A stretch of DNA of 64,000 nt from Rhodothermales bacterium (lineage in GTDB: Bacteria > Bacteroidota > Rhodothermia > Rhodothermales > Bin80). The position numbers and the translations under genes are program-made. The stretch spans positions 3,689,844 to 3,753,843 of the forward strand of contig OZ244857.1 in assembly GCA_965220935.1 (NCBI GenBank), in the 5' to 3' direction. The notes beneath the pieces are model-generated. The model worked only from the letters and a program-made list of their open reading frames with translations. It had not been told where the DNA came from and did not search any database. How positions within the stretch are numbered: the first letter of the stretch is position 1; each line of letters begins with the position of its first letter. Positions 1 through 64,000 of this stretch are shown piece after piece.

Positions 1-162
1 CACATCCGCATCATGAGCGTGAACGCTTGCGCGAGGAGCCAAGAAGTCTTTTTCGTGATAAGATGTGACCGCTATGAATGATTCTGGTGTCACGTAGTCA
101 TCATTCTCGAGGAATCCATGTGGGTATCCGACATCATTTGACGCATAGGTGTATGTCGTCAT
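1..162 (-). CDS. hypothetical protein, 3' end beyond left window edge (may be the tail of the decayed BNR gene)
   Basis: Hand translation of the minus strand from ATG at 162-160 gives MTTYTYASNDVGYPHGFLENDDYVTPESFIAVTSYHEKDFLAPRASVHAHDADV, open to position 1. No family recognised. Same frame as the three ORFs upstream. Confidence 0.25.
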   Translation of the reverse strand, partial: MTTYTYASNDVGYPHGFLENDDYVTPESFIAVTSYHEKDFLAPRASVHAHDADV

Positions 163-228
163 CCACACTCTATCGGGTTGCTTGCGGGAGAACGAAAAAG
201 AGGTGTGCCTTGACTAGACTATGGCCCC

Positions 229-660
229 TTACGCACCGCTGAACCTGTCCACCGTCGTGTCGGGATGGGTATGTAGACGTCGCCAGTCTTCTCTTCGTAA
301 TGGCCCCCACGAGTTTTGTCCACCTATGATAATATCATAGCGGTGGGGATGACAATAGAGTCTATAGGCGGGGCTTGACTCTGGATTGATCACAGCAGAG
401 ACTATCCCACTCTGACATGGCGTCGGCGTCCCTTCATGGGAGGACGCGGTGGATAGGCTTTGACGTTTTTTGTTGCTCCTCTGTAACCGCCACCCCTTAT
501 GAAGCCCGATGGCATTACTATGCCTCTCGTATGAGTTGGCCACATAGCGATGGGCGGGGTCTACCCCGTCAGGGATCGGAGTCGTGCATACATCTGCAAT
601 ATAGAGATGGCGGGGGAGAATGCCCGAAGAAAACGAGCGGACAGCATACGAATCATCCAC
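229..660 (-). pseudogene. possible downstream segment of the decayed BNR-repeat gene
   Basis: 143-aa ORF in the same frame as 667..1455, separated only by TAG at 667-669. No motif recognised. Confidence 0.25.
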
Positions 661-666
661 ATACCA

Positions 667-1905
667 CTAGATATTCCATGTGTAGGCAACTTTATCGTGT
701 CTTTGATGCCCAGAAAACGGTTCTTGTACCGACTTAAATCCGTCATGAACATCAGGATCTGGAATGTTATAGTAGATTCGGGTAGCCCCTATGTCTCCAT
801 CTGAGGATAATTGCCCCTCCTGAACATACAAGTACGAGTAGCCAAGCAAGAGCGTATCACTCTTTGTGGGGTGCACATGAATAGACCTGGCACGAGTATC
901 ATTATCCGCCCACCATAAAGCGCCTTCATGTTTCATCACGGGAAATCTGACCCAAGTCTGCCCACCATCAGCAGTGCGAAAGATCCTTCGTAGATGGTCG
1001 ACTGAATCTCTATAACTTGTACGTTCGACTTGCACCCAGAAGATGTTCGGATTCTTCGGATCGGCGGCAAAGTCCCACGATACGTCATCAGAGATGTTAT
1101 CATGGGAATAGGTGAGAGTTGGGGAATGATCGTCAACTCGTAAATAGTCCCAGCTGTCTCCACCGTCATGGCTTACCAGAACATAGAGATGGCCAGATTT
1201 TCTCAAAGAGTTGTTATTTCTATGGGCCGTCACAAATAGATGTTGCATTGACCATGGGTGATGATAGACTTGCGTAAGATGAATGGGTCGGTGCGGATGG
1301 ATGTCGGGAAGCTCGTTGTAGACCGCCTCCCAGGTTTGACCATGATCTGTGCTTCGCAGAATACGTCGGCGGGTGGTGACGACATCCGTATCTCCCTGTG
1401 CGGATGTCGCGAGGCCATTGAGGACATACAGATCGGAGCCAGACTCTACGCCCATAAAGAACGGCAGGCGCGATCAGGTCTCTCCTCGGTCCGCACTCCG
1501 ATAAATCCCATTGCCGTTAAACCGCATGGACTCATAGGGGCCTCTGGAATCAGGATTCCAGTTAATATGGCTGATGCCCGTGCCAAGGTATAGTATGTCA
1601 GGGGCTCCGTGGGCGACGGCTAAGCTCGAGTTGATCTGATTGTCGCGTCCCGTTTCAGACACCACACGCATGGTGATCCTCATATCAGCGGTATGCCACA
1701 AATACCCTGGCGTGAATGCATGCCAACTCTCCCCTTTAGGATCGGCAGGGTCGGGAACAACACCTAATAGATCTTGGTGGTACGGATACGAATCTCCTTG
1801 GTGCACCAAAGAACTCCACGGCAAGTCTGGGGCAGAAAGGGCGGTGACAGTACTAAGCCAGAGCGAAGCGTGTAAAAGAATGGTGATCAGTCTAGTCATG
1901 GTCAT
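667..1905 (-). pseudogene. secreted BNR/Asp-box repeat (sialidase-like beta-propeller) protein, interrupted by in-frame TGA
   Basis: ORFs 1474..1905 and 667..1455 share one frame. Signal peptide MTMTRLITILLHASLWLSTVTALSA. Asp-box SxDxGxTW motifs: SADRGET-stop, STDHGQTW, SHDGGDSW, TADGGQTW. The stop at 1474-1476 (tca on +, TGA on -) occupies the Trp position. Confidence 0.8.
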
Positions 1906-1917
1906 GGGAATTATATA
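1906..1917 (-). promoter_or_regulatory. TATATAATTCCC motif copy, directly abutting the BNR gene ATG
   Basis: The + strand reads gggaattatata, so the minus strand reads TATATAATTCCC followed immediately by ATGACCATGACT. Contains a TATAAT hexamer. Confidence 0.4.
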
Positions 1918-1948
1918 TGTCAGTACCCATCTATTTGACGGCTACCTT

Positions 1949-2188
1949 TCACGTCTCATAGGAGTCTCTAACGAGAACGCTCCTCCATGTGCAGATGCCC
2001 CAATCCCGGAGGCCTGTAATATATTCACAGACGCGTTGATGTCTGATGGCCACATGCCATACACTTAAACTTGCTTTGCGATTGACTTTATCTGTATGAT
2101 CACACTGATTACAGCGTTGGCTGGTATACTTCGGATCTACAAGAATCACGTTGCCAAACTTGTAATCGCAATAGGTAGTGCCTGACAA
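1949..2188 (-). pseudogene. tnpB: TnpB (IS200/IS605-family OrfB) C-terminal remnant, frameshifted
   Basis: 'VILVDPKYTSQRCNQCDH' matches 'VVKVHPLYTSQRCSKCGH' of the intact TnpB at 29481..30713. A second zinc-finger half 'FKCMACGHQ' and 'DINASVNILQASGIGASAHGG' are readable only after a frame change. The N-terminal ~300 aa are missing. Confidence 0.75.
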
Positions 2189-2332
2189 TAAACTCTAATT
2201 CTGGGGTAGCATAGGATCGCAAGGGCTATATTTTACAAGTACTTACCGGTAGTTTGATTGTTCAATTTGCGGTTATTTTAGGCGTTGAAGATTTTTCATG
2301 AAAAATTCGAAACTTTTCCTGTGGCGGTGGAT
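2168..2332. repeat. 165-bp repeat, left copy (inverted relative to 55243..55408)
   Basis: The reverse complement of 2168-2332 aligns to 55243-55408 at roughly 90% identity by eye, from 'atccaccg' to 'ggcacta'. Contains the perfect 16-bp palindrome ATTTTTCATGAAAAAT. Confidence 0.85.
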
Positions 2333-2953
2333 AATTAACCATAGTCAGTAGGATAAATCCTACCAAGTATGATACGAAAATTCCTTAAATTTACAATTTC
2401 TCTCACACTTTAGGCGGAAGGCCCCGAATGTATAATTCTTGTTGAATCACTGAATTGAGTCAGATATTTCAATTATCTATATATTCACGAGACATGATCA
2501 ATTCTTGGATTAAATCGCTCCGTCTTGTAAATTTATAGTCACGAGATGATGTGCACTTGATTTTCAATATATTTTTCTGAGAAAACACTGAAACCCCTAC
2601 TTTTTGAATTGCCAGTGGTGATCTATTTTCTCACGAACTCGGCATACCGACTCCGAAAATACGCTTTCTTGGGAGTTTTCGTCATAGGTGCTTTCATAGC
2701 TCATGCAGATTCTTTTTCAATGTTGGCGGCTGCGTTTCGCTGTATCTTCTCTTTACGAGGGCTCAATTACCCTAGCAGATTGGACAGAGCGAAGTGTTTG
2801 GCAGCTCAGATGATTCTAATCATTGAATTTCATATGATACGGATGAAAGTATACACCTGTGGAACTGGCCCAATCTGTATTAGTCCATTCAACATCAAGA
2901 GGTGAAACGCCTATGAACTACTGGGTTGATCACTCCATAAGTCACATTCCGTT

Positions 2954-5900
2954 TCACTGCACCCGCATCAAGTGTCCAGTGTAGACTGAGGATTGCTGAT
3001 CGTCCAGAGAGGTTGCAATCATCCGATACAGATAGGGCCCCGAGGGCAGATCAAGGTCGGTTAGTTCTAGTTCATGGCGCCATCCTGCGCTCAGTTGTAC
3101 TGCCGGGATGGCCATCACGCGTCGGCCAAGGACATTGAGTACCTCCACCTGCACCTGTGCTGCCCATGGAAGATCAAACACCAGATGCGTGGACCGATCA
3201 AACGGGTTCGGGTAATTGGCATACACCCGAAACTCCTGCGGCACCCCTTGGTTGGCTTCGGTCTGTGTCGGCGATAGGATCTCTATGGTAAACTTCAAAC
3301 TATCTTGCGCCCCATTTTGATCGGTGGCCGTGTAGGTCATCGGGACGGGGGGTGTCACCTCCATGGGGGTTCCATAGATCGTGCGTGATTGCGCATTATA
3401 TCTGAGATTAAACGGAAAATCCAGTAGCGTCAAGGTATATGCAATGGGAGGTACACCGTCTGAGACCTCAGGGAGCACCCATGGCGCAATCGGCTCCCCT
3501 CTTGGATACGACTGATCGGGGATGCTCTTGTTAATAAAGGCCATCTGATAAATCTCCAGACTGAACGTCTGCTCAGTACGCGTTCCTATGCGATCTTGTG
3601 CGGTGTAGGTATAGATTACAGCCTCAGCGACTTCTGAGGTCACCCCGCTTAACGTCCGCGTCTGCGTATCAAAGGTGAGCCCGACCGGTAGCTCAGGCAT
3701 GAGTGTATAGACATACGGTGCAACACCCCCAGTTGCGGCGGGTAGTACGTGATCGGCAAGCGGAATCTGGACGGGGTACCTCTGGTCGCCAACGGTTTCT
3801 GCAAACGTCAAGGACGGAGGCGCTTTGACCTCTATGGTAAAGGTCTGTGTAGCCGACTGGGCATTGGCGTCGGTGACCGTATAGGTAAAGATGGTTGGGG
3901 CCATCACTTCGGTGGGCGTTCCGCTCAGCGTCCGTGCATCAAACTTCAGACCTTTGGGAATCTCTGGGGTGAGGGTATAGCTGTAGGGGCGTGTTCCATA
4001 TCTGGCTTCGGGAAGCTCAAGATCTTTGATGTCTACTCCTACGAGATAGGACTGGTTGGATACCGTCTGGGTAAAGGATAGGTTTGGCACATCGTTGTCC
4101 ACGATGGTGAGCGTAAAGACATATGGGCTTCCGAGATTGTCGCCGGTCAAGGTGATGATGATGGTTTCGTTGGGCTCGTCATCAACATCATCAACGATTG
4201 TGATCAGCAGGTTGTCCGAGATGGTGTAGTCCGCGTCTTGGGTGGCCGTCCCCGAGAGCGTGTAACTCACCGATGGGCGACCGGTCACTTGGACCTGATA
4301 GGTGCCGGCTGTTTCATCAATGCGGGCCGATGCTCTGGTAAATCTAACCTGGGGTTGCGTCGCAGCCCTGGTCACTACATTAGACGGCAGGCTTTCGCCA
4401 ACACGGTTGATTGCACTGACCCGGTAGTGACGGTCAGAATGATGATCCGTGTACGTGGTGCTCGTTTGACGCTCACCAAGTGGGGTCCAAGGCGGCTGCC
4501 CATCCGCGGACCACTGAACCTGATAGCCTGTAATGGCCTCGCCCCCGTTATCGGCCGGCGCTCGCCACGACAGAACAACTGGCAGAGTTGATGTGGCGGT
4601 TAACTCCAGCGGATCACTTGGAATCGCTGGCGTGGCACGATCCACCGTCGTGCCATCATCCACATTGGATACCATCCCGGTTCCTTGTGCGTTGATGGCA
4701 CCGATGCGGTAATGACGTGTCACACCTGGAGATAGTCCACGATGGATGTGGATGGTTTGGGAAGACCCTGAATTGCCCACTAACTCTGTGTAACTGCGGC
4801 CTCCGTCGGTGGAGACCTCAATCCGATAACCGATAATAGCCGCGCCCCCATTGTCGGTTGGAGCGGTCCATGAGACGATCAGTATCGTGCGCCCACTTGG
4901 GGTGACACTTACTGCAGTCGGCGCATCGGGGGCCATGATCGCATCTGTAGTCGCATTCGCTGGAGTAGATGCGCTGGTGCTCTCGCCCACCGAATTACTC
5001 ACATAGACCCGGTAATGGCGCGTTGTAGACGGATTGAGTCCCGTATCGCTGTAGGTGCGATCCGTGCCCGTATGCGCAGGAGAGACATTTGTCCAAGGAG
5101 CATTCCCGTCGGCCGACCACTGAATGCGATAGCCCGTGATGTCTGCGCCCCCGGTGTTGGTGGGCGCGTCCCAGGTCAAATCAATCGCAGTACGCCCGTT
5201 GGCCGTGGCACTGAGATTTCCAGGGGGACCGGGCCTCGTCGCCGTCACCGCAGCGGTGGTGGCATCGTCGGTCGCAGATGCGCTGGTGCTCTCGCCCACC
5301 GAGTTACTGGCATAGACCCGGTAATGCCGCGTTGTAGATGGATCAAGCCCCGTATCCGAGTAGGATCGCAGCGTGCCTGAATGCGCAGGAGAGACATTTG
5401 TCCAAGGAGCATTCCCGTCGGCCGACCACTGAATGCGATAGCTCGTAATACGTGCGCCCCCGTCACTACTCGGGAGATCCCATGTCAAGTTAATCGTGGC
5501 ACGCCCTGACGCGGTGGCGACAAGGTTTTGCGGGGCCCCGGGCCTCACAGCCGCAGCGGTGGTCGCATCATCGGTGTTGGACGGCAAACTCTCTCCCTGC
5601 GCATTGATGGCATACACCCTGTAATGGCGCGTGGCACCGCCCAAAAGTCCCGTATCGCTGTAGGTGGTGCTCGTTGATTCGGTGTCATCCATCACATCCG
5701 CCCAGCCCGCAGTTCCATCCGACGACCACTCAATGTGGTACCCGGTGATGGCCGTGCCCCCAGTGTTGGCTGGCGCCGTCCACGACAGAACAATCGTCGT
5801 TGGCCCATTGGCGGACGCACTCAAACCCGTTGGATCACTGGGAATCGTATTGGTACTGCCATCTACGGTCGTCGCACTCGCTGTAATGGATGCCGTCCCC

Positions 5901-8900
5901 GTATTTGTCGTATTGATTGCGCTCACCCGGTAATGGCGCGTGGACCCTGCACTAAGGCCGCGATCAATAAAGGTAGTGGCTGTACTTTCGGTGTCATCTT
6001 CTAGCTCCGCCCAGTTACTCGTGCCATCGGCCGACCACTCTATCTTGTATCCACTCACCGCACTGCCTCCATTGTTGGACGGCGCCGTCCACGTAAGCAC
6101 AATCAAGGTGCGCCCACTGGCCGTGGCGGTCAAACTGGTTGGATCGCTTGGAACCGTATTGGTGCTGCCATCCACGGTGGTCCCCATCCCGGCGGTAGAC
6201 GCGGCGCCTGTATTCACAGAGTTGATCGCACTGATCTGATAATGCCGCGTGACTCCCGCCGAAAGCCCGCGATGGATATAGGTGGTTTGTGTTGATCGGG
6301 TATTGGTGACCAGAGGGTTGTAATTAGTGCCTCCGTCGGTTGACACATCGATCTTATAGCCGGTAATGGCTTCGCCCCCATTGTCGGCCGGCGCCGTCCA
6401 TGAGACGATCAGTATCGTGCGCCCACTTGGAGTGACACTTACTGCAGTCGGCGCATCAGGCGCCATGGTAGCTTCGGTGGTCGCATTCGCTGAACTTGAC
6501 GCCGTTGCACTCTCGCCCTGTGAGTTGCTGGCATACACCTGATAATCATAGCGCGTGTTTGGACTTCGCCCCGTATGACTGTAGGTCCGCGTCGTGCCCG
6601 TATGCGCAGGATCAACATCACTCCAGCTACTGCCTTGATCAGCCGACCACTGAACGCGGTAGCCCGTGATGTCTGCGCCCCCGGTGTTGGTGGGCGCGTC
6701 CCAGGAGAGAGTAATCGCAGTGCGCCCGTTGGCCGTCGCAGAGAGATTTCCAGGGGGACCAGGTACGGTGTTCATGCCCGCTGTGACGACATTGGACCAG
6801 GTGCCGGTGCCCGCCGAATTGATTGCACCGACCCGGTACTGACGCACGGTGGTGAGCGTTTGACTGGTATGGGCGTAGGTCACCCCATCATCCATAGTGT
6901 CATCTTCAACCTCCGTCCAATTGCTACCCCCGTCCGTGGATTGTTCAATCTCATAGCCCGTGATGACGCTACACTTGTCGCTCACCGCTGGCGCGGTCCA
7001 GGCTAAATTAAAGGTGCTGGTGCCATCACTGGTGGCGGTGAGCCCCGTTGGGGCAGCAGGAACGGCGACGGTGCCCGTGGTCGCATAGGCTTCGTCAGAC
7101 AGGGCACTATCTTCAAATTCATCATCTTCCATATAGACCCGATACCCATAGCAGGTATTGGTATCCAGACCCGTATCGGTGATCATGAGGGTGGAAGCAC
7201 CAACTTGACTATCAAGAGTCCATGAATCTCCGTCATTGTTACTGCGAAATACATAGTAGTTCATCACCGTTCGTCCACTGGGAAGATCTGTTGGGGCAGT
7301 CCAGGCTACATCAATGGATGTTCCCGTATTCTTGGTCGCCGTCACCCCGGTGGGGATCCCCGTCCCGCTACGGGCCACCGCGGTTACCGTGACGACCGCC
7401 GACGGGGGACTCTCAACATCATCCGCATTAACCACTTTGATGCGGTAATAAAACTCCTCCCCTGGCGTGAGCAGACTACTGACATGGCGCTCGGCCGGGG
7501 AATCCGTGTTGTTGGTTGGCTCGGCCAGCACCTCCCAGTTGGTGTTGTCCGTTGACCATTCCAGAATATGCTTTTTGAAGGCCGCACCCCCAAGACTGGT
7601 CGCTGGAGAAGTATCCCATTGAAGCGTAATGGCATGAAAGGCTGTCGTCGTTACTCGTAGACTGGTCGGTGCAGCCGGCACGGTCACCGATGCCTGCAAG
7701 ACACTGGACGCTGCACCCGCGCCACGTGCATTGATCGCGCGAATCCGGTACCAGCGTGTATCCCCCGCCGAGAGCCCTGTATGAGAATAGGTGGTCCCCG
7801 TCTGACTGGCCACCAGCTCGGTAAAGGTCGTTCCGTCTTCAGAGACCTCAATCTTGTAGCCTGTAATCGCGCTCCCCCAGGTCTGCGTCGGTGCGGTCCA
7901 AGACAGTGCAATGCTCGTGGCCGCCGGGGTGGAGGTGAGACTAGTCGGCGCGGCGGGCGCGCCAAAGGTCAGCGAAACGGGGTTGGATAGGTCTTTCTGA
8001 GTTGCTACGGTGGTCCAAAGGTTCACACGATATCCGTAGGTCATGCCAGTGGTCAAGCCATCACTATCGGTATATGTCAATGTAGTGGAGGACAATGAAG
8101 TGGAAAGTGCTCGCCAGCTGTCCCCGCCATCACTGGTCCGAAATATCTGATAACGACTGATCCCCTCACCCATTGGTAGATCCGTTGGGGCCGTCCACGA
8201 AACCGTCACCTCCGTTGCCGATGTCTGCGATGCGGTCACCCCAGTAGGAACGCCCGTTGAAATGAATGCCCCTGCAGTCACGCTTCGGACCGCAGACGCA
8301 GGGCCCGCCCCCGCCGCATTGACCGCACGTGCCCGGTAGTAAAACGACTCACCGGGTGTGAGTAAACTGCTGTAGTGATAAAACTCTCTGGCAGTAGGAG
8401 GTAATGTGACTAACTCCTTCCATGTGGAATTATCGGTAGACCATTCAATGGTGTAATTCGTAATCGCTGAGCTCCCTATACTGCTTGGCACATCCCATAT
8501 TAAAAAGGCTTGATGATACCGAATAGCGGAGGCACCAAAACTTTGTGGCGCGCCGGGCGGGGTCCCGATGGTAATGCTCTGAACTGCGGTCGGTTGGCCT
8601 GTGCCCCGTGCATTGATGGCACGGACCCGGTAATGGCGCACATCGCTGGCCGAGAGTCCCGTGTGCGAATACGTAGTCCCCGTCTGACTGGCGACCAGCT
8701 CGGTAAAGGTGTCGCCATCGGTAGAGACCTCAATCTGATAGCCGGTGACGGCGCTTCCCCAGGTCTGAGCGGGTGCACTCCAAGACAGATCAATACCCAT
8801 GCGATTTGATGCCGACACCGCTGTAAACGAGGTCGGCGCACTGGGCGCACCAACGGTCAGCGAATCGGGCGGCGAAAGATCGTACTCAAAGAACGCATCG

Positions 8901-10588
8901 GTTTGAACGGCCACACGATAGCCGTAGGTATTCCCAACCGTCAACCCGTCATCATCAACATACGAGGATGCTGTGTTGCTGATACTGCCGTCAAGTTGCT
9001 CCCAAAGCTCTCCGCTATTGGCCGTCCGATACACCTGATAGAAGGTAATTCCATCTGTAGTACCCTCCGCATCCGGCACATCCGTCGGGGCCGTCCACGA
9101 CACTGTGACTTCACCTGCCGCCGTCTGCGATGCCCGCACATCAGTGGGCACACCCGCACCACTGGCACGAGAAATCGCCATCGCACTAACAGACGTAGAA
9201 GGCGGGCTCGCCCCCGCAGAATTGACTGCACGCACCCGGTAGTAAAACGTCTGGCCTACGGTCAGCAAACTGCTAAAATGTTCATAGTATCCAGTATTGC
9301 CTGCAGCGGGCTGGTCCACAACCTCCCAGTTGGTATCATCGGTAGACCATTCGATGATATGGCTGGTAATCGGCGGACTGATCGTCGGTACCCTATCCCA
9401 ATTCAGAACGATATTATGAAGCCGCGAGGCACCGGCTGTTAATCCCGTTGGCGCGGCGGGGGGCATGGTGGTTGGGGCCGCGGTCGTGAACGCATCCGAC
9501 CACGCGCCAAAGCCCATCGAATTCTTTGCCCGCACCTGGTACTGACGGCTCGTCGCAATCGTCTGACCCGTATGCGCATACATCACCGCGTCATCGCCCG
9601 TGTCGGCTTCGACATCACTCCACGTATCGCTGCTACTGGCGCGCTCCTGGATCTGATAGCCCGTGATCGCGCTGCACTTGTCAGATGCCGGCGCTGTCCA
9701 ACTCAAATTGAAGGTCGTCCCCGTGCCTGTGGCCGTCAAGCCCGTTGGGGCCGCCGGAGCCGTGACCGTCCCCGTCGTCGCATACGCCGCGTCGGAGAGG
9801 TGGTAATAGGTATAAACCGAACTATCCACAAGCCGGACCCGAAACCCATAGCAGGTGTTCTCGGCCAGGCCCGTGAAGGTTTGTGGGTTTTGGGAAGATA
9901 AAGCGTAGCTACGATATGAATCTCCTTGGTCGTTCGTTTGAAGTACTTGGTATTCAATAACCCCAGTCACTTCGGACGGGGCCGTCCATGAGACCTGAAT
10001 GGAGGTGCCACTTTGCTTGGTTGCGGTGACGCCCGTAGCAATGGCCGTATTATCGCGCACGATCGCGGTCACACTGCTCACATTGGACGGCCCGCTGACC
10101 TCATCATTGGTGTTGGCCACCTTCACACGGTAGTAAAAGGTAGTGCTCGGCGTGAGCCGGTCGCTGACATCTCTAAACTCTGTATTACGGATATTCCCAC
10201 TCACCCTCCCGATCACCGACCAATTGGTGTTGTCGGACGACCGCTCAACGATGAACTCCTTGAAGGTGCTGTTGTTGAGACGTGATTGCGTATACCGATC
10301 CCACATAATTTCGTGTATAAGAAACGCCTCCACCGTGACGCTCACATTTAATGGCGGATCCGGGGCCGCGCTCTGGGGAATGGCGGCTCGCGAAGATGCA
10401 TCTCCATCACGCACATCCTCGCTTGGCTCTACATGCCAGTCCATGACACGGATCCTTTCAGGCGGAGTCTCACTTAGATCACCATGCCCGTCAGTGGACG
10501 CTAATCCATGCTCCTCCAACTGGAGGGACTCATCTAAAAAATGGGGGGGGGGGGGGGGTAGATTCGGAATCCCTGATGTTTGAACCAT
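2954..10588 (-). CDS. giant T9SS-sorted surface adhesin (FN3 repeats, Calx-beta, cadherin-like Ig units, Por C-terminal domain)
   Basis: 2544-aa ORF with 20 or more ~95-100 aa FN3-like units ('L.W..P...GG..ITGY.I.WS.DG..W......T.Y.HTGL...T.HYRV.A.N..G'). One Calx-beta-like unit ('YTLSGTATQDADYT...DDVDDEPNETIIITL'). About 5 'LPEA.GG..PY.YTL.P.LP.GL.F...RTLSGTP' units. C-terminus 'YANYPNPFDRSTHLVFDLPWAAQVQVEVLNVLGRRV...YLYRM'. No signal peptide in this frame. Confidence 0.9.
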   Translation of the reverse strand: MVQTSGIPNLPPPPPHFLDESLQLEEHGLASTDGHGDLSETPPERIRVMDWHVEPSEDVRDGDASSRAAIPQSAAPDPPLNVSVTVEAFLIHEIMWDRYTQSRLNNSTFKEFIVERSSDNTNWSVIGRVSGNIRNTEFRDVSDRLTPSTTFYYRVKVANTNDEVSGPSNVSSVTAIVRDNTAIATGVTATKQSGTSIQVSWTAPSEVTGVIEYQVLQTNDQGDSYRSYALSSQNPQTFTGLAENTCYGFRVRLVDSSVYTYYHLSDAAYATTGTVTAPAAPTGLTATGTGTTFNLSWTAPASDKCSAITGYQIQERASSSDTWSDVEADTGDDAVMYAHTGQTIATSRQYQVRAKNSMGFGAWSDAFTTAAPTTMPPAAPTGLTAGASRLHNIVLNWDRVPTISPPITSHIIEWSTDDTNWEVVDQPAAGNTGYYEHFSSLLTVGQTFYYRVRAVNSAGASPPSTSVSAMAISRASGAGVPTDVRASQTAAGEVTVSWTAPTDVPDAEGTTDGITFYQVYRTANSGELWEQLDGSISNTASSYVDDDGLTVGNTYGYRVAVQTDAFFEYDLSPPDSLTVGAPSAPTSFTAVSASNRMGIDLSWSAPAQTWGSAVTGYQIEVSTDGDTFTELVASQTGTTYSHTGLSASDVRHYRVRAINARGTGQPTAVQSITIGTPPGAPQSFGASAIRYHQAFLIWDVPSSIGSSAITNYTIEWSTDNSTWKELVTLPPTAREFYHYSSLLTPGESFYYRARAVNAAGAGPASAVRSVTAGAFISTGVPTGVTASQTSATEVTVSWTAPTDLPMGEGISRYQIFRTSDGGDSWRALSTSLSSTTLTYTDSDGLTTGMTYGYRVNLWTTVATQKDLSNPVSLTFGAPAAPTSLTSTPAATSIALSWTAPTQTWGSAITGYKIEVSEDGTTFTELVASQTGTTYSHTGLSAGDTRWYRIRAINARGAGAASSVLQASVTVPAAPTSLRVTTTAFHAITLQWDTSPATSLGGAAFKKHILEWSTDNTNWEVLAEPTNNTDSPAERHVSSLLTPGEEFYYRIKVVNADDVESPPSAVVTVTAVARSGTGIPTGVTATKNTGTSIDVAWTAPTDLPSGRTVMNYYVFRSNNDGDSWTLDSQVGASTLMITDTGLDTNTCYGYRVYMEDDEFEDSALSDEAYATTGTVAVPAAPTGLTATSDGTSTFNLAWTAPAVSDKCSVITGYEIEQSTDGGSNWTEVEDDTMDDGVTYAHTSQTLTTVRQYRVGAINSAGTGTWSNVVTAGMNTVPGPPGNLSATANGRTAITLSWDAPTNTGGADITGYRVQWSADQGSSWSDVDPAHTGTTRTYSHTGRSPNTRYDYQVYASNSQGESATASSSANATTEATMAPDAPTAVSVTPSGRTILIVSWTAPADNGGEAITGYKIDVSTDGGTNYNPLVTNTRSTQTTYIHRGLSAGVTRHYQISAINSVNTGAASTAGMGTTVDGSTNTVPSDPTSLTATASGRTLIVLTWTAPSNNGGSAVSGYKIEWSADGTSNWAELEDDTESTATTFIDRGLSAGSTRHYRVSAINTTNTGTASITASATTVDGSTNTIPSDPTGLSASANGPTTIVLSWTAPANTGGTAITGYHIEWSSDGTAGWADVMDDTESTSTTYSDTGLLGGATRHYRVYAINAQGESLPSNTDDATTAAAVRPGAPQNLVATASGRATINLTWDLPSSDGGARITSYRIQWSADGNAPWTNVSPAHSGTLRSYSDTGLDPSTTRHYRVYASNSVGESTSASATDDATTAAVTATRPGPPGNLSATANGRTAIDLTWDAPTNTGGADITGYRIQWSADGNAPWTNVSPAHTGTDRTYSDTGLNPSTTRHYRVYVSNSVGESTSASTPANATTDAIMAPDAPTAVSVTPSGRTILIVSWTAPTDNGGAAIIGYRIEVSTDGGRSYTELVGNSGSSQTIHIHRGLSPGVTRHYRIGAINAQGTGMVSNVDDGTTVDRATPAIPSDPLELTATSTLPVVLSWRAPADNGGEAITGYQVQWSADGQPPWTPLGERQTSTTYTDHHSDRHYRVSAINRVGESLPSNVVTRAATQPQVRFTRASARIDETAGTYQVQVTGRPSVSYTLSGTATQDADYTISDNLLITIVDDVDDEPNETIIITLTGDNLGSPYVFTLTIVDNDVPNLSFTQTVSNQSYLVGVDIKDLELPEARYGTRPYSYTLTPEIPKGLKFDARTLSGTPTEVMAPTIFTYTVTDANAQSATQTFTIEVKAPPSLTFAETVGDQRYPVQIPLADHVLPAATGGVAPYVYTLMPELPVGLTFDTQTRTLSGVTSEVAEAVIYTYTAQDRIGTRTEQTFSLEIYQMAFINKSIPDQSYPRGEPIAPWVLPEVSDGVPPIAYTLTLLDFPFNLRYNAQSRTIYGTPMEVTPPVPMTYTATDQNGAQDSLKFTIEILSPTQTEANQGVPQEFRVYANYPNPFDRSTHLVFDLPWAAQVQVEVLNVLGRRVMAIPAVQLSAGWRHELELTDLDLPSGPYLYRMIATSLDDQQSSVYTGHLMRVQ

Positions 10589-10688
10589 CCTCAGCGAATG
10601 CGCTCAATGGGGAAGTAGGAATTTCTGAGTTCGATAAACATAATTGGACACCCGCAAGGAGCAGTAATAAAATGACAGATCGGTGCAT
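10530..10688 (-). CDS. out-of-frame Sec signal-peptide leader ORF of the adhesin
   Basis: Hand translation from ATG at 10688-10686 gives MHRSVILLLLLAGVQLCLSNSEIPTSPLSAFAEDGSNIRDSESTPPPPPFFR-stop. It enters the C16 tract one nucleotide out of phase with the 2544-aa frame. Confidence 0.6.
   Translation of the reverse strand: MHRSVILLLLLAGVQLCLSNSEIPTSPLSAFAEDGSNIRDSESTPPPPPFFR
10543..10558 (-). repeat. homopolymeric C16 tract (G16 on + strand) between signal-peptide leader and adhesin body
   Basis: Counted directly: 8 g at 10543-10550 plus 8 g at 10551-10558. Encodes the PPPPP run. Flanked on the coding strand by ATCTA and ATTTTTT. Confidence 0.95.
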
Positions 10689-10827
10689 CAATATCATCGG
10701 CAAAATTTAAAATGAAGGGTATAGACTTGATCAATCCTTTTTAGCATTTCTGATATTATCTTCACATTGTGCAGACCATACCCACCGAACTCAGATCCTA
10801 AGATCAGAAACGATTGATAAAAAATTT

Positions 10828-10837
10828 GGGGGGGGGG
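10828..10837 (-). repeat. homopolymeric C10 tract (G10 on +) about 140 nt upstream of the adhesin leader ATG
   Basis: Counted directly (3 g + 7 g). The coding-strand context is gaaaaag-C10-aaatttttt, which resembles the Cn-A-TTTTTT context of the two intragenic tracts. Confidence 0.9.
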
Positions 10838-12220
10838 CTTTTTCATCCGCAGTGGCAGAAAAAATTCCTCCAGAGAAATGTCAAAAATATACGCATTGGA
10901 ACGCTGTAAGTTTACGCCAAAGATACGAAAAATCAGATACATAAATGACCGAAGCATCCTATTCGTGCCCGTCCGAAAAATACCGTTAGTGATTTATTGA
11001 ACTCCGATGGGGGCATATGTTGGACAGAGGTCCGCTTTACTCTGCGCAAATTGCAGTCAGTAGCCGGGGGAATTTCACACTTGGGCCCTCACAGATCCGT
11101 ACCTAAATCTCTCAATTGATACGGATCTTCCTATACAGATGTTCAGCGACAACTAGAATTTTCGTTGGGCTTGTTTCAATGTGAGGGAAATATTTGATGA
11201 TTTCATTGTGACTGGCAGGGTGTAAGTTCAGATCTGTTTCAGATTTCAGTCATACTGGTCACTTTGAATAGAATGATTCATATACACATTTATTGACGTA
11301 TATTGGTATCATGATGGGCATTGTGTAAGGCTATATGCCCATATATCTACCAGCGCCAAGTGGAAGTTTCAACTAAGATTGAAACAATCCATTTTCGTTT
11401 TGGAGGGGCAAGCAACGAAGAGAAGTTGCGCGCGAATAATCATTTGATATTTGTCCCTCTGATCATATGAATCATCAACAGAGCTACTATATCAGCAAGA
11501 ACCAACTCGGTAAGCATACTTTTGGGTAGGCTATGGATGGTCGGTAAAGTTGCCCTGTGAGTTTTACGACTGCCTCTGCTGTGCAACTTCAAGCGGTAAC
11601 TTGGCAAGTTCATTTCAAGAATCACACAATGATATCAAATCGGTACATGGCCGCAGTTGTGATGGTTGGGCCTAAAAGAGAGTATCAATTGTAGAACAGA
11701 AAAGGCTAAAGCCCCTATCTTTATAGGCAGAATCACGCTCTGAGGCACTTCATTATTAGTTACGCTTACGGTGCAAATTTGACCCTGTTTTGGGCATCTG
11801 GCGCAAAGATCAAACGATCACCCCAGCAATCTTTTGACTCTCCCATGATGACTGCGGAAGATTCTGCACGATCTGGGCGGCGTGCATTTCGGCAAATGAT
11901 GGCGGTTTTTGAGGCTAAAAGCCGGGAATACCTTGCCACATTCGTCCTAATTTCGTTTGATCGGAACATAGATGATTAGGGTGGAGATCCATAAATACCC
12001 AAGATCACCATCGCACGCACCGAATGTGAATGTTATCATTTGAAATCGATCTGAGTGTCTCACATGAAATGCCCACGGGTGATCAAACTGTGAATGCAAT
12101 GAAATAACCCCATTAAAGTGCCAGACTATTTGGTGCGGGTTATTTTCCCAAAGTGTAACAATTTTCGCATTCTAACTGGGAAGTGTGCGTGTACCACTGA
12201 AAACATAAACACTCAACCGA

Positions 12221-12538
12221 ATGAATATCTTGTTTAATCAAACCAAACGACATTGGGTTATCCTGTTCATCCTATTCTGCCCATTCCTTTCAGATGCAAG
12301 TGGTGTTGGAGGCGTTCGAGTGGCCACCTCTACGGTGTCTAAAATTGTTGGATTACTCACTGGAGATCTGGCGACGGCGGCCTTTCTGTTGATTATTGTA
12401 CTCGGCGGTCTGGCATGGTGGATTACACGGTCTGGCCGCGCAGGTGAAATTCTTGGTCGGACCGTCATGGGAGCTGTGATTATTTTTGGAGCCGCACAGA
12501 TCAGTGAGTTCTTCTCCTTTCAGGGAGCATTGATTTAA
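12221..12538 (+). CDS. trbC: conjugative pilin TrbC/VirB2-like
   Basis: 105 aa with a signal-like N-terminus and two hydrophobic helices ('AAFLLIIVLGGLAWW', 'VMGAVIIFGAAQI'). First gene of the trb block. Stop overlaps the next start (TAATG). Confidence 0.7.
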   Translation: MNILFNQTKRHWVILFILFCPFLSDASGVGGVRVATSTVSKIVGLLTGDLATAAFLLIIVLGGLAWWITRSGRAGEILGRTVMGAVIIFGAAQISEFFSFQGALI

Positions 12539-12858
12539 TGGATCGCCCCCACGATGCTTTGCAAACAGCTCCCGTTTACTCATCGCTCCAACGAAGACCA
12601 ACAATGGTCGGATTACCACAGGATGCCTTCATGATGCTGATGTTGATCATAGTTGCGCTGGGGATCGCTTCACGATTGGATCCGAAAGTTCTCGCAGGTT
12701 GTGTTGTAGCCTATATGGTTCTGCTCCCATTGCTTCGAAGGGTTTTTGAAAAAGAGCCATTTTTTATGACGATCGTTCCCAAGTCATTCAGGTATAGGGC
12801 TCACTACTTGCGACAGGAAAAAGAAATCACTGCCCTATGGCGCGATCGCGTTAAATAA
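12538..12858 (+). CDS. trbD: TrbD/VirB3-like
   Basis: 106 aa with 'LQRRPTMVGLPQDAFMMLMLIIVALGI' (VirB3 pattern). Lies between the pilin and VirB4. Confidence 0.7.
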   Translation: MDRPHDALQTAPVYSSLQRRPTMVGLPQDAFMMLMLIIVALGIASRLDPKVLAGCVVAYMVLLPLLRRVFEKEPFFMTIVPKSFRYRAHYLRQEKEITALWRDRVK

Positions 12859-15294
12859 TTGCGAATGGATCCGTTGACCTTCGGTCTTGGCACTGTGGCT
12901 GGCGCTGGTGCACTCTGGATCGTCCAGCGCTTGCAACAATTTAGAACCCCAGCCGAGGGATTAGCAGATCTGTTGGGTTGGGCCTTTATGATTGATGAAG
13001 GTATGATTCTAATGAAGGATGGATCATTTCTCAGTGGAGTGGAGATTTATCCACCCGATCTGGAAGCATCATCTAATGCTGATATAAGCAGCGTCACAGA
13101 TACCGTCCATGATATGCTTACGCTTCTTGGTGAGGGTTATGCCGTAGAAGTCAATGTACATAGAAGGTTTTCTACACAATATCCGATTGAAACAAAGCAC
13201 CACTTTCCCACCGACTCGTTGTGTGCGATGGAAGAGGAGCGCCACGAACAATTTCGTGAAAGTAGCCGCCATTACTCAATGCGTCGTACTGTACTGTTTA
13301 CCTATACCCCATTACGAGAGTTGTGGTCAAAATGGGAGCGGCCAATTATCAGTGGCACTGAAAGTGGGTTTGATTACAAAGAGATTTTCTCAGAATACAA
13401 ACGCACCTTAACAGAGGTACATGGACTGTTAAAAAGCAGGTTTGACGTGTCTTCGCTCAGTAGTAGTGACCTATTAACGGAATGCCATTCTACACTCACT
13501 GGAAAGGTTGAGCCCGTTCCCTATTCTCACCATTGTCACCTGAGCCGCTCGTTGGCATCAGATGATTTTCAGACAGGTTTCTATCCCAAGATGGGCGACC
13601 AACATATCTTTGTGATAACGATCTCTTCGCTCGGCTTTGAAACCAGAGCGGCAGGATGTGATTTTTTGAATCGGATGGAAGGGCAATGGAGATGGCACAT
13701 GCGGTTTGTGACTATGAGCCGCCATCAAGCCGAGCGGCGTATCAAACGGCTTCAAACCAGCTGGTTTCACCAACGTCAAGGTCTGCGTAAACTCATTGCG
13801 CCAAGTGAAGATGGATTTGAGGATCAGGATGCAATGAACATGCAACAAGAGGCGGCCTCAGCGCAGGCAGAATCTAGTCGTGGTCGTGTACGGTTTGGAT
13901 ACTTCACCAATGCTCTGGTTCTGCGAGATCCTGTCATGAATCGTGGACTAGCTCAAAGCCAGATATTGATTCAGGAACTTCGTGATCAGGGGTATACCTG
14001 TGCGATGGAAACGATCAATGCGACGGATGCTTTTATCGGCACGCTGCCTGGTCACGGATATGCAAACCTGCGCCGTCCGCTATTATCAAGTCGTAATATT
14101 GCACATCTATTTCCAGTGTCCGCTCCATGGAAAGGCGTCCCCACATGCCCGAGCCCGCAGTTTCCAGCCAATAGTCCTGCATTAGCATGCGCCCGAACCT
14201 CTGGAGGTATCCCGTTTATGATTAACCTACACCAAGGAGATGTAGGCCATTCGCTCGTCATCGGTGCGACAGGATCAGGAAAGAGTGTCCTCGTAGGATG
14301 GTTGGCACTCAATTTCTTACGTTATGACAATAGCCGAGTACATATTTTTGATATAGGCCATTCACATCAAGTTCCCTGTTGGGCGGCTGGCGGAACTCAA
14401 TATTCATTTGGCGAGATCAACACAAACGCGCTTCAACCGCTGCGCCATATTGATCAGGATAGTGAGCGCTTATGGGTGCTTAGCTGGTTGGAAATCATCT
14501 ATGATCTCGCAGGTGAATTTCCCGATGCGGAAGGTCAATTAGCACTTGCGGAAACCCTTGATTTATTGAGTGAATCTCCGCAGGAGTATCGGACGATGTC
14601 CGCATTACACATGCTGCTTCCACAAGCATTAAAAAATGCCATTGCTCAGTACACCGAAGATGGCCCTTACGGCCAATTGTTTGACGGAGATAAAGCGACA
14701 GCACTCTCAGAGCGTATGCAAGTGTATGAACTTGGGAATATTTTAGATCAGGGTGACCGTGTCATGGTTCCATTGCTATTGTCGTTATTCCGAAATATTG
14801 AACGAACATTGGACAATACCCCAACCCTCATTGTGATAGAAGAAGCATGGGCTGCGCTACTGAGATCACAATTTTCTGACCGGATCAAGGCTTGGCTCCT
14901 GACACTGAGAAAACGTAATGCAGCGGTTGTGCTGGTGGCTCATTCGCCAGCGCAGATCACCTCACTGCCGAATGCTGCGCTGATCACAGAATCATGTCCT
15001 ACCAAAATCATTCTTCCCAACTCAGGGGCAAGGACGCAGGAGGGTATTGCAATGTACAAGGCTTTGGATCTAAGCCCACGAGCCATTGATATTATTGCCT
15101 CAGCAACGCCCAAGCGGGAGTATTTCTATAAGCGGCCTGAAGGCGGTCGCTTGTTTGAATTGAATTTAGGGCCAGTTGCACGCACTTTGCTGATGCCGCT
15201 TCCAGGGAAGAATACTCAAGCATCGCGCGGTTGTATTCAAGAAGCGATTCGAAATCATGGACAACAATTCTTAGACTATTTAGATGACGCATGA
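12859..15294 (+). CDS. trbE: TrbE/VirB4 conjugation ATPase
   Basis: 811 aa with Walker A 'GATGSGKSVL' and Walker B-like 'LIVIEEAW'. Size and position are typical of VirB4. Confidence 0.9.
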   Translation: MRMDPLTFGLGTVAGAGALWIVQRLQQFRTPAEGLADLLGWAFMIDEGMILMKDGSFLSGVEIYPPDLEASSNADISSVTDTVHDMLTLLGEGYAVEVNVHRRFSTQYPIETKHHFPTDSLCAMEEERHEQFRESSRHYSMRRTVLFTYTPLRELWSKWERPIISGTESGFDYKEIFSEYKRTLTEVHGLLKSRFDVSSLSSSDLLTECHSTLTGKVEPVPYSHHCHLSRSLASDDFQTGFYPKMGDQHIFVITISSLGFETRAAGCDFLNRMEGQWRWHMRFVTMSRHQAERRIKRLQTSWFHQRQGLRKLIAPSEDGFEDQDAMNMQQEAASAQAESSRGRVRFGYFTNALVLRDPVMNRGLAQSQILIQELRDQGYTCAMETINATDAFIGTLPGHGYANLRRPLLSSRNIAHLFPVSAPWKGVPTCPSPQFPANSPALACARTSGGIPFMINLHQGDVGHSLVIGATGSGKSVLVGWLALNFLRYDNSRVHIFDIGHSHQVPCWAAGGTQYSFGEINTNALQPLRHIDQDSERLWVLSWLEIIYDLAGEFPDAEGQLALAETLDLLSESPQEYRTMSALHMLLPQALKNAIAQYTEDGPYGQLFDGDKATALSERMQVYELGNILDQGDRVMVPLLLSLFRNIERTLDNTPTLIVIEEAWAALLRSQFSDRIKAWLLTLRKRNAAVVLVAHSPAQITSLPNAALITESCPTKIILPNSGARTQEGIAMYKALDLSPRAIDIIASATPKREYFYKRPEGGRLFELNLGPVARTLLMPLPGKNTQASRGCIQEAIRNHGQQFLDYLDDA

Positions 15295-16019
15295 AACGAC
15301 TTTTGATTCTCTCTTTATTGTTCACATCCACGGCGATCAGCCGTGCACAAATTCCTGTTGTAGATGTCGCAAATTTGGCTGAAACAGTGGCATCTTTGGC
15401 CGAGCTTCGCCATCAAGTTCGAATCATGCTCAAAGATATCTCTCTGTCCACGGAGATCAAGGAGAATACGCAATCGCATCTAAACATCTATAAGCGAGCC
15501 CTAACCAAGCGGGGCATTATCCCGACGGAATCGCTTGGTCATTATTTAGACAAAATTGACCAGGCACATCAATCTGTAGGGGGCGTGCTATGGGAAAACC
15601 CTAAGATCATTCGTGAGGTTTTTCCAATGTATGTCAATCCAACAGATCCATTGGCTGATCGCCAAAACTCATTAGAAAAAACGATGTCAACGCTTGAAGG
15701 AATTTTTTCATCACTCAAAATTCATGTCACATCTATGCATCAGAGCAATAGAGAGATTGAGCATATCAAAGGAGAAATCGTCCAAGCAAAAGAGCCCCAA
15801 CAGATAAGAGATGTTCAGGCGAATTTACAGATTGTTCATGCGCGAGAACTGCTACTCACAAGACAGGCAATAACAACACTTGCAAATTTAGAGGCCATTC
15901 AAGCCGCAGATGAAGTGAGTCAAAGGGCTCAGAATCAAATGCGCTATATGGAATTTGTAGGGAATTCTCAGTGGGTGGGTAATCCGAATCGTTATGATGT
16001 AGAGCGGTTTCTGAGGTGA
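15291..16019 (+). CDS. trbJ: TrbJ (VirB5-like)
   Basis: 242 aa with a signal peptide, then 'QIPVVDVANLAETVASLAELRHQV', the typical TrbJ N-terminus. ATGA overlap with trbE. Confidence 0.8.
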   Translation: MKRLLILSLLFTSTAISRAQIPVVDVANLAETVASLAELRHQVRIMLKDISLSTEIKENTQSHLNIYKRALTKRGIIPTESLGHYLDKIDQAHQSVGGVLWENPKIIREVFPMYVNPTDPLADRQNSLEKTMSTLEGIFSSLKIHVTSMHQSNREIEHIKGEIVQAKEPQQIRDVQANLQIVHARELLLTRQAITTLANLEAIQAADEVSQRAQNQMRYMEFVGNSQWVGNPNRYDVERFLR

Positions 16020-16069
16020 TCAGCTACTTCATAAGCAGAATCTCTGAATCAATATTCATGTAAAGTCAT

Positions 16070-16972
16070 ATGCAACAGGCCTTACAGAATTGTGCACCGA
16101 CCATGTTTTTCGACTGTGCACAGGAAGTCTTTCGACTCACAACAGAGGGATGGTTAACCCGGTCACTGGATGCTGCGCAGACACTTTTTCTGAGTTTGGC
16201 GGTCTTGGAAATTGTGGTTACTGGGTATATGATCTGGTCTGGGCGCAGAAAACAGGGCGAGGATCTCATCAGTCAATTTGCATTCAAGATTGGCCTTTTG
16301 GCGTTTGTGTTAGGTCTTTTGTCCACCTATCATCGCTGGCTGCCAATGATTGCACAGGGCTTTGGTGAAACGGCCATCTATATTGGCGGGAGTAGTGTCA
16401 CCCACCTATCACCAACGCATTTGTTAAATGTGGGCTTAAGCATGCTGTTGAGTGTCATGCAGTCGGTTGGGCTAACTTCTGGATTCATTACTTCGCTGGC
16501 ACTTATCCCTGCACTGATTATGTTACTCTGTTTTGTTGCGCTTGCAGCGCATCTACTGGTAACGATGATAGAGAGTTATGTGGTCGTGACGGGGGGATTA
16601 TTCTTTGTTGGATTTATGGCATTTCGGGGAACGGCTCCCCTTGGTGAGGGATACCTAAAGTATGCGATCTACATCGGGATTAAGTTATTTTTCCTCATTT
16701 TGATTTCAGGAGTTGCGGCGTCTATAGGGGATGATATGGTTGAAATGTTACAATCATATCATCATTTATGGCTTGCATCGTTTGAGCAGATTTTTTCCAA
16801 TAGTTCTGATGGCGCGGCAGGATCGGTTTCATCCAGAATGGGATTTCTGTGGTCTATGACGTCTGTTTCAATCCTGTTGGCTGGTTTGGGGCTTCATATG
16901 CCAGGTAGGATCGCATCTCAGCTCAGCCAGGGCATCACCATTAATTTCAAGCGAACGTTACAAAATTTATAG
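16070..16972 (+). CDS. trbL: TrbL/VirB6 polytopic membrane protein
   Basis: 300 aa with multiple TM helices, positioned after trbJ. Confidence 0.75.
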   Translation: MQQALQNCAPTMFFDCAQEVFRLTTEGWLTRSLDAAQTLFLSLAVLEIVVTGYMIWSGRRKQGEDLISQFAFKIGLLAFVLGLLSTYHRWLPMIAQGFGETAIYIGGSSVTHLSPTHLLNVGLSMLLSVMQSVGLTSGFITSLALIPALIMLLCFVALAAHLLVTMIESYVVVTGGLFFVGFMAFRGTAPLGEGYLKYAIYIGIKLFFLILISGVAASIGDDMVEMLQSYHHLWLASFEQIFSNSSDGAAGSVSSRMGFLWSMTSVSILLAGLGLHMPGRIASQLSQGITINFKRTLQNL

Positions 16973-17637
16973 TGATGGGCAAAGCAGGGCATCCATATCT
17001 TGATGGGCGATATGCATTTGAGCGACTATTTGGAGATCTTGCTAAAGGCAAGCGTTCATGGCAATCTGTGGCACTATTAGCACTACTTGTGAATCTTGTC
17101 CTTTCGGTGGGATATGTCCATTTGGCATCTCAACATAAAGTCGTTCCATATGTCGTTGAGCTTGACGCACTTGGTGAAATGCGTGCGGCGGGGATGCTTG
17201 CTATTGAAGACATCCCGGAATCTGCAATTACGGCCGTCCTTCGCAAATTTGTTCATAACCTGCGAACCGTCCCCACAGACACTCGTCTTCTAAATGTTCG
17301 CTTGCAGGAAGCCCGAGCGTATGTTCATGGGCGGGCCGCAAACACACTAATGGCAGATTTGGGGCGAGATCGGGAGGCTATGGAGCGAATGCTTGCACGG
17401 GGCGATACGCGCTATGTTGTTGAGATAAGTAGTGTATTGAAGATTCCTGGTGAGGGAATCCTTTATCGGGTATCTTGGAGAGAATCTGCACGCATTGGTC
17501 AAGATGAACGTATGTCTGCATTTGAAGGTCATTTTCAGGTTCATATTGAGACTCCTGAGGATCAAGAAACCATGAGTACAAACCCTTTGGGTATCTATGT
17601 GATGGATTATACCCTGACACAAGTCGGAGAAATCTAA
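16972..17637 (+). CDS. trbF: TrbF/VirB8-like
   Basis: 221 aa with 'PYLDGRYAFERLFGDLAKGKRSWQ...KVVPYVVELDALGE', matching the TrbF pattern. Confidence 0.8.
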   Translation: MMGKAGHPYLDGRYAFERLFGDLAKGKRSWQSVALLALLVNLVLSVGYVHLASQHKVVPYVVELDALGEMRAAGMLAIEDIPESAITAVLRKFVHNLRTVPTDTRLLNVRLQEARAYVHGRAANTLMADLGRDREAMERMLARGDTRYVVEISSVLKIPGEGILYRVSWRESARIGQDERMSAFEGHFQVHIETPEDQETMSTNPLGIYVMDYTLTQVGEI

Positions 17638-18013
17638 TCAGAGTGATGTATGAAATTAGGGACAAATATTAGATCTTTCTTTGCTAGGGGAGTCATTGGC
17701 AAATAACCGCGTGTCTATGAATTGTCTGCATGTTTTTAGTACCCCAAGGTTGAATACTAATAAAAATCACCAAGCAGACATCAATCATGACTTGGAGCAT
17801 CGCATATTATCAGGGATTGGCAATCATGAGACAAAAGAGGCCATATAAATTCCTGTTGGAACTGACCACTGATAATTGTGTGTAACGGCCGTTACGTTGA
17901 CGATATGCCTATCTTTGGGTGCTCCTCATGGTCAGCGGTTTGATGTACGGAAAGTGGATTATTAATAGGGTTTTGCTTTGTTAATCATTATAGAAATTGT
18001 AAAATAGAATACC

Positions 18014-21000
18014 ATGAATCTCCTCCCCATGCGTGTGATTTGGAATGATAAATTCGTCCTATCCTTCGTAGTTGTAACGCTTGTTCTCTTGGCACTTACT
18101 CCTCTATCCCTCCAAGGTTATGGAAATGATGGACCACCGGTGTCATTGAGTAGTAAAGATGATCGGTACAATCCCGAGATTTATAGCACGGGTAAAGTTC
18201 CTGCCATTGAATTTGGCGTAGCATCTGAAACAGTTCCAGAAGATGTTGGCACGGCGGACGTTGTCTTAAGCGTAAGTGAGACTGTGGCAACGGCGTTCAC
18301 GTTGAATTATAGTCTTAGTGGTAGTGCAAGCCGAAATTCTGACTATACCAATGCTGGGAGTCTTTCTGTAGCTGCAGGTGCTACTTCTTTGATGATTCCT
18401 CTGGTGATCACCGATGACAATGCAGGTGAAGGCGATGAAACCATCATCATCACCCTAACAACTGGCACGGGCTACACTTTAGGAACAACGATTGTTCATA
18501 CTCTGACGATTAGTGACAACGAACCCGTGATCTCTTTTGGTGGTGATCCTATACAATTTATCTCCGAAGCACTTGAGGATCCACCAGTGGGCATCAGTGC
18601 GGATGGTAACGTAAATGATGATCTCACATTGAATTACTCGGTAAGTGGCACAGCAACTGCGGGGTCGGATTATACGATTACAGGATCAGGAACCGTCCTT
18701 TTGGATATTAGCGAGGGCAGTTCAACCGAAATTCCTATCATGATCATTGATGACCTGAGCGCTGAAGAGACAGAAACGATCATCCTTACTCTGACATCTG
18801 GCGTAGGATATAGCGTTGGATCCCCCAATGAGATTACCTTAAACATTGAAGATAATGAGCGAGATGCTGGGTTTAGATTTTTTACTGGTGAATCTTCGGA
18901 GGGCGATGGGACTGTCAGAGTGGAGATACTTTTCAATGAGTTAACTGATCAAGATTTTACAGTGAACTACAAATTAAGTGGTACAGCAACCGAAGGCACA
19001 GACTACACGATTGCCAATTCAGGGACTGTTTCAGTGAGCGAAAACTCGGAGGTCATAGATATTCCTGTGATGATCATCGACGATAATGTGGGCGGCGAGG
19101 GGGACGAAACTATCATCTTTACTCTGGAATTAGGTGGAGGATACCGTATAGACGATTTCAATAAAGAATACACATTAACCGTTAGTGACAATGAGCCTGA
19201 TGCCAATTTTGGTGGGGCTGAAAGTATAGTTCTTGAGAATGCGGGGACCTTTGAATTGGGGGTCTTTCTCACAAAAGTTGCGACTGAAGACCTCACATTG
19301 AATTATAGTGTAAGTGGAACAGCGAGCGCATCTAGCGACTATAGTATTGCTAGCTCGGGAACTGTTTTTATTGATGTGAGTGAACATGACGAAGAGGCAA
19401 CGATTTCTATTGCAATCACAAATGATAATATCGCTGAGGGGGACGAAACCATTATCTTGACATTTGACAGTGGCCCAGGATATGGAATAGGACAGTTCGG
19501 TGTACACACTCTTACCATTGAAGATGATGAACAATCCTTATCGCTGAGTCGCACAATTCCAGATCAGACGTATAGACGGAATGTGGAGATCGCTGATCTG
19601 GTTTTGCCCGAGGCTTCTGGAGGGACCGCTCCCTACACATACACACTAACGCCGACGACACTACCTACTGGGCTGAGCTATAACGTAGCGACCCGAACCC
19701 TCAGTGGCACACCGACGGCTGTATTCTCTCAGACCGAATTCACCTATACGGTTACAGATGCGGCAACGCCTGCGCTGACGATTACTGCTACCTTTGACAT
19801 TACGGTCTCGGATCCTTCAACCATAACGTTAACTCCAAGTACGGTTTCGGATCAGAATTATACGCGAGGGGTGGCGATTGCCAACTTAGTTCTTCCCCAA
19901 GCCTCGGGAGGGACCGCACCCTACACGTACACACTAACGCCGACGACACTACCCACTGGGCTGAGCTATAACGTAGCGACCCGAACCCTTAGTGGCATAC
20001 CGACGGCTGTATTCTCTCAGGCCGAGTTCACCTATACGGTTACAGATGCGGCAACTCCTGCGCTGACAAGCACGCTGACCTTCAACATTACCGTCACAGA
20101 ACCGTCTCAGACAGGCTTAATGTTGTCACCAAGCACGGTCTCGGATCAGAGTTATACGCGAGGGGTGGCGATTGCCAACTTAGTTCTTCCCGAAGCTTCA
20201 GGAGGAACAGCTCCTTATACCTATACACTCACGCCGACCACATTACCGAGCGGGCTCAGCTTTAATGGGTCAACTCGGACTCTTAGTGGGACTCCAACGG
20301 CCGTATTCTCTCAGGCCGAGTTCACCTACACGGCCACAGATGCGGCAACGCCTGCACTGACGAGCACACTGACGTTTGATATTACGGTCACAGATCCGCC
20401 TCAGGCAGGCTTAACCTTTTCATCAGGCCCAGTTCCAGATCAAACGTACATCCAAGGTGTGATCATCTCTGATTTGACACTTCCTGAAGCTCAAGGAGGC
20501 GTGGCTCCCTACACCTATACAGTGAACCCCACCCTTCCCAGCGGACTGAACTTTAACGCAGTAACACGAATCATCAGTGGCACACCAACGGCATCATCAG
20601 TTTCAAGTGTCTTCACGTATACTGCGGAGGATGCAGACGGCACCACGGTAACGCAAACATTCAACATTGAAGTTGTCCTGCCAGCAGATTTGACCTTTGC
20701 CGATATGGTCGGTGCTCAGACTTATCCCGTCAAGCTTGCCATCGCTGATCTGATACTACCTGAAGCGATGGGCGGCATTGCGCCTTATGCCTATTCATTA
20801 TCGCCTGATTTACCCTCTGGGCTCTCCTTTGATGGCGACACGAGAACTCTCAGCGGGACACCATTGGAGGTGATGACTTCAACAAATTATACTTATGTCG
20901 CCGAGGATAACTCTGGAATCCGTACCCAACAAAGCTTCAGCATATCGGTGTATGGGATTTCGTTTAGTGAGACGATTCAAAACCAGACCTATCCTCGAGA

Positions 21001-21544
21001 TGCGCCGATTACTACACTCACTCTACCCGAGGTAAGTGGGGGAGTCAATCCCGTAGACTATACGCTCAACTTGTTATCGCTTCCCTCAGACCTTCAGTAT
21101 GATGCATTCACCCGAACCATTAGCGGTGTGCCTAGAGTGATTGCACCGCCAGTGGACTTGATCTACAAAGCTACAGATGCAAATGGAGCACAGGATAGTT
21201 TAGCATTTACGGTTGAGGTCATCTCCCCAGTCAGTACAGAAGCGATAGATGGGATGCCACAGAAATTTATCGTTCACACAAATTATCCTAATCCGTTTTT
21301 ACGGTCTACCACTCTGGTTTTTGATCTTCCGTGGTCAGCGCAAGTGCAAGTGGAGGTCATGGACATCACGGGTCGGCGTGTGCACAACCAGACACCTGTC
21401 ATTATGACAGCAGGTTGGAGACAAGAGATTGCACTTGATGATCTAACACTACCGTCGGGCTCCTATCTTTATCGGATGGTAGTGACTTCAATAGAAAATC
21501 ATAGAACGGCCACTCATTCTGCCCACTTTGTGAGTATCCAATGA
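18014..21544 (+). CDS. T9SS-sorted adhesin (5 Calx-beta units, ~8 cadherin-like Ig units, Por C-terminal domain)
   Basis: 1176 aa with an N-terminal TM/signal segment. Five 'LNYS(L/V)SGTA...SDYT...I.DD...EGDETII.TL' units. Repeated '[38 protein letters not shown]'. C-terminus '[33 protein letters not shown]...YLYRM'. Confidence 0.9.
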   Translation: [1176 protein letters not shown]

Positions 21545-22050
21545 CAACAAATTTTAGCCCATTGTGATGAAGCCATAGTCAAGAGATTCTGTAGCAAATC
21601 CAATCGCTCCAAGGTATCCATGATCACTGACAAACAAATACTTCTTTTGATGCCCAGCAAACTTGGTTACGCCCTGTGGTTTTCATGATGCATGAGAGTA
21701 TTCCAGATGGCCAATTCATGAGCGGTTGGGACCAGTTTAATCAAAATCCCTTAAGGGTTTGGAACTTGATCAGGAGGCGGAACTGGGGGCGCAAGTAAAC
21801 GAGCGTTCGGACGATTTGAACGAGATTCAGCAGGCGGAAGTGTAATCTTCTTTTCTTGATCCAGAGTGACCAGAGCCGGCAAACAACTTGATGTCTGCAA
21901 TTCCCCCTTCGCTGTAACGAAGTTGAACGGCCTACAAACTTGATGGGACCACTGGACGGATGCCTCTTTAAGACATCATTTAACCGAGGCAAAGAACCCC
22001 GCAAACAGGATAATATGGGCTCATACCCTCAATGTCAGGTCAAAGGTTTT

Positions 22051-22639
22051 ATGCGACAGGTAGTTCAAGGCGCAGGAACGATCAAATTGAGCAATATTTT
22101 TCAATCTACAAACAAGTTAACGCTTATGGATTGTAAGCCACTCACAGTTGCGCATTCAAGAGGTGTCGTGGTGAGCGTGTTGGGAAAAGGTAGGGTTAGA
22201 AACTTATCAGGTGTGAATCGTAGAGTCGAATGTAAATGAACCATTGATGACGTGTCGAAAAGAATTAGACAGAGTCATAACCAAGGCAGGGAAGTAATCT
22301 TGGGACAAGGTTGGCGGATACCTGCCGACTGACCTCTGGCATATAGATGGAGAGAATGCGATTTAGTCCCTTATATGGAATGTGGGACTTGTAGGGATAA
22401 TGCAAAGGGAGGGTATCAAGCGTGCTGCACCCGTATGTCATTGAATACCAATGTATTCTATAGTTGGGCACCAGAATGTTAGTAGTAAAGAGATTGCTAT
22501 AATGGGCATGAAGCGAAGGGGCTGGGCTATGACGTTGATGGTCCAACGGTGGGGAGCAGTCGGAAGACTGTTAGCATAGAAAGAGCCGAATGAATTGAGA
22601 GGTTCTGTGAGAGCCCAGTGGAATTCCCGTCTAGTTGAC
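22051..22639 (+). mobile_element. degenerate ORF-less group II intron RNA (copy 1)
   Basis: Collinear homologue of 28628..29207, for example 'aagaggtgtcgtggtgagcgtgttgggaaaagg' and 'gcagtcggaagactgttagcatag'. Starts AUGCG instead of GUGYG. Domain V retains GAGCCGAAUGAAUUGAGAG, but about 11 nt of the 3' strand are deleted. No ORF in domain IV. Confidence 0.6.
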
Positions 22640-22796
22640 TTAGAGATTACGCCAAGATCTGACATGAACATAATGTGTAAGCATCGGTATCTTTGTTAGA
22701 CTTAAATAACATGAGCATTTTAGTTGATAAGCTTCGGATTTCAGGGAATCAAAAATATTGAATTAACGCTTTCAAGAATTACCGTATTACTTGGGG

Positions 22797-22808
22797 TATA
22801 TAATTCCC
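22797..22808 (+). promoter_or_regulatory. TATATAATTCCC motif copy upstream of the photolyase gene
   Basis: Exact 12-mer in the context GGGGTATATAATTCCCAATTC, with 'ttaccgt' 11 nt upstream. Confidence 0.4.
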
Positions 22809-22909
22809 AATTCTAAATTGACGATCAGATCGCATGCCATTCTGATTGTTTGCTAAAAAATAAAAAATTTGTGGTAGAACCAAAATCACTAATGTTAAGT
22901 AAAGATTTT

Positions 22910-22923
22910 GTGCGACAGGTAGG
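22910..22923 (+). other. isolated group II intron 5'-end stub (GTGCGACAGGTAGG)
   Basis: 'aaagattttGTGCGACAGGTAG' here matches 'aaaggttttATGCGACAGGTAG' at 22042-22063. Similarity stops after about 13 nt of intron sequence. Confidence 0.35.
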
Positions 22924-23028
22924 ACTAGAAAATGTCAAAAATAAATTTCCTTAGACAAGGATAATCACAAGCTGCAGATTCGTTTTGATTCATGGAATCT
23001 ATACCAAATTATGTATCATCAATGATAG

Positions 23029-24525
23029 ATGCAGGTCGTCTGGTTTAAGCGAGATCTTAGAGTCTACGATCATGCTGTGATGACCCAAGCTGCTCAGCGA
23101 GGGAAGGTACTGCCGATCTATATTGTTGAGCCTGAGCTTTGGACGCAACCTGATATGTCAGGTAGGCACTGGGCATTTATTGCTGAAACTCTGATAGAGT
23201 TACGTGAAGACCTTGCATTTTTGGGACAACCTCTCATCATCCGGATCGGAGATGTAGTGAATATATTGTCAGATTTACGTCATGCGGGGCACCTTGAATC
23301 ACTCTGGTCACATCAGGAAACTGGAAACGGATGGACCTACCGGCGTGATTTGAGAGTCGCGGAATGGTGCAGAGCTCACAGTGTAGATTGGCATGAGGTT
23401 CAGAATCATGGGGTTCAGCGCCCCATTATCTCCCGCGATGGATGGGCATCTCATTGGGATCAGTTTATGGCACAGCCACTATCGCATCCCCCCAGCCTCG
23501 CTCCACTGGGCATCGAGATTGGTCAAATCCCGACATCAGCCGATCTAAATCTCGCCCCAGATTTATGTCCTGAGCGGCAGACGGGGGGCCGCCGAGTTGG
23601 GTTAGAAAGATTGGAAAGTTTTCTGGCTCAACGCGGTAAGACGTATCAGAAATCCATGTCCTCTCCATTGGAAGGTGCAGAGGCTTGTTCTCGACTATCT
23701 CCCTATCTGGCATGGGGGGCGCTGTCAATGCGAGAAGTATCACAAGCGACGTTGCGACGTCTGCGCAATTTGAAGGCGAATGATACCGATTGGCGCAAGT
23801 CGCTGCGCTCATTTTCAGGGCGACTGCACTGGCATTGTCACTTTATCCAAAAGTTGGAGGATGAGCCGCGTATTGAGTTTGAGAATCTGCACCGTCTTTA
23901 CGATGATCTAAGACCAGTAGAGCCTGAGTCTGAAAGATTGGATGCATGGGCCGTTGGTGAGACTGGTTATCCGTTTCTGGATGCGTGTATGCGCTCATTA
24001 CATGCAACGGGGTGGCTAAACTTCCGCATGCGTGCAATGGTGATGGCCACAGCTAGTTACCATCTATGGCTAGACTGGCGTGCGCCTGGGTTAGCACTGG
24101 CAAGGCTTTTCACAGACTATGAGCCTGGTATTCATTGGAATCAAGTGCAAATGCAGTCTGGCACCACTGGCATCAATGCCGCACGCGTATATAATCCAGT
24201 CAAGCAGGGGTATGATCAAGATCCAGAGTGTGTTTTCACGAGGCGATGGATTCCAGAATTATCTGATATCCCCGATATCCATTTACATGAGCCATGGAAT
24301 GCGATGAATGCATCTCTTGTCATCGGGAAGAGTTACCCCCATCGCATGTTTGATCATCTATCAGCAGCAAAATTAGCCAGAGATCGTATTTGGGCTATTC
24401 GGCGTCACCCTGATTTTCGAACCGAAGCGGATAAAATCCAATCAAAACATGGTAGTCGGAAGCGAAGCCATTCCATTCGTCCTCAATCTGAAAGAACTCA
24501 ACAACTCTCTTTGTCAAGTAAGTAA
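23029..24525 (+). CDS. photolyase/cryptochrome-family FAD protein
   Basis: 498 aa with N-terminus 'VVWFKRDLRVYDH' and C-terminal FAD-binding pattern 'TGYPFLDACMRSLHATGWLNFRMRAM...DYEPGIHWNQVQMQSGTTG'. Confidence 0.85.
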   Translation: MQVVWFKRDLRVYDHAVMTQAAQRGKVLPIYIVEPELWTQPDMSGRHWAFIAETLIELREDLAFLGQPLIIRIGDVVNILSDLRHAGHLESLWSHQETGNGWTYRRDLRVAEWCRAHSVDWHEVQNHGVQRPIISRDGWASHWDQFMAQPLSHPPSLAPLGIEIGQIPTSADLNLAPDLCPERQTGGRRVGLERLESFLAQRGKTYQKSMSSPLEGAEACSRLSPYLAWGALSMREVSQATLRRLRNLKANDTDWRKSLRSFSGRLHWHCHFIQKLEDEPRIEFENLHRLYDDLRPVEPESERLDAWAVGETGYPFLDACMRSLHATGWLNFRMRAMVMATASYHLWLDWRAPGLALARLFTDYEPGIHWNQVQMQSGTTGINAARVYNPVKQGYDQDPECVFTRRWIPELSDIPDIHLHEPWNAMNASLVIGKSYPHRMFDHLSAAKLARDRIWAIRRHPDFRTEADKIQSKHGSRKRSHSIRPQSERTQQLSLSSK

Positions 24526-24636
24526 ACGCTTACCGATGATTCACATCATGACTGTCCAATAATCTTTCATTTATATAGTGAATCCCTCTGATCTTCGAAA
24601 TCGTCTGGTTAGTGGTAAGGATTCATCCTATCACTA

Positions 24637-24903
24637 CTACACACTAATAAAATGTCCGACATAGACCGAAGACGAATGATCTTCAAGAGAGGTTGCCCGC
24701 AGTTGATAGAGATACGCCCCCGAGGGAAGTCCCAGATCGCTCAGTTCAAGTTCATGCCGCCATCCCGCGCACAGGTGAACTTCTTGGGGCGCTACCATAC
24801 GCCGCCCAATGACATCCAGAACCTCCACTTGCACCTGCGCAGGCCACGGCAGATCAAAGACCAGATACGTAGACCTATAACTGAAGTTAAACCCAGTGAA
24901 TCT
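24637..24903 (-). pseudogene. 3' stub of an adhesin gene (T9SS C-terminal domain only)
   Basis: 'FSYRSTYLVFDLPWPAQVQVEVLDVIGRRM...GAYLYQLRATSLEDHSSSVYVGHFISV'. Homology starts abruptly about 25 nt from the hsdS stop codon. Confidence 0.8.
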
Positions 24904-24927
24904 GATAATTTTTAGGATTAACTTCAG

Positions 24928-26145
24928 TTATACTTTTTCTTTGAATGTGAGTAGCTTGTCTCGGTAGTATTCGTATTGTTTACGGCGGGCATCAATTTCT
25001 GCGGGTAAGCCTACGGAGATATCGTTTACCAGCGCCTCAAACTTGTCAAGGATAGAGACGATTTCTTGTTGGATTTCAAGCGGAGGAATGGGGATACGAT
25101 ATGATTTTACTGCTTTATCAGAAATTGCAGGGTAATTTGCCCCTTGTTGATATAACTCAATATAATCGTAAAAATCTTGGGTACCGAATATATGGAATAA
25201 AAATTTTGGAATAAGAAAAAGAGAATCAGCTCGCAACACACAAAATCCAGTACTACAAATTTGTTCACTATATTCATCGGAGATCAAACAATACCGTTTG
25301 AGCATCGGTCTAGTTGTTCCAAAAAGTACATCATTTTTCATGACGATTTTTTGTGCTCGGCTGGGAGCTGTTTTTGCATTAATAGTTTTTGTTCCACTTA
25401 TTGAGTGCGTGATTCGGTCAACAGAGGATAAATCAATGTACCTAAACTCGTTCTCAAGTGAATCATTCCACCGAATATTAGAAGTGCTCTGTAATACTTC
25501 CCCCAGCGCCTTAAATTCAACCTTGTCTGTGGAATCAAGCCCTAAGGAACGGTGGATGGCTGAAGGTTCTCCTGAGAAATTCAGCAGTTCATCACGGTAA
25601 TACTGATACTGTAGACGCCGCGCCTCCAATTCAGCCTCTAACTCAACCACCAATTCCGCCACCAGCTCAGAGTACGTATCCAAGATATTTACGATCTCTT
25701 GTTGGATTTCAAGCGGAGGAACAGGGATTTTAAATCTTTTGATGGAATCCGTTTGTAAATGCGCTGGAATAGCATCAATTGCGAGATTTTGAATTTCTTT
25801 TTGCTTGTTTTTAAGAGAATAATACAAATACTTACTACTCAATGAGATCTCGCTGTTGGGTTTGATACAATAACACACATCATTAGCCCAAAACGCCTGA
25901 TTTATATAGTTTACGAATCCAGCTGTACCATATTTTACAACCGTCACGGTATTGGCTGGCTGGTTGTATTTTCCATAATATCCCATTGGGGTTACGCCGC
26001 CACTATATACTGGAAATCTCCCATCTGGATCTAAAACCCTTTTAGTCAGACGCTTTCCTCTGCCTATATGTGCAATTTCCCCCAGCGCCCGAAACTCCAC
26101 CCCATCTGGGCACAACTTCGCAACAAGTTTCTCAATGCTATTCAT
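24928..26145 (-). CDS. hsdS: type I restriction-modification specificity subunit HsdS
   Basis: 405 aa with two target-recognition halves. Each half ends in a conserved helix ('PPLEIQQEIVNILDTYSELVAEL...ARRLQYQYYRDELLNF' and 'PPLEIQQEIVSILDKFEALVNDI...ARRKQYEYYRDKLLTF'). Confidence 0.9.
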   Translation of the reverse strand: MNSIEKLVAKLCPDGVEFRALGEIAHIGRGKRLTKRVLDPDGRFPVYSGGVTPMGYYGKYNQPANTVTVVKYGTAGFVNYINQAFWANDVCYCIKPNSEISLSSKYLYYSLKNKQKEIQNLAIDAIPAHLQTDSIKRFKIPVPPLEIQQEIVNILDTYSELVAELVVELEAELEARRLQYQYYRDELLNFSGEPSAIHRSLGLDSTDKVEFKALGEVLQSTSNIRWNDSLENEFRYIDLSSVDRITHSISGTKTINAKTAPSRAQKIVMKNDVLFGTTRPMLKRYCLISDEYSEQICSTGFCVLRADSLFLIPKFLFHIFGTQDFYDYIELYQQGANYPAISDKAVKSYRIPIPPLEIQQEIVSILDKFEALVNDISVGLPAEIDARRKQYEYYRDKLLTFKEKV

Positions 26146-26148
26146 TGA

Positions 26149-27708
26149 TCAAGAAGATTCTAGGTCCATGACAATCGCCTCAATCTTTCGTCGTAGCTCA
26201 GCTTGTCTTGCAACGATTTTCGCAATCTTTGCATTGAGGTCCAAAATATTTATTTTTTCACGGGCATCCTCTGTCTCAACATACGACGAAACCGCAAGGT
26301 TATACTCGTTTTCTATAATCGTCTGTTTGTCTACCAGCACTGCAAAGTAGTCACGGCTCTGGCGCTGAGCAAATACGTCTAGAATCTTTGTCTGATGCTT
26401 TTCAGCGAGTTGATTCTTATTACCACTACGCACATATGCATCCGAGGCATCAATAAATAAAACCGCATCATCTAATTTTGACTTTTTCAAGACAATAATG
26501 CAGGTCGCGATCGTTGTGCCAAAAAAGAGGTCTGGGGGTAACTGAATCACCGCATCAACATAGTTATGGGTCATCAGATACTGACGAATCTTCTGTTCCG
26601 CTCCACTGCGATATAGCACCCCTGGAAACTCAACAATCGCAGCGGTGCCATTGACCGCCAGACAGGAAAGGATATGCATCGTAAATGCAAGATCTGCTTT
26701 ACTGGCAGGCGCCAGTACACCTGCGGGAGAAAACCGAGGATCATTGATCAACAGAGGGTTGTTTTTTCCCTCCCACTTGATTGAGTAGGGGGGATTAGAA
26801 ACAATCGCTTCAAACGGGCCATCATCAAGATGGGCGGGATCGGTCAGCGTGTCGCCATGTGCAATATCAAATTGCTCAAAATTGATGTTGTGCAAAAACA
26901 TGTTGATTCTACACAAATTATAGGTCGTCAAATTGATTTCTTGGCCAAAGAAGCCTAACCGCACATTGTCGCGTCCGAGCACTTTGGCAAATTTTAACAG
27001 TAACGAGCCAGAGCCGCAGGCTGGATCATAGACTTTTGAGACTTCATCTTTGCCCACCACGGTCATGCGTGCAAGGAGCTCAGAGACCTCCTGCGGAGTG
27101 AAAAACTCTCCACCAGATTTCCCCGCAGCCGAAGCATACATCGTCATCAGAAACTCATAGGCATCCCCAAACAAATCAATGGTGTTTGAAGAAAAGTCCT
27201 CCGTGTCATTGAGCGGTAAATCCCCAATCGCACTGAGGAGTTTGACCAGTTTTTCATTTCTCTTGGCCACCGTTGATCCTAATTTGGTGCTGTTAACATC
27301 CACATCCTCAAATAAGCCCCTCATGTCATTCTCGCTTTCGGTTCCAGTGGCCGAGGTCTCAATATTGGTGAAGATGCGGTGTAGGGTGACATTGAGGTTT
27401 TCATCATCGCGGGCACGGGCGCGTAAATTCACAAAGAGCTCCGACGGAAGGATGTAGAAGCCTTTTTCCTTGATAATCACCTCACGCGCGGTTTCCGCTT
27501 CGCGGTCGCTCAAATCGGCATACTGGAAATCAACAAGCCCAGCCTCATGCTGTCTCTGATTGAGGTAGCCTGTCAGGTTCTCAGATATAAACCGGTAGAA
27601 GAGCATGCCAAGAACATAGCTCTTAAAATCCCAGCCGTCTACCGCGCCGCGCAGATCATTGGCGATGCGCCAGATGGTTTTGTGTAATTCAGTTCGTTCT
27701 GCGTCCAT
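26149..27708 (-). CDS. hsdM: type I R-M N6-adenine DNA methyltransferase HsdM
   Basis: 519 aa with the HsdM N-terminus 'LHKTIWRIANDLRGAVDGWDFKSYVLGMLFYRF', AdoMet motif 'VYDPACGSGSLL' and catalytic 'SNPPYS'. Confidence 0.92.
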   Translation of the reverse strand: MDAERTELHKTIWRIANDLRGAVDGWDFKSYVLGMLFYRFISENLTGYLNQRQHEAGLVDFQYADLSDREAETAREVIIKEKGFYILPSELFVNLRARARDDENLNVTLHRIFTNIETSATGTESENDMRGLFEDVDVNSTKLGSTVAKRNEKLVKLLSAIGDLPLNDTEDFSSNTIDLFGDAYEFLMTMYASAAGKSGGEFFTPQEVSELLARMTVVGKDEVSKVYDPACGSGSLLLKFAKVLGRDNVRLGFFGQEINLTTYNLCRINMFLHNINFEQFDIAHGDTLTDPAHLDDGPFEAIVSNPPYSIKWEGKNNPLLINDPRFSPAGVLAPASKADLAFTMHILSCLAVNGTAAIVEFPGVLYRSGAEQKIRQYLMTHNYVDAVIQLPPDLFFGTTIATCIIVLKKSKLDDAVLFIDASDAYVRSGNKNQLAEKHQTKILDVFAQRQSRDYFAVLVDKQTIIENEYNLAVSSYVETEDAREKINILDLNAKIAKIVARQAELRRKIEAIVMDLESS

Positions 27709-27769
27709 TGGTTAGATTCATAATTTCATCTAATCTAACCATAGACAATGATTTTCTTTGCATGTAAGA

Positions 27770-28009
27770 TCAGATCGTTTTGAAAAGCTTCTCCTTCCAG
27801 ATGGCAAGGCCAAAATAGCCGAGCCCACCGATCGCAAGTGTACCCGTTGTCATCGCCTTATTTTCATCATTAATCCATGTACCGCCTTTATCTATACCTG
27901 GGTTATCTTTGCGGATTGCATCAATGATGTTGCTCCACTTCTTATAAAAAGTTGGCATGATGGGAAGCAATGAATGAGTAATGATATCATCCTGCCCCAT
28001 CGTAGGCAT
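27770..28009 (-). CDS. small hypothetical protein with C-terminal TM segment
   Basis: 79-aa ORF directly upstream of hsdM on the same strand. Hydrophobic 'TLAIGGLGYFGLAIW'. No family recognised. Confidence 0.3.
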   Translation of the reverse strand: MPTMGQDDIITHSLLPIMPTFYKKWSNIIDAIRKDNPGIDKGGTWINDENKAMTTGTLAIGGLGYFGLAIWKEKLFKTI

Positions 28010-28627
28010 ATATCTGAATTAATAATCACAACATGCTCCATGATCTGTATATCCATTATCCTTGAGTAGCCAACTAATTTCATCAAACTCTACCTACTGG
28101 AACACAGCTCAGTAGTAAATTTCTAACAATGATACAAGATCAGAGATATTACATGCAGATGTTGTCGATCGTGTTGATTGAATTTGCCATATAAGCTTCA
28201 CTATCCTTATATTCCATGGTATTCATGACGGAGCGATTTGATCTGAGAATTACTCATTTCTCCTGAATGTTGAATTTTGGTTGCGGATTGATGATTTTGA
28301 CACTGACCGTAGCGATTTCCCCCTATTACGGATTCTACGACACCGATACAACGCAAGGTTTGGAGGGAAACAGCGCCTGAGTGAGGGGCAGATTTTAGCG
28401 GAATTGAGCACAGTAGAGACCTCTATGATCAAGCCCACTATCTGCTTCCATCCGAGGTGACCGATACGGGAGCACGCCTCTATCAGACGGTCGGACTGAA
28501 GATACAGCGTGAGACAGTGCTATTCAAAGAGAAGACTAGCAAGACTCCCAATCGGTCTTGATTTTCATCGTTTTCCCCTGAAACAAGGGGACTATTAGTG
28601 TTCAGAATTCCTATATTTGATAGGTCT

Positions 28628-29207
28628 GTGTGCCACGAATATACAAGGAGGTGAGTCAATGACTTAACAAACTGTATGAGGGTAGGCCCCTCTCAACCGC
28701 TGTTCAGGCGGAGGTTGCAAACCGCCCGCAGCTGCTGCATTTAAGAGGTGTGGTGGTGCGCGTGTAGGGAAAAGGCAGGTATGGAACTTGTTAGGTGTGG
28801 GTTACAGAGTTGAACGAAAGTGAATCATGGATGAGGTGTCAAAACGAATTTAGACGAGTGTCAAAACTGGGGTTTCAGTCCTAACTCCAGGATAAGGTTA
28901 GCGGGGCCTCTGGCATAAACATGGCGAGACTGTGACCTGGGCCTTCATGCGGGACGTGGGATGCTAGCCTGACAAGCGGGCCGTACCCACTGAGTACCGA
29001 TGCAACCCACAGGGGCGGCCCAGATCGTAGTAGTGACGAAGTTTCTGTAATGGGAATGGAGCGAAGGGTCTGGACTGACATTGATCGCCCAACGAATGGA
29101 AGCGGTAGCAGTCGGAAGACTGTTTGCATAGGAAGAGCGGTATGAGTTGAGAGACTCACGTACGGTTCTGTGAGGGTCCGGGGTGAAATTCCCCCGGGCT
29201 ACTCGAC
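28628..29207 (+). mobile_element. ORF-less group II intron RNA (copy 2, structurally near-complete)
   Basis: Starts GUGUG at 28628. Has a 34-nt domain V at 29135-29168, then a domain VI-like hairpin 'gggtccggggtgaaattcccccgggctActcgac' with a candidate bulged A at 29201. About 580 nt in total, with no reverse-transcriptase ORF. Confidence 0.7.
29135..29168 (+). ncRNA. group II intron domain V
   Basis: GAGCGGUAUGAGUUGAGAGACUCACGUACGGUUC. It has the AGC triad at positions 2-4, the two-nucleotide AC bulge, a GAGA (GNRA) tetraloop and the consensus 3' strand ACGUACGGUUC. There is one G.G mismatch at pair 5-30. Confidence 0.8.
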
Positions 29208-29480
29208 TTCAAATCTGAAACCGTCGAAGTCAGAATGATGTCATGTTTAGCCAAAGACCGTTAATGAGTTGGTAAATAGATGGATGTCCCAATTAACTAT
29301 TTGGACATGGAGGATGCGTTTACAGATGTCAAATCCTCAAGTCATAGTCCAGCCATGGATATGGTTTTCCATAAAAGGTGGAAGAGATCGGACAGGCGTT
29401 GAACAGACAAAAAGAAGGGAGTCCATTCAAAAATTGCAGGATGAGGTTTGCGTATAGATTTTGATTTGGGCATTACACAT

Positions 29481-30713
29481 CTAATTACACAAATGGTGGT
29501 TAGATTCGGATTGACGCTTCAACACCCGTGCCTCTAAAAGAGGTCTTATGTAGGCTCCACATCCATTAAAGGACGCCAACCCCGACGCCCTGATGTTTAA
29601 TGCAGCATTCAATTGATGATTACAGGACTGACACAAAAACGTACGTTGTGTCTTTCGGTTTTCCTTACTCACATGTCCACACTTGGAACACCTCTGGCTG
29701 GTATACAGTGGATGCACCTTGACAACCACCCCACGCTCTTCCAAATATCGTTTCAACTGCCCCCACCCTGTTTCTCGGATGACACGATTCAATCCTGTTT
29801 TCTGCTTCACATTCTTTCCAGGGTTCTCTACCGTACCCTTGACGCTTGTTGTCATATTTTTGGTTTTCAAGTCCTCCAACAAGATAAGATCCGATTGAAT
29901 ACTAATTCCCTTTGCAATGTGCATCAGATCATTCTGTCTTATGTTTGCAATTTCATGTTGATGCCTCCCAATGGTGTTAAGCAGTTTTCCGTACCGCTGA
30001 CTTCCACGCTTACGCCTTGATAAACGCTTTTGAAGTTTCTTCACGCGTTGGACGTGATGGGATGTATCCGTCAAATACCAGATATTCCCCATGCTATCGG
30101 CTACCTGCCCCACATTCCGATCTACTCCGATTCCTGGACCATCCATTTGACATTCCGCAGCATCTACCTCAAAGACAAGGGTCATGTACCACTTACCTTG
30201 ATCCTCAAAGATACGTCCATATTTGGCCTTGTGATTGGGATACCTGTTCACGCGCTTCCAGTCCATTAACTTGATCTGAAGTCCACGCCTTAGACGGAAA
30301 TAACCATTTTCTGAGAGGCGGTCATCAAGATCAATGGCAAAAGACTTTTTCGCCTTCCCTTTCTTCTTAAACGTTGGGTATGCCCTTGTTTTCTTAAAAA
30401 ACTGTTTAAATGCATTTGATACATCCTGTAAATCCGTTCGAGTCAAGACGGCAGGATACGCTTTCAGCCATTGCACATCTTCCTTATACTTCCTATACCA
30501 TTTACAGAGAGAGAAATAGGAGGATTCGGATTGCCCCGTTTCTTCATATTGCTTACTCAGATACGCTGCAGCAGCATTCCACAAATATCGATTCGCTCCT
30601 GCAAGTCCATTAATAAATTGGTATGATTTCTTACTCCCCCGGATCCGAAAACGAATCGTTACCTGTGAGCGTGAACCATAGTTGTTTTTCTTCTTTAAAG
30701 CCTTTGCGGACAT
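29481..30713 (-). CDS. tnpB: TnpB-like RNA-guided nuclease homologue (IS200/IS605 OrfB, no TnpA), third RuvC Asp absent
   Basis: 410 aa with RuvC-I 'IGVDRNVG', RuvC-II 'LILLEDLK' and zinc finger 'CSKCGH...CQSCNH'. The expected '(A/R)DxNAAxNI' reads 'HQLNAALNI'. Confidence 0.9.
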   Translation of the reverse strand: MSAKALKKKNNYGSRSQVTIRFRIRGSKKSYQFINGLAGANRYLWNAAAAYLSKQYEETGQSESSYFSLCKWYRKYKEDVQWLKAYPAVLTRTDLQDVSNAFKQFFKKTRAYPTFKKKGKAKKSFAIDLDDRLSENGYFRLRRGLQIKLMDWKRVNRYPNHKAKYGRIFEDQGKWYMTLVFEVDAAECQMDGPGIGVDRNVGQVADSMGNIWYLTDTSHHVQRVKKLQKRLSRRKRGSQRYGKLLNTIGRHQHEIANIRQNDLMHIAKGISIQSDLILLEDLKTKNMTTSVKGTVENPGKNVKQKTGLNRVIRETGWGQLKRYLEERGVVVKVHPLYTSQRCSKCGHVSKENRKTQRTFLCQSCNHQLNAALNIRASGLASFNGCGAYIRPLLEARVLKRQSESNHHLCN

Positions 30714-30825
30714 AGGATTAAGTGTAAGTTGATGTTATGGTAAGTGATAGGGTAGATTCGCAGTTATCCTATTGTGTCCGTTAGACTCAACAGCGTTGAA
30801 AAAGTTTACCGTGCGTAAAACATTC

Positions 30826-30837
30826 TATATAATTCCC
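30826..30837 (+). promoter_or_regulatory. TATATAATTCCC motif copy upstream of dcm
   Basis: Exact 12-mer with 'ttaccgt' 13 nt upstream. Lies 140 nt before the dcm ATG, in the divergent tnpB/dcm spacer. Confidence 0.4.
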
Positions 30838-30977
30838 TTTGATTTCATCCATAACCGTCAGAAAACCGTAAAAGAGTGTTGATACGAAAAAGTGTATTTT
30901 GATGTCTTCGTTTGACTGATACCGAGTTTTGCTGACAATCAAGATTAGGTGTTTGATCTATTGAAATATCAGTTCTG

Positions 30978-32027
30978 ATGCCCTCAATAAAGGCTTTTGA
31001 TATGTTTTGTGGTGTAGGAGGATTATCCTATGGCTTAAAGATGGCCGGAATCCCTGTTGTCGCTGGACTGGACAGTGATGCAACATGTCGTTATGCTTTT
31101 GAGCAAAACTGTAAAGCAAAATTTGTCCACACCGATATCGAAAAATTTAGTTATTCAGATATTTCCAATTATTTCAATGGAGTTAAGTACCGAGTTCTTG
31201 TTGGATGTGCACCATGTCAGCCGTTTTCAGCTCATACGGCCAAGATTGGAATTGCTCGGAAAGATGATAAGAGGTGGAATCTGATTCATGAATTTATGCG
31301 ATTTATCTCTGACGGAAGACCAGAAATTGTTTCAATGGAAAATGTCCCGAGACTCAGAAAAGAAGATGTATACTTGGAGTTTAAAGAGTCATTGAAAAAC
31401 TTGGGGTATTATGTCAGAGATGGGGTGGTTGATTGTGAATACTTTGAAGTACCACAAAAGCGCCGACGATTAGTTTTACTGGCTTCGTTACTTGATGATA
31501 TATCTTTGCCTGAGAAAACGGTCAGCAAGCCAGTCACTGTTAGAGCATCCATTGAGCATCTGAACCCCCTTAACAAGGGCAAAGCTAGTCCCATGGATCC
31601 TTTACATGTGTGCAGAAATTTATCCCCCCTTAATTTGAAACGACTACAGGCCTCAGTTCCATCTGGAACATGGAGAGATTGGCCCGAAGATTTACTGTTG
31701 GAGTGCCATAGAAAAAGTAGCGGCGAAACGTACTCTTGCGTTTACGGGCGAATGAGCTGGGATATGCCGTCACCAACAATTACGACTCATTTTAATTCTT
31801 ACGGTTCTGGTCGTTTTGGTCATCCAGAGCAGGATAGAGGCTTGAGCATACGGGAAGGATCTATTTTACAATCCTTTCCCGAGGATTATAAATTCTTCCC
31901 CAAGGATCAGCCACTTTCCATGTCTATATTAGCACGCCATATTGGCAATGCTGTTCCTCCCTTACTGGGGAAAGCAATTGGAAAAACGATCGTTAAACAT
32001 ATCAAGAGATTTGATAGGAAGCAATGA
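30978..32027 (+). CDS. dcm: DNA (cytosine-5) methyltransferase
   Basis: 349 aa with motif I 'FDMFCGVGGLSYG', motif IV 'GCAPCQPFS', 'ENV' and C-terminal 'IGNAVPP'. Confidence 0.9.
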   Translation: MPSIKAFDMFCGVGGLSYGLKMAGIPVVAGLDSDATCRYAFEQNCKAKFVHTDIEKFSYSDISNYFNGVKYRVLVGCAPCQPFSAHTAKIGIARKDDKRWNLIHEFMRFISDGRPEIVSMENVPRLRKEDVYLEFKESLKNLGYYVRDGVVDCEYFEVPQKRRRLVLLASLLDDISLPEKTVSKPVTVRASIEHLNPLNKGKASPMDPLHVCRNLSPLNLKRLQASVPSGTWRDWPEDLLLECHRKSSGETYSCVYGRMSWDMPSPTITTHFNSYGSGRFGHPEQDRGLSIREGSILQSFPEDYKFFPKDQPLSMSILARHIGNAVPPLLGKAIGKTIVKHIKRFDRKQ

Positions 32028-33700
32028 GTGATACGCCTAGATACAAAATGACGCTGAGCCTCAATGTCCTTCGTCATCTGGGCATCGGGCTCTATTCCAA
32101 CGTACCAGCCGTGTTGTCTGAACTCGTAGCTAATTCCTGGGATGCTGATGCGACAAGCGTGGACATATCTGTCAATACCGAGAAAGGCATGATTGAGGTG
32201 ATGGACACAGGGTGCGGAATGACGCTTCATGACATTAACGAACGCTTTTTGAAGGTGGGCTACCAGCGCAGGGAGGAGGGAGATATCACCCATGGTGGTC
32301 GGCCGATCATGGGGCGCAAAGGGATCGGGAAGCTTTCAGCGTTTTCTATTGCTCAAATCGTAGAGGTACACACCATCAAAGATGGAGTGAAAAATGCCTT
32401 CCAGATGGATCGAGATGCCATAGAATCTCGAATTAAGGGGGAAGAAGACAATGATTACTACCCCGAACCCATTAACCCAGACACGGGGACGCTTCAACAA
32501 GGAACCCGGCTTGTATTGAGAAACCTCAACAGAGATTTGTCCAGAACAGTGACGTATCTTCAAAGGCGACTTGCTAGACGATTCAGTATTATTGGACCAG
32601 AGCACGGCTTTGAGGTAATGGTCAATACGTTTCCAATCACACCAAAGGATAGAGGGTTCCATGATACTCTAGAGTTCTTGTGGTATTTTGGTGAACATGG
32701 TGAGGCCATGGCTAGTACGGCTGGCTCTCTGAAGCATAAAATACAGATTAGTGGAGAGGTCACAGTTTCGTCAGAAGGGGACGCGGAACAAATGTATCAG
32801 GTCAGCGGGTGGATCGGCACGGTAGAGAAACCTGAGACATTAGACGAGGTGAACAACGCGATCGTCTTGTTGGCTCGCGGAAAGCTAGTGCACGAGGATC
32901 TGCTTCCAGAGTTTAAAGAAGCAGGTGTCTACGCTGATTATGTCTTGGGGGAGATCAATGCAGATTTTCTTGATACAGACGAAGAAGACATCATAACAAG
33001 CGGGCGCCAGAGCGTGAAAGAGGATGCACCGCGATATGCAGCGGTTATTGAATTTGTGGAGAAAACGCTGAGGACAGTGAGCAAAGAGTGGACAGGTCTC
33101 AGGAAGCAGCGAAGTAAGACACGTGCACTATCTTATCGAACCATTAAAGAGTGGTACGATGGGTTGGGGCCAGATAAAAAAAGAACTGCCGAACGACTGT
33201 TCGGCAAGATAGAGTCACTTCGTCTGCGAGATAAAAACGCCATAAAGGAATTGTATAAATCAAGCATTCTAGCATTTGAGAAATTAGCACTAAAGGATAT
33301 GCTGACCGCCCTGAATACGCTTGAAACCAAAGAGAGTTTTGATACCCTGGCCCGGCTCATAACTGGGATTGACGAGATTGAGGCCGTCCATTATTACGAA
33401 GTAGTAACAGGGCGCCTGGCAGTCATCTCGGAGTTTGCAGGTCTTCGGAAGACGGCCTTGGAAAAGGTGCTTCAACGTCATATATTCAATCACCTCTGGC
33501 TCCTGCATCCCTCTTGGGAACGGGCAACGTCAAACTCCAGAATAGAAGAAGCAGTTACAAAAGAATTCGGCAGGATTAATGCTCGGCTCAGCGAAGAGGA
33601 AAAGAAAGGCCGAATAGATATCCGGTATCAAACGGCAGCAGGGAAGCACGTCATTGTTGAACTCAAGAAATATGACCGCAGTGTTGCGTATTGGACTTAG
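32024..33700 (+). CDS. MORC-like GHKL (HATPase_c_3-type) ATPase with the start of a PD-(D/E)xK nuclease domain
   Basis: N-box 'ELVANSWDADA', G1 box 'DTGCGMT' and 'GRKGIGKLS'. The C-terminus 'IDIRYQTAAGKHVIVELKK' is a D...ExK nuclease core. 4-nt overlap with dcm. Confidence 0.8.
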   Translation: MSDTPRYKMTLSLNVLRHLGIGLYSNVPAVLSELVANSWDADATSVDISVNTEKGMIEVMDTGCGMTLHDINERFLKVGYQRREEGDITHGGRPIMGRKGIGKLSAFSIAQIVEVHTIKDGVKNAFQMDRDAIESRIKGEEDNDYYPEPINPDTGTLQQGTRLVLRNLNRDLSRTVTYLQRRLARRFSIIGPEHGFEVMVNTFPITPKDRGFHDTLEFLWYFGEHGEAMASTAGSLKHKIQISGEVTVSSEGDAEQMYQVSGWIGTVEKPETLDEVNNAIVLLARGKLVHEDLLPEFKEAGVYADYVLGEINADFLDTDEEDIITSGRQSVKEDAPRYAAVIEFVEKTLRTVSKEWTGLRKQRSKTRALSYRTIKEWYDGLGPDKKRTAERLFGKIESLRLRDKNAIKELYKSSILAFEKLALKDMLTALNTLETKESFDTLARLITGIDEIEAVHYYEVVTGRLAVISEFAGLRKTALEKVLQRHIFNHLWLLHPSWERATSNSRIEEAVTKEFGRINARLSEEEKKGRIDIRYQTAAGKHVIVELKKYDRSVAYWT

Positions 33701-33987
33701 TGGGGCAACTTGAAAAATACAGGGATGCCCTGCAAAAATGCTTAGAGACTCGGTACCCAGAGGAGCCTACTCATATTGAAATCATCACGATTCTTGGCTC
33801 ACCGCCAACTCCCAGAGATAAGCCTCAGAGAAATCATGGATACCTTAGTCAGATCGGAGCCCGATACGTAACATACGACCAACTTGTACTTGAAGCCGAG
33901 CGTAGCTACAAAGACTATATTGAGCGACAGGCTAAAATGTCTAAACTCGCTGACCTTATTGAGCGTTTGGATAATGATTTTGCGTAA
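33691..33987 (+). pseudogene. detached C-terminal part of the nuclease domain (frameshift fragment)
   Basis: Overlaps the preceding ORF by 10 nt in another frame. Begins '(L)DLVGQLEKYRDAL', supplying the QxxxY motif that normally follows ExK in PD-(D/E)xK nucleases. Confidence 0.55.
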
Positions 33988-34009
33988 CCCCCTACTGATG
34001 AACAGTGTT

Positions 34010-34957
34010 TCACAACAGTGATTCAATACTGAATCCCTCAGAAGATAATCTAGTAATTTTGGCCATCTGGCGAATTCGTCGAGCATTGCCATAGCCAGCA
34101 ATCACAACAACCATATGCACGGCCTGCAAGATAAGGTGTCGCTGATCAACACCATGTGCTCCTTCTCGGGCAAGGTCGTTGAGGCGTTGCAAGGCCTTAT
34201 CAGCATCCTCACCGTGAATTGTAGCACAGCCACCAGGGTGTCCAGTAATCCACGCATCTAATAGATCTTTGGCTGAGCCATCTCGCACCTCCCCAATAAT
34301 AATCCGATTTGGTGTGGCGCGGAGGCTGAATTTTAGGAGATCCGTCATTCCAATCTTAGGAGTTGTCATGAGTTGAAGCGTGTCTGTTGCCTCAATAGCC
34401 AACTCTGATGTATCTTCAAGAATGACGAGTCGCTCTTCTGGGAAAGTATCAACAATCATTTTCAGAACCGCATTGCAGAGTGTCGTTTTTCCACTACCAG
34501 TGGGCCCAGCAATTAAGATGTTTTGGCGAGATTTAATCGCCTTGGTCAAGACTGAAAATTCGCGGGATGTCATCACTGAACTTGTCACATATTCCTGTAG
34601 AGTTGGGATTTGGCGGCATGGCTTGCGGATGTTAAATGCAGGCCCAAGGGTCAGTGGAGGGATAAATCCTTGAATCCGGCATTTGCCAAGGTCTGTCTGC
34701 GAGATTGCAGCTGCAAGAAAGGGATGGTGACGATCAAACTGACTTGAGGTAATTGAAGCAATGGTTCGAAGAAAGGCCTCAGCATTTTTTGGAGATAAAC
34801 GAATGGTTGTTGCAGTTCTATTGCCAGATGACTTAATTGTACGTACGATCAGATCAGGGTTGATATAGACTTCGTCAATCTTTGGATCACGGAGAAGCGT
34901 AAGCACATCATCACTGAGGTATTCACGAATCAACCCATTCAAGCGTGCAGAATTCAT
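34010..34957 (-). CDS. trbB: TrbB/VirB11 conjugation ATPase
   Basis: 315 aa with Walker A 'GPTGSGKTTL', 'LEDTSEL' and 'RIIIGEVRD'. Confidence 0.9.
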   Translation of the reverse strand: MNSARLNGLIREYLSDDVLTLLRDPKIDEVYINPDLIVRTIKSSGNRTATTIRLSPKNAEAFLRTIASITSSQFDRHHPFLAAAISQTDLGKCRIQGFIPPLTLGPAFNIRKPCRQIPTLQEYVTSSVMTSREFSVLTKAIKSRQNILIAGPTGSGKTTLCNAVLKMIVDTFPEERLVILEDTSELAIEATDTLQLMTTPKIGMTDLLKFSLRATPNRIIIGEVRDGSAKDLLDAWITGHPGGCATIHGEDADKALQRLNDLAREGAHGVDQRHLILQAVHMVVVIAGYGNARRIRQMAKITRLSSEGFSIESLL

Positions 34958-35493
34958 CGTTTAGATAGAATATTATAAGGTGGAATTCCACATGGAACTG
35001 GGCCATAATATCTACTATCATAACTCAGTGGATGATGAGTGCTGATCAAAAAACATTCCTCTGCCTTAAGAATGTGAGTGCCGATCGCATTGGGTAAACG
35101 CCTGCCTTCGCGATCATGAATATAGATGGGAGCGTTAAGATTCTCAGATCCCTTTACTTGAGTCATCTTTTCGTGGACAATCACCGTATCTCCATGCAAA
35201 GCAACCACCGGTTTGCCAATGCTTGTTGCTCCTCCTGGGCAAACTCCCTGACGCAGATAACCACGCTCAATAGAAAACCTATTGAGCGCCTCAGGCAAAC
35301 ACATGCGGATCACATCTCCCCGTTTGAGGGTTGATGCCTTTGTCATATGATAGAGTCCGAGAGGAAGCGATGTGGATGTATTGACAAAAAAAGATGGACT
35401 CGGTTGATCTACGGGTAGCATGCGAATATAAATCGCAGCCATACCTAAGGCACCTATCACAAGGCATCCTAGATATTGAAGGCGACATATCAT
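34954..35493 (-). CDS. traF: TraF conjugative signal peptidase (S26 family, pilin maturation)
   Basis: 179 aa with 'NTSTSLPLGLY', 'LKRGDVI', 'ERGYLRQGVCPGG', 'GKPVVALHGDTV' and 'SYDSRYYGPV'. Confidence 0.8.
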   Translation of the reverse strand: MICRLQYLGCLVIGALGMAAIYIRMLPVDQPSPSFFVNTSTSLPLGLYHMTKASTLKRGDVIRMCLPEALNRFSIERGYLRQGVCPGGATSIGKPVVALHGDTVIVHEKMTQVKGSENLNAPIYIHDREGRRLPNAIGTHILKAEECFLISTHHPLSYDSRYYGPVPCGIPPYNILSKR

Positions 35494-36218
35494 TGGTCAA
35501 TGACAGTGAAATTCCCCAGTCGGTATCCAACTCCATGTACCTTCAAAATATGCTTTGGATTTTCTGGATCATCATCAAGTTTACATCTGAGAGCATAGGC
35601 ATGTCGATCAATGGTTCGAGTTTTTAGGTCATGAGGAATTTTCAAAACCCATACATTAAATTCAGGTCTTGAAACGGCGTGGCCTTTTCGGAAAGCCATA
35701 TGGTGGAGCACCTTCCACTCCAGTGGTGTGAAATGAACAGGCTCGCTATCTTTATGCGCAATTCTGGCTCTAAAATCGCATTGCGTTTTGCCGACTCGGA
35801 TTTTGGCAGGTTGATGACCATTATAATGTACACGCCTGCAAATCGCTTTGGCCCGAGTCATCAGTTCATGTGCATTGAAGGGTTTTCCCATGTAGTCATC
35901 TGCACCTGCTTCTAATCCGCGCACACGAGCTCCTATTGAATCCATCCCAGAAACAATGATGATCGGGATGTGGCAGCCAAAGTCCCGTACCTGCTTTATC
36001 AGCGTAATGCCATCCATGTCTGGCATGGTGATATCTATGATGGCAAGATCAAGAAAATCTTCAAATTGAATCAAAGATGCTGCGTCACGACCATTGTCTG
36101 TGACTGTGACCTTTGCGCCTTCTTTTTCAAACACATGTCTAATCGCTCTTGTAGTTGCGGCATCATCTTCTGCGATGAGCACCTTGGAAAACAATTTTGG
36201 ACTGGTTGTATACATCAT
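35490..36218 (-). CDS. OmpR-family response regulator
   Basis: Receiver domain 'VLIAEDD...LAIIDITMPDMDG...IIIVSG' followed by winged helix 'LEWKVLHHM...VHGVGYRL'. Confidence 0.9.
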   Translation of the reverse strand: MMYTTSPKLFSKVLIAEDDAATTRAIRHVFEKEGAKVTVTDNGRDAASLIQFEDFLDLAIIDITMPDMDGITLIKQVRDFGCHIPIIIVSGMDSIGARVRGLEAGADDYMGKPFNAHELMTRAKAICRRVHYNGHQPAKIRVGKTQCDFRARIAHKDSEPVHFTPLEWKVLHHMAFRKGHAVSRPEFNVWVLKIPHDLKTRTIDRHAYALRCKLDDDPENPKHILKVHGVGYRLGNFTVIDQ

Positions 36219-36865
36219 GGTAAATCAACGAGAATGTTTTGTGGAAGAATAATCCGAATGACGGTTCCGACTCCAAGGGTGCTGGCAACTTCAACCTTTC
36301 CACCATGAGACCGAACAATATCTTGGACAATGGCAAGCCCCATGCCATTGCCAGAATTCGTAGAGTTTCCTCGGAAATGAGGCTTGAAAATATGCGGTAG
36401 GGTTTTAATTGGAATTCCATATCCACGATCACGAATACGAAGTTGGATCCCATCAGATTGTAACGCCGCTGCAATCACAATTTCAGAGGGTTGGCTGTAT
36501 GTGACTGCGTTATCAAGAAGATTGGTCAATACACGTCCGAAGGCTGAACCGTCACCTATAACAAGAGGTAGGTCGGATGGCAAAAGTAACACGAATGAAT
36601 ACTCTGGATGCAGATTCTCATAGATTGAAACCATGTCTTGAAGTAAGATGGCAAGATCAACATGATTGCGCCCGGTTGATGGAGGACTCTGTTCAAGTAT
36701 ACTGCGCGTGATGTGCATCAGTCGGGTGATTTGATCCGAGATAACTTCATGGCATGCATCACGATCAGGATCATTCGGTTTCATGTTCCGCAGTCGGTCA
36801 TTATAGAGCGAAATAGCGCTGAGAGGTGTTTTCATGTCGTGCGACAATCTAGCAAGTTGATTCAT
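36215..36865 (-). CDS. sensor-less histidine kinase (DHp + catalytic domain only)
   Basis: 216 aa starting at H-box 'LARLSHDMKTPLSAI'. N box 'LTNLLDNAVTY', G boxes 'DRGYGIP' and 'GNGMGLAIV'. No TM or sensor region. Confidence 0.85.
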   Translation of the reverse strand: MNQLARLSHDMKTPLSAISLYNDRLRNMKPNDPDRDACHEVISDQITRLMHITRSILEQSPPSTGRNHVDLAILLQDMVSIYENLHPEYSFVLLLPSDLPLVIGDGSAFGRVLTNLLDNAVTYSQPSEIVIAAALQSDGIQLRIRDRGYGIPIKTLPHIFKPHFRGNSTNSGNGMGLAIVQDIVRSHGGKVEVASTLGVGTVIRIILPQNILVDLP

Positions 36866-37760
36866 GAGCAGAAAATTGATTTAAGTTAGAAGGTGACATA
36901 CGATCATCTCGGCAAAGAGTGATTTGCATTGATAATTAGTTTGATTTGAGGGACATGTATCGCGAGCGACCTCAATATTTTTGTAGCAAAAAAGAGTAAC
37001 ATGCAATTAGTATGTTTTTCGTGGATCAGAGAGAAAAATAATTTATGATAAACATATAATATAAATATAATTAATATATTATTCAAACTAAATTGTAACG
37101 CTACGGTGAAGATTGCGCAAATAACCGTGCTTTTGCCTTCAATGGATGGGAGAATCTCAGTAATGACGTTGAATCATTGATGTGAAAACGATTGAGAGGC
37201 TTTGTGGTCTTTGAAAGATGTGTAGAGAATTTTTCCTTTTACTGAGGTGCACTAAGTCTACCTCTGGTAAGTTTCTAGTCAAGGAAGCAGTTCTTGTTGA
37301 CAGGCGATGCAGGAATCCTATTGTCTATAGACAACATTTCATGGTATCCATACGATAATTTTCTTTTAATTCTATGCCAAATTTCTCATCCTTAATTCCA
37401 ATTTTTAGATGCCAAATTAATCTTATTCTACGGGCCTTTCGTATCGTTACGAAAATCCCGTGTGACATGATCTATTGGTTGAGATCTGTCTGCACAAAAT
37501 AGTTGAATTAAAGTTCGTCATCCATGATGTCCCTCAGTGACTACCTGTTTTACGGTAATGCTGGTAGCTTAAAGTACAACCGACAGAACCACATTTAACT
37601 CATTCATAGTGATGTTCTGGCAATATGTCATCTGCGCTTCATGCCAACAAAATCTCAAAATGAACCTTTGCAATCTTTTGACTGTAAGAAGTGATTAATT
37701 GGTGCGAGAATTTTTTCTTAACTTATTGATTGTCATAGTTCATAAACTCGTTTATTTGTT

Positions 37761-38042
37761 ATGTTAATCCTCAACATTCTCATTTCTTTTTCATTTATTG
37801 GTCACGGATCTGTTGTGGATTCTGATGCAGACACCGGTGATCGTGTACAAACGATGGCCGTGACTTCGGCATTAGACACGCATCATGGACACCCAGACGG
37901 AATTTCATTCCATGGGCGTTCATCCGACACGGGCATTATGACCGAGAGCGCTACCCTTTCGTTAGATCCCTTCACGCGTTCTCTCCCATCTACCCCCCCC
38001 CCCCCATTTTTTCTTCACCCAGTGAGACGGGTGTGCAGCTGA
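37761..38042 (+). CDS. out-of-frame N-terminal leader ORF of the second FN3 adhesin
   Basis: 93-aa ORF 'MLILNILISFSFIGHG...SLPSTPPPPFFLHPVRRVCS' that runs into the C13 tract and terminates 37 nt later. The adhesin frame is open back to 37841. Confidence 0.5.
   Translation: MLILNILISFSFIGHGSVVDSDADTGDRVQTMAVTSALDTHHGHPDGISFHGRSSDTGIMTESATLSLDPFTRSLPSTPPPPFFLHPVRRVCS
37993..38005 (+). repeat. homopolymeric C13 tract between leader ORF and adhesin body
   Basis: Counted directly (8 c + 5 c). The context ATCTA-C13-ATTTTTT is the same flank as the C16 tract of the other adhesin. Confidence 0.95.
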
Positions 38043-41000
38043 GCACACCAGAGCGTGACGGTGAGGATAAGATTGCAGGCGGCGCCCTACTGTCTTCGAA
38101 GCCGACTCCGCTTTCTGGCGCGGATCAAGAACGCTTCCGTGAGACGACGGCAGGCCAACGCCCGCCCGGAAAACCCACGGGCGTAACCGTTGCACCCTAT
38201 CAAACCGGGCGCAATGCACGCGAGACCCTTTCCATTTCCTGGACGGCCAACCCGAATGGGAATAAAGCCATCACAGGGCATGAGATTGAGTGGTCGTCGG
38301 ATGGAACCTCAGACTGGAAGGATCTTCGCACGGTTGCAGGCGGACTAACGGAAACGCTTTTCACTGGCCTCTCGCCAGGCACCACGCGCCACATCCGGAT
38401 CCGAAGTAGGGATGCCGACGGGGATGGTCCCTGGTCCGATGTCGTCTCTGGGAGGACCAACGGGCGAACCCGCCCTGGTCCACCATCTACACTGACAGCA
38501 AAAGTTGACAGCCCTTCCATGATTACTGTTTCATGGACACCCGGCGATGATGGGGGGAGTCCGATCACGGGGTACATAGTACGTGTTTTTCCAGTCAATA
38601 GTTTAAGTACTTTATATACAAAAACCACAGAGCCTTCGGTCAGGAGCCACACGATCACGGGACTTACAGCAGCCACGACATATAGATTGAATGTACAGCC
38701 GCAAAATAAGATTGGCACTGATGGTTCATTAAAGCTAATCTCCGTCACTACCAGTGGCGCGACCATACCCGGCCCACCTGCCTCCCTTACTGCGACGGTT
38801 GCTGGCCCTACAACCATCAATCTTTCATGGGATCCTCCCATAGAAACGGGTGGCAGCCCGATCACGGGGTACATAGTACGTGTTTTTCCAGTCAATAGTT
38901 TAAGTACTTTATATACAAAAACCACAGAGCCTTCGGTCAGGAGCCACACGATCACGGGACTTACAGCAGCCACGACATATAGATTGAATGTACAGCCGCA
39001 AAATAAGATAGGCACTGATGGTTCATTAAAGCTAATCCAAGCCACCACCGATGCCCTCACCGCCCCCGCCGCCCCGACGGGCTTGACAGCGACGGCTTCG
39101 GGCCGCTCCACGATCAACTTGAGTTGGATGGCCCCTTCGGACAACGGCGGCGCGGCCATCACGGGCTACCGGATTGAGTCAAGGCTGCGATCCGAAACCA
39201 GCTTCAGCACTCTCGTCCCTGACACCAAAACCACCAAAACGGACACGACACATACCGGACTCGCGCCATCGACCCAGCGGTTTTACCGGGTCCGTGCCAT
39301 CAATTCCGAAGGAGCGGGGGCGGCATCCAGTTCCGCCACGGCCATCACGGCCGCGGCCACGCGCCCCAGTGCCCCCAGGAACTTGACCGCCACGGCTTCG
39401 GGCCGCACCACGATCATCCTAAACTGGACGGCCCCTGCAGATGACGGCGGCTCAGCCATTACCTTTTATCGCGTTGGCGTGTCAACGAATCAAGGAACTA
39501 GTTGGACCGGTTTGGCCGACGTCCGGGGAGCCACCACCTATTCGCATACGGGGCTTTCGGCGGGGACGCGGCGCGATTACCAGGTGGTGGCGGCCAATAG
39601 TTCGGGGCTGGGCTTTAGTGATCGCTCGAATGTGGTGCATGCCACGACGAACGCAGCCACGGCGCCGGGTGCTCCCAGCAGTGTCACGGCCACGGCCGAC
39701 GGGCAAACGGTGATCAATCTGAGATGGACGCTCCCGGCCGATGATGGGGGCAGGGCCATTACGGGCTACCGGGTGCAGTGGTCGTCCAACGGAAATGCGC
39801 CATGGACGAATGTTACGCCTGCACACACCGGAACAGGTCGCACCTACCGCCATACAGGGCTCAGCGCAGGCACGACGCGACATTACCGGGTCTTTGCCCG
39901 CAACTCGGTGGGTGAGAGCACCAGTGCGTCTGCTGTGGCCACAGCGACCACGGCGGCCGCACCGACCCTCACCACGCCCGCGGCCCCCACGGGGTTAAGG
40001 GCCGAGGCCGAAGGCCCGGAAACGATCAGCCTATCCTGGAACGCACCTACCAATAACGGGGGCGCAGCCATCACCGGCTACCAGATTGAAGTCTCTCCCA
40101 ATGGCACCTCTAACTGGGATGATTTGGTGGCCAATACTGGGTCCACCACGACCGGCTATGTCCATAGGGGCTTGGATGCCGGCACCACGCGTCATTACCG
40201 GGTCTATGCCAGAAATTCGCAGGGAACGGGGGACGCCTCCAATGTGGACGATGCCACGACCCTGCCTGCCACGGTCCCTAAGGCCCCTACGGAGTTGACC
40301 GCTGCGGCCGACGGGCAAACGATCATCAACCTGAACTGGAAAGCCCCGACCAATAGAGGCGGGGTACCGCTTACCGGGTACCAGATTGAAGTCTCGCTCA
40401 CAGGAACAGGGGACACATGGACCAAGGTTACGCCTGCACACACGGGAACGGGGCGCACCTACAGCCATACGGGGCTCACGGCGGGTACGACGCGGCATTA
40501 CCGGGTCTATGCCAGAAATTCAAAGGGGACCAGTGCAGCAGCGTCCAATGTGGCCAGTGCCACGACCACCGCCGCCGCCACAGCCCCGGGTGCCCCGCCC
40601 AATTTACAGGTTTTTCCTACAGGTTTTCATGATGTGAGACTTACCTGGGGACGTCCGCCCAGTGATTCGCCGATCACAGGATACAAGGTGGAATGGTCTA
40701 CCGATGGTGGCACCAACTGGGAGACGTTGATTGGATACGACGATCTGACTCGGACGAGGTACGAGTTTCTCAGTAGTCGCTTGACGCCGGGGAGCGTGTT
40801 TCATTTTCGGGTTCTGGCACGCAGTGCATTGGGAGATAGTGCCCCTTCGGATGCAGTGTCGGTCACAGCCGCCTCGGCCTCTGGGTCAGGCATTGCCACC
40901 AATGTACGGGTGCGCCAGACGTCGGCCAACGCGGCGCAAATTTCCTGGGATGCCCCGACCGATCTTCCTTCCGGCCATCAGACGTTTGGATATAATGTTT

Positions 41001-43528
41001 ACAAATCTGATGATGATGGGGATTTTTGGTCACTGTTCGCACGGGATGTCACCACGACAACCTATACCGATGCTCAGGTATCGGCGGCTAAGACCTATGG
41101 GTATCGGGTTACCACCTGGATTGGTCCGAGCGAGAACGAAGCCCTTCAGAGTCAGTTCTCCGATGCCGCTTTTCTAACGATAACGATTGCTACGGCCACC
41201 GCCCCTGGCGCACCGACGGGATTGACGGCCACGGCCTCTGGCCCGACGATCATCAATCTATCATGGACGGCGCCATCCAATACCGGCGGTGCAGATATTA
41301 CTGGCTATCGGATTGAGGTTTCGCCCAATGGCACGTCAAACTGGACCAATCAGCAGGCCAATACGAGATCCACTGCGACCACCTACGCCCATACAGGACT
41401 CAGTGCAAATACCACGCGGCATTACCGGGTGCGTGCGATCAACTCGGTTAACTCTGGGGCGCCCTCCAATGTGGCCAATGCCACCACCGCAGTCGCGACA
41501 GTGCCGGGCGCGCCGACTGGACTGACCGCAACGGCAGACGGGCAAACCATCATCAACCTGTCGTGGACCGCACCTACCGATAACGGCGGCGCGGCGATTA
41601 CGGGCTACCAGATTGAAGTCTCGCCCAATGGCACAGATACTTGGACCAATCTGGAGGCGAATACCACTGCGACGGCGACGACCTATGCGCACACAGGGCT
41701 TTCGGCAGGCGTGACGCGTCACTATCGGGTCCGTGCGATCAATTCGGTTGGACCGGGGGCTGTATCGGCAACAAGGAGCGCCACCACCGACACGCCCAAT
41801 GCCACCGTGCCCGCTGCGCCCTCGCAGCTCACCGCTACAGCTGCAGGGCGAACCCGCATCAACCTATCGTGGACCGCGCCTAACGATAACGGCGGCGCGG
41901 CCATCACGGGTTATCAGATTGAAGTCTCGCCCAATGGCACCAGTAACTGGTCGGATTTGGAGGCGAATACCACTGCGACTGCGACCACCTATGCGCACAC
42001 AGGGCTTTCGGCAGGCGTGACACGTCATTATCGGGTCCGTGCGATCAATAGCGTTGGCAATAGTGATGCATCCAATACCGCCAGTGCAACCACCGACACG
42101 CCCAATGCCACCGTGCCCGCTGCGCCCTCGCAGCTCACCGCTACAGCTGCAGGGCGAACCATCATCAACCTATCGTGGACGGCACCCTCAGATAATGGGG
42201 GCGCGGCCATTACGGGCTATCAGATTGAAGTCTCTGATACGGGGTCTTGGTCGGAGTTGGCGACGACGACGGTGACCACCTATACACATACCAATCTCGC
42301 GGCGGGGACGACGCAGGTTTATCGAGTCCGTGCGATCAATAGCGTTGGCAATAGCGATGCATCCAATACCGCCAGTGCCACCACCGATGCCCTGGCAACG
42401 CCCGATGCGCCCACAGAGTTAACGATCACAGCGTCGGGGCCATCGACCCTGGTTCTCTCGTGGACCGCGCCCTTAGATGACGGAGGATCTGCGATCACGG
42501 GCTACCGCATTGACACATCGTCTGACGGACAATCGGATTGGACGGTCTTGGTGGCCAGTACACCGTCGACCACGTATACCGTCACCAATCTGCCCCCTCC
42601 TGTCTATTTTCGGGTGATTGCGCTTAATGCCATTGGTCAGGGCACACCATCGGAGGTGGTCAATGTCACGCCCAAGGCCTTATCGCTAAGCAGCACGATC
42701 AGCGATCAAATCTATCCGATTGGGCAGCCCATCGCTCAGGTGATGCTTCCAGAGGCGCGCGATGGCACCGCGCCCTATACCTACACCTTGACACCCGACT
42801 TACCCGCGGGGCTGACGCGCTCGGAGCGCACACTCCGTGGCACCCCTTCAGAACTCACGGCGATGACATCATTTACTTGGGCCGTGCAGGACGCAACTGG
42901 GAGCGTGGCCCGTCAAGACTTCGGCCTTGAGGTCTATCGCATGTCCTTTACAACGCGTGTGGACGATCAGGTGGTTCCAAGGGGGCAACCCATTGGAACG
43001 CTCGTCCTGCCAGAGGTGAGCGGTGGAAAAGACCCGGTCACCTATTCATTCACGGTGTTGTCCCTGCCGAGTGGGCTTTTGTTTGACCTCCCCACCCGAA
43101 CTGTCAGTGGAACACCACTAGCCGTCACGCCGCCAACGCCGATGACATTTAAAGCCGTGGATGTGCATGGCGCGGAAGATAGTCTGAACTTTAGCATTGA
43201 GGTGGTGTCTCCAGTCCATGCAGAAGCGCAGACCGCACGTCCTCACACGTTGACCGTACATGCCAATTATCCGAATCCGTTTACCCGTTCCACACGTATT
43301 GTGTTTGATCTGCCGTGGCCGGCGCAAGTTGAGATAGATATTCTGGATGTCACGGGGCGGCGCGTCTACGCCCATCCTCTGGTGAGTCTGACCGCGGGGT
43401 GGGAGCATGAACTCACACTGGATCAGTTAGACCTGCCTGCGGGGGCCTATCTCTATCGGGTCATGGCCAGCTCGCTGGAAAGTAGCGCATCAGCCGTGCA
43501 GGTCGGTCATTTGATGCGGGTGCAGTGA
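38033..43528 (+). CDS. giant T9SS-sorted FN3-repeat adhesin
   Basis: 1831 aa with about 16 FN3-like units, 2-3 cadherin-like Ig units ('LPEARDGTAPYTYTLTPDLPAGL') and C-terminus 'YPNPFTRSTRIVFDLPWPAQVEIDILDVTGRRV...YLYRV'. The listed start is GTG with no signal peptide. Confidence 0.9.
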   Translation: MQLSTPERDGEDKIAGGALLSSKPTPLSGADQERFRETTAGQRPPGKPTGVTVAPYQTGRNARETLSISWTANPNGNKAITGHEIEWSSDGTSDWKDLRTVAGGLTETLFTGLSPGTTRHIRIRSRDADGDGPWSDVVSGRTNGRTRPGPPSTLTAKVDSPSMITVSWTPGDDGGSPITGYIVRVFPVNSLSTLYTKTTEPSVRSHTITGLTAATTYRLNVQPQNKIGTDGSLKLISVTTSGATIPGPPASLTATVAGPTTINLSWDPPIETGGSPITGYIVRVFPVNSLSTLYTKTTEPSVRSHTITGLTAATTYRLNVQPQNKIGTDGSLKLIQATTDALTAPAAPTGLTATASGRSTINLSWMAPSDNGGAAITGYRIESRLRSETSFSTLVPDTKTTKTDTTHTGLAPSTQRFYRVRAINSEGAGAASSSATAITAAATRPSAPRNLTATASGRTTIILNWTAPADDGGSAITFYRVGVSTNQGTSWTGLADVRGATTYSHTGLSAGTRRDYQVVAANSSGLGFSDRSNVVHATTNAATAPGAPSSVTATADGQTVINLRWTLPADDGGRAITGYRVQWSSNGNAPWTNVTPAHTGTGRTYRHTGLSAGTTRHYRVFARNSVGESTSASAVATATTAAAPTLTTPAAPTGLRAEAEGPETISLSWNAPTNNGGAAITGYQIEVSPNGTSNWDDLVANTGSTTTGYVHRGLDAGTTRHYRVYARNSQGTGDASNVDDATTLPATVPKAPTELTAAADGQTIINLNWKAPTNRGGVPLTGYQIEVSLTGTGDTWTKVTPAHTGTGRTYSHTGLTAGTTRHYRVYARNSKGTSAAASNVASATTTAAATAPGAPPNLQVFPTGFHDVRLTWGRPPSDSPITGYKVEWSTDGGTNWETLIGYDDLTRTRYEFLSSRLTPGSVFHFRVLARSALGDSAPSDAVSVTAASASGSGIATNVRVRQTSANAAQISWDAPTDLPSGHQTFGYNVYKSDDDGDFWSLFARDVTTTTYTDAQVSAAKTYGYRVTTWIGPSENEALQSQFSDAAFLTITIATATAPGAPTGLTATASGPTIINLSWTAPSNTGGADITGYRIEVSPNGTSNWTNQQANTRSTATTYAHTGLSANTTRHYRVRAINSVNSGAPSNVANATTAVATVPGAPTGLTATADGQTIINLSWTAPTDNGGAAITGYQIEVSPNGTDTWTNLEANTTATATTYAHTGLSAGVTRHYRVRAINSVGPGAVSATRSATTDTPNATVPAAPSQLTATAAGRTRINLSWTAPNDNGGAAITGYQIEVSPNGTSNWSDLEANTTATATTYAHTGLSAGVTRHYRVRAINSVGNSDASNTASATTDTPNATVPAAPSQLTATAAGRTIINLSWTAPSDNGGAAITGYQIEVSDTGSWSELATTTVTTYTHTNLAAGTTQVYRVRAINSVGNSDASNTASATTDALATPDAPTELTITASGPSTLVLSWTAPLDDGGSAITGYRIDTSSDGQSDWTVLVASTPSTTYTVTNLPPPVYFRVIALNAIGQGTPSEVVNVTPKALSLSSTISDQIYPIGQPIAQVMLPEARDGTAPYTYTLTPDLPAGLTRSERTLRGTPSELTAMTSFTWAVQDATGSVARQDFGLEVYRMSFTTRVDDQVVPRGQPIGTLVLPEVSGGKDPVTYSFTVLSLPSGLLFDLPTRTVSGTPLAVTPPTPMTFKAVDVHGAEDSLNFSIEVVSPVHAEAQTARPHTLTVHANYPNPFTRSTRIVFDLPWPAQVEIDILDVTGRRVYAHPLVSLTAGWEHELTLDQLDLPAGAYLYRVMASSLESSASAVQVGHLMRVQ
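38561..39037 (+). repeat. 297-bp-period intragenic duplication (two 180-bp segments, 1 mismatch)
   Basis: 38561-38740 and 38858-39037 are identical except 'aagattggc' versus 'aagataggc'. Both encode 'PITGYIVRVFPVNSLSTLYTKTTEPSVRSHTITGLTAATTYRLNVQPQNKIGTDGSLKLI'. The segment is visibly AT-richer than the rest of the gene. Confidence 0.9.
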
Positions 43529-43709
43529 ATGGATGTGCAACACGGCATTCCCTGGAGGCGCACCACCAGATCAAGAATTCTCCTGAGTCTCAATTAATTT
43601 CTCCTACTGAAAAAAAAGTCTTATTGATAGACACTTGGCGTACGATATAAGCGTTTGTACAAAATGTCATACATGTTCATTATTTACTCAAAACCTCCCA
43701 TATTCACTG

Positions 43710-43738
43710 TGTCATCAACAATAGAGTGATTGATGACA
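43710..43738 (+). other. candidate oriT inverted repeat
   Basis: tgtcatcaa-N11-ttgatgaca, a perfect 9-bp inverted repeat in the 350-bp AT-rich spacer immediately upstream of the mobC-like and relaxase genes. Confidence 0.3.
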
Positions 43739-43875
43739 GGTTAGGTGCCGGGTATATGTGATTTTCGTAGGGTTACATTTCATGTGCATTCCCATAGAGA
43801 GATGCTTCATCCATCAGCAACTCTGTTTTCAGGAAACACTTTGTTCAAAGTGTAACATCTTGAAGATAAACAAAC

Positions 43876-44220
43876 TTGATCGCTTGCGTAAGCGGAGTAA
43901 ATCATTCTCTACCAGTCGTGGACATAGAACCATCCAGCCGTCGAGTGCAAGTTGTAACTCTGCTAACGTTAGATCAGAAACAGTCACTTGAGCGTCGCGC
44001 CAAAACACTAGGCGTGAGTGTTTCTGAGTTGGTCCGAACTAGTGTGACAAATCCTAAGCGAAGATTTGAGGAATCGCTAGTCCGTGAGTGGGTGGCCGTA
44101 GGGCTACAACTTCAAAAGATTCAATCCCATGAATCTGATCAGAGAGAAATTCAACCCATTCTGGATAAGATAAAATCTCTGATCCAACAATCACTCTCAC
44201 AACCTAACGACAGATCATGA
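43876..44220 (+). CDS. ribbon-helix-helix relaxosome accessory protein (MobC-like); true start probably internal
   Basis: 'VVTLLTLDQKQSLERRAKTLGVSVSELVRTSV' fits the RHH pattern. ATGA overlap with the relaxase. Confidence 0.6.
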   Translation: MIACVSGVNHSLPVVDIEPSSRRVQVVTLLTLDQKQSLERRAKTLGVSVSELVRTSVTNPKRRFEESLVREWVAVGLQLQKIQSHESDQREIQPILDKIKSLIQQSLSQPNDRS

Positions 44221-45215
44221 TTTGCTCAAGTCAATTAACACATAGCTTTCAAAGTCTCGCACGCTATTTGAAATCACCTAAAGCTCACAGGGAAGACCGC
44301 GTCCGAGTCGCGTGGATGGAAGGTCGTAATGTCATCTCTGATGAAAACCTCATGACTGCTTCACGCGAAATGGAAATCATTGCACTGAGCAGTATTCGTG
44401 CAAAGCGTCCAACTCTGCATATGTCTATTTCTTGGGCACCAGAGGATGATCCGTCCAGAGGTCAGATGACCGAAGTCGCTGATCGGGTACTCGAGAAACT
44501 CAACCTGCAAGAGCATCAGACAATGCTGGTCGCCCATGGCGATGAACACTATGCCCATCTTCATACGATGGTGAATCGAGTACATCCGATTACACGTCAG
44601 CCTACAAGCCTTGGACTATATTATCGTGATGTTGAGGAAACACTCCGAAAAGCGGAGCGAGAAATGGGATTTCGTGAGACACCTGGCCATTATTACCAAC
44701 TTTCTGGTCAAGCCCCGCCCGACCGACGAGAGTCCTTATCTAAACGCGCACACAAAGCGACGCAATCTCGTGGAGACATTCCTTTTCAGGTTTTGGTACG
44801 TGAGGTCGCCGAGGCGGATTTTGATGCAGCCACTAGTTGGGAGGATTTACATACTCGCCTTGACAAACACGGACTGCAACTTATTCCAAGACGCAACGGA
44901 CTAGTTGTGACCGATCAGCATGAATATGCAAAATGTAGTAGTGTAGCAAAGAATGCCTCCCTACGCAAGCTTGAAGCACGATTCGGCGAATCATGGCGTA
45001 GTGCAGAAGATATTTCAATGGCTACAAAGATTCTAAAGCTCCAGAAAATTAAGGTTGCAGAATTATCACCAGTGGAAAAGCATTCAGTCGTCCAGGAGTT
45101 TATGCAGCTGGGTGTCAAAGGAGTTGACCTCAAAGCCAAGTTGGGACATGCGATCTATGACTCACTCAAGACTCTTACCCATGATGAAAGACAGCGAAGA
45201 GATTTCGGGCTCTAA
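44217..45215 (+). CDS. relaxase (MobA/VirD2-family mobilisation nuclease)
   Basis: 332 aa with N-terminal Tyr region 'SLARYLKSPKA' and histidine triad 'HGDEHYAHLHTMVNRV'. Confidence 0.85.
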   Translation: MICSSQLTHSFQSLARYLKSPKAHREDRVRVAWMEGRNVISDENLMTASREMEIIALSSIRAKRPTLHMSISWAPEDDPSRGQMTEVADRVLEKLNLQEHQTMLVAHGDEHYAHLHTMVNRVHPITRQPTSLGLYYRDVEETLRKAEREMGFRETPGHYYQLSGQAPPDRRESLSKRAHKATQSRGDIPFQVLVREVAEADFDAATSWEDLHTRLDKHGLQLIPRRNGLVVTDQHEYAKCSSVAKNASLRKLEARFGESWRSAEDISMATKILKLQKIKVAELSPVEKHSVVQEFMQLGVKGVDLKAKLGHAIYDSLKTLTHDERQRRDFGL

Positions 45216-45549
45216 ACCCAAAAGCCTTCGTGAGCGTGCAGAGAAAGCAACGTCAAAACATATTCATAAAGAGCTTTCGCCCGTCCTTGAAGGCATCAAA
45301 CGTAACCAACAGGATCTACAGTCATGTGTCCAAAAGATGCAACGACTACTAAGTCTTCAAAATGCACCGTGGAAAAATGCTGGTGCCATGTTATGGGGAA
45401 TTGTATTAGGCGTATTGATTTATGCACTTCTTCAACCAAGGATTGAGCACTCCAATCAGGCCTGCATGATAGGTAGCAGGATCATCAATGCTTGGCCATC
45501 TCTGTCAGAATCTCAGCGAAGTGTGATCAATCAAATGACTGACGAATGA
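45181..45549 (+). CDS. small hypothetical membrane protein
   Basis: Internal Met of listed ORF 45055..45549 ('MMKDSEEISG...'). Has one TM segment 'AMLWGIVLGVLIYALL'. Lies between the relaxase and trbG. Confidence 0.4.
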   Translation: MMKDSEEISGSKPKSLRERAEKATSKHIHKELSPVLEGIKRNQQDLQSCVQKMQRLLSLQNAPWKNAGAMLWGIVLGVLIYALLQPRIEHSNQACMIGSRIINAWPSLSESQRSVINQMTDE

Positions 45550-45624
45550 TCTTGGCAGAATCGTTGCACTCATTTGATAGCCTCAAGGATCAGACTGCGT
45601 TTCAGTAGAAAAACCAACAATTTC

Positions 45625-46509
45625 ATGCGGTGGATTTTATGTTTGACATTTGCACTATGTTTTTTCGCATTTGCGAAGGCTCAGCAACCCGCACCCGAAC
45701 GAGTGATTGATGTATCTGGGCCTGTTGAGTCAGCCATTGACGAGCAGGTGTCAAACTTTAATACTGATGGCCAAGCAGATATCCTTAAACAATCCGATGT
45801 GTTGATCTATCCTTATGGAATTTATCAGCCAGTATTAACCTGTACAGTTCTTCGAGCTTGTATTGTTGAACTACAGCCGCAAGAATCACTGATTAGCATT
45901 ATTGCAGGTGATGATCAGAGGTGGTTAATTGATCATACTGCAACCGGTGCGGGCGCAGAAACCGCGATCATTACGGTTAAGCCGATTGACCATAATATTA
46001 CAACAAATCTCATCATCTCCACCGATCGGCGTGTCTATCACATGACATTGGACAGCCCGCCTTATTCATCAGGGAGGAATCAGTATAACCCTCAACGCCA
46101 GTACACTCGGCATATACGGTTTTATTATCCGACTGAGCACAAATTTCCGCTGGTGCCTGTGGTCAAAGAATCAAAGAGCATCGGTGATCTTTCACTACAA
46201 ACATTGAATCATCACTACACATGGCGAGCTGAGAAGGGTTTTCCGTGGAATCCTATCGCTGTGTTTGATGATGGCGAGCGCGTTTATATTCAGATTCCTG
46301 CCAGTGCTTACACGGAGAATCAACCGCTTCTAAGCATTGGCGTTCGTGGCGCGGAGCGGGTGGCAGACTATGTTGTACGGGATGGATATTTCATTGTAGA
46401 TGGACTTTTTGAGCACGCTCGACTCATTGTCGGGGGTATCAAACGGAGAGGACTTTTTCGAAGACAGCGTCACTCGCAACGCGCCTTACATCTCTATAAA
46501 TCCAAATGA
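45625..46509 (+). CDS. trbG: TrbG/VirB9
   Basis: Signal peptide 'MRWILCLTFALCFFAFAKAQ' and 'HYTWRAEKGFPWNPIAVFDDGERVYIQIP'. Confidence 0.85.
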   Translation: MRWILCLTFALCFFAFAKAQQPAPERVIDVSGPVESAIDEQVSNFNTDGQADILKQSDVLIYPYGIYQPVLTCTVLRACIVELQPQESLISIIAGDDQRWLIDHTATGAGAETAIITVKPIDHNITTNLIISTDRRVYHMTLDSPPYSSGRNQYNPQRQYTRHIRFYYPTEHKFPLVPVVKESKSIGDLSLQTLNHHYTWRAEKGFPWNPIAVFDDGERVYIQIPASAYTENQPLLSIGVRGAERVADYVVRDGYFIVDGLFEHARLIVGGIKRRGLFRRQRHSQRALHLYKSK

Positions 46510-47462
46510 GGATTAGCTTTGAAGGGACTGAAAGTGAATCAGATGAATTCGTGGATCCCGTTGCTTCCCCTCGGTTATCTAAGCGCAACATCCTTGCTTT
46601 AGTGTTGAGCTTGGCAGGTGTCTTGCTCGTTTTATTTTTCAGTAGTCGCCGCCAATCTGGCCCCTCTATTACAGAGTATGAGTTATCCCCTCCTTCATCC
46701 GCAGATATAATTACTCTGGCGCCATTAGAACCACGCCTCCCACCGCCGAATCTCTGGAAGCCTGAAAATACAAGCCACCAAGAAGAACTTGGCGATGGGC
46801 GAAAAAACAGTTATGACCAGGCACGCCATTCACGAGGAGTTTTGCATGTAAACGCCTCAATAACACCTGAGACGACACTTGTAAATGATCCTATTCATGC
46901 GAGTGATCAACTGGTGCTTCTTGAAGGAAGCGTGATTGAAGTTGCGCTTGAAACCGGTGTTCATTCTGGTCGCCCAGGTCCAGTTCGAGCCAGGGTGATT
47001 CGGCCAGTCAGAGATTCAAAACGACTAAAAGACATATTGATTCCTCCAGGAACACAGCTGATTGGAGCGATGGAGGGGCTACTTGAAGGCGAGGAGCCAA
47101 GAGCACTCATTATATGGCATCGTATGATCTTTCCCAATGGGGAAACCAGAGATTTACCAAGCCTTCCCGCATTAGATTTCAGTGGTGAGGGAGGTCTGCA
47201 GGATAAGGTTAACCATCATCGTATCCATAGATTTGGGAGTGCGGCGATGCTAGCCTTAGTGGGGAGTGCCACATCAATCGCCACATCTGCAACGGCCAAT
47301 AGCCTCGTAGGGAATGCTCTTGCACTTGAATTATCAAGGTCGGCAACCGATCAATTAGAACAAGGCAAACGCCGCCAACCGACTCTCACACTTCGTCCTG
47401 GATACCAGTTTCTGGTGTATGTATCCAGAGACATGACCTTTACAGAATCATATTCTCAATGA
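46506..47462 (+). CDS. trbI: TrbI/VirB10
   Basis: 318 aa with an N-terminal TM segment, a Pro-rich linker and 'ARVIRPVRDSKRLKDILIPPGTQLIG'. ATGA overlaps on both sides. Confidence 0.85.
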   Translation: MRISFEGTESESDEFVDPVASPRLSKRNILALVLSLAGVLLVLFFSSRRQSGPSITEYELSPPSSADIITLAPLEPRLPPPNLWKPENTSHQEELGDGRKNSYDQARHSRGVLHVNASITPETTLVNDPIHASDQLVLLEGSVIEVALETGVHSGRPGPVRARVIRPVRDSKRLKDILIPPGTQLIGAMEGLLEGEEPRALIIWHRMIFPNGETRDLPSLPALDFSGEGGLQDKVNHHRIHRFGSAAMLALVGSATSIATSATANSLVGNALALELSRSATDQLEQGKRRQPTLTLRPGYQFLVYVSRDMTFTESYSQ

Positions 47463-49255
47463 ATGAACGCCTCTACGGTTGGGAAGCACCTCAATCCATT
47501 GGGACTCAAGGCTTGGTTCCACTCATGCTACTGTTTTTAGCGATAAGCCTTCAGGTTTCACTTGCGATTCTGACATTTATTTGGGGACCACCTGCCAAGG
47601 AGCCGTTAATTCCGTTGGAGGTTTCTAGAACTTTACTGTGGTGCATGATTGTGTCGTTAGCCCCGTGGCTATTTCGTTCATCAACGCGTGCACTGCTTGT
47701 TCCACTGATTACTGCACTGTTTGTAATCAGTCTGACACCATTACATAGCATCCATCATGTCTTTTTAGTGCTGGCCCGTTCGTTACATCATCCAGAGTTA
47801 CTCATTGTTGTGATTGGCGCACTTTCAGCGGGTGGATTGATAGGAGCGCTCCTTGTCAAGGCTATCATCATGCATTCGTCAACAAAGCTTTCACTCGCAA
47901 AAGGGTCAACGAGTTGGGGAACCGCAGAAGCCTTAAAGAAACCGACCAAGGGTCTTCTTCTTGGGAAAATGGATCAAGACTATCTTCGCTATGATGGCGA
48001 TGGGCATCTCATCACGATAGCAGCAACGCGAAGCGGGAAAGGAGTTGGAACAGTCATGCCGAATTTGCTAAACTATGAAGGTGGAATGCTAGTGACAGAC
48101 CCAAAAGGCGAAAACTACGCCGTCACCGCTGAATGGAGGCAAGATTATCTGGGGCAAGACATCGTGGCTTTAGATCCTTTTAGGCTGATGGAAGCACATG
48201 GTGGCCACATGGCATCCTTAAATCCGATGGACTTTGTCCATCTTGATGGCGATGATTATGTGGAAACGGCCATGATGTTAGCGGACATGATGATCGGGCG
48301 CGGGCATCAGGTTGAAGAGTCGCACTGGAGGATGGAGGCAAAAGGATTGCTGTTTAGCCTGATTCTTTATGTTGCCGCGGGCGATGAATTTCAAAATGAG
48401 AGAAACTTAATTACGGTTCGTCGTCTGCTAACACTGGATCGCGAGAAGTTGGATAAGACGCTGGAGATCATGAAAAACAGTGAGTTAGACCAAGTAAAAG
48501 AAGGGGCGAATCGGATCAATCAAAAGTCGGATAGAGAGCGTAGTGGAGTCTTTTCAACGGCTCAGAGCTATACGCATTTTTTGACGAGTCCGCGAATGCA
48601 AAAGGTCATGACATCCACTAGTTGTGATCTGGAGGATCTGCGTCGTGCAAAAATGACGGTGTATATCATTCTTCCCAGAGAATATCTGAGCGCATTTGCG
48701 CCGTGGCTCCGTTTGATGATCAGTTGTGGTTATTATGCATGTACCTATAATGCGGCTGATAAGCCACTGCCGCATCAGCGGGTCGTTTTTCTGTTAGATG
48801 AGTTTGCCAACCTCGGATATATGCAGAACATCAAGGAGGCTGTATCTTTGGGAGGAGGGTATGGTTTGTCAATGTGGTTAATTCTCCAGGATCTTGCACA
48901 ATTGAAGCGGGAGTATCAGAGGGAGTGGGAAAGTTTTTTGGCGAACTGCGATGTCATTCAAACATTTGCCGTGCAGGATCCATTTACAAGCGAGAAGATT
49001 ACTCGGCTTCTTGGAGAGATGTCTATTTGGCAACGTAGATTGAACAAGGGGGATGGCAGACACTTTGAGGGGATTCGTGCTGGTTATGAAGAAAGCGGTC
49101 GCCCGCTACTTAAACCAGACGAATTGCGTAGGCTCCATCCTGATCGTCAATTATTGTTCGTTCGTCCCTATCAACCTGTGGTTGCTAATAAGTTTCGTTA
49201 TTACAAGGATCCACTGACTGCTCCTCGTGCAAAGCCGAACCCATTCATTGGATAA
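47459..49255 (+). CDS. traG: TraG/VirD4 type IV coupling protein
   Basis: 598 aa with N-terminal TM helices, Walker A 'AATRSGKGVGTVMPNLL' and 'VFLLDEFANLG'. Confidence 0.9.
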   Translation: MNERLYGWEAPQSIGTQGLVPLMLLFLAISLQVSLAILTFIWGPPAKEPLIPLEVSRTLLWCMIVSLAPWLFRSSTRALLVPLITALFVISLTPLHSIHHVFLVLARSLHHPELLIVVIGALSAGGLIGALLVKAIIMHSSTKLSLAKGSTSWGTAEALKKPTKGLLLGKMDQDYLRYDGDGHLITIAATRSGKGVGTVMPNLLNYEGGMLVTDPKGENYAVTAEWRQDYLGQDIVALDPFRLMEAHGGHMASLNPMDFVHLDGDDYVETAMMLADMMIGRGHQVEESHWRMEAKGLLFSLILYVAAGDEFQNERNLITVRRLLTLDREKLDKTLEIMKNSELDQVKEGANRINQKSDRERSGVFSTAQSYTHFLTSPRMQKVMTSTSCDLEDLRRAKMTVYIILPREYLSAFAPWLRLMISCGYYACTYNAADKPLPHQRVVFLLDEFANLGYMQNIKEAVSLGGGYGLSMWLILQDLAQLKREYQREWESFLANCDVIQTFAVQDPFTSEKITRLLGEMSIWQRRLNKGDGRHFEGIRAGYEESGRPLLKPDELRRLHPDRQLLFVRPYQPVVANKFRYYKDPLTAPRAKPNPFIG

Positions 49256-49530
49256 TGGGGAATCTATCGGCCAGCTCTCAATCAACAGAAAAAGATAAGT
49301 CGGTCATTGGGAGACCAAGTTCATGTGTGCCGATTCATACACCATGAGATATGGTGATCAAAGCAAGCCCGAGGAAACTGTTTTGGGTTTCATTGAATTA
49401 AATACGAACGGGTATGACCAGTATTCCGTGCTACTCACCATCTGCCGATCCATCTTCACCGTGCGCCCAACCTTAGCGCATCTGTGGAAAGATCGTATGC
49501 AAGACCTAAACCTGTGATTTAGATAGGGGT

Positions 49531-49542
49531 TATATAATTCCC
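49531..49542 (+). promoter_or_regulatory. TATATAATTCCC motif copy 20 nt upstream of the ATPase pseudogene ATG
   Basis: Exact 12-mer in the context GGGGTTATATAATTCCCATTATTC. Confidence 0.4.
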
Positions 49543-49562
49543 ATTATTCCATCCTAATAACA

Positions 49563-50337
49563 ATGGATACATTCACCGAGTACAGATGACCTGCGGATTA
49601 CTTCCATGGGCGAAACGAGATCATAGTCCATTCGTTCATGAAATAGAGCATTACCGCGCCCGTGAAAAAGACACAATCTTTCCCATCAAAGGACCACCTG
49701 GTGCGGGAAAGGCAGCTTTATTGAGTGAACTATCAGAGCTTGCGAAAGCCATCGGGTATGCTGTGAAGGATAAGGTGAAGCCTGCCAACCTTTACGACCC
49801 ATCAAGCATGGCGTGTCATACGCTTCCCGCAAAGAGCGTGCATTTCAGTTTGGATTGAGGGTACTCCAGTGGGATCGTAAAAAGGAAATCGTTCATCACC
49901 ACCCGTTGTCAACGTCATCAAAAAAGCTGCGCATAGCAATGGACTACTCTTGGGCTTGACGAAGCACAACACATCACCGATCTAGTGTCTCCCGAACATA
50001 TTAAGGTTCGCGCCATGGACACATTGGCCGCCCTGTGATCTTACTCGCGGGTGGACTCGGAACAACAGAACTCGCGTTTGAATCTTTAGGTATCTCGCGA
50101 TTTGAGGACTCCTGCAGGGTGAGGCTTGACTCACTGGATCAGGAGGCCACATGCGCCATAGTTAAAGATCATCTTATCAACCGTTGTGGAATAGACTCCC
50201 CACCGACGACAGTCTGGATTGAGTCTCTTGCAGAGCACACGCATGGATGGACGCATCACATGATGTGCTACATTGATTCTCCAAAGGAGTATCTGGCCGT
50301 GATCAGCCGACGCAGTCTGATCTTGACAATCCATTGA
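49563..50337 (+). pseudogene. decayed paralogue of the AAA+/wHTH ATPases (opposite strand, multiple frameshifts)
   Basis: Fragments in three frames align to the 50575..51783 protein. 'PADYFHGRNEII' matches 'PAEYFHGRQEII'. 'TIFPIKGPPGAGKAALLSELSE' matches 'TTFLIQGAPGAGKTALLVKLSE'. 'ILLAGGLGTTELAFESLGISRF...HTHGWTHHMMCY' matches 'VLLAAGLGTTESAFNSLGISRF...ETHGWPQHIISY'. Confidence 0.75.
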
Positions 50338-50574
50338 GAGGGGGCGCGAGCGCCAAATATCTTATTATGGGGTCCGTGCACATGGCATATCCAAGAAGCA
50401 ACGAAGTATCAATACGGAATTATTCTCAACCTGCCTCGTGACGTGACTGTAGACAAAGAGGATGTCTTGCATGTCATTGAGAAACAGTACTCCTAAAGGA
50501 GGCTCATGAAGTTTTCACGCGGGCACGGCACAAGGAGTCCTTGACGAGAGAGCGAAATGATCATGCCTCAGTAT

Positions 50575-51783
50575 TTACCGCTCACGACTCCACTTTGAGG
50601 AGTCTTTTTCAGGCGACTCACCCTCTATCTTCGGCATTTCAATCTGTTCTCTGCCATACTCATCAATCAGCCATGTTTGCATTGAGGGAATGGGTACACC
50701 GTAGTATCCACCTTTGCGCTTATCAATGATTCCCTGCTCGAGTGCTTGTTTGAAGAGATTGTCTGCTACTTCAGGAGGATACTCCTCATTAAGAATGGCT
50801 ATAATTGATGTGCGTGTCGTAATTCCACCAATTGGAACATGGGCAAGAGATCTGGTGAGAGATTGACGTTGCTCCACATCAATATCGTGCGCGCGCGTTT
50901 CGTAATAGTTTCGCCTGAACTCATTGCCCTTTTCAAGTACAATCCGCAAGCCATCGTCGGTCATTTGACGGTGATTGGACTTAAGATAACGAACTGCGGG
51001 TTTAACATAGGAAATGATGTGTTGTGGCCATCCATGCGTCTCCTTGATAATCGCACCTATCCATGGATCAGGATTCCCCTTGGCAGCCCCTTCTTTTACG
51101 ATCCAGTCACGAATCGCCGCTCGCTCAGATTCCTTATCCAACCGCCCCAGATTTATTAAAGATTCTCCGACAAATCGTGATATTCCCAGCGAGTTAAAAG
51201 CAGACTCGGTCGTGCCCAACCCTGCCGCCAGTAGTACGACCGGTCTTCCCAATTTACCATTGTGAATTTCGTCAAGCACACCTGTAACTACCCCCCGAAC
51301 CTCATTAGGCACCACACCTTCTATCCCCAAATGCTGGGCTTCGTCTAAGACGAGCAGTAAAGGTTTTCTGCCAGACTTAAGAACTTTTTTGATGGTCTCG
51401 ACAGAATCTTTCACACTTATTTCAATGCTCCCACCCTCTGGTAGACCTGCGTTCACCTTTCCACTAAGCTTTTTTAGTAGATTCCTATCTGGAATGGATT
51501 CGCGGAGGGCCTTCACATCCCAAAGAGCGGCAGGACCAATTTCAGCAGTTTTCCATTTGTCGACCTGCGCCTTCTCAGAAAGCTTGACAAGTAACGCGGT
51601 CTTACCTGCGCCTGGTGCACCTTGTATCAGGAATGTGGTTCCCCTTTTTTTGCCGCGATAGCGTTTAAGGGCGCTGGTAAACGTGTCAATAATTTCTTGC
51701 CTTCCGTGAAAATATTCGGCTGGACCTCGATCCTCAATGAAATCAGAACTCATGATGTTTCTGGATTGATTAAATGCACGCAA
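50575..51783 (-). CDS. AAA+ (AAA_22/Orc-Cdc6-like) ATPase with C-terminal winged-helix module, copy A
   Basis: Walker A 'GAPGAGKTAL' and Walker B 'LLLVLDEAQHLG'. The C-terminal ~115 aa are only about half identical to copy B. The likely true start is ATG at 51753 ('MSSDFIEDRG'). Confidence 0.8.
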   Translation of the reverse strand: MRAFNQSRNIMSSDFIEDRGPAEYFHGRQEIIDTFTSALKRYRGKKRGTTFLIQGAPGAGKTALLVKLSEKAQVDKWKTAEIGPAALWDVKALRESIPDRNLLKKLSGKVNAGLPEGGSIEISVKDSVETIKKVLKSGRKPLLLVLDEAQHLGIEGVVPNEVRGVVTGVLDEIHNGKLGRPVVLLAAGLGTTESAFNSLGISRFVGESLINLGRLDKESERAAIRDWIVKEGAAKGNPDPWIGAIIKETHGWPQHIISYVKPAVRYLKSNHRQMTDDGLRIVLEKGNEFRRNYYETRAHDIDVEQRQSLTRSLAHVPIGGITTRTSIIAILNEEYPPEVADNLFKQALEQGIIDKRKGGYYGVPIPSMQTWLIDEYGREQIEMPKIEGESPEKDSSKWSRER

Positions 51784-51874
51784 ACGCTGGAAATTTCATC
51801 TCGGTTGATCATGTCGTAGCATTAACTGCTCACGACTCCACCACTTTGAGGAACCTTTTTCTTGGTTTGGAGAC

Positions 51875-53059
51875 TCACGCCTCGCCTTGTAGATCATTCT
51901 CTATCTCGGGCATGTCAGTCTGTTTTCTGCCATACGCCTCAATCAGCCATGTTTGCATGGATGGAATGGGAATACCGTAGTCCCCGTCGTCTCGTTCATC
52001 AATGATTCCTTTCTTAAGTGCTTTATTGAAAAGATTATCTGCGAATTGTTCATCGTATTCTTGCATTAAGACACCCATGATCTCCTTATAGGTTTTGGTC
52101 TCTCCTAATGGAATATCAACTATCGCCTTTGCTATAGATTGTCGTTGCTCCATAGGAATACCTCGGGCGCGTTGTCTATAATACTGAAGTCGGAACTCCG
52201 ACCCCTTTTCAAGTACAATCCGCAAGCCATCGTCGGTCATTTGACGGTGATTGGACTTAAGATAACGAACTGCGGGTTTAACATAGGAAATGATGTGTTG
52301 TGGCCATCCATGCGTCTCCTTGATAATCGCACCTATCCATGGATCAGGATTCCCCTTGGCAGCCCCTTCTTTTACGATCCAGTCACGAATCGCCGCTCGC
52401 TCAGATTCCTTATCCAACCGCCCCAGATTTATTAAAGATTCTCCGACAAATCGTGATATTCCCAGCGAGTTAAAAGCAGACTCGGTCGTGCCCAACCCTG
52501 CCGCCAGTAGTACGACCGGTCTTCCCAATTTACCATTGTGAATTTCGTCAAGCACACCTGTAACTACCCCCCGAACCTCATTAGGCACCACACCTTCTAT
52601 CCCCAAATGCTGGGCTTCGTCTAAGACGAGCAGTAAAGGTTTTCTGCCAGACTTAAGAACTTTTTTGATGGTCTCGACAGAATCTTTCACACTTATTTCA
52701 ATGCTCCCACCCTCTGGTAGACCTGCGTTCACCTTTCCACTAAGCTTTTTTAGTAGATTCCTATCTGGAATGGATTCGCGGAGGGCCTTCACATCCCAAA
52801 GAGCGGCAGGACCAATTTCAGCAGTTTTCCATTTGTCGACCTGCGCCTTCTCAGAAAGCTTGACAAGTAACGCGGTCTTACCTGCGCCTGGTGCACCTTG
52901 TATCAGGAATGTGGTTCCCCTTTTTTTGCCGCGATAGCGTTTAAGGGCGCTGGTAAACGTGTCAATAATTTCTTGCCTTCCGTGAAAATATTCGGCTGGA
53001 CCTCGATCCTCAATGAAATCAGAACTCATGATGTTTCTGGATTGATTAAATGCACGCAA
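51875..53059 (-). CDS. AAA+ ATPase with C-terminal winged-helix module, copy B
   Basis: The first ~285 aa are identical to copy A. The C-terminus differs ('SEFRLQYYRQRARGIPMEQRQSIAKAIVDIPLGETKTYKEIMGVLMQEY...'). Confidence 0.8.
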   Translation of the reverse strand: MRAFNQSRNIMSSDFIEDRGPAEYFHGRQEIIDTFTSALKRYRGKKRGTTFLIQGAPGAGKTALLVKLSEKAQVDKWKTAEIGPAALWDVKALRESIPDRNLLKKLSGKVNAGLPEGGSIEISVKDSVETIKKVLKSGRKPLLLVLDEAQHLGIEGVVPNEVRGVVTGVLDEIHNGKLGRPVVLLAAGLGTTESAFNSLGISRFVGESLINLGRLDKESERAAIRDWIVKEGAAKGNPDPWIGAIIKETHGWPQHIISYVKPAVRYLKSNHRQMTDDGLRIVLEKGSEFRLQYYRQRARGIPMEQRQSIAKAIVDIPLGETKTYKEIMGVLMQEYDEQFADNLFNKALKKGIIDERDDGDYGIPIPSMQTWLIEAYGRKQTDMPEIENDLQGEA

Positions 53060-53150
53060 ACGCTGGAAATTTCATCTCGGTTGATCATGTCGTAGCATTA
53101 ACTGCTCACGACTCCACCACTTTGAGGAACCTTTTTCTTGGTTTGGAGAC

Positions 53151-53345
53151 TCACGCCTCGCCTTGTAGATCATTCTCTATCTCGGGCATGTCAGTCTGTT
53201 TTCTGCCATACGCCTCAATCAGCCATGTTTGCATGGATGGAATGGGAATACCGTCGTCCCGTTCATCAATGATTCCTTTCTTAAGTACTTTATTGAAAAG
53301 ATTATCTGCGAATTGTTCATCGTATTAAGACACCCATGATATCCT
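53151..53345 (-). pseudogene. 3' remnant of a third ATPase copy (B-type C-terminus, with 9-nt and 8-nt deletions)
   Basis: Aligns to 51875-52075. Differences are 'ccgtagtccccgtcgtctcgttc' versus 'ccgtcgtcccgttc' and 'cgtattcttgcattaagac' versus 'cgtattaagac'. Similarity ends at about 53345. Confidence 0.75.
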
Positions 53346-53510
53346 TATAGGTTTTGGTCGCCCATGAGTCACGATTTTTTGATCTACAACTATTACAGCT
53401 TGATCTGTAATAAGTTCAAACTTATTTTACTGTTAAAAATCCGAAAAAGAAGTCTGATGCCCCCATTCCAATGCACCAGCCGTCAGAAAAACTAAAATGA
53501 TATAACTTTA

Positions 53511-53522
53511 GGGAATTATGTA
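53511..53522 (-). promoter_or_regulatory. near-copy of the motif (TACATAATTCCC) facing the ATPase array
   Basis: The + strand reads gggaattatgta. One mismatch to the 12-mer. Confidence 0.3.
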
Positions 53523-53541
53523 GGAAAGTGACCCACTTGTG

Positions 53542-53715
53542 TTACCGCTTCTTAATAGACTGCGGAGGCGTATTCAGCAGGATCTTGGCGAACTCATCTG
53601 GATCCATGGGGATAGATCCGTTCACTGCCTTCCAGTCCTTCGCTGGACGACCTACGCGCTTCGTAGGCTTCTGAGGAGAAGAAGGCTTCTGATTACTGGA
53701 AGGTTTTTGAGTCAT
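53542..53715 (-). CDS. small basic hypothetical protein (57 aa)
   Basis: Hand translation gives MTQKPSSNQKPSSPQKPTKRVGRPAKDWKAVNGSIPMDPDEFAKILLNTPPQSIKKR, with an AT-hook-like 'RVGRPAK'. Below the ORF-track length cut-off. Confidence 0.3.
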   Translation of the reverse strand: MTQKPSSNQKPSSPQKPTKRVGRPAKDWKAVNGSIPMDPDEFAKILLNTPPQSIKKR

Positions 53716-53925
53716 AGTTGTTGGTCTTTTTTCTTTAGTACTTGGACTTAATCTCCACGTACATCCTGGTGTAGAAAGGAAGGTTCCCTTTCGGGGGTTG
53801 GTATGTATTAGTTTCTGGTTACATTTTGTTATAGATTTAGACCAATCGTCATGGAGAAAGAGTCTTTTAGCAATGGCGACGGTATATCAATCTGGTGTCC
53901 GCATGCTAGGCAAAAGCCGTAATGC

Positions 53926-55022
53926 TCAATACGTCGGAGCTGCCAGGATCTTGAAACTCGGGCTCGCGATAATCGCTACCGAAAAGTATAGACTTGGGCT
54001 CTCCATCGTTGCTTTGGACTCTTTCTCCATGACGATTATCGGTTGTTTATGCTGTTGCAACGCCTCCCAGAGAAAGCCAACCAGTTCACGAACCACCGCG
54101 ACTTTCGGAGGTTTGCGTTGTAACGTTTGTATAAACGTGTTTGTGCTTTCTGGCGATGACTTTAGCACTGCAGTGTTTTTGCCGCTCTTGAAGTGCAACA
54201 CTGATCGCGTAGATGTATTTCCATGCTGCGCTCACCAAGACCTTTCGTGCGTGTGTGTTGCCAGTTTTGGTGATTGAACCAGTGCGGATGGTGTTTCCTG
54301 TTGAGATGGAACTAATCCAAGATGCGCCATCAGTGCCGTCCAAACCGCCGAAAGTCTCCAATCTCACAAACCAACTGCATGGCCGAGATCAGTCCAATGC
54401 CTCGGAAGCCCTGCAGAATCTGAACTGCTTGTTGAAACTTCTCGGACTCGGATGCTGTTGCGTCCCTGATGATAATCAATATCATTCAGGTGTCCGCAAA
54501 CTCGACGCTCTAACTCAATCTGATTGATCCAAGTCTTAAACTTTTTTGTCCAGTAGCTTCCAGTTGTATAACAGTGCCCGTGTGCATGCAAAAAATGAAT
54601 CACGCGCATTTTGGATTGGTGAAGACTTTTTATCAGTGCCTCACGACTGCGCAAAAGTCCTCGCACGGCTCGGAGCTGGACGAAACATTCAGTCAAAAGT
54701 CCAGATCCAAAATACTTGGACAAATTTCTGGCATCGCGCTGATCGGTTTTGATTCGATCGCCTGAGCGCTTGGGAATCGAGCAATGATGGCGCAATCCAC
54801 GCCGTGTTCGGTCAATGTGTCATAGAGCACAGTACCCGAAAAGGATGCCTCATAACAACAGCGAAAATGCCCATACTTTGAACGCGTAGATTCCACAAAC
54901 CGAGCGAGACTCTTCATTTGCTCATCACAGTAACGCTTCTCAGTCGCATCGTAAACACACGCCGAGATTGTGTCACGATGAACGTCTAATCCAACGTAAT
55001 AGCGAACAGATGTAGATGACAT
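53926..55022 (-). pseudogene. IS110-family (DEDD) transposase, at least 3 frameshifts
   Basis: N-terminus 'YYVGLDVHRDTISACVYD' (54693..55022). Middle 'IPKRSGDRIKTDQRDARNLSKYF' (54364..54795). C-terminal 'SGNTIRTGSITKTGNTHARKVLVSAAWKY' (54086..54367). Tail in 53926..54201. Each part is in a different frame. Confidence 0.8.
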
Positions 55023-55242
55023 AATAAAATGAAAGTTTGGTTACCTCAAAAAATAACACTTCTGAGAGAACCTTCCTTTCTATTATATCTTATACTCATT
55101 GAGATAGTTGGCTTCTCTTGCACTCTGTGATAGCCAGCAGTGTATGACACGGATCCCATTTTCTCGCTGGCAGCACCTACCACCTGGCCACCTTTTGTAG
55201 GCCCTATCTTGACCATCCACTTTCCATTCGCACAAAATACAG

Positions 55243-55408
55243 TGGTATCCACCGTCACAAGAAAAGTTTCGAATTTTTCATGAAAAATCTTCAACGCCTG
55301 AAATAACCGCAAAATGAACAAGCAAACTACCGGTAAGCACTTGTAAAATATAGCCCCTGCGATCCTATGCTACCCCAGAATTAGAGTTTATTGTCGGGCA
55401 CTATTTAT
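55243..55408. repeat. 165-bp repeat, right copy, in the 5' non-coding arm upstream of the IS110 transposase
   Basis: Matches the reverse complement of 2168-2332. Starts 220 nt upstream of the transposase ATG (55022). Confidence 0.85.
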
Positions 55409-55584
55409 GATTTTGGTTACATCCAGACCGAATTGGCGGGTTCGCCCATGCCTGGACGAACCATCCATCAAGACATGTGTTTATTAGGGTCCCCTGTATA
55501 ATGTTAAGTCGCCGAGAGGTGAGATTCCCCTCGGCGACTTATCTATGTTTCAAGAGTCTGGTATTTCTTGATCCGTTTAATGGA

Positions 55585-56190
55585 TCACCTGACATTCATA
55601 AAATGGCCGTAGATAGAGGCCTCGAGTTATCTTCAAGACAAACGATCCCATTTGATAGAGATACGGCCCAGAGGTAAGTCCAAGATCGGTCGGTTCTTGT
55701 TCATGATGCCACCATGCGCTGAGATGAACTTCTTGGGGCACCGCCCAATGACATCAAGAACCTCAGTTTGCACCTACGCTGGCCACGGAAAATCACACAC
55801 CAGATACATGGACATGAAAATGGATTCGGGTGATTCAGATAAACCCGAAACGCCTCATGAGCCCGCTTCATCTTCGGCCTGAACAGTGATATCACCTCTA
55901 TGGTAAATATGAAACTGCCGCCCATGCCATTGGCATCAATTGCCTAATAGGTCAACGAACCTGATGTCCACCTCAGTGGGAGTACCGCTAATGGTTCTAG
56001 TTGGAAGATCAAATAGAAATCCAAGTGGAAGGCCAAGCAGTGTCAAGGTATAGACAATCGGAACTGCGCCTGTGACCTCTGGAAGCACAAGTGTAGCAAT
56101 GGGTTGAGTGGGCATTTGATAAAGAAGGTCCACACCAATAGGCCAGACAATAATTGGCATAAACCCAAGAACAGATCGTCAGCGATAACA
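55585..56190 (-). pseudogene. 3' remnant of another adhesin gene (cadherin-like unit + frameshifted T9SS C-terminal domain)
   Basis: 'PIATLVLPEVTGAVPIVYTLTLLGLPLGFLFDLPTRTISGTPTEV', 'FTIEVIS', 'YLNHPNPF', then frame changes, ending '...ASIYGHFMNVR-stop' (stop at 55585-55587). Confidence 0.75.
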
Positions 56191-56346
56191 AAATCTGTGG
56201 TCTAAGAGGGGGGATTCAGATCGCATGATTCGTCTTTGGGGTTCAAAATCTCAAACCCCAACCCAATCGTGTTTCCTTGTCAAAATCGTCATCTATGGAC
56301 TTTTGATCACACAGCGATTAGAAGTAAAAATCATATAATAAACAAA

Positions 56347-56354
56347 TGTATAAT
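56347..56354 (+). promoter_or_regulatory. candidate extended -10 (TGTATAAT) for the fibre/Ton operon
   Basis: TGnTATAAT-like sequence 44 nt upstream of ATG 56398. GGAGGAGG lies between them. Confidence 0.3.
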
Positions 56355-56397
56355 TGTGAAATACTTTTACTTTGGAGGAGGTGTAGTTGTTGTGATC

Positions 56398-56856
56398 ATG
56401 GCATTCCTGCTTTGGAAACGCCCAACGGGGCCCGTATCGGGGCAGCTGTATCGTAGAGCAGGCCATGACTCTACCATTGTTGCACGGGCGGTGGTAAGTG
56501 ATAGTGCTTCAAGTCCGCTTGCAAGGCAGCTGGTGGTGGATCTTTTAACCAGAGATCTCTACATCAGAATCGAAAAGACAGGCCATTGCGGAGCCATCTC
56601 GGATTACTATGACAAAGTCAATCTCCGATTGCAAGCGACCAAAGATCTTCTGGAACAAGCATTCCTTGCTGCGCGCCCCGTTCAATTATATAGCGATGAG
56701 CAGACTCAATGTTTCTCCTACTCAATTACCTATCACATCCCTCTTCCTGAGCCGATGAACTGGCGGAGACATGTGATCACTAAAGTGCCGTTACAACTCA
56801 CCATCATCCACCCAATCGCAGACTTTAAATACTTCACACATCAGCAAGATGATTAA
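56398..56856 (+). CDS. hypothetical protein (first gene of operon)
   Basis: Internal Met of ORF 56236..56856, preceded by GGAGG. 8-nt overlap (ATGATTAA) with the next gene. No family recognised. Confidence 0.45.
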   Translation: MAFLLWKRPTGPVSGQLYRRAGHDSTIVARAVVSDSASSPLARQLVVDLLTRDLYIRIEKTGHCGAISDYYDKVNLRLQATKDLLEQAFLAARPVQLYSDEQTQCFSYSITYHIPLPEPMNWRRHVITKVPLQLTIIHPIADFKYFTHQQDD

Positions 56857-57517
56857 GCTACTCGCAACCATGATGCTCGGAGGCCTATGTCTTCAAACTG
56901 TAGACGCACAGCAGTTTGACCAGCTCACACGCCCCGTCGCCATTCTTTCGGATAGTACCCAGGTTTGGGAAATGCTAGATGCGCTGCTTATTCCAGCACT
57001 TGGCCCGGTCAGTCAAGCCGATGTGGTAGATGTCACAGGGAATGGGTTCGGCCCCAATGATCTCGTTGTGCTTTATCCAAGCATGGAGACCTATGAAATT
57101 GGTAGCGATGTGCCGCAAGCTCTATTAGATGCAATGAAATCATGGGAAATCTCTGCCGATTACCGACTAGATGCACTACGAGCAGAAAGAACCCGGATTG
57201 CCTCGGATGCGCATGCCAATCAGGACGCGCGGGCCGCCTTGACATCCGATGTGCTCGGTGTGGTATCCCGATACTACCAAGGAGATCATTTTGATATGCG
57301 GATGTCGCAGGATTTTGAAGGTGTACGCTTAGAAATCTGGAATTATGATCCCAGCGCATTACAGTATAGAGGGTCAATCCAATCTGCCAGTCCAGATACA
57401 CTCTGGCAGGCCTTCCGATTTTCAAGCCCCGCGGTAGTGATGGCCTTTAAGGATGTCTCTGACTGCGTTGAAACCTACTCTGAAAATGGACTTGTTCAAA
57501 CACGCCCATGTCAATGA
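56849..57517 (+). CDS. secreted hypothetical protein
   Basis: Signal peptide 'MIKLLATMMLGGLCLQTVDAQ'. 222 aa. No family recognised. Confidence 0.55.
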   Translation: MIKLLATMMLGGLCLQTVDAQQFDQLTRPVAILSDSTQVWEMLDALLIPALGPVSQADVVDVTGNGFGPNDLVVLYPSMETYEIGSDVPQALLDAMKSWEISADYRLDALRAERTRIASDAHANQDARAALTSDVLGVVSRYYQGDHFDMRMSQDFEGVRLEIWNYDPSALQYRGSIQSASPDTLWQAFRFSSPAVVMAFKDVSDCVETYSENGLVQTRPCQ

Positions 57518-57630
57518 ACCCACCAATTAGGTGCAATCGGATATCCTTTCATAGATGCAAAATTGACCATTTTCAAAGATGTATGACGGGTGATTTCATT
57601 CACATTCATCATAACCGAATCAACACACTA

Positions 57631-58176
57631 ATGAGATATACACTACTGTTCATTCTTTTTCATTTTTGGTCTGTATTTCCCACAGTCGGGCAATCCGTAT
57701 CGGTCAGTGCGTCAATTACGCTGACGAGTCCAGCGCCTACATGCTCATTTACCCGAGATTCCCACCTCTCTTTCGGGAGCGTGGAAAAACCGAGTAGTGG
57801 AACAGGGTCTGTGGCTGTCAACGCGCAGACGGGTGCGCGAACGATCAGTGGAGTGTCGGGAGGCGGAGGGACGACGGTAGGTCAGCTACGCTTGACGGGA
57901 TCCAATGTAGCCAACTACTCGGTATCAAGGTCATTTCCTTCAGATCTGACACAATCCACTGATGCGTTGACTTTCAGTGGTACATGGTCTCAATCTACGA
58001 GCCCCACATCGGGTTATTCCTCCATCAGTGGCACTTCGTACAGTGGTACAGCGAGTGGTGCAGGCACTTCATTTTCTCGATATTTTCGATTTGGTGGAAC
58101 TGTCAGTGGCATAGATCTCTCCGACCAAAATGGAACGTATACAGGGACGATCACCGCCACAGGGACATGCAGTTAA
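57631..58176 (+). CDS. SCPU/DUF4402-like secreted fibre subunit 1
   Basis: Signal peptide 'MRYTLLFILFHFWSVFPTVGQS', 'TCSFTRDSHLSFGSV' and C-terminal 'FRFGGTVSGIDLSDQNGTYTGTITATGTCS'. This is the pattern of spore-coat-U/Csu-type pilins. Confidence 0.6.
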   Translation: MRYTLLFILFHFWSVFPTVGQSVSVSASITLTSPAPTCSFTRDSHLSFGSVEKPSSGTGSVAVNAQTGARTISGVSGGGGTTVGQLRLTGSNVANYSVSRSFPSDLTQSTDALTFSGTWSQSTSPTSGYSSISGTSYSGTASGAGTSFSRYFRFGGTVSGIDLSDQNGTYTGTITATGTCS

Positions 58177-58689
58177 ATGAGGTTTAGTCTCATCGTCATT
58201 GTTTGTTGTAATGCTGTCCATGCACAGACCAGTAGCACAATGCAGATTCAACTAGAAGTCCTTCCAAGGGCTCTATCGGTGAGCGTGAGTAGCGCTCATC
58301 TAGATTTTGCAGAACAGCGTGCAGATGCTGGATCTGTAACGCTTGATCCTACAAAAGGACTAACCAATCAAAAAGCTGCAGGGGCTCATGCAGTTGGAGA
58401 AGTGATTGTGGAAGGGCCGGCCAGATCCAAATTTCTGGTCAGCCTTGACCATACAGCGTCTCTCAAACAAATAGGTGGAGATTACGAAGTTGACTATACC
58501 CCGACTTGGGCTCAGACGCGTGGATGTGGGCTTAGAGATTTTGTTGAGTCTACAAGCATTCAAGGAGCGATGGGAACTTTGGGAGAGGATGGGTGCGCGA
58601 CGCTTCGGTTTGGGGGGACGGTACATCTTGTAGGAACCCCCCAAGGACGCTATGCTGGACAGCTTGCCGTTCGCATTATGGCTTTATGA
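58177..58689 (+). CDS. SCPU/DUF4402-like secreted fibre subunit 2
   Basis: Signal peptide, 'HLDFAEQRADAGSVTL', 'GEVIVEGPARSKFLVSL' and C-terminal 'LRFGGTVHLVGTPQGRYAGQLAVRIMAL'. Confidence 0.6.
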   Translation: MRFSLIVIVCCNAVHAQTSSTMQIQLEVLPRALSVSVSSAHLDFAEQRADAGSVTLDPTKGLTNQKAAGAHAVGEVIVEGPARSKFLVSLDHTASLKQIGGDYEVDYTPTWAQTRGCGLRDFVESTSIQGAMGTLGEDGCATLRFGGTVHLVGTPQGRYAGQLAVRIMAL

Positions 58690-59465
58690 CAAGATACAGG
58701 ATTATTTTTCTGATTGCCATTGCATGGGTGGCCAAAAAGGCTGATGCGCAAGCCTCATTGAGTGTCACGCCCGCATATGTGGTGACCACCGATGAGATCC
58801 CTTTTGGGTCATTTGTTCTGTCCAATCAAGGGACAGAGCCTGTTGAAATAACAATTAGTGCACACTATGGTGTGATTGCATCAACCGATTCTACGACTGA
58901 AGTTGTCCTTGGCCAAGCAGGACAACTTGGGGATCTATCACCATTTTTAACCTTTTTCCCTCACCGATGTATCCTCTCAGCACAGAGTGAGCAAACCGTC
59001 CGCTACCGAATTCGGCCACCACCTGAGGGAGGATATATCACGCTCATGCATTTTGCAATGCGTGAGCGTGGGGCAACAGTAGACGGTCAGATTCCCGAAG
59101 TTGCCAGTGGGCTTAGCATCGTGTATAACTTGGTCGCTCCAGTGACTTATCTTCAAGGGCGGGGCATTCCTGTTCTTACAGCTCACCCCTTAAACCTCCG
59201 CGTGCAGGAACTCCTTCTATTGTTAGAAAATCACAGCCGTTGGCCCTTTTTTGGTGGGATACGCGTGATTCAAGGTGAGCAGCAACTTGGAAGAGCAGAA
59301 GCAGCGGTCTATACCAAACGTCTCATTCGAATTCCAGTATCCAAAATCCTAAGTGATCAGGCCGTTCGTTTAGAGTTTGACACGGATTATACAGGACTTA
59401 AACGGTTGATCCGAAGTCAATTGGGGATACCAGATCCGGTCTATCTGACCGAGTCTAATGATTAA
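58686..59465 (+). CDS. PapD-like periplasmic pilus chaperone (putative)
   Basis: Signal peptide 'MTRYRIIFLIAIAWVAKKADAQ', then 'SLSVTPAYVV...FVLSNQGTEPVEITISA...FFPHRCILSAQSEQTVRYRI' (chaperone N-domain pattern). ATGA overlap upstream. Confidence 0.6.
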   Translation: MTRYRIIFLIAIAWVAKKADAQASLSVTPAYVVTTDEIPFGSFVLSNQGTEPVEITISAHYGVIASTDSTTEVVLGQAGQLGDLSPFLTFFPHRCILSAQSEQTVRYRIRPPPEGGYITLMHFAMRERGATVDGQIPEVASGLSIVYNLVAPVTYLQGRGIPVLTAHPLNLRVQELLLLLENHSRWPFFGGIRVIQGEQQLGRAEAAVYTKRLIRIPVSKILSDQAVRLEFDTDYTGLKRLIRSQLGIPDPVYLTESND

Positions 59466-61695
59466 GGGGGCTGGATTGATGATTGCATTGCTTTTGCATG
59501 TACGAGCGGGATATGCCCAAGTTTTAATGGAGGTGCCTTTGTTGTTGGAACTTCCACGTAATGAACATCTCGTTCGTGCATGGTATGATGGAGAGACGTT
59601 CTTTGTGGATGGTCACGAGTTGTTTCGACACCTTGAATTTTCGGTCATCACCAATGGATCTAATCTCAAGGCACTTGATGCACATCGTCAGTATGCATTT
59701 GAGTGTGCAGGAATATTAGATGTCTCAAAGTGTTCCATTGCTCTGAACGATGTATTGGATCACCTCAATCATGTATTGGATTTTGATGAAACACGCCTGC
59801 AGTTAAGGGCATCATCTGTTGCAACAACATTTAATCTCCAATCAACGCGTAAGAAGCACTGGGTAGAGGTGCCGGGCCCTCACCTGTTCCCTCAGGCGCG
59901 TCAATTATGGGGTGGTGTAATGGCGGGATGGCAACTTCGTCGCGATAGGTTTGGTGTTCGTCCCTCGGTTCAGATGACGACCAGTGCACTCTATGGTACG
60001 ATTAAAGCTGAGATAGGGAGCGGTCCATCATGGCAGTACACCTACGACCGCCCACATCATAGATGGCTGACTCAGATGGGAGTTAGAGGATTTAAGGGTA
60101 GGATACCTCAATTGTTAGCCACAAATCGTCCACTGATTCATCCACGCTTACAGCATATCAATGTGATTCGTGGGCGATCAACTCCACACGCCCTCATACA
60201 GGCTCTAATCAGTGGAGAGGTCGTTGATCAAGTTCAGGCCGACGGCCATGGTCATTATCAGCTGAGCACCCCACTATGGTACGGGACAACGAAGATGCAG
60301 ATCCGCACCCAATCACTGGGAGGAAGAAAAGCGTCCTCTCACTATTCATATCTACTTACGCCTGCCTCCTTGCTTCCATCTGGAAAGATCTATTATCATC
60401 TGGTAGGGCGTCCCTCCGCATATGCGCTCAAGATTCAGTATGGCCTCCATCAGAGACTCACCCTTGATACATCGTTACAGCAGAATCAATCCCACAGGCG
60501 GATTTCGGTGGGGGCGACGATCAGGGGCGCTAAATTTTTGATTCTCACCACAAATGTGTTAGTCTCTGATCGCATTTGGGAAGGATCACTTCATCTGTGG
60601 CGCTCCAGAATGCAGATGACAGCATCTGTCGCCGCTCAACCCAATCAATTCTGGAATGCCAACCTGAGCGCTTCGGCGCATTTAGGCGACGTCACCATGT
60701 TTGTGAGGAGCCAGCAGTCTACCTTCAACGGGATCTATCAGCAGTTTTCCATCAATCCTGAACTCATGGTTCATCACTCCAGCGGACTGCTCATCCATAC
60801 CAGCTATGAAATTGACCGAACCCAAGGCATATCCAATGGAATGACATCACACTGGAAGGCATCGGCTGGCTGGTCATTTTCACGCACTCGGGTATCAGCG
60901 TTTGCTGATCATCGGCTTAGGCAAAAGGTTTACGGACTTGAGGGAATTCTTTTACGCCGACATCAATCTCTGGGCTTCTCAATTGGATGGGACGCGAGGA
61001 ATCAAGCCGTAGTGGGCCGCCTTCGTATACAGGCATCATCCGCATTTGGCAGTTTATTTTCACGTATCCAAAGCGATGCTACCGGTATCTCTGACTCGCA
61101 ATATCTTCAGGGGAGTCTACATCTGGGTCAGGAACTATCGTTATCGCCATCGTCTTATCAGGCCAGCGCCGCAGAGCTGAGAATTTTTGAAGACCTCAAC
61201 GGGAACGCAATCTTTGATCCAAGCGAGCGAATTCTATCTCACATAGATGCCCAATTATATGAGGGTGCATGGGTGCGGTTAAGAACGGGTGCACTGTATG
61301 TTGCCCATCTTGAACCCTACCAAACATATCAGGTCCGAATTATGGAGGCCTCCATCCGAAATCCATCTCTGTACCCATCTACAGGGTTGGAATTTAGTTT
61401 TACCGCGGACCCAGGCAAACGAAAAATCATTGATGTTCCGATGCAACAGATGATGACAGTCACTGGCCAGATTACAAGTTTGGATCGCGCGCCTCTGCGT
61501 TTGATGGCACGCTTTAATGAGCATACTGATACCGAAGTCTACAGTGACGGTGGATTTAGCGTCCAGATCCGCCCTGGTCAGTACAGTGTCTCAATTATTG
61601 ATGTATTGAGCCAAGATGTCCTTGCAGAAAAAATGATTCAGGTCCAAACGATGCCACTTGAAGTCACGATTGATCTTCATGAGGACGCAAAATGA
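59458..61695 (+). CDS. usher-like outer-membrane protein (putative)
   Basis: 745 aa with a signal peptide. The N-terminus 'VPLLLELPRNEHLVRAWYDGETFFVDGHELFRHLEF' resembles usher N-domains. Long beta-rich middle and a C-terminal CarboxypepD_reg-like segment. Confidence 0.5.
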   Translation: MIKGAGLMIALLLHVRAGYAQVLMEVPLLLELPRNEHLVRAWYDGETFFVDGHELFRHLEFSVITNGSNLKALDAHRQYAFECAGILDVSKCSIALNDVLDHLNHVLDFDETRLQLRASSVATTFNLQSTRKKHWVEVPGPHLFPQARQLWGGVMAGWQLRRDRFGVRPSVQMTTSALYGTIKAEIGSGPSWQYTYDRPHHRWLTQMGVRGFKGRIPQLLATNRPLIHPRLQHINVIRGRSTPHALIQALISGEVVDQVQADGHGHYQLSTPLWYGTTKMQIRTQSLGGRKASSHYSYLLTPASLLPSGKIYYHLVGRPSAYALKIQYGLHQRLTLDTSLQQNQSHRRISVGATIRGAKFLILTTNVLVSDRIWEGSLHLWRSRMQMTASVAAQPNQFWNANLSASAHLGDVTMFVRSQQSTFNGIYQQFSINPELMVHHSSGLLIHTSYEIDRTQGISNGMTSHWKASAGWSFSRTRVSAFADHRLRQKVYGLEGILLRRHQSLGFSIGWDARNQAVVGRLRIQASSAFGSLFSRIQSDATGISDSQYLQGSLHLGQELSLSPSSYQASAAELRIFEDLNGNAIFDPSERILSHIDAQLYEGAWVRLRTGALYVAHLEPYQTYQVRIMEASIRNPSLYPSTGLEFSFTADPGKRKIIDVPMQQMMTVTGQITSLDRAPLRLMARFNEHTDTEVYSDGGFSVQIRPGQYSVSIIDVLSQDVLAEKMIQVQTMPLEVTIDLHEDAK

Positions 61696-62552
61696 ATCAG
61701 CTCAAGTGGTGTTTCTTAATGATTTTATGCGGATCTGCAGGTGACTCTGAGGCGCAGCTCAGAGTTCATGGTACACTCTCATTGAATGGGATGCCTGCGC
61801 GGATTGAATCAGTATTTACGCCTGAGATGGGGGCTTGGTATGAGGCGATTGTTCAGGGGCATGAACTCAGGATGGGATCAAAGGCCATTAAGTGGGCGCC
61901 GAGCATTTCGTGTCAAGGTCAACATCCAACCAATGGTGCGCAGGTGTGTCGGGTACAGGCAGGTCGGAATCTCATTTGGTACATTTACGGGGCCACCACT
62001 GAGCAGGCAGATCCAGGGATCTACCATGGTCATGCGCGCCTGACTGTGCGGGGCGCAGGTCACCTCTATACGACATCTATCCCGGTCAGATTGAGCGTGA
62101 GGGCTATAGAGCCTCACTGTGAAATCAGTCAATCGGGAGCATTAGACTTTGGCGAGGCGCAGGCAAACACAACTGGATTGGTTTCGCTTCATTCGGTGAC
62201 GGGGCAACGCTCTGCACATGGGTATGCACTTCAAAAAACAACATCTACACGGCATCGTTTCGCGCGTTTGACTCTGAGTACCAGCGCTACGTCAGTGATG
62301 GTATCCATTGACGCACCTTCGGTGTTACGATCTGAGGGGAGTATCGTAGGATTTATGAGTCAACTCTCTTATAAATCTGCCTTATCGCCTACGTATCGCC
62401 CATTGATTGAGGGTTCTGGAAGCCGCCGAATTCAGTCAGATGGGCCAAGGCTCTTCTTTCGTCTTGGGGGGATCGTTCAGACCTATGTAACGAGTTTAGA
62501 AGCTGAGTATCAAGGAAACATTTCATTCACAATTTTATGCGAACAATCATGA
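61692..62552 (+). CDS. two-domain tip/adhesin-like subunit (CsuE-like position)
   Basis: 286 aa with a signal peptide. The second half has 'LDFGEAQANTTGLVSL' and 'FFRLGGIVQTYVTSLEAEYQGNISFTI', the same pattern as the subunits. ATGA overlap with the usher gene. Confidence 0.45.
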   Translation: MNQLKWCFLMILCGSAGDSEAQLRVHGTLSLNGMPARIESVFTPEMGAWYEAIVQGHELRMGSKAIKWAPSISCQGQHPTNGAQVCRVQAGRNLIWYIYGATTEQADPGIYHGHARLTVRGAGHLYTTSIPVRLSVRAIEPHCEISQSGALDFGEAQANTTGLVSLHSVTGQRSAHGYALQKTTSTRHRFARLTLSTSATSVMVSIDAPSVLRSEGSIVGFMSQLSYKSALSPTYRPLIEGSGSRRIQSDGPRLFFRLGGIVQTYVTSLEAEYQGNISFTILCEQS

Positions 62553-63193
62553 TAGAAACATTGCAAGACACGACGACATTTTTTTCACCAGAACAATCTT
62601 TTTCAATACTTGAGCTTTTGGGGCAGGCAGGAGGGTTTCAGTGGCCGATTTTAGCGGTCTTCATTGCTGGGATCGTAATCCTGATGTTATGTGTGGTCCG
62701 ACTCACGGATGATTACTTAGCGGCGAGGCCACTGATGCGCCTTCATTTAGAGTCTATGTCTTACACTGATCTGATAAAGGCTCAGCGTGAGATCTCCGAC
62801 AGTCTCTATACGCGGCTATTATCAGGTATGCTACAGCTGCACAACAGTCCAGAGGCAATGGGGCGAGAGCTCAGTGACATTGCCGCATCTGCCAGAGCCA
62901 CATATCAGCGGACCCAGCGGATTATCACCTATTGTTCTAGCACTGCTGGGGGGCTTGGACTTTTGGGAACATTAGTTGGAATTTATGCTCTTTTCTCAAC
63001 GGGTACGCGGGATGCCCAGATGATTTTTGCAGGAATTGCGATTGCTGTGGTATCTACGTTATTAGGGATTGTCACCAGCATTCTTTTAGAATTCTTTGAA
63101 GCCGTCATGCATAGCTATATGAGTCGCTACATTGAATCTGCTCAAACTTGGGCACAAAAGGTTCGTAGTCAAATTATGTCGTGGGACACATGA
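62537..63193 (+). CDS. exbB: MotA/TolQ/ExbB-family proton channel
   Basis: Three TM segments, 'AGGLGLLGTLVGIYALF' and 'AGIAIAVVSTLLGIVTSILLEFF'. The alternative start 62549 gives an ATGA overlap with the preceding gene. Confidence 0.8.
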   Translation: MRTIMIETLQDTTTFFSPEQSFSILELLGQAGGFQWPILAVFIAGIVILMLCVVRLTDDYLAARPLMRLHLESMSYTDLIKAQREISDSLYTRLLSGMLQLHNSPEAMGRELSDIAASARATYQRTQRIITYCSSTAGGLGLLGTLVGIYALFSTGTRDAQMIFAGIAIAVVSTLLGIVTSILLEFFEAVMHSYMSRYIESAQTWAQKVRSQIMSWDT

Positions 63194-63552
63194 GAGGAGC
63201 GATTATCTTACGTCTGGTTGACATCACATTATTGCTGCTCTTGAGTCTGATGGCAACGGCCAGTTTTATCACCTCAACGGCTGAGCTACCGATCAGCACG
63301 GCACTCACCGACAGAGGAGCCCTAATGCAACCCATGCAGATTGAATTGACATCTGACGGAAGGATTCTCGCACAGGATCAAGTGGAGTTGACACTGAGTG
63401 ATCTTGAGATGTTGGTCAAGACATGGCCTATGGAGATTGAGTTGGTGGCTGATGCCGATGCCTCCGCTGGTCAACTTTTAGGCATTCATGCGATAGCGCG
63501 TCAACACGATCGGCTTGGGGCCTTTCGGGTACAGCGCAGAGGATCACCATGA
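63190..63552 (+). CDS. exbD: ExbD/TolR-family protein 1
   Basis: 'LRLVDITLLLLLSLM' carries the conserved TM Asp. Periplasmic domain 'IELVADADASAGQLLGI'. ATGA overlap with exbB. Confidence 0.8.
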   Translation: MRGAIILRLVDITLLLLLSLMATASFITSTAELPISTALTDRGALMQPMQIELTSDGRILAQDQVELTLSDLEMLVKTWPMEIELVADADASAGQLLGIHAIARQHDRLGAFRVQRRGSP

Positions 63553-63926
63553 ACCGTGATCAAGTCCACATGCTCCGATTCATTGACTTAGGGTTGCTAC
63601 TGCTATTGGCATTCTTGTCGGTTGCAGAGTTAAATCCTACGCTGCAGGTCCCACTGCCAAATGAATCTCAGACAGAGCAGCAGACTGTAGCGGCTCGGAT
63701 CACATTTGACAGGCACTGGTCCACCACCATTAGCCGATTAGATCAAAAAGAGATGATATGCGAAACCAGAGACATAGCGTCGCTTCGCGATTGTTTGCAG
63801 AGCCAATCGTTCATGCAATTTTTAGTTGCACCTGATGCGGAGGCTACAGTGCAGCAGATCGTGACCGTTTTGGATCTCTGTAATGACGCACATCATCGCT
63901 GTGAACTAGAGCCCATCCAGCCATGA
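63549..63926 (+). CDS. exbD: ExbD/TolR-family protein 2
   Basis: 'LRFIDLGLLLLLAFL' has the TM Asp, and 'FLVAPDAEATVQQIVTVLD' follows. ATGA overlaps on both sides. Confidence 0.7.
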   Translation: MNRDQVHMLRFIDLGLLLLLAFLSVAELNPTLQVPLPNESQTEQQTVAARITFDRHWSTTISRLDQKEMICETRDIASLRDCLQSQSFMQFLVAPDAEATVQQIVTVLDLCNDAHHRCELEPIQP

Positions 63927-64000
63927 CGACAAAGACTCGGGAGCGTCTCTTTGCAGGTGGGATGACGGTTGGACTGCTTTTATTGTTTTGGCTCCTTGCA
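63923..64000 (+). CDS. TM-anchored protein, 5' part only (TonB-like position)
   Basis: Hand translation gives MTTKTRERLFAGGMTVGLLLLFWLLA, then runs off the window. Position after exbB-exbD-exbD suggests TonB. Confidence 0.35.
   Translation, partial: MTTKTRERLFAGGMTVGLLLLFWLLA

Follow-up and report, generated by a model that had tools for sequence, protein, structure and literature searches.

Does a long run of cytosines near the 5´ end of a giant surface-protein gene act as a genetic switch, or does it only mark a place where the assembly is uncertain? In the window, by which we mean the whole 64,000-nt stretch of DNA analysed here, a poly-C tract on the minus strand (10543..10558) separates an export leader from a fibronectin type III (fn3) body (locus 1). 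The initial annotation saw in this tract a phase-variation switch that is currently OFF. We consider it probable, judging from the sequences compared below, that the C-run is an evolutionarily maintained hypermutable tract which makes the gene a stochastic ON/OFF contingency locus, whereas the statement that the gene is at present OFF is not supported in that form. The lineage is uncultured, Rhodothermales-like and rich in RM and mobile elements.

A poly-C tract between leader and body

The leader of locus 1 (10559..10688, minus strand) consists of a Sec-type signal peptide (MHRSVILLLLLAGVQLCLS) and an acidic linker that extends up to the tract. Its n-region is basic (H, R), and its hydrophobic core of 15 residues has a maximal Kyte-Doolittle average over 12 residues of 2.80, an assignment made by hydropathy and not by a dedicated predictor. 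A lipoprotein signal was rejected on reading the sequence, as Cys17 is not preceded by a lipobox. The leader ORF starts with the ATG at 10688, reads MHRSVILLLLLAGVQLCLS...STPPPPPFFR and ends at the TGA at 10532-10530. The 2544-aa ORF (10588..2954) passes through the same C16 as PPPPPH, in a frame that differs from that of the leader. The run itself, the stop just behind it and the offset of the two frames are thus as first described. Setting the tract to C15 or C18 in silico fused leader and body into proteins of 2577 and 2578 aa, respectively, the two lengths that had been named as restoring the gene, while C14, C16 and C17 each led to a stop within 3–4 codons. The length of the tract therefore toggles the frame of locus 1, with the naturally occurring C15 giving a 2577-aa gene and C16 a 52-aa leader ORF.

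The stops are built into the conserved 3´ flank ATTTTTTAGATGA (10530..10542, minus strand), which provides a TAG and a TGA, one for each wrong frame. The loci from the MAG and from NCBI keep this flank as ATTTTTTAAATGAG. Its T6 run may serve as a second site of slippage. The body that follows (2954..10542, minus strand) comprises 2528 codons after the tract and a stop, with 19 fn3 stretches and a He_PIG domain in Pfam, and the encoded protein is a putative adhesin. Close to its C-terminus lies a T9SS type-A sorting domain (3017..3214, minus strand; residues 114-179 of the last 199 aa), although the TIGR04183 match is marginal with 23.3 bits against a cutoff of 23.

A signal peptide of its own was not found when the hydropathy of the N-terminus of the locus 1 body was examined. 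The N-terminus from the ATG at 10588 reaches only 0.06, compared with 2.8 for the leader, and the body offers no alternative signal peptide by hydropathy; the presence of one was named in the initial annotation as an outcome that would speak against a switch. The tract does uncouple, as had been proposed, the Sec-type leader from a body that is T9SS cargo and lacks an export signal, and only in the fused form does the signal peptide belong to this cargo. It had also been stated that the annotated start at 10588 has no signal peptide; the lack of a hydrophobic N-terminus is correct, but 10588 is merely the first ATG in frame, and the public gene call begins at 10688. Exact-product look-ups of the 2544-aa ORF and of the 52-aa and 57-aa leader ORFs returned nothing on record, and no public gene call matches the C16 state.

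A second gene in the window is organised in the same way. At locus 2, all on the plus strand, a leader ORF (MLILNILISFSFIGHG...SLPST, 37761..37992, maximal 12-residue hydropathy 2.49, a 93-aa ORF in the ENA record) reads into a C13 tract (37993..38005) with the flanks ATCTA and ATTTTTT, the same as at locus 1. The fn3 body (38006..43528) shows 15 fn3 stretches and a Por_Secre_tail in Pfam, with the sorting domain at about 43268-43471 (TIGR04183, 28.6 bits). Fusion of leader and body requires C14 or C11 here. Both window loci carry the sorting domain (TIGR04183/PF18962) of T9SS type-A cargo; further cargo with sorting domains is encoded at 18014-21544 of the window and in the sister genome. An Rfam search at locus 1 and locus 2 found no RNA element, and group II intron fragments occur elsewhere only.

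Such tracts are not expected by chance. In the 64 kb, G/C runs exceed 6 nt at just three places (10, 13 and 16 nt), and all three lie 5´ in the two T9SS fn3 genes, whereas about 0.08 runs of at least 10 nt and about 2e-5 runs of at least 16 nt would be expected. Locus 1 has C16 in its ORF and C10 upstream of it, and locus 2 has C13; G/C homopolymers of about 8 nt or more, in an ORF or promoter, are the type of repeat considered hypermutable in length. We propose that slipped-strand mispairing during replication would alter the length of the C-run. Lengths that are multiples of three (C15, C18) would join the leader to the body and allow Sec export, followed by the T9SS and surface display. At all other lengths translation would end 3–4 codons past the tract at the built-in stops, and the body would be left without its export signal.

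Tract length and reading frame across records and genomes

The layout of leader, C-tract, (A/GA)TTTTT(T) and fn3 body was found in the second window gene and in nine loci of three other genomes. The Rhodothermales MAG OZ241742.1 contains three of these loci, each with C9, the NCBI MAG GCA_026709065.1 two with C10 that are in frame, and the 1281x circular sister genome four. All tracts longer than 6 nt in the family are uninterrupted CCC runs, while DNA identity between the genomes is elsewhere only about 65–70%. Intact fused genes exist (the 2577-aa gene call, P0001 and P0137/P0138), showing that leader and body are one gene. These genes probably form a contingency family, which has at least two loci in the genome of the window and others in related genomes of Rhodothermales-like bacteria, all sharing the junction C(n)-(A/GA)-TTTTT(T). 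A scan of the genomes for the motif gave 29 matches, 26 of them scattered singletons at about chance level. The 27 matches in JGI metagenomes (9 of them pure C8-C14) were discarded as unrelated, since none has the leader/fn3 layout and they are AT-rich or non-coding.

The initial annotation had proposed a comparison of strains. The spacer of locus 1 measures 15, 16 and 17 nt in three records, lengths taken from assemblies and not from reads: the window has C16, the ENA version of this contig C15 and the sister strain A+C16. At locus 2 the ENA record also has C13 and the sister strain an interrupted C3-T-C6. Within one assembly of about 1281x, the near-identical paralogues R1 and R3 differ by two nucleotides (C10 and C12) between identical flanks. 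Repeat length is thus polymorphic, with apparent ON and OFF alleles among relatives and paralogues. In a census of 12 loci, again with lengths from assemblies, 4 were ON and 8 OFF, where about one third would be expected to be ON if length were unconstrained. Recurrence, length polymorphism and the existence of fused and split forms support the proposal of a contingency locus; the part of it that is weakened is the OFF state in the window, which depends on one base.

The ENA version of this contig (ERZ25072152 ctg52282_12x_l) shows C15 and a 2577-aa gene that runs in frame from 10688. This base is the sole difference from the window over 31,069 nt, and the contig has a coverage of about 12x, judged from its name. 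The OFF reading is consequently not robust. It might even be argued that the gene is constitutively intact, that C16 and most other OFF calls are homopolymer miscalls of long reads, and that the tract simply encodes a poly-proline linker in CCC codons. Homopolymers are the main residual error of HiFi long reads (PMC11392814), and the assemblies behind all OFF calls appear to be long-read. Addition of one nucleotide restores 7 of the 8 OFF loci (one-sided p=0.035, or 0.11 with the three copies of the MAG taken as one), which fits systematic under-calling. The three MAG paralogues in particular read C9 and need C10, the length seen in GCA_026709065.1, which is apparently a short-read relative.

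Several observations are difficult to reconcile with miscalls. The difference between R1 and R3 amounts to two nucleotides, with identical flanks and in a single assembly of high coverage; R2 has lost its frame at a tract that is short, interrupted (C3-T-C6, T5) and easily called; and the upstream tract of locus 1 differs by three nucleotides between strains. Furthermore, if every tract were called one nucleotide too short, R1 and the C15 record would become OFF, so the loci cannot all be ON. Internal frame breaks in the sister genome proved uninformative as a gauge of assembly error, one of them being a change from GGG to GG at a repeat joint without a long homopolymer. We regard an assembly artefact as a rather unlikely explanation of the whole pattern. 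A homopolymer error in the consensus, which the initial annotation had named as a refuting outcome, may affect the state call, but the tract and its variability remain. As far as is known, runs of C10-C17 are unstable by nature in all bacteria in which tracts of this kind were investigated, and some switching is therefore expected even if the call in the window is wrong.

Under the contingency reading, C16 in the window would be a true OFF allele and not a miscall of the consensus, and high-frequency switching within populations would be expected. That diverged paralogues share the same length (9, 9, 9 and 10, 10) speaks against very rapid switching at C9-C10.

That 8 of the 12 loci are out of frame could also suggest programmed recoding. 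Leader and body would then normally be out of frame, and slippage of the RNA polymerase on the C-run, or of the ribosome on the C-run or the T6 (T TTT TTA), would yield a fixed low ratio of full-length protein. Transcriptional slippage is caused by long homopolymers, the conserved T6 behind the tract makes up a slippery-type heptamer, and stop codons of the leader frame follow the tract directly. However, the shift required varies among loci in direction and size, and an out-of-frame arrangement conserved among the homologues, as expected for programmed frameshifting or transcriptional slippage, is not seen in this family: the in-frame members (the C15 record, R1, N1 and N2) carry the same motif, and there is thus no conserved requirement for a frameshift. 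Recoding is in our view very improbable, and slippage would more probably account for some leakiness than act as the main mechanism.

Lesions of other kinds occur in some family members, so that a portion of the family may be in decay instead of switching. In the MAG, one copy (L016) has an in-frame change from TGG to TAG and another (L022) is truncated after 197 aa; the bodies of R1 and R2 have additional internal frame breaks, and the tract of R2 is interrupted and shortened. One could take the frameshifted copies in general for pseudogenes of a redundant adhesin family that simply broke at the tract. Yet the bodies in the window are open for 2528 and 1840 codons past their tracts with intact sorting domains, the 1345-aa body of R3 is intact through its sorting domain despite an OFF tract, and the leaders are intact and 98–99% conserved between strains. 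In addition, the break always lies at the same engineered-looking site. We therefore hold general decay to be extremely unlikely, and stochastic switching at a maintained tract continues to be the reading that we prefer.

Variation upstream and downstream of the C-tract

A second poly-C tract, C10, precedes the leader ATG of locus 1 by about 140 nt (10828..10837, minus strand) and is flanked by GAAAAAG and AAATTTTTT. It is C10 in the window and C13 in the 1281x strain. Candidate roles are a tract in the promoter region or a position inside a dubious 87-aa upstream ORF. A scan for sigma-70-type promoters around the leader and the upstream C10 gave 5 sites compared with 4.3 in shuffled sequences and none on the coding strand. 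Placing the tract in a promoter spacer failed, nor does it clearly fall into a core promoter.

Directly after the tract of locus 1, the mature protein starts with a hypervariable segment of about 240 aa (9803..10531, minus strand). In comparison with the 1281x strain, the flanks are 98–99% identical and the leader 98.8%, whereas the segment is unalignable or has about 67% nucleotide identity. In both orthologous comparisons (locus 1 and locus 2), homology between the strains stops exactly at the tract. When the N-terminal 700 aa of the fusion served as query in a protein homology search, the only matches were generic fn3 proteins with at most 42% identity, in an index that apparently lacks proteins larger than about 1200 aa. 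One might speculate that the junction C(n)-(A/GA)-TTTTT(T) is the fixed 5´ breakpoint of a cassette exchange, which would swap the hypervariable tip behind a constant module of promoter and signal peptide, the G15-16 run of the complementary strand being a possible nucleation point for the recombination; we offer this tentatively and think it distinctly doubtful. In Neisseria, antigenic variation at pilE/pilS involves a G4-forming sequence upstream of the segment that is replaced by recombination. The likeness lies in a G-rich element adjoining a variable segment, here with the homology break at the G15-16/C tract in both orthologous comparisons. Unlike at pilE/pilS, silent donor cassettes were not identified here, and the members with C9-C10 are too short for a three-tetrad G4.

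Relation to known contingency loci

Textbook examples of homopolymer contingency loci come from a small number of pathogens adapted to their hosts, among them Neisseria, Campylobacter, Helicobacter, Haemophilus and Bordetella. In Neisseria pilC and nalP, G/C tracts of 9–21 nt inside the gene are known to act as phase-variation switches (PMC5953494). Like locus 1, pilC1/pilC2 (genic poly-G near the 5´ end) and the autotransporter gene nalP (genic poly-C) have a G/C homopolymer of about 9–20 nt in an ORF for a surface or secreted protein. A change in length shifts the frame to ON or OFF there, and paralogues switch independently. The differences are the Rhodothermales-like FCB host, the route via Sec and T9SS and the position of the tract in the linker after the signal peptide; switching, too, is here inferred from sequences. 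We are very probably dealing with a known kind of locus in a new setting, Rhodothermales-like T9SS adhesins. Our literature search found no report of homopolymer contingency loci for T9SS cargo or for Rhodothermota/Bacteroidota.

Two further adhesin systems share part of the design. In Helicobacter pylori, the adhesin gene sabA is described as combining a promoter poly-T with a CT repeat in the 5´ coding region (PMC2715451). Both sabA and locus 1 have two tracts, one upstream and one 5´ coding (here C10 and C15/16), but the repeat types differ. Homopolymers close to the 5´ end have been described as devices for reversible inactivation (Orsi et al. 2010, PMC2831843). An example is inlA of Listeria monocytogenes, which like locus 1 is a surface-protein gene with a 5´-proximal homopolymer and reversible truncation after a few codons (PMC2831843). 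The inlA tract is a short poly(A) and the one in locus 1 a long poly(C), and in the same study A/T tracts, not G/C tracts, were generally enriched (PMC2831843).

Poly-C tracts are the least reliable spots of long-read metagenome assemblies. The same gene appears as one 2577-aa protein in one record and would be split in another, showing that pseudogene counts in MAGs and predictions of surface proteomes can hang on one uncertain base. If cassette exchange were true, the family would join phase variation with antigenic (specificity) variation of T9SS adhesins. If the switch is confirmed, the giant fn3 adhesins would constitute a family of several genes in which every member has an independent poly-C switch exactly between its export signal and a hypervariable tip, and uncultured environmental or host-associated FCB bacteria would share this bet-hedging design for surface display.

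Leader junctions of the two putative adhesin genes

At locus 1, a minus-strand gene for a putative fn3/T9SS adhesin, a leader ORF (MHRSVILLLLLAGVQLCLSNSEIPTSPLSAFAEDGSNIRDSESTPPPPPFFR, ATG at 10688 to TGA at 10532-10530) runs into a C16 tract (10543-10558), which is crossed as PPPPPH and in another frame by a 2544-aa ORF (10588..2954, minus strand). The initial annotation had described this frame offset, which we could confirm, and its codon bookkeeping was correct: replacing the run in silico fused leader and body at C15 (2577 aa) and at C18 (2578 aa), while C14, C16 and C17 led to a stop within 3-4 codons. In the leader, the n-region is basic and the hydrophobic core spans 15 residues; the maximal Kyte-Doolittle average over 12 residues is 2.80. 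The N-terminus starting at ATG 10588 scores only 0.06 and thus has no export signal by this measure. The body contains 19 matched fn3 stretches and He_PIG, and at its C-terminus there is a marginal match to TIGR04183, the T9SS type-A sorting domain (23.3 bits; the cutoff is 23).

Locus 2, a plus-strand gene of the same type, is organised similarly, with a hydrophobic leader ORF (MLILNILISFSFIGHG..., ATG at 37761), a C13 tract (37993-38005) and, 3' of it, a 1831-aa fn3 ORF with a T9SS sorting domain (28.6 bits); here fusion requires C14 or C11. Only three G/C runs longer than 6 nt (10, 13 and 16 nt) are present in the 64-kb window (48.6% G+C), and all three sit at the 5' ends of these two large T9SS fn3 genes. 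By chance, about 0.08 runs of at least 10 nt and about 2e-5 runs of at least 16 nt would be expected in 64 kb. The only sequence common to the 1-kb 5' regions of both loci is a 28-nt stretch, ATCTA-C(n)-ATTTTTT. Since the frame relative to ATTTTTT differs (CAT TTT TTA at one locus, ATT TTT TCT at the other), conservation at the junction is of a DNA motif rather than of a peptide. A third large T9SS protein (1176 aa, 18014-21544, plus strand; TIGR04183, 27.4 bits) has no homopolymer tract at the 5' end of its gene and would be a useful internal control, being T9SS cargo without a tract.

The third run is a C10 tract (10828-10837, minus strand) about 140 nt upstream of the locus 1 leader ATG, inside an ORF (10694-10957, minus strand; 87/88 aa) that is predicted by gene callers and stops 5 nt short of this ATG. 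In the sister genome, the 1281x strain, the tract is C13, a difference of 3 nt. Its flanks, GAAAAAG-Cn-AAATTTTTT, are similar to the junction motif. It could be a promoter-region tract, part of a translationally coupled upstream ORF or the relic of an older leader junction.

Fused and split forms in other records and genomes

The ENA record of the metagenome contig to which neighbouring proteins assign the window (ERZ25072152:ctg52282_12x_l, 1.67 Mb) carries C15 at locus 1 and has a single 2577-aa gene call with a start equivalent to 10688. These proteins are also encoded on another contig, of 4,076,850 bp, from which the window may actually derive. Over the 31,069 nt compared there are no mismatches to the window and one gap, which is the locus 1 tract. 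At locus 2 the record has C13 as in the window, and the gene calls are split (93 aa and 1831 aa). The product look-up returned no gene products predicted from the C16 state. That locus 1 is currently OFF, with leader and body split, is not a reliable claim, since this contig is ON, that is, fused, in its public record. The contig name points to a linear contig with about 12x coverage, produced by a long-read assembler of the metaMDBG type. Since the errors fixed by metaMDBG polishing are "mostly homopolymers" (PMC11392814) and the contig has low coverage, one base at a C15/16 run is weak evidence for either state.

Scanning species-representative genomes for the junction motif gave 26 scattered single matches and three in one genome, the Rhodothermales MAG chromosome OZ241742.1. 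All three (M1-M3) lie in paralogous fn3 genes with the junction ATCTA-C9-ATTTTTTAAATGAG, each with a short hydrophobic leader ORF (e.g. MSVISLFLLFAITSGSGSDSLRMDSSDLPPPIF, followed by a stop) and a body starting ...HFLNE(T/P)VHSAVASTD, similar to HFLDESLQLEEHGLASTD in the window; all are out of frame and require C10. When leader and N-terminal segments were joined and used as a protein query, two proteins (N1 and N2) of the NCBI MAG GCA_026709065.1 were retrieved. Both share this downstream sequence and have a C10 tract, with leader and body fused intact (MPITFFLFAFLIPNAGSDSLLVEIPPPHFLNEP...); an independent ENA scaffold reproduces one of them. This MAG (L063-L065; ENA scaffold label ROBB21-1_SAMN13943199) is labelled only "Bacteroidetes bacterium"; from the sample label, the content rich in fn3, RM and mobile elements and what is known of sponge symbionts, its lineage might be host-associated, e.g. 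with a sponge.

Four further loci come from the complete, circular 4.15-Mb genome of the 1281x strain, a close relative (ERZ25070844:ctg10149_1281x_c). The locus 1 orthologue, R-W1 (ATCTAA-C16-ATTTTTTAGAT), is OFF and requires C17 or C14; the locus 2 orthologue, R2, has a short interrupted tract, C3-T-C6 followed by T5, and is out of frame by one base. R1 (AAAAT-C10-GATTTTTTCTTCAC) is ON, its classic signal peptide MFMTRVALLLTMIAGAPSGFAHA continuing in frame into SPPPIFSSHSSADVQLSASEADG, similar to a fused window locus 2. R3 has leader and flanks identical to R1 but a C12 tract, and is OFF; its body of 1345 aa is intact up to and including the sorting domain.

Altogether, four forms are fused without any change (locus 1 in the ENA record, C15; R1, N1 and N2, C10 each) and eight are split, roughly the 1:2 ratio expected with unconstrained length. 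Locus 1 in the window (C16) would be fused by -1 or +2 nt; R-W1 (A+C16), locus 2 in both records (C13), R2 (C3-T-C6), R3 (C12) and M1-M3 (C9 each) by +1 or -2 nt. That +1 nt would repair seven of the eight split loci (one-sided p=0.035; 0.11 with the three MAG copies counted once) fits a pure artefact, systematic under-calling by long-read consensus, as does C9 in the three MAG copies where C10 is required and present in the NCBI relative. However, R1 and R3 differ by 2 nt between identical flanks within one deep assembly, the strongest single argument against a pure artefact, and R2 is out of frame although its short tract is easily called. A biological deletion bias would also fit the +1-nt pattern. 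Tract lengths are equal in diverged paralogues (9,9,9 and 10,10), suggesting that C9-C10 tracts do not switch very fast or are kept ON by selection.

Some copies carry further lesions, so that decay may be under way in part of the family. An in-frame TGG is changed to TAG in one MAG copy (L016, reoriented, stop at 7609), and another is truncated after 197 aa (L022, reoriented, stop at 7128). The bodies of R1 and R2 contain frame breaks (L061 ~9132-9303; L060, reverse complement, ~7297-7375), among these a 1-nt deletion at a repeat joint and a second frame break. These additional fn3-body lesions could reflect real decay or repeat misassembly. Programmed recoding as the primary mechanism is disfavoured because in-frame members share the motif. 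RNA polymerase slippage on such runs probably leaves OFF alleles leaky.

A replaced segment behind the tract and its surroundings

When the window strain is compared with the 1281x strain, identity of about 98-99% breaks off precisely at the poly-C/T6 motif in each of the two orthologous adhesin genes. At locus 1 it returns about 700 nt after the tract, at 97.9%; the replaced segment (9803-10531, minus strand; counterpart L067 951-1668) encodes the first ~240 aa of the mature protein. At locus 2 it returns after about 150 nt, at only ~77-90% (38006-~38160, plus strand; counterpart L060, reverse complement, ~5815-5960). Since identity ends at the tract in both genes, the tract marks the 5' limit of an N-terminal segment of the mature protein that is hypervariable and has been replaced. 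This pattern, on which a tentative cassette-exchange reading rests, resembles mosaic recombination in which the breakpoint is fixed at the tract, and suggests that recombination takes place at or close to the motif common to both genes and that the adhesin tip is under diversifying selection. No donor for the replaced segment was found among the adhesin loci compared.

Both adhesin genes are surrounded by P-type T4SS/conjugation genes (12221-17637, 34010-35493 and 47459-49255), which include TrbC, VirB3, VirB4/TrbE, TrbL, a VirB11-like ATPase, an S26 (TraF-like) peptidase and VirD4/TraG, and a two-component system lies at 35490-36865. This could be an integrative conjugative element, to which the adhesins may belong. 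Restriction-modification genes are dense (24928-27708 and 30978-33700) and include hsdM and hsdS of type I and an enzyme similar to BbrUII. Variants of the hsdM cluster at ≥90% identity are numerous within single genomes, with 5-7 in each of two ~4-Mb genomes, a hint that there are several type I systems or that they shuffle. Group II intron fragments (Rfam RF01999, RF00029) and a TnpB gene (IS200/IS605-type) are found at 22084-22212, 28678-29207 and 29481-30713. A 1.3-kb repeat (53786-55091) is 98.3% identical to sequence just beyond the window (L066 19484-20789).

The tract as a probable contingency switch

The tract is a conserved, uninterrupted homopolymer, and it is maintained at this junction in genomes that share only ~64-70% identity in their fn3 DNA. 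Its length varies between records, strains and recent paralogues, and stops follow it directly in both wrong frames. Because of these features and the presence of both fused and split forms, a slipped-strand contingency locus is well supported as the mechanism by the comparative data; in this respect the interpretation of the initial annotation stands, although its assignment of the present state does not. The same architecture is found in Neisseria pilC (genic G9-20) and nalP (C9-13) (PMC5953494), and it also agrees with the way in which 5' homopolymers generally serve to inactivate genes reversibly (PMC2831843). No earlier report of such loci in the Rhodothermota/Bacteroidota lineage or for T9SS cargo was found in the literature searched. 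The mechanism class is known, but for this lineage and this secretion system we found no prior report; within the family, active switching is more plausible for the longer C12-C17 tracts than for C9-C10.

Follow-up and report, generated by a model that had tools for sequence, protein, structure and literature searches.

A C13 tract between the leader and the body of a giant FN3 protein, a probable phase-variation switch in a Rhodothermales bacterium

The C13 run at 37993-38005 of the 64,000-nt stretch of Rhodothermales DNA analysed here (the window) is, with a probability that we put at roughly 0.6, a hypermutable contingency locus in the 5′ coding region of an FN3 surface protein of about 1,922 aa (adhesin 2), which would be exported via Sec and then via T9SS. 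Three properties that characterize contingency loci were found, namely a homopolymer of at least 8 nt in the 5′ coding region, a full ORF that depends on the tract length, and polymorphism among near-identical genomes. Slipped-strand phase variation is the best reading of these data because of the frame logic, an in-frame allele, the polymorphism between strains, the purity of the C runs, the existence of locked variants and a conserved design. The parts of adhesin 2 are as follows.

37761..38042, plus strand: adhesin 2 leader ORF of 93 aa, with an ATG start, which enters the tract
37761..37992, plus strand: leader up to the tract, a hydrophobic core (MLILNILISFSFIGHG, followed by S) and then a spacer of about 60 aa
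37988..37992, plus strand: 5′ flank ATCTA of C13, of which TCTA is invariant in the family
37993-38005, plus strand: C13 homopolymeric tract, the presumed slippage site, 232 nt past the leader ATG
38006..38012, plus strand: 3′ flank ATTTTTT of C13, of which ATTTTT is invariant in the family
38006..43528, plus strand: adhesin 2 mature frame, with an acidic linker, about 14 FN3 repeats, He_PIG and the C-terminal sorting domain (CTD)
38023..38025, plus strand: TGA closing the second OFF frame of adhesin 2 (C12, C15, C18)
38033..43528, plus strand: 1831-aa adhesin 2 ORF with a GTG start
38040..38042, plus strand: TGA closing the leader ORF in the assembled C13 state
43268..43471, plus strand: T9SS type A CTD of adhesin 2 (TIGR04183)

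In the proposed mechanism, the tract would separate a leader, comprising the start codon, signal peptide and short spacer, from the mature protein, and cytosines would be gained or lost by slipped-strand mispairing in replication. At 11, 14 or 17 C (ON), the adhesin would be secreted and anchored by its C-terminal sorting domain with a variable N-terminal tip facing outward. At other lengths (OFF), translation would end 6-12 codons past the tract, and any product from the sole remaining start, a GTG lacking a signal peptide, would stay in the cytoplasm. The tract also marks a crossover point, and leaders and N-terminal tips are swapped there between paralogues or strains. From the sequence we infer slippage as the mechanism, its reversibility, a switching rate, ON/OFF expression of the protein and an adhesive function.

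The first-pass annotation had described the C13 run with its ATCTA and ATTTTTT flanks, and a leader ORF and an adhesin frame out of register with each other, all of which we reproduced from the sequence; the adhesin 2 frame reads open back to 37841, preceded by a TGA at 37838-37840. When the tract was edited in silico from 9 to 18 C, the leader and adhesin 2 were fused at C11, C14 and C17 only, giving proteins of 1921-1923 aa (1922 aa at C14), so that the frame arithmetic of the annotation, which had named the same three lengths, was right. Every other length resulted in a stop 6-12 codons past the tract and a product of 86-94 aa. On translation, the peptides spanning the junction in the ON state read …SLPSTPPPPIFSSPSETGVQLSTPER… and …DSESTPPPPHFLDESLQ…, and the C runs are made of CCC codons throughout. 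Directly after its tract, adhesin 2 reads ATT TTT TCT, the family norm being (C)AT TTT TTA.

A second adhesin gene with the same tract flanks lies on the opposite strand, as had been annotated at a distance of about 27 kb; its cassette (10536-10563, minus strand) is 27.4 kb from that of adhesin 2, and a third C tract is located upstream of its leader.

10543..10558, minus strand: C16 tract of adhesin 1, flanked by ATCTA (10559-10563) and ATTTTTT (10536-10542)
10559..10697, minus strand: adhesin 1 leader (MILMHRSVILLLLLAGVQLCLS...), with possible ATG starts at 10697 or 10688
2954..10588, minus strand: adhesin 1 OFF-state ORF of 2544 aa, with an FN3 array and a T9SS CTD at about 3017-3214
10828..10837, minus strand: third tract, C10 (AAAAAG-C10-AAATTTTTTAT), 139 nt upstream of the adhesin 1 leader ATG

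By in silico editing, the ON lengths for adhesin 1 are C12, C15 and C18, and the C16 of the window is out of frame. C/G runs of at least 10 nt occurred three times in the window (C10, C13 and C16), compared with 0.03 expected from shuffled versions of it, and no C/G run of 7-9 nt was found in the 64 kb; the three tracts are thus clear outliers. The N-terminal coding sequences of the two adhesins had been called otherwise unrelated. This holds for the DNA past the 5-nt and 7-nt flanks, which is unalignable, but not for the proteins, which are paralogues of one FN3/T9SS family with weakly alignable linkers.

Both proteins are arrays of FN3 domains. Pfam fn3 matched adhesin 2 in 14 stretches (6.9e-174) and adhesin 1 in 19 stretches, and He_PIG was found in both. 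A neighbouring 1176-aa protein with Calx-beta, He_PIG and SprB repeats also ends in a type A CTD, and TIGR04183 scored 24.7-30.9 bits across the three proteins against a cutoff of 23 (29.6 for adhesin 2 and 24.7 for adhesin 1). The earlier assignment of both adhesins to the T9SS cargo is thereby upheld, TIGR04183 being above its cutoff in each; the PF18962 match, taken alone, fell under the Pfam cutoff (20.5 vs 27). No T9SS machinery genes were found within the 64-kb window, which also holds orphan CTD fragments.

A signal-like hydrophobic core is confined to the leader ORFs, as judged by hydrophobicity only, and is followed by small residues at -3/-1 (GHG before S, CLS before N). The 11-aa Kyte-Doolittle maximum was 2.37 for the leader of adhesin 2 and 2.95 for that of adhesin 1 (2.2-2.95 over the leaders overall), compared with 0.2 from the alternative ATG at 10588 and 0.71 from the GTG at 38033, the latter value bearing out the annotation that the GTG-start product lacks a signal peptide. 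The adhesin 2 leader is without a positively charged N-region. T9SS cargo needs a Sec signal to cross the inner membrane first, and since the signal-like core is present in the leaders only, it is the short leaders that appear to serve as functional N-termini. Adhesin 2 as assembled thus appears functionally OFF, with its exact tract length uncertain.

The adhesin bodies have a G+C content of 58-59%, compared with about 46% around them, and are embedded in a chromosomal region with a VirB-type T4SS, a relaxase and VirD4. A plasmid origin was rejected, as neither the T4SS block nor the switch region had a blastn match in PLSDB and the region is chromosomal in a 4.15-Mb circular contig; likewise, T4SS linkage is not a family trait, the relatives in other genomes not being located beside T4SS genes. 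Exact look-ups of the window VirB4 ORF and of the 2544-aa OFF-state adhesin 1 returned no record, probably because gene callers pick other starts.

Tract lengths were then compared between copies of the locus. Contig ctg52282_12x_l of ENA ERZ25072152 is identical to the window over 26215-46865, C13 included (record L063), and differs from it over 5290-26019 by 0 mismatches and 1 gap in 20.7 kb (record L065). This one gap falls within the C tract of adhesin 1 (C15 in ctg52282, C16 in the window), and at C15 the leader and adhesin 1 are called as one 2577-aa ORF starting MHRSVILLLLLAGVQL…. An in-frame adhesin 1 allele therefore demonstrably exists in the ENA copy of the same strain. Both adhesins had been annotated as out of frame; this is the case in the window (C13 and C16) but not in the ENA contig copy, in which adhesin 1 is in frame. 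The C15/C16 difference could, as far as the sequences tell, be of technical origin, and the source contig, labelled 12x, seems to be a long-read assembly in which the C13-C16 lengths may be off by one.

Strain B (ERZ25070844 ctg10149_1281x_c, a 4.15-Mb circular contig) has flanks 98-99% identical to those of the window strain, strain A. Its upstream tract is C13 compared with C10 in strain A, and its adhesin 1 tract is ATCTAA-C16 compared with ATCTA-C16. At the adhesin 2 tract site, where the leader is 98-99% identical, C13 is replaced by an interrupted CCCTCCCCCC, present as ATCT-CTACCCTCCCCCC-ATTTTT-AG, so that adhesin 2 is out of frame and one added T would join the frames. Thus, all three orthologous tract sites of strains A and B differ in length or integrity. 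In contigs C and D, more distant at about 95% identity, the tracts are C10 and C9. Among 11 coding-tract observations, of which nine to ten are OFF, one is ON, seven or eight need one more nucleotide and three need one fewer; with the three copies of one MAG, described below, counted once, the resulting 6:3:1 split was not significantly different from equal thirds.

These lengths could be taken to reflect assembly or sequencing error, the true tract being in frame (e.g., C14) in nearly all cells, so that the gene would just be expressed and no meaningful OFF population would exist. Consistent with this, the contig has 12x coverage and a naming that looks metaMDBG-style (inferred from contig names only), and metaMDBG homopolymer-compresses reads, homopolymers being its main residual error (PMC11392814). 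Furthermore, the window and the ENA copy differ by just one C, in the adhesin 1 tract, and most OFF alleles would need exactly one more base to be ON, which fits under-calling of length. However, C13 is the same in the window and in the ENA record, strain B adhesin 2 is out of frame at 1281x with no run beyond C6/T5, and neither the 3-nt difference between C10 and C13 nor the tract interruption can be produced by errors of plus or minus one. C9 OFF alleles and C14/G9 runs were also found on the JGI contigs L071 and L069, respectively (described below), which come from separate samples, indicating that such tracts are not peculiar to ERZ long-read-style assemblies. Runs of C13-16 are intrinsically unstable, and this would apply here even if the call were one base wrong. 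We therefore regard an artefactual origin as unlikely.

The first-pass annotation had proposed a search of other genomes for ATCTA-Cn-ATTTTTT, which proved productive in part: a scan for ATCTA-C(8 or more)-ATTTTTT in one genome per species (GTDB) gave 26 places, of which 23 were unrelated and three were paralogous FN3 genes of one Rhodothermales MAG (OZ241742.1). Each of the three MAG copies has a short signal-like leader and ATCTA-C9-ATTTTTTAAATGAG, one C short of in-frame, and the adhesins are 43-49% identical to those of the window. An exact-flank scan of JGI metagenome contigs gave 36 places, which we take to be chance or unrelated matches since none was beside FN3 genes. The ON-state N-terminus of adhesin 1 (162 aa), used as a protein query, found no match, presumably because the N-terminal linkers are too divergent, and further relatives were retrieved by a profile of post-tract N-termini.

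Among these relatives, L067 (GTCTA-C10-ATTTTTTCTTCACCCAGTGAG) and L068 (GTCTA-C9-ATTTTTTCTTCACCCAGTGAG) are both OFF and belong to other genomes in the strain B sample, and L070 carries TTCT-C6TC5-ATTTTTTAAATGAG. The JGI contig L071 has two cassettes 322 nt apart, TTCTA-C9-ATTTTTTAACG… and ATTCTA-C9-ATTTTTTAGATAACG…. In the JGI contig L069, CCT CCT GTA TTT GTA GAT replaces the coding tract, by which this copy appears to be locked ON; it also has a C14 run 110 nt upstream of the ATG and a G9 run inside the FN3 array that truncates the ORF.

When four independent cassettes were anchored at the tract, the only conserved columns were those of a 5′ TCTA and a 3′ ATTTTT, plus two scattered single positions. 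The TCTA-Cn-ATTTTT core is the only conserved DNA at the tract in about 10 cassettes from at least six genomes or contigs, all of one FN3/T9SS family. The frame of the 5′ flank varies among members, TCT ACC being read as Ser-Thr and CTA CCC as Leu-Pro, which argues that the flanks are conserved, at least in part, as DNA. The 3′ flank of most members is ATTTTTTA[G/A]ATGA, which encodes HFL(D/N)E in the ON frame. Of the two OFF frames, one meets TAG or TAA and the other TGA, and translation in either stops after 2-4 codons. The six ATTTTT(T)A-type cassettes attached to an adhesin have stops within 2-8 codons in both OFF frames, and the three ATTTTTTCTTCACCC-type cassettes (adhesin 2 and contigs C and D) have OFF-frame stops at 6 and 12 codons. 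The cassette had been proposed to be a portable module in unrelated genes. Every cassette, whether from the window, strain B, contigs C and D, the Rhodothermales MAG or two JGI contigs, was found within one paralogous FN3/T9SS adhesin family, which runs against this proposal and suggests that TCTA-Cn-ATTTTT(T) is mainly an inherited trait of this family in a Rhodothermales-like lineage; what survives of portability is that the tract acts as a crossover point re-assorting leaders and N-terminal segments.

The evidence for such a crossover point is that identity drops at the tract. Over the 300 nt upstream of the adhesin 2 tract, strains A and B are 98% identical, whereas strain A and contig C are at about 58%, which is background. 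Over the first 150 nt downstream, the relation is reversed, with 58% for A versus B and 84% for A versus C, and over the next 300 nt all pairs are 86-92% identical. Similarly, adhesin 1 of strains A and B is 99.4% identical up to the tract, unalignable over about 730 nt after it and then 93% identical. This indicates that leaders and N-terminal tips have been re-assorted with the tract as breakpoint. We tentatively extend this to a dual purpose of TCTA-Cn-ATTTTT, as a slippage switch and as a microhomology junction that might recombine promoter-plus-leader units with adhesin tips among paralogues and strains, leaving orphan cassettes upstream (window 10828-10837; L071 2503-2511). The flanks would then be selected as DNA for slippage context and for OFF-frame stops, phase variation would be coupled with antigenic or ligand variation, and, the genes being embedded here in a conjugative T4SS region, the products might act in mating or aggregation as switchable adhesins. 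We rate this extended scheme as possible, well short of probable.

The upstream C10 tract is at a position whose homologous site in L071 is TTCTA-C9-ATTTTTT, the adhesin 1 upstream block and the L071 first-cassette block being homologous (local alignment z = 6.8). TATCTTTG is kept in both upstream blocks and fits the TAnnTTTG -7 consensus, which is of the Bacteroidetes type and may not be the host's. C10 sits 44-80 nt downstream of two TAnnTTTG motifs by this same consensus, which may not apply in the host, one of them being kept in L071, and from this position the tract is probably within the 5′ UTR rather than the promoter spacer. No TAnnTTTG motif was found within 700 nt of the adhesin 2 leader, and a sigma-70 promoter and terminator scan 5′ of adhesin 2 gave nothing above shuffled controls. 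An 87-aa ORF over C10 was considered as a gene and rejected as probably spurious, having no Pfam match, a homologue only in strain B and an ATG upstream of the promoter-like motif. A change from C10 to C13 preserves the frame of this ORF, and its stop overlaps the adhesin 1 leader ATG (ATGA).

Alternatively, the tract could be just a mutational hotspot that has inactivated a dispensable giant gene on its way to a pseudogene, with no adaptive reversible switch. Disruptions outside the tract were indeed found in strain B (489 + 707 aa), contig C (399 + 1251), contig D (200 + 91 + 1505) and L071 (an in-frame TGA). Orphan CTD fragments are present in the window, and IS66 and TnpB adjoin the contig D copy. 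The extra disruptions in the strain B, C, D and L071 copies show, on the sequences at hand, some family members that seem to be decaying; such members are common among contingency genes, and a pure-decay model predicts them too. As a general account, decay is nevertheless improbable, slightly more so than technical error. The adhesin frames of the window are otherwise intact over 1,831 and 2,529 codons, and one adhesin 1 allele is in frame. Moreover, pure C runs and the same flanks are kept across species in which both sides have diverged beyond alignment, and the flank stops in both OFF frames argue for a maintained cassette.

Least probable of the three alternatives is recoding, by which slippage of RNA polymerase along the C run, or a shift of the ribosome on the CCC codons and the following U6, would restore the frame in a fraction of the transcripts or translation events and yield constitutive low-level adhesin from OFF genotypes. 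CCC-C contexts and long homopolymers are prone to shift and slippage, an invariant T5-6 run is directly 3′ of the tract, and seven or eight OFF alleles (adhesin 2 of the window, both adhesins of strain B, contig C, the three of the MAG, and L071) would all be corrected alike, by +1 nt or a -1 frame shift. In contrast, window adhesin 1, contig D and L070 would have to be shifted the other way and one allele is in frame, and the phase split given above, in which the MAG counts once, is not significant. A 121-nt stretch across the tract (37940-38060) folds with z = -2.75, its main feature being a hairpin downstream of the tract, but this hairpin (38029-38048) begins about 17 nt past the U run and is not conserved in contigs C and D despite shared post-tract sequence, and the 90-nt stretches directly downstream of each tract fold ordinarily (z = -1.3 and -1.6). 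The leader frame reads CCA UUU UUU CUU, with no X XXY YYZ heptamer. A programmed -1 frameshift site of the dnaX/IS type was rejected because there is neither a zero-frame heptamer nor a conserved stimulator 5-9 nt downstream.

Phase variation by tract slippage, the preferred reading, has precedents elsewhere. Homopolymer contingency loci are textbook knowledge in host-adapted Neisseria, Haemophilus, Campylobacter and Bordetella, and we know of hardly any documented in environmental Bacteroidota or Rhodothermota-like bacteria or in T9SS cargo. Opa proteins of Neisseria have CTCTT repeats in the leader-peptide coding region; as here, they form a paralogous family of surface adhesins in which every member is switched independently by a repeat of its own, placed after the start codon and before the mature protein, and recombination among paralogues reshuffles their variable parts. 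Opa differs in that a pentanucleotide repeat lies inside the signal peptide itself and that the proteins are small beta-barrels. Neisseria gonorrhoeae pilC has a poly-G tract in the region coding for its signal peptide. Poly-G/C tracts in ORFs are also known from the meningococcal genes hmbR, hpuA, nalP and mspA (PMC3786947, PMC3723659). As in pilC and these genes, the tract studied here is a G/C homopolymer early in the coding sequence for a surface protein that is exported (putatively here), its length shifts translation between the full-length product and early termination, and the alleles differ between close strains. However, the Neisseria tracts are found in host-adapted Proteobacteria, in outer-membrane or autotransporter proteins, and are usually 7-14 nt long, whereas those here belong to an uncultured T9SS-bearing lineage, reach C16 and precede FN3 cargo of 1.9-2.6 kaa. 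Unlike the cassette here, the Neisseria tracts have no reported family-wide flank motif and are not known as a module junction.

SprB of Flavobacterium johnsoniae is a giant repeat adhesin of Bacteroidota that is secreted by T9SS. The adhesins here share with it a very large repeat-domain surface protein, an N-terminal Sec signal (putative here) and a T9SS sorting domain at the C-terminus. The CTD of SprB is of type B, and SprB is not known to be under homopolymer control, in contrast to the FN3 arrays with a type A CTD here. The fim promoters of Bordetella pertussis contain poly-C stretches. These resemble the present tracts in being long (about 13-15 nt), in varying between isolates and in controlling an adhesin, and they may be an analogy for the upstream C10/C13. 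The fim tract acts on transcription in the promoter, whereas C13 here would act on translation, and the upstream C10 is 44-80 nt past promoter-like motifs, outside the spacer. Homopolymeric tracts of B. pertussis have been described (PMC1891110), and in Listeria monocytogenes a 5′ poly-A in inlA causes reversible truncation after a few codons, and its mutation rate exceeded that of point mutations about 1000-fold (Orsi et al. 2010, PMC2831843). Like the tract here, that of inlA is a 5′ homopolymer that truncates a surface adhesin, and it differs in being A7, in a Firmicute and in a sortase-anchored protein. Mechanistically, the present locus is of a kind with the homopolymer contingency loci described for Neisseria, Campylobacter, Bordetella and Listeria (PMC3786947, PMC8355987, PMC1891110, PMC2831843). 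A literature search returned no report tying T9SS cargo or Rhodothermales to homopolymer phase variation. The finding is thus a known mechanism in a new lineage and gene family, to which are added a family-wide cassette with stops in both OFF frames and its use for crossover.

Genes of this kind are routinely mis-annotated in MAGs as truncated or as pseudogenes, and tract lengths are where long-read consensus is least reliable; the conserved cassette offers a simple search key for more such genes. In the organism studied here, two independently switchable adhesins could give four surface states. If the switch is real, uncultured free-living bacteria would stochastically switch and recombine giant surface adhesins, which would bear on phage evasion, particle attachment and aggregation.

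The coding tract of adhesin 1 differed in length between two records of otherwise identical sequence, being C16 in the window (10543-10558) and C15 in L065, an ENA record of the same contig (5254-5268). Across 20.7 kb, this was the only base at which the two differed. Proteins of the window were found on two contigs (1.67 Mb and 4,076,850 bp); the window is therefore probably a second assembly of the same strain.

A further poly-C tract and an ORF enclosing it were located upstream of adhesin 1, as follows.

10828-10837, minus strand: third poly-C tract, upstream of adhesin 1
10694-10957, minus strand: 87/88-aa ORF enclosing this tract

The upstream tract was C10 in the window and C13 in strain B, the relative with a circular contig, and the ORF kept its frame in both versions; its TGA overlaps the ATG of the adhesin 1 leader (ATGA). 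Because the ATG of this ORF precedes a conserved TATCTTTG (10918-10925), the tract is more likely a 5′-UTR element than coding sequence. In the adhesin relative on the JGI contig L069, no coding tract was present behind the leader, and a C14 run (1581-1594) was found 110 nt upstream of its ATG, while a G9 run (2742-2750) inside the FN3 array truncates the ORF. Therefore, G/C tracts occur at several positions among members of the adhesin family.

A palindromic element was located in intergenic DNA upstream of adhesin 2.

37322-37335: perfect 14-nt palindrome, TTGTCTATAGACAA

The palindrome overlaps the best sigma-70-like hexamers, and strain B carries a 19-nt insertion immediately next to the site. 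It may be an operator.

Both adhesins are interleaved with type IV secretion system (T4SS) genes, in the window strain as well as in strain B, where the region is chromosomal, lying within the 4.15-Mb circular contig; T4SS linkage was not found for adhesin relatives elsewhere. The neighboring genes are listed below.

12200-17640, 34010-36865, and 44217-49255: full VirB-type T4SS gene set
24928-27708 and 29481-33700: type I restriction-modification genes (hsdS, hsdM), DNA methylase, HATPase_c_3 protein, and TnpB/Cas12f-like gene
50575-53330: tandem AAA-ATPase paralogues (AAA_16/AAA_22), two full copies of 402 and 394 aa
56236-63193: eight-gene cluster, all on one strand

The T4SS set comprises TrbC/VirB2, VirB3, VirB4, TrbL/VirB6, VirB8, CagX/VirB9, TrbI/VirB10, VirB11, and VirD4, accompanied by a MobP-type relaxase, an S26 peptidase, and a small histidine kinase/OmpR-type regulator pair. 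The 90%-identity cluster of the hsdM protein has 5-6 copies per genome. The AAA-ATPase array has a period of 1276 nt with repeat segments 79-97% identical, and the two full copies are followed by the beginning of a third copy that appears truncated. A Pfam scan of seven ORFs in the eight-gene cluster left five without a match; one ORF had a weak, sub-threshold DUF4402 match, and the last encodes a MotA/ExbB-type protein. The L069 adhesin homologue lies directly behind two ExbD genes.

Repeats, remnants, and a surface-protein gene disrupted in strain B were also mapped.

2171-2333 and 55246-55408: 163-nt inverted repeat, arms 94% complementary and 52.9 kb apart
24700-24883, minus strand: orphan CTD-like fragment
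55649-55822, minus strand: orphan CTD-like fragment
18014-21544: neighboring 1176-aa T9SS protein

The first arm of the inverted repeat lies past the adhesin 1 3′ end at a distance of ~620 nt; the second is ~240 nt from the orphan fragment at 55649-55822. The two fragments, 73-81% identical to the DNA of the adhesin 1 C-terminal sorting domain (CTD), have no long ORF around either, and appear to be relics of cargo genes that have been lost. In strain B, the 1176-aa protein is split into 587 and 557 aa by a 1-nt deletion at window position 19736. This deletion lies outside any homopolymer and shows ordinary decay of surface-protein genes beside the tract-based changes.

Follow-up and report, generated by a model that had tools for sequence, protein, structure and literature searches.

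A tandem array of STAND-like winged-helix ATPase genes probably shaped by unequal crossover and later gene conversion in a Rhodothermales bacterium

The closest described relative in structure of the ATPases considered here is the archaeal "Walker-type ATPase" PABY2304 (PDB 2qen), a stand-alone protein of the same size class (~350 to 400 aa) that likewise consists of a P-loop core, a lid, and a C-terminal winged helix and whose function is likewise uncharacterized. The archaeal Orc1/Cdc6 proteins (1fnn, 1w5t, 2qby, and 2v1u) also combine an AAA+ core, a lid, and a winged helix, and some archaea carry many Orc1/Cdc6 paralogues. A matching module of nucleotide-binding, helical, and winged-helix domains (8bv0, 3shf, and 7xe0) is found in the STAND NTPases, which include NB-ARC proteins, Apaf-1, and plant NLRs, as well as bacterial Avs and NACHT proteins. 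Plant NLR genes lie in clusters organized as tandem arrays, in which unequal crossing-over and gene conversion give rise to chimeric genes. Two further systems are relevant for the way in which they recombine. In the concerted evolution of tufA and tufB, paralogues within a genome are closer to each other than orthologues are between strains and derived substitutions appear in both copies, and in the Lepore and anti-Lepore globins a hybrid gene has arisen from unequal crossover of tandem paralogues.

In a 64,000-nt stretch of the genome of an uncultured Rhodothermales bacterium, referred to here as the window, three genes of a multicopy ATPase family (the C remnant, B, and A) form a tandem array. 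The features discussed below are as follows.

44217..49255, plus strand: relaxase, VirB9/CagX, VirB10/TrbI, and TraG/VirD4 block (context; Pfam)
49563..~50551, plus strand: inverted pseudogene, a nearly full-length paralogue of another subfamily, convergent with gene A (tblastn with family proteins)
50575..51753, minus strand: gene A, 392 aa, an AAA_16-type P-loop ATPase with lid, winged helix, and A-type C-terminal cassette (ORF, Pfam, AF2 model, conserved ATG)
50575..50926, minus strand: A-type C-terminal cassette, linker plus winged helix (cassette-type alignment, nearest-paralogue painting)
50927..51978, minus strand: perfect repeat copy 1, comprising the initial 857 nt of the A ORF, the spacer, and the final 104 nt of B (exact identity at offset 1276)
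51875..53029, minus strand: gene B, 384 aa, a chimera that joins an A-type 5' part to a B-type C-terminal cassette (triplet test)
51875..52202, minus strand: B-type C-terminal cassette (alignments, nearest-paralogue painting)
52203..53254, minus strand: perfect repeat copy 2, comprising the initial 857 nt of the B ORF, the spacer, and the final 104 nt of the upstream gene fragment (exact identity)
53151..~53361, minus strand: 3' remnant of gene C with a B-type cassette, truncated at its 5' end (alignments)
53762..55091, minus strand: degenerate IS110-family element (context; >25 genome copies at 80 to 98% identity)

The initial annotation had described a perfect repeat of 1276 bp. Exact self-comparison upheld the identity and the period of 1276 bp, but the perfect tract proved to be only 1,052 bp long (50927 to 51978 = 52203 to 53254) and to contain, on the minus strand, the final 104 nt of the upstream gene, the intergenic spacer, and the initial 857 nt of the longest ORF. 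The abrupt loss of identity at 50927/52203, with half-identical tails beyond it, was confirmed, A and B sharing 63.7% of nucleotides and 50.5% of amino acids past the breakpoint. Overall, the two genes are 90% identical, and a perfect run of 857 nt within genes of that similarity cannot have arisen by chance. The gene starts, previously placed at 51783 and 53059, were moved to the conserved ATG codons at 51753 (A) and 53029 (B), which read MSSDFIEDRG; the TTG 30 nt upstream (51783 in A) was rejected because the ATG is conserved and the gene calls agree with it, and as a consequence A encodes 392 aa and B encodes 384 aa. The third unit had correctly been recognized as a B-type 3' fragment with deletions of 8 and 9 nt, although it ends at ~53361 and not at 53345. 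Each deletion is flanked by 3 to 4 nt of microhomology, the remnant has three derived substitutions besides, and its spacer is identical to that of the other units. IS-mediated truncation of gene C was considered but is not supported, since the IS110 copy begins 400 bp beyond the break. Similarly, the inverted, frameshifted paralogue is indeed present from 49563, but it reaches ~50551 rather than 50337 and is nearly full length, matching residues 1 to 346 of g349289 at ~44% amino acid identity in three frames with several frameshifts and stop codons (tblastn). That closest relative, g349289, belongs to another subfamily than A and B.

The origin of the half-identical tails was addressed with the triplet formed by A, B, and g2203723. 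To the left of gene nt 857, 144 informative sites grouped A with B and none grouped B with g2203723, whereas to the right only 2 sites grouped A with B and 117 grouped B with g2203723 (Fisher P = 4.8e-74). The tail of B is 98 to 100% identical to that of g2203723, which lies at 2.20 Mb in the genome, 1.5 Mb away, while its head is that of A. This pattern supports the earlier suggestion of cassette exchange or gene conversion as opposed to drift, and B is a clean chimera whose 5' part is A type and whose 3' part is of the type found in C. The B-type cassette is also 88 to 97% identical to the cassette of g2166023, and the A-type cassette has its relatives in g2205027, g2466985, g2468269, and g2243414. 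Between A-type and B-type tails, dS is saturated at ~1.5 and dN/dS is ~0.23; the two are old alleles. The break sits directly past the conserved nucleotide block CGGATTGTACTTGAAAAGGG, within the helix that connects lid and winged helix, and other pairs have their exchange endpoints at scattered positions throughout the gene, so that the proposal of a special breakpoint at a domain boundary was not sustained.

The winged-helix nature of the C-terminal part, also proposed initially, was predicted by an AF2 model (pLDDT 82), in which an AAA+ core is followed by lid helices and then a winged helix. The top Foldseek match was 2qen (E = 2e-11, TM 0.56/0.61, 395 columns), with the same fold and domain order, followed by Cdc6/Orc1, NB-ARC, and Apaf-1. 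At the profile level, Pfam AAA_16 (PF13191) was passed by both A (39.6 bits) and B (39.5 bits) against a cutoff of 32.6 (E = 1e-9), as was AAA_22 (30.4 bits, cutoff 27); PF01637 (ATPase_2/Arch_ATPase) failed at 15.1 bits against 33.2 (E = 0.021), Pfam matches to nSTAND1 and NACHT were weak, and a PDB profile search reached Cdc6 at E = 4e-4 only, over the P-loop region. The array ATPases have the Walker A motif GAPGAGKT and the Walker B motif LLVLDE, and a Gly-Trp-Pro (GWP) in the lid, invariant in 53 sequences, may be equivalent to the GxP motif of STAND proteins. As modeled, the P-loop domain with Walker A and B, the helical domain with GWP, and the winged helix would together make up a STAND NOD module. 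No further Pfam domain was detected in A or B, neither sensor repeats (TPR, WD40, or LRR) nor an effector domain; PHROGs returned no match, NCBIfam returned nothing beyond the P-loop, and PADLOC-DB 2.0 returned no defense match beyond it, the best being mad8 (E = 2e-4) over 29 P-loop residues. With a median pI of 6.5, the winged-helix part is mildly acidic, a property that does not favor strong DNA binding.

The array belongs to a family with 49 near-full-length copies at 37 chromosomal loci in this genome, plus fragments. It was present in 8/8 sampled genomes of one Rhodothermales family, in 0/112 genomes from other families of the order, and in 0/298 from the rest of the phylum, and thus appears to be lineage restricted, having been found only in that one family. 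A search of 1.84 billion representatives yielded, as its 150 best relatives, proteins of 154 to 500 aa that matched end to end, all close relatives being ~360 to 470 aa long, and we found no description of the family in the literature on related archaeal ATPases, sponge Rhodothermales, or gene-family expansion in sponge symbionts. When the ORFs within 4 kb of the 37 loci were clustered, the recurring neighbors were IS transposases (ISL3, IS4-type, and IS605 TnpB) and giant fn3 proteins, with one additional ORF family at 3 of the loci, which, from a reading by eye, we take to be a putative methyltransferase; no conserved partner gene emerged from this clustering. A promoter and terminator scan found fewer promoter-like sites than in shuffled sequence, using a sigma-70 model that is ill suited to Bacteroidota.

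Exchange like that seen in B extends well beyond the array. Exact tracts of 927, 782, and 738 nt are shared by copies that are 88 to 94% identical overall and up to 2 Mb apart, and among the 35 pairs reaching 95% identity or more in some segment, 27 drop below 75% in a different one. Alignment resolved the winged-helix cassettes into discrete types. The mosaic tracts have diverged flanks and occur between nonadjacent loci as well, as is characteristic of gene conversion, and mosaicism is pervasive in the family.

What this variation might be for is a matter on which we can be only tentative. It is possible that each protein is a minimal STAND/Orc1-Cdc6-like nucleotide switch, built from the P-loop core, the lid with its invariant GWP, and the winged helix, in which three hypervariable surfaces (residues 91 to 135, 151 to 170, and 305 to 345) would recognize differing ligands or DNA sites and recombination would supply the combinations. 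The failure to find an effector domain, a recurring partner gene, or a resemblance to any known defense family counts against this reading. A more specific and more doubtful version would see in the family a bacterial equivalent of plant NLR clusters, pared down to the nucleotide-binding switch alone, with ~50 minimal STAND-like receptors per genome and ligands derived from phages, mobile elements, or the host. Recognition would then occur through the V1 insert, V2, and the winged-helix helices, tandem and dispersed gene conversion would generate new receptor combinations, and output would come from oligomerization or from a shared effector encoded elsewhere. Should specificity reside in the variable surfaces, a lineage of bacterial symbionts would possess a recognition family diversified by recombination.

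The mosaicism may instead be real but functionally neutral, the by-product of a repetitive birth-and-death family in an IS-rich genome with relaxed variable segments, and we regard this too as possible though unlikely. The dN/dS of ~0.9 in V1 and V2 (0.58 in V3) fits relaxation as well as it fits diversifying selection, there are ~30 to 40 fragments and pseudogenes in the genome, the exchange endpoints are scattered and nonmodular, and partner genes are lacking at the 37 loci. Against neutrality, most copies keep intact ORFs, with dN/dS of 0.24 to 0.38 in the conserved segments that cover the core and the winged-helix framework; the cassettes represent discrete, old types whose dS is saturated, with purifying selection acting on each; and the family has been retained in every sampled genome of its bacterial family.

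Programmed cassette switching of the shufflon, pilE/pilS, or DGR kind, with a dedicated recombinase or reverse transcriptase, is very unlikely. Discrete cassette types joined to different cores would suit it, but the junctions showed neither inverted repeats nor recombinase sites (the sole inverted match being the pseudogene), endpoints are variable, and neither enzyme was among the recurring neighbors in the general clustering of ORFs around the 37 loci. Moreover, all copies look expressible, which implies that silent cassettes do not feed a single expression site.

The zero differences between A and B could also suggest a very recent tandem duplication, confined to this strain and without gene conversion. 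This, too, is very unlikely in view of sister strain L021 (~0.6% diverged), which already has the C remnant, B, and A in the same layout, down to the breakpoints and the deletions of the C remnant, implying that the duplication predates the strain split. Within the perfect tract, A and B differ at 0/1,052 sites in the window but at 16/1,052 in L021, and the window tract differs from L021 B at 7 sites and from L021 A at 13. Given a background divergence of 0.62% between the window and L021, ~6.5 A/B differences would be expected without conversion, and the probability of observing none is 0.0015. The two copies in the window share, at gene nt 81 and 197, a state that differs from that of either L021 copy and of the nearest paralogue, g2166023. 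Thus, A and B are closer to each other within the window genome than the orthologues are between strains and have derived states in common, as gene conversion predicts. Since the copies were homogenized after the strains had diverged by ~0.6%, exchange appears to be ongoing. The L021 A copy carries 8 clustered substitutions at gene nt 255 to 433 for which no donor was found among the paralogues of this genome (best match, ≤3/8 sites), and so some of the 16 differences could reflect ectopic conversion specific to the sister strain rather than retained ancestral divergence.

Taken together, these results make it probable that the tandem array arose by unequal crossover, that it was homogenized by conversion after the strains split, and that the same recombination operates family-wide. 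Before the split, the neighboring paralogues C and A would have undergone an unequal crossover (or a tandem duplication of 1,276 bp to the same effect), yielding C, a hybrid A5'::C3' gene of the anti-Lepore type (B), and A, after which gene C would have lost its 5' end and decayed. The tail of B could alternatively have come by ectopic conversion from g2203723 and not from gene C. After the split, and in this strain only, gene conversion would have rehomogenized the entire block of uninterrupted homology, most likely from B into A, with one end of the tract where homology collapses at nt 857, just past the conserved block, and the other set by the 9-nt indel of the C remnant; which way conversion ran and how old the first duplication is are both read from a single sister strain. 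Throughout the family, homologous recombination would exchange segments between tandem and distant copies, so that N-terminal, V1, middle, and winged-helix variants, limited in number, turn up in many combinations. The flawless 1,052 bp common to A and B would then reflect continuing recombination, both between the two and with copies farther away.

The initial annotation had linked the array to the conjugative backbone and proposed a role in replication initiation or incompatibility, and neither idea held. That the ATPases are initiator, incompatibility, or exclusion determinants of the adjoining conjugative element, with swapped specificity domains, would accord with an Orc1/Cdc6-like fold ending in a winged helix and with a position 1.3 kb beyond traG, but it is extremely unlikely. 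An Orc1/Cdc6 initiator would be expected in one or a few copies linked to an origin or replicon, whereas the 49 copies here occupy 37 loci of one chromosome that has a single copy of the relaxase-VirB9-VirB10-TraG block; TIGR02928 (Orc1/Cdc6) failed at 25.6 bits against a cutoff of 181.3, and no iteron-like repeats were found near the array. The transfer block is conserved at ~70% amino acid identity in five congeneric species, 0/5 of which have an ATPase in this position (in 1/5, a copy lies on the opposite strand, downstream of traG), and on this comparison conserved synteny of the ATPases with traG was rejected. The position beside traG is incidental, and the replication or incompatibility reading is therefore not supported.

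Finally, although perfect 1-kb repeats are a classic reason for suspicion in genomes recovered from metagenomes, the chance that this one is an assembly duplication or consensus artifact is negligible: a second, independent assembly, L022, from another ENA analysis, agrees at 100.000% identity across an 18,753-bp span that contains the array; the three-unit array of L021, carried there on a 1281x circular contig, has copies with 16 differences, so that two real copies exist; and the differing flanking cassettes anchor the units in unique sequence. Judged from these three assemblies only, as regards both assembler behavior and copy-number heterogeneity, the perfect repeat is not an assembly artifact.

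The recombination itself, unequal crossover plus gene conversion in a tandem array, is textbook. The substrate is unusual, namely, an uncharacterized stand-alone AAA_16/STAND-like winged-helix ATPase with ~50 intact copies per genome and reshuffled variable cassettes, and the locus adds a dated example, with homogenization after two strains split at ~0.6%. The array ATPases share with 2qen an N-terminal F-x-G-R motif ahead of Walker A, but identity to it is only 13%, and theirs is a bacterial family, confined to one Rhodothermales family, with tens of recombining copies. The V1 insertion, from predicted secondary structure, would lie between strand 2 and Walker B, the site of the DNA-contacting insert of initiators. 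Unlike Orc1/Cdc6, however, the array ATPases have the lid GWP typical of STAND proteins, no initiator-type sensor 2, ~50 copies, and no link to an origin. From the STAND NTPases, in turn, they differ in having no sensor repeats, effector domain, or PADLOC defense-family match, although their genes resemble plant NLR clusters in their tandem arrays, unequal crossing-over or gene conversion, and chimeric genes. Unlike tufA/tufB and the globin hybrids, this is a family of ~50 members, in which ectopic exchange between distant loci would yield combinatorial mosaics.

The array consists of two tandem ATPase genes, a remnant of a third and an inverted relative, as follows.

50575-51783, minus strand: gene A (ORF)
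51875-53059, minus strand: gene B (ORF)
53151 to ~53361: C remnant, the B-type 3' end of a third unit, with deletions of 8 nt and 9 nt and three substitutions
49563 to ~50551: inverted paralogue from another subfamily, with several frameshifts and stops

The tandem pair and the 1276-bp period described in the initial annotation were confirmed from the ORF list and by comparing the sequence with itself at that offset, but the exact identity extends over 1,052 bp (50927-51978 = 52203-53254) rather than the full period. Read on the minus strand, this tract begins with the final 104 nt of the upstream gene, crosses the spacer and takes in the ORF's first 857 nt. Past nt 857, identity between A and B drops to 63.7% in nucleotides and 50.5% in amino acids, and the two genes carry alternative C-terminal cassettes (linker plus winged helix; A-type and B-type tails). 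Alignment bore out the B-type 3' fragment with its two deletions, each flanked by 3-4 nt of microhomology; at least two of its three substitutions are derived. The frameshifted inverted paralogue is also present but reaches ~50551, beyond the 50337 first proposed. An upstream alignment of 20 paralogues placed the conserved start at the ATG at 51753 (A) or 53029 (B) (MSSDFIEDRG), in agreement with the database gene calls of 392 aa (A) and 384 aa (B). In the spacers (51784-51874 and 53060-53150), the family's usual C-terminal tail (..QEK..SKWSRE..) is still readable past B's stop, implying that B-type genes end early, at a premature TGA, relative to A-type genes.

That the repeat is an assembly duplication is contradicted by a second assembly (ERZ25072152, a 1.67-Mb contig at 12x from another ENA analysis), which is 100.000% identical to window 43001-61753, whole array included, and by a sister strain (ERZ25070844, a 4,148,270-bp circular contig at 1281x, with ~99.1% identity across the region) in which the C remnant, B, A order, the breakpoints and the C-remnant deletions are all as in the window. 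The two 1,052-bp units of the sister strain differ at 16 sites, so two physical copies exist.

B is a clean chimera: of the informative sites to the left of nt 857, 144 join A with B and none joins B with g2203723 (a paralogue named, like those below, by its genome position), while to the right 117 sites join B with g2203723 and 2 join A with B (Fisher P = 4.8e-74). The 1,276-bp period is best explained by an older unequal crossover in which the neighbouring paralogues C and A yielded C, a hybrid A5'::C3' gene and A. Alternatively, B could have acquired its tail by ectopic conversion from g2203723, which is 98-100% identical to B over nt 772-1170 and for ~50 nt past the stop. The A-type and B-type tails themselves are, by their divergence, old alleles that are not drifting rapidly (dS ~1.5, saturated; dN 0.35; dN/dS ~0.23). 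The two-gene array at G000:C1:2203723-2206265, in the same genome, has its tails in the order B then A (g2203723 B-type, g2205027 A-type) and a spacer similar for ~50 nt past the stop, which suggests that this array and that of the window are segmental duplicates or whole-block exchangers.

Recombination at the array can be dated relative to the sister-strain split. Compared with the window sequence of the tract, sister B shows 7 differences and sister A 13, of which 8 are clustered in gene nt 255-433. Background divergence between window and sister outside the array is 0.62%, and ~6.5 A/B differences would be expected in the window even if the copies had been identical at the split; none was observed (P = 0.0015). 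Gene nt 81 and 197 have a state that is common to the two window copies and is found neither in the two sister copies nor in the closest paralogue, g2166023, implying that each change arose once and was copied into the other gene. Three further positions (nt 370, 402 and 433) have an unusual state in both window copies and in sister B, and the family-common one in sister A, a pattern that favours conversion of A by B. One end of the tract is at nt 857, where homology is lost directly past the conserved block CGGATTGTACTTGAAAAGGG (coding LRIVLEKG); the other is at the C remnant's 9-nt indel. The tract therefore fills the whole uninterrupted homology block. The chimera, the shared derived states and the 0 versus ~6.5 differences support gene conversion or cassette exchange, as originally suggested. 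In the sister strain, L021 11501-11679 (= window 51351-51529; gene nt 255-433) holds 8 substitutions within 179 bp of gene A. We found no donor among the paralogues of the window's genome, and the patch may have been kept from an ancestral A-specific sequence or have come in by ectopic conversion from a copy specific to the sister.

Such mosaicism extends across the family. Searching its own 4.08-Mb genome with protein A gave 89 matches, and 49 near-full-length genes were extracted. They occupy 37 loci, and arrays comprise 2-4 genes spaced 24-301 nt apart. Copies with 81-94% overall identity, in some cases separated by up to 2 Mb, share perfectly matching stretches of 927, 782, 738 and 640 nt. 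When the genes were compared in four segments, 35 pairs reached 95% identity or more in one segment, and 27 of these pairs fell below 75% in another. The C-terminal region occurs as discrete types: A-type, B-type (B, g2203723, g2166023), a third (g2167244, g2168498, g80241) and a fourth (g3610151, g3839697). The points at which exchange ends are spread over the gene, only some of them near nt 770-890, which implies that local nucleotide homology, and not a fixed module boundary, sets the exchange units. In another species of the genus, arrays reach at least four and at least seven units (G007:C1:526134-531991 and 1346166-1358100), with periods of ~1.5-1.6 kb; match scores there recur from unit to unit, suggesting that homogenised arrays are widespread in the genus.

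The initial annotation had also linked the array to replication initiation, incompatibility or conjugation, a link left unsupported by its surroundings. The relaxase, VirB9, VirB10 and TraG genes (44217-49255, plus strand) are single copy in the genome, and the block is conserved at ~70% amino acid identity in five other, congeneric species, which marks it as a long-resident module rather than a recent ICE. Of these five, just one has a family ATPase downstream of traG, on the opposite strand, and another has one upstream of the relaxase gene; the adjacency is therefore incidental. The transfer genes are themselves split, a VirB4/TraG-P-loop ATPase gene (12859-15294) lying ~30 kb from the block with photolyase and giant surface-protein genes in between. 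Two giant repeat-protein genes, 2954-10588 (minus) and 38033-43528 (plus; fn3 and He_PIG repeats), have 57-60% GC against a background of ~46%, and a third, 18014-21544 (plus; He_PIG, Calx-beta and SprB domains), is near background. Paralogous fn3 giants adjoin several ATPase loci elsewhere; besides these and IS elements, no neighbour gene family recurred at the 37 loci. The IS110-family element at 53762-55091 has more than 25 genome copies at 80-98% identity; the window copy is shorter than those of 1437-1493 bp, and its reading frame is broken. The region 56236-63926 (plus) holds a run of some nine overlapping ORFs on one strand, whose only Pfam match is a weak one to DUF4402. Both other assemblies keep this run in synteny, and in the sister strain an extra ISAZ013-type transposase gene is inserted between it and the array. 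Seven of these ORFs, used as queries, gave no match when the 8-10 kb around traG was searched in the five other species.

The ATPase family was present in all 8 sampled genomes of the window's own bacterial family, in 0 of 112 from 26 other families of the order and in 0 of 298 others of the phylum. Only 180 of 1.84 billion representative proteins reached E <= 1e-30. All relatives with a name come from MAGs labelled Rhodothermales, Rhodothermaceae or Bacteroidetes, several presumably sponge- or coral-derived, judging from isolate names. No fused effector or sensor domain was seen, the best 150 of the 180 being 154-500 aa long.

Pfam AAA_16 and AAA_22 scored above cut-offs, with ATPase_2, NACHT, nSTAND and TniB sub-threshold, and the Orc1/Cdc6 model TIGR02928 gave 25.6 bits against a cut-off of 181. 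An AF2 model (53 sequences; pLDDT 82, pTM 0.77; numbering of the 392-aa protein) predicted a P-loop alpha/beta core, lid helices (207-259), a helix (266-288) and, as anticipated for the C-terminal part, a winged helix (293-366). The A/B breakpoint (residue 275/276) falls within the 266-288 helix, near but not on the lid/winged-helix boundary, and together with the scattered endpoints this argues against a special domain-boundary breakpoint. Walker A, Walker B, LLAAGLGTT, GWPQH and IPSMQTWL are conserved; residues 91-135 (V1), 151-170 and 305-345 are variable, with dN/dS of ~0.9, 0.9 and 0.58 compared with 0.24-0.38 elsewhere. V1, between strand 2 and Walker B, is basic and partly disordered, and the winged-helix part is mildly acidic (median pI 6.5), so DNA binding is not assured. 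A nucleotide-switch recognition protein with recombination-diversified surfaces is the favoured reading of the family's function, at low confidence; the main rival is neutral mosaicism in a birth-and-death family.

The top Foldseek match was 2qen (PABY2304), with Cdc6/Orc1, NB-ARC and Apaf-1 next, and the GWP invariant in the lid looks like the GxP motif of STAND proteins. The recombination mechanism is a well-known one, acting here on an uncharacterised, lineage-restricted protein family.

Follow-up and report, generated by a model that had tools for sequence, protein, structure and literature searches.

The stretch of DNA analysed here, called the window, is 64,000 nt long and covers positions 3,689,844 to 3,753,843 of contig OZ244857.1 (assembly GCA_965220935.1) of an uncultured marine Rhodothermales bacterium. 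All sequences used come from uncultured genomes. A tightly packed + strand operon of ten complete ORFs and one cut ORF occupies 56356-64000. The earlier note on this DNA described eleven consecutive + strand genes, which holds as ten complete genes and a cut eleventh; a twelfth was missed. The 98%-identical locus L003 is a 12-gene operon containing both gene 11 (311 aa) and a twelfth gene, so the operon reaches past the window end and the region represents its first eleven genes. The genes are listed below.

Gene 1, 56356..56856, + strand: 166 aa, N-terminal hydrophobic helix, ~130-aa domain, two invariant Cys
Gene 2, 56849..57517, + strand: 222 aa, secreted, signal peptide, invariant mature N-terminus QxFDQLTRP, two C-terminal Cys
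Gene 3, 57631..58176, + strand: 181 aa, DUF4402-type pilin-like subunit
Gene 4, 58177..58689, + strand: 170 aa, second pilin-like subunit, paralogue of gene 3
Gene 5, 58686..59465, + strand: 259 aa, periplasmic two-domain chaperone, PapD/FimC/CsuC fold
Gene 6, 59458..61695, + strand: 745 aa, outer-membrane usher-fold protein
Gene 7, 61692..62552, + strand: 286 aa, two-domain tip-like subunit with a C-terminal DUF4402-type pilin domain
Gene 8, 62549..63193, + strand: 214 aa, ExbB/TolQ-type proton-channel subunit
Gene 9, 63190..63552, + strand: 120 aa, ExbD/TolR paralogue 1
Gene 10, 63549..63926, + strand: 125 aa, ExbD/TolR paralogue 2
Gene 11, 63923..64000 (first 26 codons), + strand: cut by the window edge, full protein 311 aa
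Gene 12, beyond the window end: 462-aa TPR lipoprotein, on the basis of L003

Stop and start codons overlap as ATGATTAA at 56849 and 59458 and as ATGA at 58686, 61692, 62549, 63190, 63549 and 63923, all as previously claimed. The claim of overlap throughout the eleven genes fails at 58176/58177 (TAA-ATG), where genes 3 and 4 merely abut. The sole real gap of the operon, 57518-57630 (113 nt), was correctly described; its position is occupied in most relatives by a third DUF4402 paralogue, which has been lost in the window's lineage. The same junction pattern is seen in 29 related loci (type 1), so the tight packing is conserved and not an accident of a single genome. The internal junctions of the motor block and the usher>tip junction are nearly always 4-nt overlaps in these loci. 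The overlap of the tip-gene stop with the exbB start is real in the window but specific to its lineage: most genomes have a short gap of 2-36 nt, locus L027 has 1,237 nt with an extra inserted gene, and 64-319 nt precede exbB in loci lacking the tip gene. Due to this last spacing the motor block may have its own promoter; promoter scans gave no informative signal.

Gene 3 possesses a signal peptide, an N-terminal alternating hydrophobic stretch, a Cys pair and the C-terminal pattern FRFGGTVSG...GTYTG. The window copy has no PF14352 (DUF4402) match of its own; 17/21 orthologues match this family (best 5.9e-10). The families of genes 4 and 3 are related by hhalign (probability 98.8%, E 8.7e-17), with weak DUF4402 matches in 11/20 gene 4 orthologues. 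In the tip-like gene 7 the N-terminal domain matches no known family, and residues 145-280 reach 20.7 bits against Pfam DUF4402, under the cut-off, and are homologous to the gene 3 family by hhalign (probability 97.7%, E 1.8e-12). These data bear out the pilin-like nature proposed for the small ~170-180 aa proteins and the two-domain tip-like character of gene 7. The tip gene is missing from ~40% of related loci and is therefore dispensable.

The PapD-like assignment of gene 5 is upheld by its fold: the AlphaFold2 model (pLDDT 84.8) retrieves only chaperone-usher chaperones among the top 50 Foldseek matches in the PDB (E from 3.5e-10). PapD Pfam matches were found in 0/32 family members, and the PDB sequence search was also empty. 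The 745-aa outer-membrane protein, gene 6, starts with an invariant mature N-terminus, QVLMEVPLL, and has the domain order of an usher: an N-terminal domain, six strands, an insert at the plug position (234-298), ~18 strands and two C-terminal beta domains. FimD and PapC alone fill its top 18 Foldseek matches in the PDB (E 1e-18 to 3e-8), the next fold class beginning at 5e-5. The model has a pLDDT of 62.8 (barrel ~80; plug and first C-terminal domain <50) and is thus only moderately confident; gene 6 has no Pfam Usher match.

Classical Fim/Pap and archaic Csu/CupE systems share with this operon a two-domain PapD-fold chaperone, an usher with an N-terminal domain, a plug after strand 6, a ~24-strand barrel and two C-terminal domains, small secreted subunits that carry a strand-like extension at the N-terminus, and a tip subunit of two domains. 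The order of subunits, chaperone, usher and tip corresponds to csuA/B-A-B-C-D-E. This part of the earlier description stands; the 'archaic/Csu/SCPU' label lacks support at the sequence level, as none of the fibre proteins reaches Pfam SCPU, PapD (PapD_N/C) or Usher. The subunits here are of the DUF4402 type, and profile searches of PDB sequences were empty. On the predicted structures, the fibre part is a highly divergent chaperone-usher-type surface-fibre system. It further differs from known pili in being tied to a proton motor together with a TonB-like protein, a TPR lipoprotein and a pair of proteins without a known family.

Motor identity, a MotA/TolQ/ExbB gene followed by two ExbD/TolR genes with the membrane Asp, was recognized correctly. 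Gene 8 scores 49.7 bits against MotA_ExbB (PF01618; Pfam cut-off 22.9), and genes 9 and 10 score 27.5 and 27.7 bits against ExbD (PF02472; cut-off 25.4). When aligned to ExbB and TolQ of E. coli, gene 8 keeps the channel Thr residues and carries Ile, not Glu, at the ExbB E176 position. The membrane Asp of genes 9 and 10 aligns with ExbD D25 and TolR D23. Gene 8 is under every NCBIfam equivalog cut-off.

In gene 11, a variable linker rich in Pro, Ser and Thr (~150 aa) joins a membrane anchor to an invariant C-terminal domain of ~120 aa. The edge ORF had been called membrane-anchored and TonB-like. Anchor, architecture and gene position agree with this; the sequence does not, as TonB_C and TolA Pfam matches occur in 0/13 orthologues and neither TonB nor TolA of E. 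coli gave an hhalign match. Gene 11 is thus TonB/TolA-like in architecture and gene position only. The gene 11 family matches the chaperone-usher family in rarity; a metagenome scan yielded two loci, each carrying the complete operon.

At the 5' end, two proteins without a family had been reported, and indeed gene 1 has no relatives in Pfam, NCBIfam or PDB sequences and gene 2 none in Pfam or PDB. The start of gene 1 is most likely GTG 56356 instead of the ATG 56398 given before, which lies inside the gene and would delete the N-terminal hydrophobic helix present in the orthologues. Of the 29 type-1 loci, 27 have gene 1, the exceptions being L028 and L029; it was not detected in a paralogous system represented by L034 and L035. 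Gene 2 has homologues in both (E 1e-23 and 1e-27, respectively) and, judged by them, is part of the core common to the two systems.

Type-1 loci begin with genes 1 and 2, followed by the pilins, chaperone, usher, [tip], exbB, the two exbD genes, gene 11 and gene 12. This order is found in full in 19 species genomes and other assemblies and survives usher identity as low as 29-32%. Fibre and motor genes occur together in 29/29 loci, with exbB-exbD-exbD adjoining the usher or tip gene and never forming an independent unit. The paralogous locus L034 is located on the same 3,584,636-bp chromosome as L016. The homologues in L034 and L035 follow a different order (gene 2, ExbD2, gene 11, ExbD1, gene 12, usher, ExbB), so that the usher gene lies between gene 12 and exbB; a surface-type protein of 1114 aa with Ig repeats accompanies this core. 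L036 has an usher-like gene that shares 4 nt with exbB, the gene after it. The remote clusters L033 and L037 contain homologous DUF4402 subunit, chaperone-like and usher-like genes; exbB, exbD, genes 11 and 12 and gene 2 are absent there. The usher-like superfamily at large comprises ~900 representative clusters, and the window-type sub-clade ~46, with motor genes in every sampled member. The linkage in all type-1 loci, the usher among motor genes in the paralogous system and the motor-free remote clusters argue for fibre and motor genes forming one machine, a motor-partnered variant of the chaperone-usher system. Such a variant was not found in the searched literature. Usher-like barrel, pilin-like subunits and exbBD linkage, the points on which the earlier note had staked its reading, were each checked and found; its observation is confirmed as a whole and its interpretation supported.

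The Ton system resembles the motor part in its ExbB domain, its ExbD with membrane Asp (two paralogues) and the next gene, whose product has a Pro-rich linker between its N-terminal anchor and a conserved C-terminal domain; the partner of the system is a plugged outer-membrane barrel (PMC4446302). The differences are a C-terminal domain that is not TonB_C, scores far under NCBIfam equivalog cut-offs, and an usher-fold partner in place of a 22-strand TonB-dependent transporter, with export as the presumed direction. Agl-Glt gliding and Agl-Nfs spore-coat systems of Myxococcus couple a TolQ-like and two TolR-like proteins, via TonB-like periplasmic and TPR proteins, to outer-membrane barrels handling a surface adhesin or polymer (PMC3169522, PMC3858216, PMC11761067). 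The likeness lies in the part list; chaperone-usher components are absent there, and cytoplasmic or MreB-linked parts are absent here. In type IX secretion of a Bacteroidota-related lineage, the GldLM/PorLM proton motor of the 5:2 type powers the export of proteins and the handling of adhesins across the outer membrane (PMC9389320, PMC8986121). This is a precedent for motor-energised export, but the motor belongs to another family (GldL/GldM), the translocon, SprA, is a different one, and pilin, chaperone and usher parts are absent there.

The best explanation, and a probable one, is a divergent chaperone-usher fibre system with its own inner-membrane proton motor/transducer set doing work on export. 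The set would include ExbB, two ExbD paralogues, the periplasm-spanning gene 11, the gene 12 TPR lipoprotein and the periplasmic gene 2 product. The folds, domains, membrane Asp and Thr residues, invariable co-occurrence and usher/motor interleaving in the paralogous system are established; the role of the motor is inferred, and it could energise (gate or drive) fibre export as follows. Proton flow through an ExbB5:ExbD1-ExbD2 complex would perform work on gene 11, whose conserved C-terminal domain is proposed to contact the usher, directly or via gene 2 or gene 12. There, gene 11 could gate the plug, similarly to TonB opening plugged TonB-dependent barrels, or could help to pull or hand over chaperone-subunit complexes. 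Export of the fibre or adhesin would then depend on the proton-motive force. Known chaperone-usher pili are assembled and secreted on stored folding and quaternary-structure energy, and the absence of external energy in known systems, archaic ones included, counts against motor-driven export (PMC9452303). Further points against the preferred explanation are the lack of a sequence tie between the gene 11 C-terminal domain and TonB or TolA, the moderate confidence of the usher model, the short gap in place of an overlap at tip>exbB in most genomes, and the missing Glu in gene 8. The pairing of a chaperone-usher set with a proton motor of its own is significant in that the chaperone-usher route is the standard example of secretion across the outer membrane without cellular energy.

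Alternatively, exbB-exbD-exbD-gene 11-gene 12 could be an ordinary TonB/Tol-like housekeeping unit downstream of an unrelated fibre operon. Operons of the exbB-exbD-exbD-tonB type are common in Flavobacteriia, Xanthomonas and Acinetobacter (PMC4446302), and the tip>exbB boundary is 'soft' in most genomes. Nevertheless, this is very improbable and is largely refuted by synteny already: linkage persists to ~30% usher identity, the paralogous system has an interleaved order, and one genome carries two separate sets. The missing TonB_C or TolA signal and the rarity of gene 11 also speak against it, as do ExbB and ExbD scores far under the NCBIfam ExbB/ExbD/TolQ/TolR cut-offs and the absence of TolB and Pal. 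A motor serving purposes other than export, such as using the usher-like pore for import or retraction in the style of TonB-dependent uptake, or moving or tensioning a surface adhesin (Agl-Glt/Nfs or GldLM style), is unlikely, though less far-fetched. The part list is like Agl-Glt in kind (PMC3169522, PMC11761067, PMC9389320): one protein of the ExbB/TolQ kind goes with two of the ExbD/TolR kind, an anchored protein spans the periplasm, and a TPR lipoprotein, a barrel in the outer membrane and an adhesin at the surface complete the set. The paralogous core is paired with the Ig-repeat protein. However, Pfam and NCBIfam scans gave nothing that ties the proteins in sequence to components of Glt or Gld. 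An usher-fold partner barrel with chaperone and pilin-like subunits points to export, a direction that the data do not set.

The genomic surroundings suggest another reading, in which the operon is an accessory module of the neighbouring P-type conjugative type IV system, its fibre stabilising mating pairs or contact with a host and its motor serving the type IV apparatus or island and not the usher. A complete VirB2-B11/VirD4/relaxase set is scattered across 12221-49252 of the window. P-type conjugative type IV secretion genes, in several arrangements, are present in the fetched flanks of 12/29 loci, a share that by rough estimate greatly exceeds the 1-3% to be expected in genomes of 3-4 Mb; in L023, L024 and L029, the most divergent type-1 loci, VirB9-VirB10-VirD4 lie immediately upstream on the same strand. 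On the other hand, type IV genes are shuffled or missing from the flanks in 17 loci while fibre and motor genes stay contiguous, the paralogous L034 and L035 lack them within 10 kb, and the type IV system has a VirB2-like pilin of its own. This makes the accessory-module reading doubtful, and it partly overlaps the preferred one of motor-powered fibre export, since the shared context is compatible with a motor acting on the usher. Because the operon lies in a P-type conjugative neighbourhood in many relatives, the exported fibre may serve cell-cell or host attachment tied to the type IV system. The recurrence of the operon beside P-type type IV secretion genes had been missed by the earlier note.

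The stretch ends in a + strand operon (56356-64000) in which two conserved proteins without a recognized family (genes 1 and 2), two pilin-like subunits (genes 3 and 4), a chaperone (gene 5), an usher-like protein (gene 6) and a tip-like protein (gene 7) are followed by ExbB (gene 8), two ExbD paralogs (ExbD1 and ExbD2, genes 9 and 10), a membrane-anchored protein (gene 11) and, beyond the window edge, a TPR lipoprotein (gene 12). The layout described in the earlier note is borne out by an ORF listing and by the junction sequences themselves: ten ORFs on the + strand are complete and an eleventh is cut. Overlaps of 8 nt (ATGATTAA) occur at 56849 and 59458, 4-nt ATGA overlaps at 58686, 61692, 62549, 63190, 63549 and 63923, and the genes meeting at 58176/58177 (TAA-ATG) abut without overlap. 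The sole intergenic gap of the operon (57518-57630) is the site of an extra DUF4402 paralog (~160 aa) in most relatives; it is gone from the window, from the 98%-identical genome (locus L003) and from the related loci L006, L013, L015 and L018. Gene 1 was previously placed at ATG 56398. Ortholog alignment favors GTG 56356 and indicates this as the probable start; ATG 56398 would remove an N-terminal hydrophobic helix, which the GTG start thus keeps. The part beyond the window end is supplied by L003, where gene 11 encodes 311 aa and the 462-aa product of gene 12 carries TPR repeats and a lipoprotein signal (LLLISAC). Scans for sigma-70 promoters and for terminators gave results in line with chance and carry no information in this phylum.

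Sequence libraries (Pfam, NCBIfam) return nothing for genes 1-6 and recognize only the motor, apart from a sub-threshold DUF4402 match in gene 7. The AlphaFold2 model of the 745-aa gene 6 protein, built on 23 family members, is of moderate confidence (pLDDT 62.8, near 80 in the barrel). It starts with an N-terminal domain and six strands, which are followed by a plug-position insert of six strands, ~18 further strands and two C-terminal beta domains. Its best 18 Foldseek matches in the PDB are to FimD or PapC only (E 1.4e-18 to 3.5e-8), and Occ porins and LptD, as the next class of fold, appear from E 5e-5. Gene 6 is accordingly modeled as an usher, with an N-terminal domain, a plug in a ~24-strand barrel and C-terminal domains, and the earlier description of it as usher-like holds at the level of the FimD/PapC fold. 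A TonB-dependent transporter was considered and rejected, since the best transporter match (E 3.4e-4) is behind the usher matches by more than 14 orders of magnitude. Pfam Usher (PF00577) matches neither gene 6 of the window nor any of the ten remote relatives sampled from a profile search of 1.84 billion proteins, and the usher profile found nothing among PDB sequences.

The chaperone (gene 5, 259 aa) gave a model with pLDDT 84.8. All of its best 50 Foldseek PDB matches are chaperones of chaperone-usher systems (FimC, CfaA, CsuC, Caf1M, PapD; E from 3.5e-10), and the protein is predicted to be a periplasmic two-domain Ig-like chaperone of the PapD fold. The window protein and all 32 family members lack Pfam PapD_N and PapD_C matches at E<=1, a search against PDB sequences gave no match, and a profile search started from the family extended to 67 clusters only, with no bridge to PapD.

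Orthologs of gene 3 reach Pfam DUF4402 (PF14352; 17 of 21 at E<=0.01, best 5.9e-10), and two orthologs of this type in the related locus L001 score 33.7 and 28.4 bits against a gathering cut-off of 25.2. In the window itself the C-terminal half of gene 7 reaches 20.7 bits (cut-off 25.2), and genes 3 and 4 are without a match. By hhalign, gene 3 has homologs in gene 4 (98.8%, E 8.7e-17), the family of which has weak DUF4402 matches only, and in the C-terminal half of gene 7 (97.7%, E 1.8e-12). Gene 7 thereby acquires the layout of a tip adhesin, with a pilin domain behind an N-terminal domain. The pilin-like subunits combine DUF4402 matches with N-terminal alternating hydrophobic stretches, indirect indications of putative donor-strand complementation and exchange between incomplete Ig-fold subunits. 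A profile search of the pilin against PDB sequences returned nothing. SCPU (PF05229) was absent at E<=1 from window genes 3, 4 and 7 and from 20 gene 4 orthologs, and at E<=0.01 from 21 gene 3 orthologs; DUF4402 alone appears. Assignment to the archaic Csu/SCPU class, as first proposed, is not supported by sequence: the Pfam SCPU, PapD and Usher models never matched, families included. The system's likeness to chaperone-usher systems is one of fold and gene order, and it is not a sequence-level member of that class.

The motor is recognizable from sequence. All three channel subunits exceed the Pfam cut-offs, ExbB with 49.7 bits to MotA_ExbB and the ExbD pair with 27.5 and 27.7 bits. Both ExbD paralogs retain the membrane Asp, D11 in ExbD1 and D13 in ExbD2, aligned with D25 of E. 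coli ExbD and D23 of TolR, and ExbB retains both channel Thr residues. In all members of the motor clade, Ile occupies residue ~165 of ExbB (GIAIAV), the position of E176 in E. coli ExbB and E173 in TolQ (GIAEAL). The NCBIfam equivalog thresholds for ExbB, ExbD, TolQ and TolR are not reached (best 19-25 bits against cut-offs of 123-221).

In gene 11 a membrane anchor is joined through a Pro/Ser/Thr-rich linker of low conservation to a nearly invariant C-terminal domain of ~120 aa (residues 185-311 in L003). The earlier label 'TonB-like' suits this architecture, with no detectable relationship to TonB_C or TolA: TonB_C, TonB_2 and TolA were unmatched at E<=10 in 13 of 13 orthologs, hhalign of the family against E. 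coli TonB and TolA gave a probability below 1%, and a profile search of PDB sequences found nothing. The same search gave generic TPR matches only for gene 12 and was empty for genes 1 and 2, which also lack Pfam and NCBIfam matches. The mature usher begins with an invariant QVLMEVPLL and gene 2 with QxFDQLTRP. Both are candidate strand-exchange handles; QVLMEVPLL could equally be a TonB-box analog or the usual tail for binding chaperone-subunit complexes.

Linkage of these genes was followed across genomes. With 31 clusters at 90% identity, the family of ushers is a small one, and all loci fetched from genome records belong to Rhodothermales, Rhodothermaceae or Bacteroidota MAGs. Nineteen species genomes, along with further assemblies, share the arrangement gene 1, gene 2, (extra pilin), gene 3, gene 4, chaperone, usher, [tip], exbB, exbD, exbD, gene 11, gene 12. 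The chaperone family, with 67 clusters down to 39% identity, leads to five further loci (L023, L024, L027, L028, L029) with ushers merely 29-32% identical; four of them keep the order from chaperone to gene 12, and L024 ends soon past the usher gene. Gene 11 as the seed of a metagenome scan led to two loci only, the operon being complete in both, and tblastn with the usher as query found no match in 72,556 plasmids. Two operons carry lesions: the usher gene of L019 (L019:7766-11500) is split by a ~1.5 kb insertion, and the gene 3 ortholog of L002 (L002:8177-8697) is frameshifted; apart from these, the operon is intact throughout.

Junctions within the motor block and between usher and tip genes of these type-1 loci are nearly always 4-nt overlaps. 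The tip and exbB genes overlap only in the window lineage and are 2-36 nt apart elsewhere, or 64-319 nt from usher to exbB where the tip gene is missing; L027 has an additional gene between them, for a 363-aa CarboxypepD_reg-domain protein (L027:14036-15127). The proposed 'translational fusion' of tip and exbB is thus a lineage-specific trait, and the adjacency is the universal one.

A search of 1.84 billion representatives with the usher profile, which gave 904 hits (E<=1e-3; 47 of them at E<=1e-30), led to the outgroups that provide the decisive evidence on linkage. L034 and L035, with the nearest outgroup ushers, both lie in a paralogous system, designated type 2, which is ordered as homologs of gene 2, ExbD2, gene 11, ExbD1 and gene 12, then the usher and the ExbB homolog:

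L034:2435-13248, type 2 system
L035:5503-13031, type 2 system

L034 shares a 3,584,636-bp chromosome with the type-1 locus L016. A 1114-aa Ig-repeat protein is encoded ahead of its type-2 genes, and the C-terminus of this protein fuses pilin-like (699-838) and chaperone-like (885-1082) domains. The usher-like gene of L036 overlaps the next exbB homolog by 4 nt, and the remoter usher-like clusters L033 and L037 contain DUF4402 pilins, a chaperone-like gene and an usher with no motor. Seven proteins therefore travel together in two gene orders: usher, ExbB, ExbD1, ExbD2, gene 11, gene 12 and gene 2. Two orders, two sets in one genome and simpler motorless relatives are the signature of components of one machine. 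The motor as a chance neighbor was rejected, given synteny and the interleaved order.

The window also holds a complete P-type type IV secretion/conjugation set, passed over by the earlier note, in three scattered blocks split by unrelated insertions:

12221-12538, VirB2-like gene
12538-12858, VirB3-like gene
12859-17634, VirB4, VirB5-like, VirB6 and VirB8
34010-34954, - strand, VirB11-like ATPase
44217-49252, relaxase, VirB9, VirB10 and VirD4

Coupling proteins of conjugative plasmids from alphaproteobacteria share 33-41% identity with VirD4. The fiber as a replacement for the type IV pilin was rejected, as the VirB2-like gene is present at 12221-12538. Type IV genes occur within the fetched flanks of 12 of the 29 type-1 loci (the window counted). 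VirB9-VirB10-VirD4 genes lie on the same strand directly upstream of the operon in L023, L024 and L029, virB4-B8 genes are divergent from gene 1 in L014, and a VirB11-like gene follows gene 12 in L028. In the window ~7 kb separate the type IV genes from gene 1, occupied by two AAA_16/STAND ATPase genes and an ORF-poor region:

49586-50337, + strand, related ATPase fragments
50575-51783 and 51875-53059, - strand, near-identical tandem AAA_16/STAND-type ATPase genes, part of an insertion (49586-53059) separating VirD4 from the operon
53000-56200, ORF-poor stretch with short broken ORFs only

ORFs at 54364-55022 (- strand) look like putative IS110-type transposase fragments, and L003 has a DDE_Tnp_ISAZ013 transposase at the place equivalent to 53000-56200.

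Chaperone-usher secretion is the standard example of outer-membrane transport without ATP or proton-motive force. Archaic chaperone-usher pili are described as self-secreting on stored folding and quaternary-structure energy, and the source of the secretion forces is still debated (PMC9452303). For the present system, gene linkage to a proton motor suggests that assembly or secretion may not be independent of inner-membrane energy. Proton flow through an ExbB pentamer around the ExbD1/ExbD2 pair could be converted into work on the gene 11 protein; its conserved C-terminal domain would reach the outer-membrane usher directly or via the gene 2 protein (periplasmic) or the gene 12 TPR lipoprotein. 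At the usher, gene 11 could gate the plug or aid translocation of chaperone-delivered DUF4402 subunits. Tentatively, the usher-fold pore with ExbB, ExbD1/ExbD2, gene 11, gene 12 and gene 2 may form an outer-membrane export machine, hitherto undescribed and powered by the proton-motive force, in effect a new type of secretion system, in which a TonB-like transducer opens or drives a plugged usher; the cargo would be DUF4402 fibers in type 1 and a giant Ig-repeat adhesin with its own fused pilin-like and chaperone-like domains in type 2. This full reading is a serious possibility that we rate somewhat below an even chance.

The motor components would also fit a housekeeping Ton or Tol system that happens to lie next to the fiber genes: operons of the exbB-exbD-exbD-tonB type are known (PMC4446302), and ExbB (MotA_ExbB) and ExbD with the membrane Asp are shared with the Ton system. 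However, a TonB_C-type domain is absent here, and the partner has an usher fold instead of the 22-strand TonB-dependent transporter with its N-terminal plug and TonB box. In Tol-Pal systems TolB and Pal are encoded with TolQRA, whereas TolB- or Pal-like genes are absent from all operons listed, and Pfam scans revealed no such domain. Synteny, interleaving, the rarity of gene 11 and the lack of TonB_C, TolB and Pal essentially refute the housekeeping explanation. An accessory role of the operon in type IV secretion is plausible as context but leaves the motor-usher pairing in type-2 loci unexplained, near which type IV genes were not found. The motor could also serve import, retraction or adhesin movement, akin to Agl-Glt or GldLM, and nothing in the data gives the direction. 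This combination of chaperone-usher-like components with a Ton-like motor is best described as a hybrid, with a considerable probability of being a new type of energized outer-membrane export machine.

Should the usher prove to have evolved in concert with a dedicated ExbB/ExbD motor and a transducer reaching across the periplasm, it would demonstrate that external energization or gating of usher pores is possible. The partners reviewed for 5:2 motors are the flagellum, Ton, Tol, Agl-Glt and GldLM, with ushers and pili unmentioned (PMC9389320); the usher would then be a sixth partner class of this family, with a concrete set of seven core proteins. Full-text literature searches found no paper on DUF4402, none tying chaperone-usher systems mechanistically to ExbB, TonB or proton-motive force, and nothing relevant for Rhodothermales sponge type IV secretion. 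DUF4402/chaperone/usher-like clusters form a large unannotated superfamily (~900 representative usher-like clusters), which current domain libraries do not recognize as chaperone-usher systems.

Several other features are located in the window:

2954-10588 (- strand), 18014-21544 and 38033-43528, three very large ORFs (2544, 1176 and 1831 aa, respectively)
22084-22212 and 28678-29207, group II intron RNA domains (Rfam; D1-D4 93.8 and 44.5 bits, domain V/VI 53.5 bits)
24928-27708 (- strand) and 30978-33700, type I restriction-modification pair (S and M subunits), C5 cytosine methylase and HATPase_c_3 protein, between type IV blocks

The RNA domains indicate at least one full group II intron and one remnant. 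The claim that the host relies on T9SS comes down to a single weak match: the 1831-aa protein, with fibronectin-III repeats, has a sub-threshold T9SS sorting tail (Por_Secre_tail 20.5 bits, cut-off 27). He_PIG/Calx-beta/SprB repeats are found in the 1176-aa protein, and the restriction-modification, methylase and HATPase_c_3 genes look like a defense-type insertion.
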